Below are positions 1-64,000 of a DNA stretch of 64,000 nucleotides, in pieces. Source of the stretch: Macrostomum lignano. Lineage: Eukaryota. The DNA is taken from positions 1 through 64,000 of the forward strand of contig NIVC01002617.1 in the NCBI GenBank assembly GCA_002269645.1. Direction: 5' to 3'. The notes below the pieces were generated by a model. The model was not told the origin of the DNA. It saw only the letters and a program-made list of their open reading frames with translations, and ran no database searches. Position 1 is the stretch's first letter. Every line of letters begins with the position of its first letter. The position numbers and the translations under genes were made by a program.

Positions 1-232
1 GGATGGGATCACGCAGGATGGGATCACGCAGGATGGGATCACACGGGATGGGTGGATCACACGGGATGGGTGGATCACACGGAATGGTGGGATCACACAG
101 GGAGGATCACACGGGATGGATGGGATCACACAGGAGAATCACACAGGATGGGATCAGATAGGATGGGATCACACCGGGATGGATGGGATAACACAGGATG
201 GGATCACACAGGATGGATCACAGGCTACACCG
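1..232. repeat. Intronic minisatellite, ~14-15 bp unit GGATGGGATCACAC(G/A)
   Basis: Visible tandem array, truncated by the window start, ending just before the acceptor ctatgcag| at 252. Confidence 0.9.
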
Positions 233-252
233 GACCGCCTCATTCTATGCAG

Positions 253-3200
253 GGCCAGCTGGAGGCTCTGACGCGGCAGCAGACGTCCATCGCGAGCAAG
301 CGGAGGCGGCGGAGCGGCGCCAGTCAGAGCTGTCCGCAGAGTTGGATCGGGTCGCGCGATGAGGCTGAGTCTCTGAGCAAGCAGCTGGAGGAGCACGCGG
401 CTGCAGACGCGCCAATGCGAGGAGTGCATCCGGCAGTTGACCTCGAGCTGTCCACAGCCCAGTCGGAACTGGCCGCCAGCGCCGAGAGGCTCCGAAAGAA
501 GGAGGCTGAGCTGGCTGAGTCTGAGGGAAGGCTGGAGAGCAGGAGCTGCTGGCTAGCAAGGCGAAGGAGCGGAGCGGCAGGCCGCGGCTGAGTTGGCGGC
601 TTCCGGGACTCGCACCAGCGCAGCGACGCGGAGTTCGAGGAGGTACAGGGCCGCGCCGACGCACTAGCGCTGAAGCTGGATGAGCGCAGCGCCAATTGGC
701 CGCGCGGACTGCTCACGTGCAGGAGCTGCAGGAGGCGGCGCGGGACATGCGCAGCGAGCTGGCGTCGCGCGGGAGCAGAGACAGTCCAACGCATCCGAGT
801 TTGCCAAGCTGGAGCAGGCGGTGGGTTCATGACCGCAGTCCTATCGGTGTAGTGCACAATGCCCACACAAACTCTACCGTCAGTTTACGCAACCTTACTA
901 CTAATAAAAAACCCCTTCCATCAGTGTACATAGCCGCCATCATAAAACCCTAACCCCCATTTTACGCTGCCTCCAGTTCTAAAAACCCTACCCCCAGTGT
1001 ACATTTCCCTCAGTTCTAAAACTCTACCTCTGTGTACATTTCGCCAGTTCTAAAAACTTTACCCCCAGTGTACATTTCCCCAGTTCTAAAAACTCTACCC
1101 CCAGTGTACACTGCCCCTAGTTCTAAAAACTCTACCCCTGATGTACACTGCCCCAGTTTTAGAAACTCAACATAAACTCAACATGATATACAGTCTAGTG
1201 AATAATCCAACTCATAAATGTACATCGCCACTCCACAGTAACAACTCAAATAACTTCAAGCTTTCTAACTCCCGTTCCAACTCCGGCAGGTTCAGCAGCT
1301 GCAGCATCAGCTGTCTCGGCGCAGCAGAGACAGCAAGCAGACCAGGCTCGACTGCAAGAGTCTCAGTCGCGACTTGAAGCCGACGCTCAGCGTCATGCTG
1401 AGTTGGCAACATCTCTACGCCAGGAGTTATCGGCCAAGTCGGCGGAAGCCAACCGGCTGCGGGCGGACTACGACACGCTGAAGGATGCGACAGAGAAGAA
1501 GCTGGAGGAGCTGGAGCTGGCTGAGACGAGCCTCAGTGAATGCCAGGCAGAGCTGCGGGCCAGCGAGTGCGAGAAGGCCGACCTGGCCGCCGAGGTGGCT
1601 GCCTGGCAGCAGGAGGCGGACGCGGCCAAGCGGGAGCTGGCGGAGCTGCGCTCGCAGTCCAGGTGAGGGAGCGTCTTCATGATTTTGATGATGCGAAATT
1701 TCGAGCGAGCAAGATTTACAGCCGGTCTCTTTTTGACGAGCTAGCTCAGCAGTAAACCGGTAGCTCAGCAGTAAACCGGTAGCTCAGCAGTAAACCGGTA
1801 ACTCAGCAGTAAACCGGTAGCTCAGCAGTAAACCGGTAGCTCAGCAGAAAACCGGTAGCTCAGCAGTAAACCGGTAGCTCAGCAGTAAACCGGTAGCTCA
1901 GCAGTAAACCGGTAGCTCAGCAGTAAACCGGTAGCTCAGCAGTAAACCGGTAGCTCAGCAGTAAACCGGTAGCTCAGCAGTAAACCGTAGCTCAGCAGTA
2001 AACCGGTAGCTCAGCAGTAAACCGGTAGCTCAGCAGTAAACCGGTAGCTCAGCAGTAAACCGGTAGCTCAGCAGTAAACCCGTAGCTCAGCAGTAAACCG
2101 GTAGCTCAGCAGTAAACCGGTAGCTCAGCAGTAAACCGGTAGCTCAGCAGTAAACCGGTAGCTCAGCAGTAAACCGGTAGCTCAGCAGTAAACCGGTAAC
2201 TCAGCAGTAAACCGGTAGCTCAGCAGTAAACCGGTAGCTCAGCAGTAAAAGCGTCACTCCTTGGTTCGATTCCGTGCTCGGCCACATTCATTTGGGCTTG
2301 TGCACGCAAACTTGCCAACCCCAAAGGCACAGAGAGTGTACATGCCTGACGATTAGATAGTCAGGGCTGCTGTACACCCTGTGTGAGCTGTGTTTGAGTG
2401 CGTACAGTATTGGTACTCTTGCATGGGCTCAGAAGTCAGCGAATGGGCAGAATTGCCTCAGCGCGGGCTGTTGGACGATTTCACCGATGGCGTTGCGCCA
2501 GGGTGCCCGTAGCCTTCCTGTGAATATTTATTTTATGGCGATGCCTTTTTGACGATACGATGTTTTGAGATTTTTACAGGAGCAACACGCTAATCTCTGA
2601 TCCTCACTTCCAGAGAGTCCACTCGCTTAGCGGAGCTTCAAGAGGAGAAGGCTGAGCAGCTCAGCCAGCAGGTGGCCCAACTGCAGTCGGAGGTGGCCGC
2701 CAAGGCGCAGGAGGCGGCGCAGCACGAGGCGGCGGCCAGCCGGGCCGGGGCGGAGCTGCGCCTGTTGCAGGAGCGATGCGCGGCCAGCGAAGCCGAGCTC
2801 GCCGATCAGCGCGCCTCGGTTGAGCGGCTGCGACGCGACGTGCTGTCGGTGAAGGAGGAGGCGCACAGCTCCGCTCAGGAGGCTCAGTCGCAGCGGCAGC
2901 GGTTGCAGAAGGCCGAGGTGGAGGTTGAAGGTCATCGAGAGCACGAGCGGCTGCTGGCTAGGCAGGTTGAGCAGCAGGAGCAACTGCTGGTGCAGCTGCA
3001 AGCTGAGCTCAAGCTGGAGCGGTCCAGGAGCGCCGATATCGGCAAGCAGTTCGCCGCCACTCGACGGCTTGTGAGCGAACTGCAGGACGAGCTGGAGACC
3101 GGCCGGCGCTGCGAGAAGGACCTGGTCGCGCGGAGCAAGGAGCGGGAGCAGAGCCTGGCCGAGCTCACCGAGGAGCTCGAGGCCATGGGCGAGCGGCTCC

Positions 3201-6200
3201 GGCAGATGCACGAGAGCGGCGCTGAGAAGGACGTCGCGGCGAGGGCGCTGCGGCAGCAACTGCAGGCCGCCTTGAAGGAGGCTGGACAGCGGGGCGAGGA
3301 GGTGAAACGGCTGCTGGAGCAGGTGAGCGAGATTGATTGGCCAGCTGAAGTGTGGTCAAGTTAAGCACAGTTGTCTATGGTTAGTACGCAGTTGAATCGG
3401 CTTGCGTTGTTTCGAATCACTCAAGTAAGCCCCTCCACTGTGGTCTGAAGTGGCTTGGCAGCAGCTCTGAGCTGCGGTAGAAAGAGGATTGAGTTGTACT
3501 AACCTGAGGAGGGCATAGTCTAGTGGTCCAGCGCGGCGCTCTGATGTGCCAGCAGCCCAGGCTCGATTTCAAGTGCAGTCACATTAATTTGAGGCTAAAT
3601 TGGAATCTCAGCTTGGCTCTGCTCGTGCATTTAACGCTCTTGAGAGCCAACCCCAAGGCACAGTGAAGTGTATATGCCAACGATAAATAAAGTTAGGGCC
3701 GCTGTACACTCCTGTGAGTCTGTGCCTGTGCGTATGACTGCGTACGTATCCGTGCGCTTGTGTGCCTGCTCAGGGGAGTCGGCGGAATGGTCAGTAATGC
3801 CAATGGTGTAAAAATGTCGCCTGAAGTGCGCCAGGGTGCACACAACCCCCTGCCTCTGATGAAAAAGTTATACTGACCTGTACCCAAGGCCTCGGATGCG
3901 ACATTCACTATTTCAATCCTACCACCCGGCCGCAGGTGTCCACTCTGCAGCGCCAGCTCGCAGACCGGGAGGCGGCGACAACGCGGCTGAACGCCGAGCT
4001 GAGCGAACGCCAGAGGGCAGCTGAGGAGCTTCAACGCCAGCTGCAGTCGGCCCAGTCTGCTAATAAAGAATCGGCACAAAGTCTGGACGAGCGCGGCCGG
4101 GAGCTGGTCCGCCTGCGGCAGGAGTCCGCCCGACGGACGCGCAGGCCGCCAGCCTGGCCGAGCAGCTGGCCGGCGCGGAGGAGGCGGCGCGTAGGGCGAG
4201 GGAGGACGCGGCGCGAGTCTACGAGACGGTGCAACGGGTCGAGGAAGCCAAGGCGGAGATGGCGCGCCGTCTGGAGCAGACTGACAAGGACAAGCGGCGG
4301 GCCGAGGAGCGGGCGCAGCAGCTGGCCGGGGAGCTGTCCGAGCGGGAGGAGGAGCTGGTGGTGCTCAAGGTGAGGCCTGGTTTCTACTGGGATAAAAAGT
4401 TAGCGACTCGCTAAAAACTCTCCTCTTCCAGCCTTCCAACCCCATTTCTCCAGCCTCATTCTTTCGGCCTCATCCTTCCAGCCTCATCCTTCCAGCCTCA
4501 TCCTTCCAGCCTCATCCTTCCAGCCTCATCCTTCCAGCCTCATCCTTCCAGCCTCGTCCTTCCAGCCTCGTCCTTCCAGCCTCGTCCTTCCAGCCTCATC
4601 CTTCCAGCCTCATCCTTCCAGCCTCATCCTTCCAGCCTCGTCCTTCCAGCCTCGTCCTTCCAGCCTCATCCTTCCAGCCTCGTCCTTCCAGCCTCGTCCT
4701 TCCAGCCTCATCCTTCCAGCCTCGTCCTTCCAGCCTCGTCCTTCCAGCCTCATCCTTCCAGCTTCATCCCCCTTCAACTCCCCTGCCAGGTGGACAACAC
4801 CGGCCTCAGTGAGCGCCTGCGCGCCCGCCAAGACGAGCTGGACCAGGCCAAGGCCTCGCTGCAGCAGCTGCACGATGAGTGCGGCAACCTTCGCATGGCC
4901 CTGGAGGACAGCCGGGCCAACGCCGAGCGGCTCCATCGCGACAGCGAGCTGGTGGTGAGCAACGTGAACACCTGGGTGGCCGATCAGAAGGCAGCCAACG
5001 AGAAGCTTGGCAAGAAGATCCGGGAGCAGAGCCGGGCAATAGCGGCCCTGCAGCAGGAGCGGGACAAGCTGGCCGACCAGGCTGAGCAGCTGCGCGGCCA
5101 GCTCGGCCAGGCCAAGCCGGTGGATCTGGACAAATTCCGGGCCTTGCAAAGCCATTCGGCTCAGCAGCAGGCGCTGCTCAACCAGCTGAGAACTCGGCTG
5201 CACGACTGCGAGCTGGGCGACACGGATCGGGCGGCGGCGCTGGAGGAGCTGCACGGCCGGCTGCGGGACAGCACCGACTCTGTGAGCCGGCTGAACCAGC
5301 AGATTAACCAGCTGCAGAAGGAGAACCGGCAGCTGCGCAGCGAGCTGGAGCGGGAGAGGCTGGCCGCGCAGTCCTACAGGGTGCAGGCGGAGAGCCGCGA
5401 CCAGACTGTCGGCGCGTTGAAGGCGCAGCTTGAGGCGCGGGCGTTTCAGGTGTTCTTCGACGATCAGGCGGTGAGCAGGGAGGCTCGGGCCCGGTTTTTC
5501 TTTAACTTTAAAATCTAATCTGTTCTTTTTGGTGTACTTTTGGTGACCCTAAATGACCCTCAATAGGATGCCAGGTGCTTTTAAAAGCGACCAGAAAAGT
5601 GTGAGAGGTTTTATAGTTATATTATAACCTTGTATTTAATTAGCCATAAACTTTCAGTGAGACTGAGGACTGAAGCTAGTCATTACCTTGAGATGACCTC
5701 TGAGCAACCAGAGAGTGACCTTAGGGGCAACCAAAGAGTGACCTTAGTGACAACCAAAGAGTGACCTTAGTGACAACCAGAGTGACCTTAGTGACAACCA
5801 AAGAGTGACCTTAGTGGCAACCAAAGAGTGACCTTAGTGGCAACCAAAGAGTGACCTTAGTGGCAACCAAAGAGTGACCTTAGGGGCAACCAAAGAGTGA
5901 CCTTACGGGCAACCAAAGAGTGACCTTAGTGGCAACCAAAGAGTGACCTTAGGGGCAACCAAAGAGTGACCTTACGGGCAACCAAAGAGTGACCTTAGTG
6001 GCAACCAAAGAGTGACCTTAGTGACAACCAAAGAGTGACCTTAGTGGCAACCAAAGAGTGACCTTAGTGGCAACCAAAGAGTGACCTTAGTGGCAACCAA
6101 AGAGTGACCTTAGTGGCAACCAAAGAGTGACCTTAGTGGCAACCAAAGAGTGACCTTAGTGGCAACCAAAGAGTGACCTTAGTGGCAACCAAAGAGTGAC

Positions 6201-7660
6201 CTTAGGGGCAACCAAAGAGTGACCTTACGGGCAACCAAAGAGTGACCTTAGTGGCAACCAAAGAGTGACCTTAGGGGCAACCAAAGAGTGACCTTACGGG
6301 CAACCAAAGAGTGACCTTAGTGGCAACCAAAGAGTGACCTTAGTGGCAACCAGACAGTGGTCCTAAGAACTGAAGTTATAAAAAGTAAAAACAACAATGA
6401 GATGATGACCTTAGCGATGACCTGAGAGTGGCTGAAGTTATAGTGATGACCTTTAAATGACCCCGTTGGTGGTGAACAGAAGCAATTGGAAAGTTTTCTT
6501 AATAAGGCATTTTTATAAGATATTAAAAATATTCACGCGAATATTTCTAGTGCTAAAACTTTCCTCTGATTTTCCCCTTTGTCTTATATTGTTATTTCCA
6601 ACTCCTTTCCCGTTTCATCTTGCATTGATTAGATTAGTCGGCTCGCATGCCCAGCACAAACCCGATAGTTTATTAAGATGCACATGTACACTATAAATTT
6701 AGTGTGCTATTAGTTTAAAATATTTTAGCTCTTTGTTACTGATTAAAATTTCATTTCAGGCCGCCAATCTTGGTTTGTCCAACGTTGATCGAGAAAAAGT
6801 ACGTTGCTTACTCTACAGCCTACTTATTAGTAGAAATGCGTGAATACTTAACCTATTTTTATTTTTCTTTATCAATTTACTTTACTGTACTAACACTAAA
6901 AAGTGCTAATTTATTCTAATTTAAGCTTGTTTAGGGATACTTTGTTGATCCATGTACCCCCTGTTGGAGCCCCTGATAACCCCTGTTGGCGCCACAAATA
7001 AGCCTATCATGAAGTTGACCTTGTAGCCTCGCAAATTTTACTTCTTTTATATTCAGATTCGCTCCGCTGTTGAAAGCGCGATGAAGGAGGCTGGAGTGTC
7101 CGATGCGAGCCAGCTGGACAAGAACTACTGGATTAGCCGGTGTAGCGAGGTGAGCAGCTCTCACAACATTGAGTTGGGTTGAGTTGGGTCACAACACAGA
7201 CTTGATTTGGGCTAAAGCGATTTCATTTGAACTTTGCCATTTCAGTCAGTCCCTCTTGAGCCTTGGCATCTCAGTAATTATTCCCCCCTTGAGTCTTGGC
7301 ATCTCAGTAATTCCCCTTGAGTCTTGGCATCTCAGTAATTCCCCTTGAGTCTTGGCATCTCAGTAATTCCCCCTTGAGTCTTGGCATCTCAGTATTCCCC
7401 TTGAGTCTTGGCATCTCAGTAATTCCTCCCTTGAGTCTTGGCATCTGAATAATAAGTCTTGGCATCTGAGTAATTCCCCTTGAGTCTTGTCATCCCAGCA
7501 ATTTATTAAGGTATTTTCGCCTTAATTAGCTCAGCCCGGGCCAATATTTCAGCTGTCAGGCCAGCTGCAGCGGAGCGGCGAGTACTGGGGCGACAAAGTC
7601 CGCGAGCTGTCCGCCCGGCTCGAGCGAGCATCTCAAGCTGACGCGTCCAAGCAGCCGTGA
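253..7660 (+). CDS. Long coiled-coil protein, 3' part of a multi-exon gene (possibly PMFBP1-like invertebrate family). Exons about 253-820, 1290-1662, 2614-3322, 3936-4369, 4790-5470, 6760-6798, 7057-7149, 7553-7660
   Basis: GC-rich exons bounded by AG/GT, encoding E/Q/L/R/A heptad-rich sequence. The later exons join in phase to give ...IRSAVESAMKEAGVSDASQLDKNYWISRCSE|LSGQLQRSGEYWGDKVRELSARLERASQADASKQP*. Several 1-bp frameshifts occur in the first exons. The family assignment is from memory only. Confidence 0.8.
975..1165. repeat. Intronic minisatellite, ~36-37 bp unit (TCTAAAAACTCTACCCCCAGTGTACATTTCCCCAGT)
   Basis: About 5 visible tandem units. Confidence 0.8.
1737..2530 (+). mobile_element. 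tRNA-derived SINE whose head contains a 19-bp tandem expansion
   Basis: A-box TAGCTCAGCAG, B-box GGTTCGATTCC at 2263-2273, and CGAGC (1737-1741) pairing with GCTCG (2276-2280) followed by GCCA. The body from ~2310 is homologous to the SINE at 3510-3868. Confidence 0.75.
1742..2249 (+). repeat. 19-bp minisatellite (CCGGTAGCTCAGCAGTAAA), ~27 copies
   Basis: Near-perfect tandem array. Confidence 0.95.
3510..3868 (+). mobile_element. tRNA-derived SINE copy
   Basis: A-box TAGTCTAGTGG and B-box-like GGCTCGATTTC. About 360 bp, closely similar to the reverse-strand copies at 16123-16457 and 34105-34470. Confidence 0.8.
4471..4765. repeat. 14-bp intronic minisatellite C(A/G)TCCTTCCAGCCT, ~21 copies
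   Basis: Tandem array ending ~25 bp before the acceptor at 4789. Confidence 0.95.
5705..6352. repeat. 23-bp intronic minisatellite GTGACCTTAGTGGCAACCAAAGA, ~28 copies
   Basis: Visible tandem array. Confidence 0.95.
7250..7495. repeat. ~27-bp intronic minisatellite CCCTTGAGTCTTGGCATCTCAGTAATT
   Basis: About 8 units in the last intron of the coiled-coil gene. Confidence 0.9.
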
Positions 7661-8729
7661 ATGCCGGCCGAATATCAGCTGATTAAATCCGATTCGAATT
7701 TCCAATCAGCCTTTGTATTTTTATACAGTAGTGTAGCCGTCCAAATACCTGTAGCTCTTCCTCTGAACAAAGTTGTCTGTCTGTCTGTCTGCATGCCTTC
7801 TCATAAACAGTCGGATTATAAACTCACAAAAAACAAGTCTATTTTTCTATACCAAATTGATTAAAAATCTTTTAATTGATTCTGCTCTGTAGCTTAAGGA
7901 TTTACATTGATCTGATTGTTAAACAAAAGTTGCTTTGTCAAGGTTCGCTACCATTTGTTTTACTTTACCAATGTTAATGGCTGAACTGAATTGGTCTGAG
8001 ATTGTGGCTGGCCTGCAAGCTCACCCTCAATCTGCTGTGTTGCTTTTTTATGTCCTTTTCCAAGCTGAGATTAAAAATCGTCGACAGATGTTCTTGGTAA
8101 TGGAGCCTAAACATGTATTCGAGAACGCATTGATCGCTTAATGGGGTTTCGGCCATAGACTGAAATTCAGCGAAGAGTGACCCGATTTCTCCATGAGCAT
8201 TCTAGTTTAGTTATCCAATAGTGCTTTATACACTACTTAGTTTAGTGTGAATAGCACATTAGTCTGCATAGAATGTTTATATAAATTCTCTATTAGTGTC
8301 GAACATGCGATTGTTCACTTTACAGGTTAAAGGCTCAGAAAATGTACTTCAATATTGCCTACGCCTACATAAAAGCATACTAATATAATAATAAAGATAT
8401 GGCATTTTTTGAAATAAAAGTTAATGAATAGATCTTGTAGTAGAAATCAATTTTAGCTTGTTCTTCGGGTTGCGCATATTTCTGTCTATATCAATTACTC
8501 TGAATTAGTTTGATCAAGCACTTGACTGTACAATATGCTTCAACTGTAAGCCGCTAGCTTTTAACTAAATAAATTTATACATCATCGTGATAACATTAAT
8601 GAATTTGTACCATTGTTCTCCTGCATACATACTCTTTACATACTATTCATCTTTCTTTTGTGATGTTTTTTTTAGTTTGGAGTCTGTTAGTAATCATTTC
8701 TCTGAATAAAATATTCCTTAAAAGAACTC

Positions 8730-8942
8730 ACTGAAGATCTGGACTGGATGCAGTGACTGAAGATCTGGGCTGGATGCAGTGACTGAAGATCTGGGCTGGA
8801 TGCAGTGACTGAAGATCTGGGCTGGATGCAGTGACTGAAGATCTGGGCTGGATGCAGTGACTGAAGATCTGGGCTGGATGCAGTGACTGAAGATCTGGGC
8901 TGGATGCAGTGACTGAAGATCTGGGCTGGATGCAGTGACTGA
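8730..8942. repeat. 26-bp minisatellite GACTGAAGATCTGGGCTGGATGCAGT
   Basis: About 8 near-perfect units. Confidence 0.95.
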
Positions 8943-9174
8943 GTTAGGGGACATCAAAGATTCAGGGCTGGACACAGTTTGTTTAAATTTCCAGACGAGA
9001 ATAGCAGATCGGTGACTGGCCAGTGAAGCTAAAAGAACGGATTTAAATGTTCAAAAGAATCGGAAGTTTGATCAGAATTATACTTTTAAATCCGCGCCTT
9101 AATTATTGAAATTGTTTATTTTATTAGTTAATACGTTCTTCAAATCGGAGAACAAAGACTTAAAACGACACAAA

Positions 9175-9672
9175 AGCCGCTCTGTTCTCATCAAAACCCG
9201 CTGTGTTCTCATCAAAACCCGCTCTGTTCTCATCAAAACCCGCTCTGTTCTCATCAAAACCCGCTCTGTTCTCATCAAAACCCGCTCTGTTCTCATCAAA
9301 ACCCGCCCTGGTCTCATCAAAACCCGCTCTGTTCTCATCAAAACCCGCTCTGTTCTCATCAAAAGTCGCTCTGTTCTCATAAAAACCCGCTATGTTCTCA
9401 TCAAAACCCGCTCTGTTCTCATCAAAACCCGCTCTGTTCTCATCAAAACCCGCTCTGTTCTCATCAAAACCCGCTATGTTCTCATCAAAACCCGCTCTGT
9501 TCTCATCAAAAGCCGCTCTGGTCTCATCAAAAGCCGCTCTGTTCTCATCAAAAGCCGCTCTGTTCTCATCAAAACCCGCTGTGTTCTCATAAAAACCCGC
9601 TATGTTCTCATCAAAAGCCGCTCTGTTCTCATCAAAAGCCGCTCTGTTCTCATCAAAAGCCGCTCTGTTCTA
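9175..9672. repeat. 21-bp minisatellite CGCTCTGTTCTCATCAAAACC, ~23 copies
   Basis: Tandem array. The unit is a multiple of 3, which produces the spurious repetitive ORFs. Confidence 0.95.
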
Positions 9673-9684
9673 ATCTCAGTCAGA

Positions 9685-10023
<339 letters not shown>

Positions 10024-10246
10024 TTAAGCAAATTCTTTGTATTTTATCGTTTTGTTAACGTAGCTATGTGCAGATTATTGTAGTTGGGTGTATTATGAAA
10101 TACCAAATATCATCTCAGCTGTCGACCTCTATGGGCCAGATGCTATTTTTAGAACTTCCATTTTCTTGTTTTTTACGTCCAGTTTAAAAATGATTTGTTA
10201 TCTAAAAACTCAATGTGATTAGGAAATTCAATTATGTTTATTATCG

Positions 10247-35003
<24,757 letters not shown>

Positions 35004-36379
35004 GCAGAAGCAGCAGCACTTCTTGGTTGAGACCAAACAGATTTGGAGACTGAGAGAAGAGAAGGTTGGCGGCGCGCTTTCTGTTTATTTGTTTTTTAGT
35101 TTGTCAATAGTTGAAACCTTGACTACTCGAGAGTTACAATAAAACTGACTAATTAGTTCGGATTGTACAAGAAATAGAAAAAAAAGAGAAAATTCAATGA
35201 ATCCATTTTTCTGTTGAACTGCTCTTTAATTTCCCGTATTCCAATATTTATCCCAATATATTGCTACTATTTTTATATAATTTCTCTGTTAAAATATTTG
35301 TAGCTTTATTCTGCAAAAACAGAAGTTTTTTTCCTAAACAGTTTTTCAAAATTGATTTGTTGTTTGTTCATCAGCTATGAATATCCTTTGGACGATTACG
35401 ATTATCTTATATTGTTATCTTGAGGATAATAAGATTTCTTCGCTCCTACTTTGTTTGGGTTTAGTAATAAGTAGTATCTAAAGCTTCTTTCTTACAATTT
35501 TAGTTATAAAAATAAATATGAAGATGAATAAAATTGCGCCGGTCTCTGGTACTGGTAACGATTTATCTATTTATTTCTGCTCTATATCTTCATATTCTGT
35601 GTACAGACCTTATATATGCGTACTACTGGTATAAATGCAGAATTTATAATTAAGTACATTAACTGACAGTGTTCGTTGCGAGGGGTAGACTCGCCAATTG
35701 GCAGAATAACTTCTTTATTGTCCCACTATTTGTATTGGATTTATTCAGATGCTGATTGCGGCAAGCCCTCTTGGTCGCATTGTGCCCCCCTCTCTGTACT
35801 ATTAAACAGTACAAATTATTATAATATATGGATGTACTAGCTGCTTCATCAACTATATCTAATTACTGTGATTACGACTGCACAGTGTCTCTATTACTTA
35901 TTAACATATTCATATATCTACTTCGCTATAATTGTCCTATTAAAATGAAAAATAAAAAAGCAACCAGTTTTTTATTTTAATATAATTACGAGTAGCATAA
36001 TGCAAAAGAATATATTTCTGTCATTTTCTGTTGCACATTAATAAAAAACGAGGTGAAAAATTGTGTTCTCTAATTTGTGCTAAAACAATCAGCTTTGTGG
36101 GTTGTATGAACACCAGTCCAATTGCAGCAGTTGACCTTGACTTTCAAATCTTCTGACAAGCCTCTAGAAAATTTTTGTGCTCAAGCTCGATCAAAGCGGA
36201 ATCGAAACCGGGATTTCGGTGCGAGAGCCACCGGTTTTGTCCTCTTGGAAAGGAAGAGAATCATTGTTTTCTTAAATGATATTGTTCTGCTCTTTGAACA
36301 TACTGTACAAAATTTCTATATACATTGGATCTCAGCCGTTGCCGGTTTGTAAATAAAGTGCATTCGCTAAATATGCATT

Positions 36380-36712
36380 GGCTACTCGGGCGCCGATATC
36401 TCCATAGTGGTTCGCGACGCCCTAATGATGCCCGTGCGCAAAGTGCAAAACGCCACTCATTTCAAGCGCGTCTCCGGGCCTTCCCGCAAAGATCCAGGCG
36501 TGATCGTGCACGACCTGCTGACTCCGTGCAGCCCGGGCGAGCCTGGCGCTATCGAAATGTCCTGGACCGACATCGAAGGCGACAAGCTGCTGGAGCCGAT
36601 GATGACTATGCAGGACGTGCTGCTCAGTCTTAGCCGAACCAAGCCCACTGTTAATGACGAAGATCTCGAACAGTTGAAGAAGTTTACGAACGACTTTGGT
36701 CAGGAAGGCTAA
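36380..36712 (+). pseudogene. Duplicated 3' part of the VPS4 last exon, lacking its acceptor
   Basis: Identical translation ...[21 protein letters not shown]...FGQEG*. Confidence 0.85.
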
Positions 36713-37786
36713 GCAGAAGCAGCAGCACTTCTTGGTTGAGACCAAACAGATTTGGAGACTGAGAGAAGAGAAGGTTGGCGGCGCGCTTTCTGTTTATTTG
36801 TTTTTTAGTTTGTCAATAGTTGAAACCTTGACTACTCGAGAGTTACAATAAAACTGACTAATTAGTTCGGATTGTACAAGAAATAGAAAAAAAAGAGAAA
36901 ATTCAATGAATCCATTTTTCTGTTGAACTGCTCTTTAATTTCCCGTATTCCAATATTTATCCCAATATATTGCTACTATTTTTATATAATTTCTCTGTTA
37001 AAATATTTGTAGCTTTATTCTGCAAAAACAGAAGTTTTTTTCCTAAACAGTTTTTCAAAATTGATTTGTTGTTTGTTCATCAGCTATGAATATCCTTTGG
37101 ACGATTACGATTATCTTATATTGTTATCTTGAGGATAATAAGATTTCTTCGCTCCTACTTTGTTTGGGTTTAGTAATAAGTAGTATCTAAAGCTTCTTTC
37201 TTACAATTTTAGTTATAAAAATAAATATGAAGATGAATAAAATTGCGCCGGTCTCTGGTACTGGTAACGATTTATCTATTTATTTCTGCTCTATATCTTC
37301 ATATTCTGTGTACAGACCTTATATATGCGTACTACTGGTATAAATGCAGAATTTATAATTAAGTACATTAACTGACAGTGTTCGTTGCGAGGGGTAGACT
37401 CGCCAATTGGCAGAATAACTTCTTTATTGTCCCACTATTTGTATTGGATTTATTCAGATGCTGATTGCGGCAAGCCCTCTTGGTCGCATTGTGCCCCCCT
37501 CTCTGTACTATTAAACAGTACAAATTATTATAATATATGGATGTACTAGCTGCTTCATCAACTATATCTAATTACTGTGATTACGACTGCACAGTGTCTC
37601 TATTACTTATTAACATATTCATATATCTACTTCGCTATAATTGTCCTATTAAAATGAAAAATAAAAAAGCAACCAGTTTTTTATTTTAATATAATTACGA
37701 GTAGCATAATGCAAAAGAATATATTTCTGTCATTTTCTGTTGCACATTAATAAAATACGAGGTGAAAAATTGTGTTCTCTAATTTG

Positions 37787-40028
37787 TGCTAAAACAATCA
37801 GCTTTGTGGGTTGTATGAACACCAGTCCAATTGCAGCAGTTGACCTTGACTTTCAAATCTTCTGACAAGCCTCTAGAAAATTTTTGTGCTCAAGCTCGAT
37901 CAAAGCGGAATCGAAACCGGGATTTCGGTGCGAGAGCCACCGGTTTTGTCCTCTTGGAAAGGAAGAGAATCATTGTTTTCTTAAATGATATTGTTCTGCT
38001 CTTTGAACATACTGTACAAAATTTCTATATACATTGGATCTCAGCCGTTGCCGGTTTGTAAATAAAGTGCATTCGCTAAATAAATAAAAGTTCATCACAA
38101 CGCTAACACTCCTTCCCGTTAGTTTACATTTAGGTCGGCAATCCAGCTTGTGATAATTCAGTCACCCTGGTACTCGTCCATGGCGTTGACTCCTGCGAAG
38201 ACCGGATCATTGTTAAGTATGTTCTACCGTCTCCGCCTCCATCAGGTCATAAAAACCGGAAATTTTCGATTTTGTTTGTTCACGATCGTAGTGTCTGCGC
38301 CTTCGGTCCTACAGTTCAACATCGACCACGACATTTCCTTCTGTTGCCACCACTTCACCAGACTTCCATTTAGTCATATCATTTCTAATTCTGGGAAGAG
38401 GAGGAATTTTGGGGCGCGGATCAGATATCCTCTCATCAGCCCAAAGGGCGATTTTCCTGTTGTGTTGTTGAGTGTCTGAAATCCGGTATTGAAGGCGAAG
38501 CAGAAACCGATCGACGCAGCTCTGAAGGTTGCTTCACGTCAGCCCTCTAATTTAGAAAATTGACGGGCACGACCTAGTTTCGATAGCACTCCGTCATTTG
38601 TCGTAGGCGTTGTAGACACCATGGGGTGGGGTGTCGTAGCGTAAGTTCGATCGTACGTCGGAACTTTTTCACTGCGGAGATAGGAGCTAAGAACGATCTT
38701 ATCTTACGATGACTTCATAGAACGGGCCCCCATGTCTTTCAGCAGTGGGTTGAGGGTAACCTTTTAGTCACCAAAAATCCGGACTTTTCCCAGACTGCTT
38801 CTAAACACAGACGATAGGTGTAGCCCACTCGCTGGATTCCACCTTCTGGAGCTGCTCAGCCTCTTGCATTCTCTTTAACTCGGCTTTGACATCGTCTTGA
38901 GTCCCGTATGGAATTTGCCGAAGTTAAAAAAATAGATGGGCTTTGCTCCCGATTCAATTGATGCAGCAAATTTTCTTACTGTGCACTTTGCTGCCGAGTT
39001 AGAACCGTCTTCTGGCAGCGTGAATTTTGTAATAAGTGTAGAGATCTGGCTCAAGGACAGCAATCCAGTCTAGATCGATTCTGTATCCGGATTGTCCACT
39101 ACACGGAGCATTAGGTCAAAACTCACACAGTTCAGCTTGGCGTTCACAGTTGCCATTTACTAGCACTGGGTCCCCTTGGTACGCAGCGAATTGTATGGTT
39201 GTGGACCTCACCTCTGCTGGGTTGGATAGGCTCTGAAACACCGAGCTTAGCACGAGCGTTGATGACGACCCGCGGTATCCAGTATCATCTTGATTTTGTC
39301 CCATTGACTACTATATACATGTATATTTATCCTGCTGCTTCCACAACGATCCTCCACTTTGTCCCATGTCATTCCCTGCAGTTTCCCCGTGAGAGATTTT
39401 TTGATGATTTCCTTGTTCAACAGGCGGAGGGTAAATTCGTACCATAGGCGGTCACTAAGTTTTGCACTTGTGAAACCGCAGTTCTCCGCGCCTAGCCGGA
39501 GCCTTCTTGCATAGGCAGAAATGTCTTCGCCGTCGTCCTGCTTAAGGTGATGGAACGCGTAATAAAGGATTTTGCCGCATTCGTCTCCTAGGTTCGTTTC
39601 GTACGGTTCTCAGAGCAGCGTAGCTCTTTCTTTCCCACTTCTCCGGTAAGAGTGCATTCGCCAGCAGTTCGAGGGCCTTCTTGCCGAGGTGTGCAATGAG
39701 GGCAAAGTTCTGAACGAATTGTCATCCCACTTGCTCAGTTTGGACACTGCTTCGAAGTGTTGGAACCGATGTTCAATTTTCGCTGGGAGCTTCTGTCATC
39801 AGAGGTTCCATAAGACCAGCCGTCGTCGCCAGTTAAGAATTGAATTCCAGTCTTGATTTTGAGCAGCAGCCTTTAGCTCGTCTCATCAGAAGCTGGGTGT
39901 TTTTAATTATACTTTGCGCTGCACTTTCAGTCAGTGAGCATACTGTACAAAATGTCCCTAGACATGGGATCTTAGCGGCTCGTAAATGAATTTCATTTGT
40001 TAAAAAATACTTCATCACGACGCTCACA
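37787..40028 (-). mobile_element. Internally deleted, degenerate Ty3/gypsy LTR retrotransposon
   Basis: On the minus strand: LTR-like start TGTGAGCG at 40028, PBS TGGCGACGAC (39822-39831), gag-like QDDGEDISAYARRLRLGAENCGF, protease KMILDT, RT SEWATPIVCV*KQSGK.RIFGD*KVTLNPLL, integrase-tail WKSGEVVATEGNVVVDV, PPT AACGGGAAGGAG (38109-38120), and 3' LTR start TGTTAGCG at 38108. The far end of the 3' LTR is approximate. Confidence 0.75.
38623..38730. mobile_element. ~110-bp PIF/Harbinger-like mini-MITE inserted in the gypsy RT
   Basis: 3-bp TSD CAT, GGG...CCC ends, and a close homolog at 40067-40181. Confidence 0.65.
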
Positions 40029-40066
40029 GCTCCCAGAGTTTCTCGGTTTGTTAAGGTAAGTAAGTT

Positions 40067-40181
40067 GGGGTCGTACTATAAAGCTGTCGTAGCGTAAGTC
40101 CGATCGTACGTCGGAACTTTTACACTGTGGAGATAGGAGCTAAGAACGATCTTATCTTACGATGGATTTTAGAACGGGCCC
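40067..40181. mobile_element. ~115-bp PIF/Harbinger-like mini-MITE
   Basis: Imperfect TIR GGGGTCGTACTA / (reverse complement) GGGCCCGTTCTA, with 3-bp TSD GTT. Confidence 0.65.
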
Positions 40182-41303
40182 GTTGTCAATTGAGCCGACT
40201 TAAATTATGTAATCAGGTACGGTATTATATAATATTTAATTGAAAAAAACGTGTAATTGTTGTTTAAATATTTAATCCTTTTTTCATTTAGTTATTATAT
40301 TTTTATTCATAAAATGATTATGTTGTAAGTAATTATGTAAATATTAATGTATTAAAGACTTACATTTATAATATTTTTTGCTGGCGTGTTTCTCATAGCT
40401 TTAAAGATCGCTTTATTATTAATTTCGGCATGCAATAATTAGTAAAATGATTTACTGCACTCCCTAGACTAGTATTGGAAAGTTAAAATACTTCCTACAA
40501 AGTGCAATAAAATAGATTTCAAAATCTATAAAAAATATTAATATCTTGGGAGTAGAACAAGCGAGGCCAAGGACACCAAGTGCTTTTGGAATTTCCTCTG
40601 GTGTAAAAAATTAAAAAAATTATAATCACACAGTATTATGCGTTGATAATTGATTAAACTTACAGCAAAAATCAATGTGCTCATGTACTAAAATACGAGC
40701 TCTACAATCACCAGGTGGGGCGGAAGTCGATAACAAAAAATGTCGTTTGAAACAACAAATTTCACCTTGTTTTACTTTCTCCATCAGATTACAATAGAGG
40801 TCCCGAAAATAGTGGTCCCGAAACCGACATGAAAGTCTAAGGTCATTGCGATAGTCTACTTGGTAATAGTACAGTGTTTTCCAGAAAATTATTAAGAAAA
40901 TATTTCTGCATAGGTGATAAAATATAAAATAACTTTTGTGCAGAATAATATGTAGACTCTTATTATAGCTTTCAAACAACGTCAATCAAAAAAACTAACA
41001 AGCGCAGCTTTATTCAGTTAATTAAGTCCAGTATTTCCAGTCTTTTTGTAATCGTTCACAGAATCGCCTCTAACAAATTTCCCACCCCAGTCACACAGAC
41101 TTCTTACCCCTTAGTTGCTCCAAAAGCATACCATCACTTATTGATTCACAACGAAAAAAATTCATGTTTTAAACCGCATATCACCTTACATTTTACAGAA
41201 TCTTGCCTCACTCCAAAAAATGTCTTTTACGAGCGTAGAAGCGCATCATCCCACTCAGTATCAATCCCTGTCACTGCACATCTTCACCCCCGGTTTCGTC
41301 AGG

Positions 41304-43704
41304 TCAGTCGAGCTGACAGGTCAGCAGGTTCACCAGGCCAGCCCTGTACTGCCGGGAGAACACAAAATAGATGGCCGGATTGGTGGCGCTGGCAGCAGGT
41401 ACAGCAGGTAGATTGCCACCACCAGGACATCCAGAGACGGGTTCAGCGCCACCGCGGCTGGATTGGTGAACAGGATGATCACGTAGATTGTCTTGGGCAG
41501 CTTGCAGAGGAAGAACACGGCAACAATGGTGATGAACATCTGCACGGTTCGCTTCCTGGCCTCGGCTGGGTTGCTATGCGCCTTGGCGGCCGACTTCTTC
41601 GGATTGATCTTCGTAGTCTCGGTGGGCTGCGGCAGTTTTCCCTCCTTGGCCTGCTGCAGCTCCAGCTGCTTCTTGGCTGCGGCCACGTCGGCGGCTTCCT
41701 CGCCGCCCTGGCCGCCACCGGCAGCCTCGGAGGTGGCCTCGCTAGTCACGATGGTTGTGGTCGGCTCATCGCCGCGGCCGCGGCCTCGACCTCCTCCGCC
41801 TCCGCCGCCGCCGCCGCCGCCGCCGCCAGAGAACTCAACGCCGAACTGGTTGATGCTGCTGAGCAGTCGGGCGCTGACCCGGCCGTATGCGAAGGCCATG
41901 ATGCCGAACGGGATCGCGTAGAGCAGAGCAACGCTGACGCAGTAGTAGATAAAGAAGAAATCCTTCAGCCGGCTGGTCACCTGGCACATCCGCGAGCTGC
42001 TGCTGTAGTTGAAAAAGTACAAATTCGGCAGGGCGAAGAACAGGGCGAATAGCCAGCAGCAGATGCTGACTACAATGTACCAGCGCTTCTTGCGGTTCTG
42101 CCGCTGGGTCAGCGGGTACAGGATGGCCATGTACCTGTCGATGCTGATGATTAGCAGGATGCAGACGCTGCCAGCCAGTATGGTCACCTGGAGAACCTGC
42201 TGGAATTTGCACATCAACTGCGGGGTGGGAAGAAGGGATGCTTCGGCGTAGCGTTTCGCGCGATTAACGTGACAGAGCGACGTCACTTCGTGCGCTTTGA
42301 TGGCTCAATTGTTGGCGATCTGAATGAGCCTTCAGCAGGTTCGTCAAAACACACCTGTCACTTGTAGTCTTGTCAAATCGACAAGAGGAACGCTGGTATT
42401 TAGTAACAGGTATCCTTGAATTTCCGCCACAGATCTTAGAACTACATGTACGCTCGTAGACTAGATTAGAATATACCGTGCTTTATTTTGAATCTTGATC
42501 GCAATCGCAAATTACTACCAGATTTTTCAGGTCAGAACAGATCAGAACTGTCGGTTTTAGTCACAGGCAAAAGCTCTTGATTTCGTTTGGTACACGCCAA
42601 CAATTTCTCGTTACCACTCACTGGTGCATTGCTGTAGGCGCTGCTGCTAGCCTGAAGGCTGCTCTCCAAGTAAGCTTGCAGGCCGCTGAACACGCCGACG
42701 CCGAAGTCCGCGACGGCCAGGTTGATAATCAGAATGTTGGTGATAGACCGGCGCATGGTCTTGTTGGCCAGGATCACGCTGATCACCGTCACGTTGCCTA
42801 TCGCGGAAATTGAGGGGTAACAGATGGCGCCAGCTGACGGATTGAGGGATAAAGTGTGGCGCTAGCTGACGGATTGAGGGATAAGGTGAGGCGCTAGCCG
42901 ACGGATTGAGGGGTAAGGGGAGGCGCTAGCTGACGGATTGAGGGATAAGGTAAGGCGCTAGCTGACGGATCGAGGGATAGTGTGGCGCTAGCTGACGGAT
43001 CGAGGGATAGTGTGGCGCTAGCTGACGGATCGAGGGATAAAGTGTGGCGCTAGCTGACGGATTGATGGATAAAGTGTGGCACTAGCTGAAGGATTGATGG
43101 ATAAGGTGAGGCGCTAGCTGACGGATTGAGGGATAAAGTGTGGCGCTAGCTGACAGATCGAGGGATAAAGTGTGGCGCTAGCTGACGGATCAAGGGTTAA
43201 GGGGTGGCGCTAGCTGACGGATTGAGGGATAAAGTGAGGCGCTAGCTGACGGATCAAGGGATAAAGTGAGGCGCTAGCTGACGGATTGAGGGGTAAAGTG
43301 TCGCGCTAGCTGACGGATTCATTGTTATGTATGATCAGGGGGTTCAGACAGAACAATGGCAGACGCTCACCCAGCAGGCAGCCGGTGCACAGGAAGCAAT
43401 AAATTGCGATGACCGCCGCCTCCTTGGCGCTGTCATAGTTGTAGGCGAAGTCAGTGCCTGTGTAGTTGGTGCTGCTATTGAACTCTACTCGATCGTTCTG
43501 CCTGACGCAGTCTTTGACGTATTGATCCATAGCGGTGGCATTTTCGATAAGCCCCGGTATTGACCAGGCCTTCAACTGGCACAGCTGCTCTATTGGTGAG
43601 GCTTCGCCGGTGGCTGCCCCGCCGCTGCCGCTGCCGCTGGCTGCATCGCCGCTGCTGTTGGCGCCGCCGCCGCCACCTAGCAGCAGGCTCATCAAACCAT
43701 CCAT
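41304..43704 (-). CDS. Class A (rhodopsin-like) GPCR, peptide-receptor type. Exons 43371-43704, 42622-42797, 41304-42217
   Basis: TM1 G|N, TM2 NLAVADF, TM3 CKF...ISIDRY, TM6 FFLCKLP, and TM7 (L)ASATNPAIY after restoring a 1-bp deletion at ~41392. N-glycosylation sequons in the N-terminus. Confidence 0.9.
42829..43318. repeat. ~32-bp minisatellite GCTAGCTGACGGATTGAGGGATAAAGTGTGGC in GPCR intron 1
   Basis: About 15 visible units. Confidence 0.93.
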
Positions 43705-44554
43705 ACAATGCTGCTGGATTGCTTCTAGAGAAACTGACAACAATCTATACAGTTCTTCTTGTGTCTTGTGTCTTGTGTATTGAAGCCGGCCTGATCTTGT
43801 TATAAAATATTTTGCATATACACTGGCTAAAAGGCCTGCTTGTTAAAATGATTTTTTGGTCTCATAATTTCTACCAATCGTTTTATTTACCCCCTTCACC
43901 CCTAGCCCTCGCTCCACTGCCGAGCGTCGGCCAGTATGTACATTCGCCCCACCTAAAATGTACATTCAGCGACGCGTGAATTGAGCCAGTTTCGCTTGAC
44001 TGGACTGTCACTTCAGTTGAGGCTGACTGAGAATAATAAAAATTTAATTCAAGTTGATTGTTAAACAAATGCTTATCAGGCCCGGTTCACGCTTCAATAA
44101 TTGCTCTGATAGTTCGATAAGAGCAGACGCCTGATTTTTCCTCTGCTTTACAGAAAAATTCATAGCCGTTATCGAAAGTAATCGAATCATCGCGCACGCT
44201 TGAATTTACGATTAGCTAGCTATTTTCAATTGGTTTTACGCCCACACACCAACCCAGCTGGAATTTTCAAAAAAATTATTCTATTGTTTAAGACGGTTGG
44301 CGAGCTCCGGCCTACGGGCCACATACGGCCAGCTAAGCCTCTCTATCCGGTTCTCGGGTCTTTTGAAACTTCACAATCAGGTCCGATCAGGCTTTATGTC
44401 TCTTCTCATCTCTCTCTTCTCTCATCTCTTCTCTCCTCTATTCTCGATCCTTTCCTCTCTCTCATCTGGCCCGCAGCCATAAGCTTGCCAACCGCTACTT
44501 TAAACGAAGTTGACGAATGAAACGACTTTGTTTGCTTTTTTAGAGAAGGGGGAT

Positions 44555-44865
44555 TGTGGGAAGTGGGAGGGGAGAGGCAAGAGAGTCGGAGGAGGGTAAG
44601 GGGAGAGGCGAGAGAGTCGGAGGAGGGTGAGGCGAGAGAGTCGGAGGAGGGTGAGGGGAGAGAGTGGGAAGAGGGAGGGGAGAGACTGGGAAGAGGGAGG
44701 GGAGAGACTGGGAAGAGGGAGGGGAGAGACTGGGAAGAGGGAGGGGAGAGACTGGGAAGAGGGAGGGGAGAGTGAGAAGAGGGAGGGGAGAGGGAGAGAG
44801 TGGGAAGAGGAAGGTGAGAGTGGGAGAGTGGAAACAGGGAGGGGGAGAGGGAGAGGAGAGAGAAG
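44555..44865. repeat. Purine-rich repeat (22-bp GAGGGAGGGGAGAGACTGGGAA), mirrored at ~63770-64000
   Basis: Visible. Confidence 0.9.
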
Positions 44866-47057
44866 GCAGGTCATGACCCCTATACCCTTTTGGCTACGCA
44901 TTTCGTTTCGTTTCTTGATAAATTTCTGGAAAATTAGCTACTGGTAATTGGCAGTTCGCTGCTACCTTTAGATTTCTTAGTTCTACAGGTCAGACTCCTG
45001 AGCTCCTAAGTTCCCAAAACCTACCAGGCTCAAGATTTCAATCAAGTTTAAGTGTTCTCTCTGGAAGTACTACTTTAAGTAAGAAGTGCACCAGCCATAG
45101 GAAACGACTTTTATGCTAATGGGGATGTATTAGTTCCTGTAGCCTAGTCGCCACTGCGACTTGGGCCCTATCCCCAACCGGTGCCTTTATACCAGTCACC
45201 AATGCAGTGAAGCGATTCAGCTTGAAGAGTTGCCAACCAGAGTGTATACAGCTCAACCTGGTTGCTTCAAAGCTCCTTCCTGGTCACGGTCTGCTGGGAC
45301 CTACCTTCATCCCATCGTACTATCAATGACAAATGTTTCAGCCCGTCATACAGACAAGTTAAGCCCTCTAAATAATCTACTTCTGACATTTTCCCGGACT
45401 AGACCTACTAACAGTAGTGTACATGTAGTGTAGCAAAAAGTAGTGTAAATAATTAAATCCAGGCAAAAAAGTTATTGAAGCGACACTAATAACTATGCCC
45501 TATCACAAAAGTATCATATGCAACGAATCTAGCTGTAATAAAAAATGGACATGAAAAGAATACTAATAGTAGCTAGTACGTACCAATAGTTCTATGCGAG
45601 GCTGGCATATTATAGCAAAATTTTAAACACTGAATTTGTCTCCATCAGACAAACACAAACAGCTCCACCTCTGCAATGAATTTTTCAAAAAAAGTTGCGA
45701 CCGCGGTATTTATGAATGTTTCTAAGAACCGAAGTAAATTTTTTTCCTAAACAATTTTTGATGAATTATGAAATGGAATACGCTGGCAATGAATGCATTT
45801 ACAGTTACTGGCAGTGCAATTAATAATTAATTGTGCCGCATGTGGGATGCAGTTTTACACGTGGGTACTCGTATGCATGTGCGGCCACAACTACGGCACA
45901 GCAATGAAACATTATTTCTTGTAATAGTTCGTAGATAATTTCAAATTCACAGCATTGAATATTGAATATCGGACAGGGTATAATAAAAGAACCGGTTGCA
46001 ATTACTGCCATGGACCCCAAATAGTCGATTTCCCAGACTGCAACTCAACGACTACTAAAATATATCATTTGTCTTTCAGAGGTACTTTGACAACTCCGGA
46101 TGTCACACTCTCCAAGACGTTTGATTCAGTGCAGGCGTAGATGGAGGATTTGCTTGTCTGAAGTTTGGGAATTGTGAAATTTGTGGATGTGAAGTGTGAG
46201 GATGTACAGTGCGAGGATTTGAAATGTGGGAATTGTAAGTTCGAATGTCACGGGGAGAATGCGAAATTCCACAGTTGCCTTCTAGTGGTCCCTGACCGGC
46301 CTCAACCGCTTGACTAACAAAAGTCCAAAAAGCTCTCAAGCAAAAGCGGATGCAAAAAGCGAAGCAAAGCACTGTTACAGTGTGACGGCGCTTACTGAAG
46401 TGATTGAAAAAGAGATAACCGGAGCTGGCGATAACATGTACGAATGTTAGCGGCTAGATTAATCAGGTAAAAAATTTGGGGCGCAAAATATTTGATGCAG
46501 GTACAGGTATAGAAGATCACTGGGTGAAATCCACCATAGCAGTGCAAACAAAAATATTTTTAATAAATACACACGCGTTTTAAGCTTTTAATACAAAAAT
46601 ACCACTGCTTGTGCTCAAACTGGAGAGCAGTTTTGCCAAAGGCCGGTTTTTGTTGCAAAAAGCTTGGCAAAATTTTCCATATTCTTAGCACTAAATTACC
46701 AAACATGTTCCCTTCTGGACATCGAATTGAAAACCCTGTGTCTTGTTCGAGCTGCACTCACAAGTCCATCGATAAACAGTAAGATGATTTATTGAGAGTC
46801 CAGAAGGTGATATATTGTGCTGTAAAACAGAAAACTTCCTGGACTTAAAACTTGCAGCGAGAACCGGCCTATAGCGAAATTCGCACAGTTTGAGTGTAGC
46901 GTCCTGTTCTTATTGTCCATGAGCTGAGACCGGGACTCTGCTATTATAAATCGGGGTCGCTTCACTTTTCCAGTAAGTTGAAAGCTGAATTTTTTAGAAA
47001 TTTAAATTTGTGCAGTTCGTTGCTAGGCAACAATAAAATACTACTAGAGTTTGGAGC

Positions 47058-50000
47058 TCACTGCCTGCGGCAGGGCCGGACTCCCTCCGCCATCGTGTTG
47101 TGCCGGCCTCGAATAGGGATTCGCCTCGGTGGCGTCGAACCCGATGATGACGGGGAACTCGATGGCGGCGGCTGCTGGGCCTGACGGCGGCCGGAGCTGC
47201 CGGTTGCCAGAGGGCTCTGCGACACGTGCAACGATTTGCGTCTGGGACTCTGCGAGGCCGACGCTGCGCCGGATGAGGCGGCGCGAGCGCGCGGCTGCGG
47301 CGTCTGAATGCTCAGTGGCTGTGACTGTGTCTGCAGCGACTGCGACCGTCCGCTCTCGCTACCACCGCTGGTCACTGAGTCGACGCCTCCACGAAATACG
47401 CGATACCGCAGGTTATCCGAGCTCGCAGCTACGGCCGCGGATGTTGCACCGGCTGCTGCTGCTGTTGCTATCGGCGCCGCCGCCATCGTTGTGGCCAAAG
47501 CTCCGCTAGACTGTCTTGACACGCCGGGACGCTTGACCGAGTGCTGCGGCTGGCCGTGCCGGCGAAGCATCCGGCCATTCTGCCTGGCCCGCCCGTCTGT
47601 CCGGATGGAAGTGGCCGACAGCGGCAGAGCGCGCAGCTGCAGGCGGGACTCGCGCAGGATCATAGCGATCACGGCCGGGTGGGGCAGCCCCGTGACCCGG
47701 GTCTCGTGCACGTGGGTCACCAAGTCGCCGCAGCGCAGTCCGGCTGAATGGGCGGGACTGCCGGGCTGGACGAAGACCACCAGATGGTGCAGTAGAAAGC
47801 GGTTAGTTTCGCCCTGGTAGACGCGAATGGCTCGTATCGTGAACCCAAACCCGCGCGGTCCGCGCAGCATCGTCATGAGTGAGGCGGCGGACTCAGCCTG
47901 AGTAGATGACAGCGCAGTTGTTTGAGTCTTCGGGGGCAGCTGGTGCGCACTGGGGCTGCGGGTCACGGTGACCTCAGTCCCGCTGGCAAGAGGGGATACT
48001 GCCTGAGCCCGACGAAGGCTTGAGGTTCGTCGCATCACCGGGCCGGACGCTGGAGGCGATGTTTCGGCGCGAGTCCGGCCACCCGGTACGGCAAGAGCAA
48101 CTGCACTGGCAGCAGCGGCGGTGGCAGCAGCAGCAGCAGCAGCAGACGCGGTCGCAGCGCAGATCGATGTCGGACGCACCGGTGGCGTGGATGTTGGCTG
48201 CGGCGTCTGCGCCTTGGGAGGCTGGGGTGGCGGGGATGCCGAGGGAGGCGGTGTAAGCTGAGTAGGTGGAGGTGGAGGTGGAGGTGGAGGGAGAGCCGGT
48301 GTTGTTGGAGTTGTCTGTATCGGCGGCGGTGGCGACAGCGGCTGTGGCGATAAGGGCCCCGACAGTAGAGAGAATCGCGGACTACAGCTGCCGAAGCTGT
48401 GAAACAGAGGCGCCTCCTCAGACTCGTCCGTAACCTCGTCCTCGGAGTTGGACTCGTGGTTGTAGCGGTCGGACCGGGGGTCAAAATAGCTGGTGTCCTC
48501 GTCGTGGTCCAACTGCGGCACGAATTCCGCTTTTTCCTTCAGCAGGCCTGTCCAGTCGACGCTAGAGAAGAATGCGTGCTCCTTGACCTGCAAGCGGACC
48601 GGGACACGAGTGCACCAGGTATTACACGACTAACAAGTAGCGAAAGGAGTACGTCAAGCGAACCTCATAGGGTCTCCTAATTTACAATAATCTGACCACT
48701 CCAATCTAGTTCAGTCTGCCAGTCTACTCCGGTTTTATTGGTCTAGCTTGCTTCCAGTTTTGAATGGTTATAATGGATGCAAGCAAGGGTGGTTATGAAC
48801 TTAGTCTAGTGCATGGTAAACTTTTCGAGTTTGTGTGCTTGAGTTGCTCCATTTGTTGTTTTTTCTAAACGGGTTTGCCCGGGGTGGGTCCTCCCGGAGT
48901 CTATGCTCGGACTATCTCAAGATTGCATCTCGTCAGTGGGGTTGGGGTGTCCGAACTGCAAAGGCTCATTATTATTCGCATGGGTTGTCGCCGCCGAACC
49001 AACTTAGAGCATTTAAGATCACCGCGACTCCAGGAACACGTATTGCGCCATGGGCGAAAATTTGATCACACTCCTCGTGATCCAGGTACGAGCAAGTCAC
49101 CCTAGCGCTGAACACGTCTCCTAGGACTAGGATCCCCGAGTTCTGGTGGGTCACACTGGCAGGGTGCCAAATTCTTGGGCTCATGCCTTCCAGGCGGTCC
49201 ATTTACCAGCTGCCTGCATAGGTCAGTTCAAGGCACAAAGGCAGCTCAAGCAGCTATGAGTGCGGTCATCTTCCCGAAACACTGATGCAAGATCATCAGC
49301 CGGGCCGCCCAGAGACACACTTGCACCATCCGGTACAATGCATCCACGATTACAGAGACTGTCGTTACGCTGCTTTTACTCGACTAATTAGTTTGATCCA
49401 TATTACGGCAAAAAAATTGCCCGGGGTTGCTGGTACTTTGGGTATGTATTAAAGCTCATAGACTTGTAAATCACTAATGTTTCTAGTTGCCCCTCACCTC
49501 ATGCGGACCACCCGTCCCCAGCCGAAGCAGTGGCTCGGTCTCCAGCAACCTGCTGATAAGATCGACAGCCTCGGGTGGCAGGGCGAGCTCCTCCTCTTCC
49601 GGCCACTCAATAGTCGGCGGCGGGTCCGACACCAGTAGCATGAACAGCTCTTCGGCCGAGTCGGCGGTGAACGGCACGAAGCCGACCAGAAACTGGTAAA
49701 GAATGATGCCGGCAGCCCACCAGTCGACCGGCTTGCCGTAGCCCTGCCTCAGGATCACCTCCGGGCTGATGTACTCCGGCGTTCCGAATATTTGGGCATC
49801 GCTGAACATTGCACAATCCTTCAGACCTGTCTCGTACAAGCTAGTGGCCAGGGTCATGAGGCCGATCTTGCTGAGGCCGAAGTCGGTCAGCTTGATGTGA
49901 CCCTCACTGCTGATTAGGAGGTTCGACGGCTTCAAGTCTCGATGCACGATGCCGTAACTGTGCAGATACTCCAGGGCCAGCACAATCTCGGCAAAGTACA

Positions 50001-51302
50001 TGCGCGCCAGGTCCAACGGCAGCACCTCAATCTGCTTCAACAGTGAGGCACAATCGCCGCCCTCCACGAATTCCATCACCATGCAGAGATACTTCTTTGT
50101 CTCGAAGGTGCAGAACAGCGACACTACAAAAGGATTGTCAGCAAAAGAGAGGATGTCGCGCTCGGCAAAGGCCTGGTCTACCTGGTTGCGAAGCACAAGG
50201 TGCGTCTTGCGCACCTTCTTCATAGCAAATCGCTGCCGGCTGGCCTTGTGCCGAACCAGGTGCACTGCGCCGTAGGCCCCATTGGATATCAGCTTCACCA
50301 CCTGGCGCATAAGACGTAAAAATCGAATATATAAACGATTTTGCTAAGCCTAATAAAGGTAATTTGATTTTTTTGTTATTCTTACCTGGAAGTCGTCTTC
50401 TGAAGGCTCGCGAAAGAGCTGCTGACTTCCTGAATCAGTCAGCAAAGACGACACGGGCGATGGCGTCCGGTCCGTATCGGCATCGCTCAGACTGTCCAGT
50501 GGGTCCGGCTTGTTGAGACCGAGTTTGGAGACGATGTAGCGCGGTATGTCCGCCTGCAGGCTCTCGGCCCGGCGCACCTGACCCTCAGCAGCCTCGAGCA
50601 GCTGCATGAACTCGGCCGGGTCGAACTCTAAGCACTCCAGCAGGCGTGCAGTTCGAGACACGATCACCAGCAGCTGGCGTCCCCAGCCCAAGACCCTGGG
50701 CAGAGCGTCGCGGCTCTTCTCTTCACATTCGTTGGCCAGCAGCTCAACCTTCTGGCCGATTTCATAGAAGAATGCGCCGGACAGTTTGTGATCCTGGGAT
50801 CTCTGCAGGCACTCGCGAGCAAGCTTCTGCAGCTGCACCAGTGAGTAACGGGCAATCGCGTTGCGTTCGTCGCTCCTCAAGGACTCCAAGCTGGTAATGA
50901 ACTCGTCTAGGCGGTCGATCATCTGGGCAGTGGCCCGAGGAAAATGCTCTTTGTAGACGCTGTTCATCAGCGCAATATCGTGACGCTGCTCCTGCCATCG
51001 CATTGGGCTGCTGCTGAGGCTGTGCGAACGAGGACGGCTGGAGAAACTCGTGTAGTCTTCGGCTGCTGCACTAACGGTTGCTGTTGCTGCTGCTGTAGAC
51101 TCTGGCATTCATTGATGCTGCTGCTGTTGCTGCTGCTGCTTGCTTGCTGCTGCTGTAGACTCTGGCATTGATGCTGCTGCTCGTTGCTGCTGCTGCTGCT
51201 GCTGCTGCTGCCTGTAGACTCTGGCACTGATGCTGCTGCTGTTGGTGCTGTTGAAGGTTCTCCTTGGACGAACTGTGGCTGGTCACGCTGCTGGTCTCCG
51301 GT
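47058..51302 (-). CDS. MAST: Microtubule-associated Ser/Thr kinase (MAST), inverted copy, 5' part cut by the gap. Exons 50386-51302+, 49498-50301, 47058-48587
   Basis: DUF1908-like [24 protein letters not shown] kinase ([29 protein letters not shown]), AGC C-tail (DTSYFD) and PDZ ([16 protein letters not shown]). In frame throughout the visible part. Confidence 0.92.
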
Positions 51303-52182
51303 NNNNNNNNNNNNNNNNNNNNNNNNNNNNNNNNNNNNNNNNNNNNNNNNNNNNNNNNNNNNNNNNNNNNNNNNNNNNNNNNNNNNNNNNNNNNNNNNNN
51401 NNNNNNNNNNNNNNNNNNNNNNNNNNNNNNNNNNNNNNNNNNNNNNNNNNNNNNNNNNNNNNNNNNNNNNNNNNNNNNNNNNNNNNNNNNNNNNNNNNNN
51501 NNNNNNNNNNNNNNNNNNNNNNNNNNNNNNNNNNNNNNNNNNNNNNNNNNNNNNNNNNNNNNNNNNNNNNNNNNNNNNNNNNNNNNNNNNNNNNNNNNNN
51601 NNNNNNNNNNNNNNNNNNNNNNNNNNNNNNNNNNNNNNNNNNNNNNNNNNNNNNNNNNNNNNNNNNNNNNNNNNNNNNNNNNNNNNNNNNNNNNNNNNNN
51701 NNNNNNNNNNNNNNNNNNNNNNNNNNNNNNNNNNNNNNNNNNNNNNNNNNNNNNNNNNNNNNNNNNNNNNNNNNNNNNNNNNNNNNNNNNNNNNNNNNNN
51801 NNNNNNNNNNNNNNNNNNNNNNNNNNNNNNNNNNNNNNNNNNNNNNNNNNNNNNNNNNNNNNNNNNNNNNNNNNNNNNNNNNNNNNNNNNNNNNNNNNNN
51901 NNNNNNNNNNNNNNNNNNNNNNNNNNNNNNNNNNNNNNNNNNNNNNNNNNNNNNNNNNNNNNNNNNNNNNNNNNNNNNNNNNNNNNNNNNNNNNNNNNNN
52001 NNNNNNNNNNNNNNNNNNNNNNNNNNNNNNNNNNNNNNNNNNNNNNNNNNNNNNNNNNNNNNNNNNNNNNNNNNNNNNNNNNNNNNNNNNNNNNNNNNNN
52101 NNNNNNNNNNNNNNNNNNNNNNNNNNNNNNNNNNNNNNNNNNNNNNNNNNNNNNNNNNNNNNNNNNNNNNNNNNNNNNNNNN
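51303..52182. other. Assembly gap (880 N)
   Basis: N run. Confidence 1.
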
Positions 52183-52642
52183 GTCTGTGACTCAGCTATG
52201 GCTCTGTCTGTGTTCAGCTATGGCTCTGTCTGTGATTCAGCTATGGCTCTGTCTGTGACTCAGCTATGGCTCTGTCTGTGATTCAGCTATGGCTCTGTCT
52301 GTGTTCAGCTATGGCTCTGTCTGTGTTCAGCTATGGCTCTGTCTGTGACTCAGCTATGGCTCTGTCTGTGATTCAGCTATGGCTCTGTCTGTGTTCAGCT
52401 ATGGCTCTGTCTGTGACTCAGCTATGGCTGTCTGTGATTCAGCTATGGCTCTGTCTGTGACTCAGCTATGGCTCTGTCTGTGACTCAGCTATGGCTCTGT
52501 CTGTGATTCAGCTATGGCTCTGTCTGTGACTCAGCTATGGCTCTGTCTGTGATTCAGCTATGGCTCTTCTGTGACTCAGCTATGGCTCTGCCTGTGACTC
52601 AGCTATGGCTGCTGTGACTCAGCTATGGCTGCCTGTGACTCA
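52183..52642. repeat. 23-bp minisatellite TCAGCTATGGCTCTGTCTGTGA(C/T)
   Basis: Tandem array adjoining the gap. Confidence 0.95.
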
Positions 52643-52650
52643 ACTATTAG

Positions 52651-55600
52651 ATGCAGTACGCAGCAATGGCAAATTCGCAGAGAGACCCAGCATCCCAGCG
52701 AGTCCGACGCAACAGCAACCGACTGCTGGATGAGCAGCAGCATCGAGTCGGACAGCAGAGCGGCGGCGCCGGCAGCAGCGTCGCAACTACGTCGAACCGG
52801 CTCCAGGTGCACTCATTGCCTGCGCACAGCAGCGGTCGCTATGGCAACCAGCAGGCGCCAGCTCAGCTAGGTGAGAGTGCAACCAAGCAGGACTGGTATA
52901 TCAGCTATAAAGTCGAACATGTTACTATTATTAGTATATGCACGGTTAGACTGCAGCTTTTATTGCAGAAATTTCTCCTGGACAGATCAACGCAGACGGA
53001 GCACAACACAAAACAATTTTGTGCCAACAAAACCTATTGACTATAATTTTGTGCACCAGACTCGCATAGTACTAACATAGTTGGTATAGACGAAAATGCG
53101 GTTTCTAAAAAATGATGAAAGAAGAATAATTGTCAACTACATAGCACGCTTGCAGCGCGAGAAACAGAAAGCAGACAAATGAATTCTGAAGAAACGGAGT
53201 CATCAAATAAAAGTCTGTCGCAAAAACAGTTAAAAGTGCAGACAAGACAACAGGGATACGCAGGTAAAGGGAGAGAGCTGAAAGGGATGCGTACGAAAGA
53301 ATTTTCTGTTTTATTTATTCTTAGAAAAGAAGCTGAGTAGAAAAACGAAAAAACTCCAGTTGACTTGCTCTTTTTTCGAGGCGCAAAAGAATGATAATTT
53401 TTATAGTAAGAAGTCAACAAAAGCAGACGAATTTCAAAGCTTTGAAGTCACAAAACGAAAATTGTTTTTCCATTAATTTTTTACGAGCGTATCTTTACCA
53501 TAACTTGCTTAGTGTAAGTAGGACACTTTCTCCCTCAAAACTGATTGAATTACTACGAAATAAACTATATAAATCACTATTCCTAATGTACGCACTGCGA
53601 AAAACTCTATCCCTAATGTACAAGCTGTAAAAACTCTATCCCTAATGTACGCGCTGTAAAACTCTATCCCTAATGTACACGTGTAAAAACTCTATCCCTA
53701 ATGTACGCGCAAAAACACCCTACCCACAATGTACACACTAAAAAACTGTCCCCGAATGTACACTCGTCCGTCAACAAAAACCAACCTACGAAGCATTAAA
53801 AAGGCTTCCCTTTCCAAGTAAATTTGTCAGACGTTAAATCCACTAGAACCGATCAAAGACCCTTGAAACGTTGCCTGCCTTCACTGGTCGTAGTCCTTGA
53901 GCCGCTGCGACACGCATCGTTTGAATTTTTCAACGGGCGTATCGGCGCTGACAGGCCTGGAGTTGAGGCCGCGCAGTCGGTCGCGCAGTATGCAGATGAA
54001 CTCGTGGAAACTGAGACTGCCGTCTTCGTCATTATCAAACAGTAGAAACACTGTGGAGACCACGTGCGGCGCCAGGGTGTAGCCAACGCAGGCCTTCACC
54101 GCGCGCTGGAACTCCTCCTGGTTGATGGCGTGCCCAGCCAGCGAGTACATCTTCAAAGCCGTGGAGAAGTCCTCCAGGTTATTTAGAAACTGGAAGAATA
54201 GTCGAAAGTCTTCAAATCGAATGCCTTCCTCGCGTACCAGCCGGTCCCGAACGCGCTGCAGCTGTTCCTCTTGCACCTCCGGCGACAGCTTAGTGTAGCG
54301 AAGCAACACCTGGGCGAACTCGCTTTCGGATATGGTCTGCAAACCCTTGGAGAATTCCGTGAACTCAATCTCCAGCACCTCCCATTGCAGATTAGTCATA
54401 AACTTGCTGAACTCGCGAAAGTCCAACTTGTCGGTGCCCGACCGGCCAAAGAAGTGCAGCATCAGCGTCGTGTCCTGCAACGGCGTCACGTCCGAGTAAT
54501 CAATGGCCTCGAGCTCTCCGGCCTGGCGGGACATCATCTTGTTGAGTATGGTGAACTCGGTCTTGTCCACGCGCTGATTCCTGGCCAAGTCGATCATTTT
54601 GAACGCAATTTCAAAGCCGGCCTTGGGCTTAGCCAGGATGCAGAGCAGGAACAGGTACTCCGAGTAGGATATGATGCCTTCGTCTCCCAAGCTGCGGAAA
54701 AGCTTGTTGGAGGCCCACCACCTTGATGGAGTCTTGTACAAGATGCGGCTGAGCTCAGACTCCGAGTAGACGCGGCGCCGCTTCCTGTAGCGCGGTCGGT
54801 CCTGCGTCACCGACTCCAGGAAGTCCTGCGGTGTCATGTATGGCACGCCGTCGAACTCCACAGAGGCGAAGTCGAGAAACCTTCGCTCACGATAGTTGCG
54901 GCCAGTTGCTTGCCAAGGCTTGGCTGGCCGCCGGCTGCAGCTGCCGATGATGGCGATGGCTGGACCTCCTCGGTCTTCGTCCTGGCAACCGCCGCTGCTG
55001 CTGTCGAACTGGCAGCCACTGGCTGAAGCCGGGCGGCTGCCGACCACGAAATCGTCGGTTTGTCGGAGTTATCGACGGTTGCATCATTGGCAGGAGTCGC
55101 AGCGAAAGCGGCAGCCAGTGCAGCGGCTGCGCCATAGGCAGAAGCCGGGCAAGTTTCAGCAGAAGGCGGCTCATCGCCTACGGGGGATTTGAGAAAAAAA
55201 TTGAAATTTTTATTACGAAATTATGATAAAAAATGAGCAAGAATTACAATTATAAAATGATCTCAAAGTTTTCCCCACAGACATATATTAATTATTATTG
55301 TTCCGGGATTTTATAAAAAAATATAAGATCAAAGTCGTACCTGTTAATGGTCGGAGCTCGATGATATTTACAATGCTTTGCCGAGACGAAACTCCTTGCA
55401 CTGAAATCTTATCTCAATAAATAATATATATTATAGTATATTATGCCTGGCTATTTGCGGAGAGGGCGGTCTAGGCTCTAGCCAAATAAGCTTTACTTTG
55501 CCCACACACTCACGCAAAACCTTGGGGCTGGCTTGGAACTGTAATGGCTTAAGACAGAGAATGCATTTTACGCTTTGCTCCCCCTCCCGCTTGTCTTTGC

Positions 55601-56543
55601 CTCCATTTCAAATATAGCTAGCTAGCTTAGCTGCGCACGGCCCGGGCTGTATCCCCCCCCTCTGCCCAGCGCGCGAAGGCTGCTGCTGGTGAAGGATAGG
55701 GCTTGGGGGGTTGGGGTGACAGGGGGAAGCAAATGTACAGGCCCCGTTCCCCTATTTCGTTTATGTACATTGGGTCTTATCTTGTCGCCCCCCCCTATTT
55801 GCGTACACACCACCCGATTTCAAGCGGAAGAAGAGAGCCTGATGAGAGGTGGGGACTTCCTATTCCTCGGCCTCTGTTGCTGCAGCTGCACCCCCCCCTC
55901 ATTTTCGCGCCGTACTGGCTTAGGGATTGAGAGCGCTTCTTCTCCATTGCAGCAAAATCGTAGTTGCACTGCGCCATTCTTCTATTTGATTTTATTATTT
56001 AACACAGCATGTCGGCGAATCTACTGAGGGAAGAAATTTCTTTGCTTCGCCTACTGACAAAGTAGTATGATTGGGATTTTAAAAAGTTATATTGTAGACT
56101 ACTAAGTAGAAAGACGCAAAAAATCAAGAAAACTTAGGCTGCTTGATGTATTATTATAAACACTTAAACAATCCATGGTTGACTATGAAATACAAGCCAG
56201 GAACCAAGCTTGCTGCTTAACGGGCAATGATATGTCGTAAACGTCCGTATTAAGTATAAAATATGACCAATATTGCAGGCAGCCCTACGCGAACTAGCGG
56301 GATCGGGCCTCCGACAACAATCAGCGTTCCCTTGCCCGCCTATCTGCGAGTGGAGACCTCTCACCAGCAGCACCAGCAGCTTCAAGACGCCAGCAGACGC
56401 TGGTCGGTCGCTTCGCTGCCAGCCACGGTGTCCTCGTCTGGCTACGGAAGCAACACACCGGAGACCAGCAGCGTGACCAGCCACAGTTCGTCCAAGGAGA
56501 ACCTTCAACAGCACCAACAGCAGCAGCATCAGTGCCAGAGTCT

Positions 56544-56589
<46 letters not shown>

Positions 56590-56607
56590 CAATGCCAGAG
56601 TCTACAG

Positions 56608-56642
<35 letters not shown>

Positions 56643-59600
56643 TCAATGCCAGAGTCTACAGCAGCAGCAACAGCAACCGTTAGTGCAGCAGCCCGAAGAC
56701 TACACGAGTTTCTCCAGCCGTCCTCGTTCGCACAGCCTCAGCAGCAGCCCAATGCGATGGCAGGAGCAGCGTCACGATATTGCGCTGATGAACAGCGTCT
56801 ACAAAGAGCATTTTCCTCGGGCCACTGCCCAGATGATCGACCGCCTAGACGAGTTCATTACCAGCTTGGAGTCCTTGAGGAGCGACGAACGCAACGCGAT
56901 TGCCCGTTACTCACTGGTGCAGCTGCAGAAGCTTGCTCGCGAGTGCCTGCAGAGATCCCAGGATCACAAACTGTCCGGCGCATTCTTCTATGAAATCGGC
57001 CAGAAGGTTGAGCTGCTGGCCAACGAATGTGAAGAGAAGAGCCGCGACGCTCTGCCAGGGTCTTGGGCTGGGGACGCCAGCTGCTGGTGATCGTGTCTCG
57101 AACTGCACGCCTGCTGGAGTGCTTAGAGTTCGACCCGGCCGAGTTCATGCAGCTGCTCGAGGCTGCTGAGGGTCAGGTGCGCCGGGCCGAGAGCCTGCAG
57201 GCGGACATACCGCGCTACATCGTCTCCAAACTCGGTCTCAACAAGCCGGACCCACTGGACAGTCTGAGCGATGCCGATACGGACCGGACGCCATCGCCCG
57301 TGTCGTCTTTGCTGACTGATTCAGGAAGTCAGCAGCTCTTTCGCGAGCCTTCAGAAGACGACTTCCAGGTAAGAATAACAAAAAAATCAAATTACCTTTA
57401 TTAGGCTTAGCAAAATCGTTTATATATTCGATTTTTACGTCTTATGCGCCAGGTGGTGAAGCTGATATCCAATGGGGCCTACGGCGCAGTGCACCTGGTT
57501 CGGCACAAGGCCAGCCGGCAGCGATTTGCTATGAAGAAGGTGCGCAAGACGCACCTTGTGCTTCGCAACCAGGTAGACCAGGCCTTTGCCGAGCGCGACA
57601 TCCTCTCTTTTGCTGACAATCCTTTTGTAGTGTCGCTGTTCTGCACCTTCGAGACAAAGAAGTATCTCTGCATGGTGATGGAATTCGTGGAGGGCGGCGA
57701 TTGTGCCTCACTGTTGAAGCAGATTGAGGTGCTGCCGTTGGACCTGGCGCGCATGTACTTTGCCGAGATTGTGCTGGCCCTGGAGTATCTGCACAGTTAC
57801 GGCATCGTGCATCGAGACTTGAAGCCGTCGAACCTCCTAATCAGCAGTGAGGGTCACATCAAGCTGACCGACTTCGGCCTCAGCAAGATCGGCCTCATGA
57901 CCCTGGCCACTAGCTTGTACGAGACAGGTCTGAAGGATTGTGCAATGTTCAGCGATGCCCAAATATTCGGAACGCCGGAGTACATCAGCCCGGAGGTGAT
58001 CCTGAGGCAGGGCTACGGCAAGCCGGTCGACTGGTGGGCTGCCGGCATCATTCTTTACCAGTTTCTGGTCGGCTTCGTGCCGTTCACCGCCGACTCGGCC
58101 GAAGAGCTGTTCATGCTACTGGTGTCGGACCCGCCGCCGACTATTGAGTGGCCGGAAGAGGAGGAGCTCGCCCTGCCACCCGAGGCTGTCGATCTTATCA
58201 GCAGGTTGCTGGAGACCGAGCCACTGCTTCGGCTGGGGACGGGTGGTCCGCATGAGGTGAGGGGCAACTAGAAACATTAGTGATTTACAAGTCTATGAGC
58301 TTTAATACATACCCAAAGTACCAGCAACCCCGGGCAATTTTTTTGCCGTAATATGGATCAAACTAATTAGTCGAGTAAAAGCAGCGTAACGACAGTCTCT
58401 GTAATCGTGGATGCATTGTACCGGATGGTGCAAGTGTGTCTCTGGGCGGCCCGGCTGATGATCTTGCATCAGTGTTTCGGGAAGATGACCGCACTCATAG
58501 CTGCTTGAGCTGCCTTTGTGCCTTGAACTGACCTATGCAGGCAGCTGGTAAATGGACCGCCTGGAAGGCATGAGCCCAAGAATTTGGCACCCTGCCAGTG
58601 TGACCCACCAGAACTCGGGATCCTAGTCCTAGGAGACGTGTTCAGCGCTAGGGTGACTTGCTCGTACCTGGATCACGAGGAGTGTGATCAAATTTTCGCC
58701 CATGGCGCAATACGTGTTCCTGGAGTCGCGGTGATCTTAAATGCTCTAAGTTGGTTCGGCGGCGACAACCCATGCGAATAATAATGAGCCTTTGCAGTTC
58801 GGACACCCCAACCCCACTGACGAGATGCAATCTTGAGATAGTCCGAGCATAGACTCCGGGAGGACCCACCCCGGGCAAACCCGTTTAGAAAAAACAACAA
58901 ATGGAGCAACTCAAGCACACAAACTCGAAAAGTTTACCATGCACTAGACTAAGTTCATAACCACCCTTGCTTGCATCCATTATAACCATTCAAAACTGGA
59001 AGCAAGCTAGACCAATAAAACCGGAGTAGACTGGCAGACTGAACTAGATTGGAGTGGTCAGATTATTGTAAATTAGGAGACCCTATGAGGTTCGCTTGAC
59101 GTACTCCTTTGGCTACTTGTTAGTCGTGTAATACCTGGTGCACTCGTGTCCCGGTCCGCTTGCAGGTCAAGGAGCACGCATTCTTCTCTAGCGTCGACTG
59201 GACAGGCCTGCTGAAGGAAAAAGCGGAATTCGTGCCGCAGTTGGACCACGACGAGGACACCAGCTATTTTGACCCCCGGTCCGACCGCTACAACCACGAG
59301 TCCAACTCCGAGGACGAGGTTACGGACGAGTCTGAGGAGGCGCCTCTGTTTCACAGCTTCGGCAGCTGTAGTCCGCGATTCTCTCTACTGTCGGGGCCCT
59401 TATCGCCACAGCCGCTGTCGCCACCGCCGCCGATACAGACAACTCCAACAACACCGGCTCTCCCTCCACCTCCACCTCCACCTCCACCTACTCAGCTTAC
59501 ACCGCCTCCCTCGGCATCCCCGCCACCCCAGCCTCCCAAGGCGCAGACGCCGCAGCCAACATCCACGCCACCGGTGCGTCCGACATCGATCTGCGCTGCG

Positions 59601-60694
59601 ACCGCGTCTGCTGCTGCTGCTGCTGCTGCCACCGCCGCTGCTGCCAGTGCAGTTGCTCTTGCCGTACCGGGTGGCCGGACTCGCGCCGAAACATCGCCTC
59701 CAGCGTCCGGCCCGGTGATGCGACGAACCTCAAGCCTTCGTCGGGCTCAGGCAGTATCCCCTCTTGCCAGCGGGACTGAGGTCACCGTGACCCGCAGCCC
59801 CAGTGCGCACCAGCTGCCCCGAAGACTCAAACAACTGCGCTGTCATCTACTCAGGCTGAGTCCGCCGCCTCACTCATGACGATGCTGCGCGGACCGCGCG
59901 GGTTTGGGTTCACGATACGAGCCATTCGCGTCTACCAGGGCGAAACTAACCGCTTTCTACTGCACCATCTGGTGGTCTTCGTCCAGCCCGGCAGTCCCGC
60001 CCATTCAGCCGGACTGCGCTGCGGCGACTTGGTGACCCACGTGCACGAGACCCGGGTCACGGGGCTGCCCCACCCGGCCGTGATCGCTATGATCCTGCGC
60101 GAGTCCCGCCTGCAGCTGCGCGCTCTGCCGCTGTCGGCCACTTCCATCCGGACAGACGGGCGGGCCAGGCAGAATGGCCGGATGCTTCGCCGGCACGGCC
60201 AGCCGCAGCACTCGGTCAAGCGTCCCGGCGTGTCAAGACAGTCTAGCGGAGCTTTGGCCACAACGATGGCGGCGGCGCCGATAGCAACAGCAGCAGCAGC
60301 CGGTGCAACATCCGCGGCCGTAGCTGCGAGCTCGGATCACCTGCGGTATCGCGTACTTCGTGGAGGCGTCGACTCAGTGACCAGCGGTGGTAGCGAGAGC
60401 GGACGGTCGCAGTCGCTGCAGACACAGTCACAGCCACTGAGCATTCAGACGCCGCAGCCGCGCGCTCGCGCCGCCTCATCCGGCGCAGCGTCGGCCTCGC
60501 AGAGTCCCAGACGCAAATCGTTGCACGTGTCGCAGAGCCCTCTGGCAACCGGCAGCTCCGGCCGCCGTCAGGCCCAGCAGCCGCCGCCATCGAGTTCCCC
60601 GTCATCATCGGGTTCGACGCCACCGAGGCGAATCCCTATTCGAGGCCGGCACAACACGATGGCGGAGGGAGTCCGGCCCTGCCGCAGGCAGTGA
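52651..60694 (+). CDS. MAST: MAST kinase, forward copy. Exons 52651-52870 (inferred), 56279-57368, 57453-58256, 59166-60694
   Basis: Same domains as the inverted copy, plus RRWSVASLP...SSGYGSNTP. The phase-1 donor at 52870 matches the acceptor at 56278. Two 1-bp C-run deletions (~57057, ~59818) relative to the left copy. Confidence 0.9.
53575..53765. repeat. ~30-bp minisatellite AAAAACTCTATCCCTAATGTAC...
   Basis: About 6 units. Confidence 0.75.
53881..55174 (-). CDS. Mitochondrial calcium uptake protein, MICU2/MICU3-like EF-hand protein, with no intron in the CDS
   Basis: [39 protein letters not shown] and EF-hand [14 protein letters not shown]. An Arg/Leu-rich transit-peptide-like N-terminus ([13 protein letters not shown]) lies in another frame, implying a frameshift near 55000. 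Confidence 0.88.
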
Positions 60695-62439
60695 GCTCCA
60701 AACTCTAGTAGTATTTTATTGTTGCCTAGCAACGAACTGCACAAATTTAAATTTCTAAAAAATTCAGCTTTCAACTTACTGGAAAAGTGAAGCGACCCCG
60801 ATTTATAATAGCAGAGTCCCGGTCTCAGCTCATGGACAATAAGAACAGGACGCTACACTCAAACTGTGCGAATTTCGCTATAGGCCGGTTCTCGCTGCAA
60901 GTTTTAAGTCCAGGAAGTTTTCTGTTTTACAGCACAATATATCACCTTCTGGACTCTCAATAAATCATCTTACTGTTTATCGATGGACTTGTGAGTGCAG
61001 CTCGAACAAGACACAGGGTTTTCAATTCGATGTCCAGAAGGGAACATGTTTGGTAATTTAGTGCTAAGAATATGGAAAATTTTGCCAAGCTTTTTGCAAC
61101 AAAAACCGGCCTTTGGCAAAACTGCTCTCCAGTTTGAGCACAAGCAGTGGTATTTTTGTATTAAAAGCTTAAAACGCGTGTGTATTTATTAAAAATATTT
61201 TTGTTTGCACTGCTATGGTGGATTTCACCCAGTGATCTTCTATACCTGTACCTGCATCAAATATTTTGCGCCCCAAATTTTTTACCTGATTAATCTAGCC
61301 GCTAACATTCGTACATGTTATCGCCAGCTCCGGTTATCTCTTTTTCAATCACTTCAGTAAGCGCCGTCACACTGTAACAGTGCTTTGCTTCGCTTTTTGC
61401 ATCCGCTTTTGCTTGAGAGCTTTTTGGACTTTTGTTAGTCAAGCGGTTGAGGCTGGTCAGGGACCACTAGAAGGCAACTGTGGAATTTCGCATTCTCCCC
61501 GTGACATTCGAACTTACAATTCCCACATTTCAAATCCTCGCACTGTACATCCTCACACTTCACATCCACAAATTTCACAATTCCCAAACTTCAGACAAGC
61601 AAATCCTCCATCTACGCCTGCACTGAATCAAACGTCTTGGAGAGTGTGACATCCGGAGTTGTCAAAGTACCTCTGAAAGACAAATGATATATTTTAGTAG
61701 TCGTTGAGTTGCAGTCTGGGAAATCGACTATTTGGGGTCCATGGCAGTAATTGCAACCGGTTCTTTTATTATACCCTGTCCGATATTCAATATTCAATGC
61801 TGTGAATTTGAAATTATCTACGAACTATTACAAGAAATAATGTTTCATTGCTGTGCCGTAGTTGTGGCCGCACATGCATACGAGTACCCACGTGTAAAAC
61901 TGCATCCCACATGCGGCACAATTAATTATTAATTGCACTGCCAGTAACTGTAAATGCATTCATTGCCAGCGTATTCCATTTCATAATTCATCAAAAATTG
62001 TTTAGGAAAAAAATTTACTTCGGTTCTTAGAAACATTCATAAATACCGCGGTCGCAATTTTTTTTGAAAAATTCATTGCAGAGGTGGAGCTGTTGTGTTT
62101 TTGTCTGATGGAGACAAATTCAGTGTTTAAAATTTTGCTATAATATGCCAGCCTCGAATAGAACTATTGGTACGTACTATTGCTACTATTAGTATTCTTT
62201 TCATGTCCATTTTTTAGTACAGCTAGATTCGTTGCATATGATACTTTTGTGATAGGGCATAGTTATTAGTGTCGCTTCAATACCTTTTTTGCCTGGATTT
62301 AATTATTTACACTACTTTTTGCTACACTACATGTACACTACTGTTAGTAGTTCTAGTCCGGGAAAATGTCAGAAGTAGATTATTTAGAGGGCTTAACTTG
62401 TCTGTATGACGGGCTGAAACATTTGTCATTGATAGTACG

Positions 62440-63294
62440 GGCCGTGGTTTTGTCTCGCATAGAGACGCCTAACCGCAGTCACTCCTGTGAAACTTGTCTC
62501 TGCCTGGCTGAAAGCTTGTAATGAGTGAGTAGGCTGGGTTGGAGGGTAATAGTGGATCGGGAAGGGCTGTGGGTAGCTGTATAGGAAGGCAGGCCTATAC
62601 CTGTACCAAGGTGCTCTGACGGTATCCCTCAGGCGCCCTCTGAGCGTACAGCCAGCGACCCTATTAAAGCTGGAGTGTGCCAGAACCAGGACTGAGTCTG
62701 AGCAGGACGAGACCGTTGGCACGGTCACAATAGAAATGGCGGGTTGGCGAAGCAAAGGGTGAAACAGTCCCGGCGATTAGCCCTCTTGCCGCTTCAAAGA
62801 TAAGAGACTGTCTGTTGGCAAGAGTACCCGGGTTTAGTTGGGGGGAGGCTCCTTCGGGTTGCCACGGCCGTGGGGGGCGGTCAAATGACCGGCATTGGCT
62901 TATCTAACCCAGGAGTAGGCACGGGCTTCCCTGAATGGTTCACTCAACCCCCTCTGGCCCCGGGGAGGTTTTTGATATATACCCGGGGGTGGTGGGCGGT
63001 CGGCCCCAGCATGGTTGCCACGGCTCTAGGCCTTCGGGCCATCCCTAACAGGCTAAGGGGCCTTCTAACCTGGTTTTTGGGCACGGGCTCCTGACTGGTT
63101 CGTCGAACCGCTGTCACTGTCTCCCGGGGAGGTTTGGATTTTATGTTATTGCCCTCTATAGTCCTCTATAGTCTAATTGGCTTTTAGTGTACATGAGTAC
63201 ACTCCCAATCTGGAATCTAAATTATCTCTAGTGGCGTAAGAGCCTTTTTACTTAGGCTGAGGCGCCGGAAGTACTTATCATAGTCATAGTCATA
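62440..63294 (+). mobile_element. 855-bp non-coding retroposed element with a (CATAGT)n tail and 15-bp TSD
   Basis: GTCATTGATAGTACG flanks both sides (62425-62439, 63295-63309). The empty site is present in the left arm at ~45313-45330. No convincing ORF. Confidence 0.88.
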
Positions 63295-64000
63295 GTCATT
63301 GATAGTACGATGGGATGAAGGTAGGTCCCAGCAAACCATGACCAGGAAGGAGCTTTGAAGCAACCAGGTTGAGCTGTATACACTCTGGTTGGTAACTCTT
63401 CAAGCTGAATCGCTTCACTGCATTGGTGACTGGTATAAAGGCACCGGTTGGGGATAGGGCCCAAGTCGCAGTGGCGACTAGGCTACAGGAACTAATACAT
63501 CCCCCATTAGCATAAAAGTCGTTTCCTATGGCTGGTGCACTTCTTACTTAAAGTAGTACTTCCAGAGAGAACACTTAAACTTGATTGAAATCTTGAGCCT
63601 GGTAGGTTTTGGGAACTTAGGAGCTCAGGAGTCTGACCTGTAGAACTAAGAAATCTACAGGTAGCAGCGAACTGCCAATTACCAGTAGCTAATTTTCCAG
63701 AAATTTATCAAGAAACGAAACGAAATGCGTAGCCAAAAAGGGTATAGGGGTCATGACCTGCCTTCTCTCTCCTCTCCCTCTCCCCCTCCCTGTTTCCACT
63801 CTCCCACTCTCACCTTCCTCTTCCCACTCTCTCCCTCTCCCCTCCCTCTTCTCACTCTCCCCTCCCTCTTCCCAGTCTCTCCCCTCCCTCTTCCCAGTCT
63901 CTCCCCTCCCTCTTCCCACTCTCCCCTCCCTCTTCCCAGTCTCTCCCCTCCCTCTTCCCAGTCTCTCCCCTCCCTCTTCCCACTCTCCCCTCCCTCTTCC

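What the first reader, a model, noticed from the sequence alone, without database searches (positions are those of the whole stretch)
62425..63309. Recent non-coding retroelement full of hairpins, with two tandem conserved RNA modules (candidate ribozyme-bearing SIDE/SINE)
It is present in one arm only, with a 15-bp TSD and (CATAGT)3 tail, implying mobilisation by a LINE with a microsatellite tail such as RTE/RTEX. It has no tRNA head and no ORF. Perfect hairpins recur: GTCTC/GAGAC 62452-66, GTATAGG/CCTATAC 62579-600, GACCGT/ACGGTC 62711-26, CGGTC/GACCG, GGCC-TTCG-GGCC, and AGTGTAC/GTACACT 63186-203. The first 8 nt GGCCGTGG are complementary to CCACGGCC (62862) and CCACGGCT (63018). Two diverged ~155-nt modules (62826 to ~62975 and 62981 to ~63139) keep ACCCGGG..GGCYCC..GGTTGCCACGGC..TCTAACC..GGCACGGGCT(T)CC(C)TGA(A/C)TGGTT-loop-AACC..CCCGGGGAGGTTT while spacers change. 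Non-LTR elements are known to use 5' self-cleaving ribozymes (HDV-like in R2/RTE, twister in Schistosoma Perere-3). These modules show partial features of both but fit neither canonical fold by eye, so they may be a variant or new motif.
Basis: partly seen in the sequence, partly recalled or inferred. Interest (0 to 1): 0.72.

Follow-up and report, generated by a model that had tools for sequence, protein, structure and literature searches.

The report
Recent non-coding LINE-type retrocopy in flatworm
An 855-base non-coding retrotransposon copy has recently inserted beside a kinase gene in the flatworm Macrostomum lignano; the insertion is clear-cut, but nothing I could test supports the idea that its two repeated modules are self-cleaving ribozymes.

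Summary
An 855-bp insert (62440-63294) lies between perfect 15-bp direct repeats and ends in (CATAGT)n. It is missing from the otherwise 99.5%-identical left arm, where the joined flanks match the empty site exactly. The window is Macrostomum lignano scaffold NIVC01002617.1. A second scaffold carries the same filled site. The "palindrome" is probably a head-to-head scaffolding join of redundant haplotigs.

The insert has no ORF, no tRNA, 5S or 7SL head, no terminal inverted repeats, and six T4-5 runs on the sense strand. It is therefore not a Pol III SINE. It is a LINE-dependent (TPRT) retrocopy: either a 5'-truncated LINE 3' end or an internally deleted derivative.

The two ~155-nt modules are a real, old tandem duplication (59% identity) with clustered conserved blocks. 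The ribozyme reading found no support:
- No Rfam ribozyme match, even at E<=10.
- No hammerhead or twister core.
- HDV-like topologies can be drawn at the same rate as in shuffled sequence.
- Fold energies are no better than shuffles.
- Covariation between the modules depends on the alignment.
- This copy keeps 386 nt upstream of the modules.

No other family copies could be retrieved, so covariation and 5'-end tests remain open. Ordinary; low interest.

The parts
62425..62439 (+). 5' copy of the target-site duplication, GTCATTGATAGTACG
   Evidence: Identical to 63295-63309. It is present once in the left arm at 45316-45330.
62440..62447 (+). 5'-terminal 8-mer GGCCGTGG. It recurs at 62866-62873 and is complementary to 62862-62869 and, with a terminal G.U, to 63018-63025.
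   Evidence: a perfect complement appears in 1.1% of shuffles, or 2.4% if a terminal G.U is allowed. Only 4 of 847 8-mers in the element have such a partner.
62440..62825 (+). Unique non-coding 'head' (386 nt, 55% GC) with hairpins at 62452-66, 62579-600, 62628-44 and 62711-26
   Evidence: At most 27 codons are open from the 5' end. It has no significant homology to the modules, p 0.3-0.5.
62826..62980 (+). Module 1 (60% GC)
   Evidence: Aligns to module 2 with score 95 against a null of 25.6 +/- 4.8. It folds as a long irregular hairpin closed by CCCGGG/CCCGGG, z = -0.53.
62981..63140 (+). Module 2 (64% GC), a diverged tandem copy of module 1
   Evidence: Homopolymer lengths at its start differ in the second assembled copy.
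63141..63278 (+). AT-richer 3' region (39% GC). It contains CCTCTATAGT x2 (63153-63173), a 7-bp hairpin (63186-63203) and a two-part stem-loop (about 63232-63266) 13 nt before the tail.
   Evidence: (fold z = -1.68).
63279..63294 (+). (CATAGT)n tail, continuing in register into the GTCAT of the 3' target duplication
63295..63309 (+). 3' copy of the target-site duplication
45316..45330 (-). Empty (unoccupied) target site in the other assembled copy of the locus
   Evidence: Inverted-repeat pairs I5 and I8 share these 15 bp. See also the alignment and the joined-flank check.

Best explanation
The 855-bp insert is a dead, non-coding copy of a non-LTR (LINE-type) retrotransposon of Macrostomum lignano. 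It was made by target-primed reverse transcription. Most probably it is the 3' untranslated part of the LINE, either 5'-truncated or internally deleted.

Inferred mechanism:
1. The LINE endonuclease nicked the bottom strand opposite the CATTT|GTCAT step.
2. The freed 3' end (...ATGAC) annealed to the (CAUAGU)n tail of the RNA through up to 5 nt of microhomology and primed cDNA synthesis.
3. A staggered second nick 10-15 bp away produced the target duplication.
4. The 3' stem-loops just upstream of the tail are the likely recognition site for the reverse transcriptase, as in 'stringent' LINE/SINE pairs.

The two ~155-nt GC-rich modules are an old tandem duplication within the untranslated region. 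Their conserved blocks are mutually complementary (CCCGGG with CCCGGG, GCCACGGC with GCACGGGC). They probably reflect a structured or protein-binding RNA or DNA segment, not a self-cleaving ribozyme.

Shown: the insertion, the target duplication, the tail, the empty site, the non-coding nature, and the duplication. Inferred: the nick position, the priming by microhomology, and the roles of the stem-loops and modules.
For: Insertion anatomy:
- Perfect 15-bp duplication, a tail in register with the target, and an exact empty site.
- No terminal inverted repeats: 3 of 30 positions match. The ends are GG...TA, not the TG...CA of an LTR.
- No ORF, and no homologue for the spurious ORFs.
- No tRNA and no other Rfam family.
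- Six T4-5 runs on the sense strand argue against Pol III transcription and so against a classical SINE.

Host and locus:
- The host is M. lignano, assembly Mlig_3_7.
- The same filled site is present on scaffold NIVC01004298.1 and differs only by homopolymer lengths.
- The insertion is therefore real and polymorphic among redundant copies that are 99.4-99.75% identical.

Modules:
- Clearly homologous to each other.
- Fold no better than shuffles.
- No ribozyme signatures.
- This very copy contains 386 nt upstream of the modules plus both modules intact, so its template RNA was not cut there.
Against: - No autonomous LINE sharing the 3' end could be found. No ORF of at least 100 aa in the window has an RT or endonuclease domain, and no eukaryotic DNA collection was searchable.
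- If the copy is 5'-truncated, the parent's 3' UTR must be at least about 770 nt.
- The 5'-terminal 8-mer is complementary to the best-conserved block of both modules (p about 0.01-0.02). A random truncation point does not predict this.
- Conserved blocks are non-randomly clustered (p = 0.0006).
- The consensus fold of the two modules is far more stable than column shuffles (z = -4.3 on the sense strand, -2.8 on the antisense strand). Some constraint on the modules is therefore likely, and its nature is unknown.
Confidence: 0.55

Rival explanations
1. It is a full-length member of a dedicated non-autonomous, non-Pol-III retroposon family (SIDE-like) with a defined 5' end at GGCCGTGG. The family is mobilised in trans by a LINE with a (CATAGT)n tail. 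The modules are functional RNA structure, for example binding sites for LINE proteins, but not a ribozyme.
For: - No coding remnant at all: at most 27 open codons from the 5' end.
- The 5'-terminal 8-mer is non-randomly related to the modules.
- Conservation between the modules is clustered.
- The consensus fold is strongly better than column shuffles, and more so on the sense strand.
- The 3' region carries stem-loops just before the tail.
Against: - Only one family member could be examined, so neither a shared 5' end nor copy number is known.
- No promoter is identifiable.
- Single-sequence fold energies are ordinary.
- Compensatory-change signal vanishes with a different alignment.
Confidence: 0.33
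2. The element carries a self-cleaving ribozyme. One option is that each module is a ribozyme. The other is that the 5' end (GGCCGUGG) pairs with CCACGGCU of module 2 as P1 of a very large HDV-like fold. In that fold P2 would be GGCCC/GGGCC, P3 CAG/UUG and P4 GGCC-UUCG-GGCC. Cleavage would define the element's 5' end.
For: - The 5' 8-mer and module complementarity includes a terminal G.U, as at HDV-like cleavage sites.
- An HDV-like strand order can be drawn for module 2 (reading; my descriptor also returns a P1 at the 5' end).
- Flatworm and other LINEs do use 5' ribozymes (PMC8501958, PMC3774820, PMC3185411).
- Large peripheral J1/2 domains exist in HDV-like ribozymes (PMC4908430).
Against: - No Rfam ribozyme family matches, even at E<=10.
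- No hammerhead or twister core.
- HDV-like topologies occur at the chance rate in shuffles.
- The drawn fold needs a J1/2 of about 555 nt, an L3 of 5 nt and a J4/2 of 16 nt, and its P3 cannot form in module 1.
- Modules acting alone would cut the element in its 3' half, yet this copy is uncut.
- Covariation is not robust.
Confidence: 0.04
3. There was no insertion. The filled state is ancestral, and the left arm lost the segment by recombination between the 15-bp repeats. Alternatively, the difference is an assembly artefact.
For: The assembly is highly redundant, and the 'palindrome' is probably a scaffolding artefact.
Against: - A microsatellite tail that merges in register with one repeat, together with a perfect duplication of a sequence that is single-copy in the empty state, is the signature of TPRT and not of deletion.
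- The filled state is assembled independently on two scaffolds with the same junctions.
Confidence: 0.03

Closest known systems
'Stringent-type' LINE/SINE partners with a 3' stem-loop and a short-repeat tail, such as eel UnaL2/UnaSINE1 and the L2, CR1 and RTE clades generally (own knowledge: Kajikawa and Okada 2002)
   Same: - A tail that is a short tandem repeat rather than poly(A).
- Stem-loops just upstream of the tail.
- A variable-length target duplication.
- The tail is in register with the target, which fits primer annealing or slippage.
   Different: - The tail unit CATAGT and the partner LINE are unidentified.
- There is no Pol III head.
- Recognition of the stem-loop is inferred, not tested.
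Perere-3 (RTE clade) of Schistosoma mansoni, with a twister-variant ribozyme at its 5' end (PMC8501958)
   Same: - A flatworm non-LTR element.
- The target duplication abuts the element's 5' end.
   Different: - There the ribozyme is compact, sits at the extreme 5' end and keeps the conserved twister loops.
- Here there is no twister match, and the candidate modules are internal (positions 387-701 of 855).
L1Tc/NARTc Pr77 and R2 5' HDV-like ribozymes (PMC3185411, PMC3383444, PMC3774820)
   Same: - NARTc is a non-coding deletion derivative (SIDE-like) of a LINE.
- The 5'-terminal G could pair with a downstream strand through a G.U wobble.
   Different: - Those ribozymes lie within the first 77 to about 200 nt.
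- Here the only P1 partner is 420-580 nt away, the other elements are out of range, and such folds arise at the chance rate.
Tandem 'monomer' repeats in LINE untranslated regions, such as mouse L1 5'-UTR monomers (own knowledge)
   Same: Tandem units of about 150-200 bp inside the non-coding part of a LINE-type element, diverged but with conserved blocks.
   Different: - There are only two units.
- They lie in the 3' half, not at the 5' end.
- Promoter activity has not been tested.

Membership tests
LINE-mediated (TPRT) retrocopy | Target-site duplication of variable length (about 5-20 bp) flanking the insert, with a matching empty site | tested here: met
   15-bp perfect repeats. The empty site is in the left arm, and the joined flanks equal the empty site.
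LINE-mediated (TPRT) retrocopy | 3' end is poly(A) or a short tandem repeat abutting the 3' duplication | tested here: met
   (CATAGT)n at 63279-63294, in register with GTCAT of the duplication.
LINE-mediated (TPRT) retrocopy | No terminal inverted repeats and no LTR-type TG...CA ends | tested here: met
   3 of 30 positions match between the termini. The ends are GG...TA.
LINE-mediated (TPRT) retrocopy | An autonomous LINE in the same genome shares the 3' end and tail | not testable with these tools
   There is no RT or EN domain in the window. No searchable collection holds the M. lignano genome as DNA. The metagenome and prokaryote scans gave only chance hits.
SINE (Pol III-transcribed) | 5' head derived from tRNA, 7SL or 5S with an internal promoter | tested here: not met
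   ARAGORN finds nothing. Rfam shows no tRNA, 5S or 7SL match even at E<=10.
SINE (Pol III-transcribed) | No internal Pol III terminators (T4 or longer) on the sense strand | tested here: not met
   There are six T4-5 runs, the first at nt 9-12 of the element.
5'-truncated LINE copy | Sequence is collinear with the 3' part of a longer coding element | not testable with these tools
   No other copy could be retrieved. At most 27 open codons run from the 5' end.
HDV-like self-cleaving ribozyme | Compact nested double pseudoknot (P1 of 7 bp, P1.1, P2, P3 of 3 bp with L3 of about 7-8 nt, P4, short J4/2 with the catalytic C) starting at the cleavage site | tested here: inconclusive
   Descriptor hits number 13, against a shuffle mean of 7.9 and maximum of 17. 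The only fold that uses the 5' end needs a J1/2 of about 555 nt, an L3 of 5 nt and a J4/2 of 16 nt, and it exists only for module 2.
HDV-like self-cleaving ribozyme | Match to a curated covariance model | tested here: not met
   There is no Rfam hit at gathering score or at E<=10. These models are known to miss divergent members.
Twister ribozyme | Conserved L1, L2 and L4 nucleotides (L4 ...CCNAAGC...) and a covariance-model match | tested here: not met
   No motif on either strand. No Rfam hit.
Hammerhead ribozyme | CUGANGA and GAAA core around three helices | tested here: not met
   No CUGANGA on either strand. No Rfam hit. The modules carry CUGAAUG and CUGACUG instead.
Any self-cleaving ribozyme | Site-specific self-scission | not testable with these tools
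   This requires in vitro transcription and cleavage assays.

The most novel reading that the evidence does not exclude
The 5' terminus GGCCGUGG pairs with the conserved CCACGGCU/C block of the modules to form the substrate helix of an unusually large, split HDV-like (or new) self-cleaving ribozyme. That ribozyme would define the 5' end of a non-autonomous flatworm retroposon. The duplicated module would give two alternative catalytic cores.
Probability: 0.03. Interest if true: 0.7.

Novelty: new member of a known kind. Interest (0 to 1): 0.2.

Why it matters
The insert shows that a LINE-type retrotransposition system with a (CATAGT)n tail has been active very recently in Macrostomum lignano, a model flatworm for regeneration and transgenesis. 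The accessible literature on this species treats LTR elements in detail but not non-LTR elements.

The presence/absence polymorphism gives a ready genotyping marker. It also gives a clean example of tail-to-target microhomology in TPRT.

If the modules did turn out to be catalytic, that would add a new ribozyme architecture to retrotransposon biology. Nothing found here points that way.

Tried and rejected
1. Collecting family copies. None of these routes reached another member.
- Spurious ORFs of the element used as protein handles: 109 aa against 5.8 billion proteins gave no hit. 74 aa by phmmer against 1.8 billion representatives gave only unrelated repeat proteins.
- A two-block module pattern in metagenome contigs (17 loci) and genome contigs (7 loci) gave only chance hits in GC-rich bacteria, with no homology by blastn.
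- Two patterns in viral contigs gave nothing relevant.
- A full-text search of papers for element motifs gave only unrelated primers.
- An exact look-up of the kinase ORF found nothing on record.

2. Head as a third, partial module beginning at GGCCGTGG. It looked plausible by eye, but alignment scores equal those of shuffles (p 0.3-0.5). Rejected.

3. Covariation between the two modules. RNAalifold gives 6 double changes in 39 pairs. The test is circular with only two sequences. A permutation of the variable columns gives p = 0.02 with one alignment and 0.19-0.49 with another. Not robust.

4. HDV-like descriptor scan. It is too permissive in this GC-rich sequence to carry information.

5. Twister-like reading of the first 110 nt (UCA-CUCC...AAGC...GGAGGG). 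It lacks the L4 CCC/AAGC core and has no Rfam hit. Rejected.

6. A partner LINE inside the window. No RT or EN domain in 62 ORFs.

7. Literature search for a (CATAGT)n-tailed LINE, or for any description of non-LTR elements in Macrostomum. Nothing found.
Full report
**What is in the sequence**

The window holds two long inverted arms (about 44.6-51.3 kb and 52.2-64 kb) around an 880-N gap at 51303-52182. Inverted-repeat pairs I5 (45316-45573 with 62182-62439) and I8 (45121-45330 with 63295-63504) share the 15 bases 45316-45330 in the left arm. In the right arm they are 855 bp apart.

The alignment shows the right arm as ...AAACATTT GTCATTGATAGTACG [GGCCGTGG ... CATAGTCATAGTCATA] GTCATTGATAGTACG ATGGG.... 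The left arm carries a single GTCATTGATAGTACG. Joining the right-arm flanks with one repeat copy reproduces the left-arm sequence exactly across the junction.

The tail is CATAGTCATAGTCATA and continues in register into the GTCAT of the downstream repeat (TRF: period 6, 3.7 copies, 63278-63299). Up to 5 nt of the '15-bp' duplication could therefore be tail-to-target microhomology. The termini are not inverted repeats (3 of 30 positions match), and the ends are GG...TA.

**Whose genome, and what the 'arms' are**

The ORFs in the arms encode a MAST-type kinase with DUF1908, Pkinase and PDZ domains. The 511-aa ORF is 100% identical to BOX15_Mlig033204g1 of Macrostomum lignano. The locus is scaffold NIVC01002617.1 of assembly GCA_002269645.1, and window coordinates equal record coordinates.

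That assembly was built with Canu on PacBio reads and then scaffolded with SSPACE. It came from a line with extra large chromosomes and contains 180 Mb of duplicated blocks at 95% identity or more (PMC5730564).

An exact look-up of the EF-hand gene in the centre of the 'palindrome' found a second scaffold, NIVC01004298.1. It is collinear with the right arm at 99.4% identity and carries the same filled site (L028 1541-2393). The element there differs only by three homopolymer-length indels, which are typical PacBio consensus errors. Beyond the 23-bp minisatellite, that scaffold runs into 8 kb with no match in the window.

Two conclusions follow:
- The window's palindrome is most simply a head-to-head scaffolding join of redundant haplotigs.
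- The insert is a presence/absence polymorphism among copies that are 99.4-99.75% identical: filled twice, empty once.

The element sits about 1.7 kb downstream of the last annotated MAST exon, in the same orientation as the gene.

**What kind of element**

The 10-15-bp duplication, the short-repeat tail abutting the 3' duplication, the exact empty site and the absence of TIRs or LTR ends together form the signature of LINE-type target-primed reverse transcription.

The element is non-coding:
- Sense-strand ORFs are at most 74 aa.
- At most 27 codons are open from the 5' end.
- The longest ORFs have no homologues.

There is no tRNA and no Rfam family at gathering score anywhere in the window. 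At E<=10 in 62300-63450 only two noise hits appear: SNORD23 at E 6.3 and HOTTIP_2 at E 0.07. Six T4-5 runs lie on the sense strand, the first at nt 9-12, and none lie on the antisense strand. A Pol III SINE is therefore excluded.

What remains is either a 5'-truncated copy of a LINE with a 3' UTR of at least about 770 nt, or an internally deleted, SIDE-like non-autonomous derivative. I could not separate these. No ORF of at least 100 aa in the window has an RT or endonuclease domain, and no available collection holds this genome as searchable DNA.

I lean toward 'LINE 3' part' for three reasons: most LINE-type insertions are 5'-truncated, there is no recognisable promoter head, and tandem repeats are common in LINE UTRs. 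The leaning is mild.

**The hairpins and the modules**

Their number is only marginally above shuffles: 14 against 7.2 +/- 3.5, p about 0.05. Minimum free energies are ordinary:

| Region | z-score against shuffles |
|---|---|
| Whole element, sense strand | -0.75 |
| Whole element, antisense strand | -1.45 |
| Module 1 | -0.53 |
| Module 2 | -1.00 |
| 3' 154 nt | -1.68 |

The two modules are true homologues (local score 95 against 25.6 +/- 4.8) at only 59% column identity. The matches are clustered into blocks of 13, 12 and 10 nt (p = 0.0006 by permutation). Aligners themselves favour such blocks, so this p-value is somewhat optimistic.

The blocks are mutually complementary: CCCGGG with CCCGGG, and GCCACGGC with GCACGGGC. 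The RNAalifold consensus is accordingly much more stable than column shuffles:

| Strand | Consensus energy | Column-shuffle null | z |
|---|---|---|---|
| Sense | -45 | -26.6 +/- 4.3 | -4.3 |
| Antisense | -29.9 | -18.6 +/- 4.0 | -2.8 |

That result measures conserved palindromic sequence, not covariation.

To test covariation, I kept the conserved columns and permuted only the variable ones. The sense-strand signal was p = 0.02 with an L-INS-i alignment but 0.19-0.49 with G-INS-i, and it was absent on the antisense strand. With two sequences, covariation is therefore not established.

One base-level caution applies. The start of module 2 (CCCGGGGG) and two other homopolymers differ between the two assembled copies.

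**The ribozyme idea**

- Rfam's hammerhead, twister, HDV-like, pistol, hatchet and other models give nothing, even at E<=10.
- There is no CUGANGA core and no twister L4-like CCNAAGC on either strand. The modules carry CUGAAUG and CUGACUG.
- My own relaxed descriptor for the HDV-type nested double pseudoknot finds 13 candidate P1 sites. Dinucleotide shuffles give 7.9 on average and up to 17. Being able to draw such a fold here means nothing.

The most interesting drawing uses these elements:

| Element | Sequence or size |
|---|---|
| P1 | 5' terminus GGCCGUGG with CCACGGCU of module 2 |
| P2 | GGCCC / GGGCC |
| P3 | CAG / UUG |
| P4 | GGCC-UUCG-GGCC |
| J1/2 | about 555 nt |
| L3 | 5 nt |
| J4/2 | 16 nt |

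The three size values are out of range, and P3 cannot form in module 1.

Position also argues against the idea. Known LINE ribozymes sit at the extreme 5' end so that cleavage defines the element's terminus (PMC8501958, PMC3774820, PMC3185411). These modules occupy nt 387-701. This copy retains everything upstream of them, so its template was not cut there.

One observation stays unexplained. The 5'-terminal 8-mer has a perfect complement in the best-conserved block (1-2% of shuffles; only 4 of 847 8-mers in the element have such a partner). I tested whether the head is a third, partial module starting at that 8-mer, and it is not (p 0.3-0.5).

**Mechanism, as far as it can be stated**

Shown: a retrocopy inserted by a staggered-cut mechanism, with a short-repeat tail in register with the target.

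Inferred:
- A bottom-strand nick opposite CATTT|GTCAT.
- Priming by annealing of ...ATGAC-3' to the (CAUAGU)n tail.
- Recognition of the 3' stem-loops (63186-63203 and about 63232-63266) by the partner reverse transcriptase, by analogy with stringent LINE/SINE pairs (own knowledge).
- The modules being a duplicated, GC-rich structured or protein-binding segment of the untranslated region.

**Verdict**

The 'recent non-coding retroelement' reading is supported, 'SINE' is not, and 'ribozyme-bearing' has no support but cannot be formally excluded without other copies or a cleavage assay.

This is a new, probably uncatalogued member of a well-known kind of element in a genome whose non-LTR elements have not been described in the accessible literature. 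Interest is low. About 3% remains for a genuinely new, large, split ribozyme.

Noticed in passing
window 44657-51302 and 52183-64000, continuing to record position about 69.7 kb; L028 12906-20957: The large 'palindrome' around the 880-N gap is probably not real. A second scaffold (NIVC01004298.1) is collinear with the right arm. Past the minisatellite it continues into 8 kb that has no match in the window, where the upstream exons of a 1380-aa gene model lie. Arm identity falls outward from 100% to 99.5% to 94-96%.
   Followed up: partly
window 62847, about 62950 and 62983, compared with L028 1541-2393: The two assembled copies of the element differ only by homopolymer lengths: G6 or G7, C5 or C4, and CCCGGGGG or CCGGGG. 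These are likely PacBio consensus errors. They fall inside the modules, so base-level arguments about the CCCGGG closing stems are uncertain.
   Followed up: yes
window 34671-34970 and 36380-36679: Two 100%-identical 300-bp direct repeats lie 1709 bp apart. They may be the LTRs of a very small, recent LTR or TRIM-like element, or a recent segmental duplication.
   Followed up: no
window 16145-16354 and 34140-34356; 38632-38711 and 40085-40164: Further dispersed direct repeats at 78-96% identity suggest other unclassified interspersed repeat families in the window.
   Followed up: no
window 1-16000, 32763-33293, 42745-43364, 44550-44860/63736-64000, 52183-52670: There is an unusually high density of minisatellites with periods of 14-35 bp, some of them GC-rich. 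A GA-rich 22-bp array lies symmetrically in both arms (44.6-44.9 kb and 63.7-64.0 kb), and a 23-bp array abuts the assembly gap. This is consistent with the reported 15% tandem-repeat content of this genome.
   Followed up: no
window 53881-54837 (-): A single-exon EF-hand/Rab11-FIP3-like gene of 318 aa lies between the arms. In the second scaffold it is nested inside an intron of the MAST-kinase gene model, on the opposite strand.
   Followed up: partly
window 62440-63294: Strand asymmetry of homopolymers: there are six T runs of 4 or more and no A run of 4 or more on the sense strand of the element.
   Followed up: partly
window 63153-63173: CCTCTATAGT x2 lies about 120 nt upstream of the (CATAGT)n tail. 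The similarity of TATAGT to the tail unit could mark an older, internalised tail, which would make the element composite. This was not tested.
   Followed up: no
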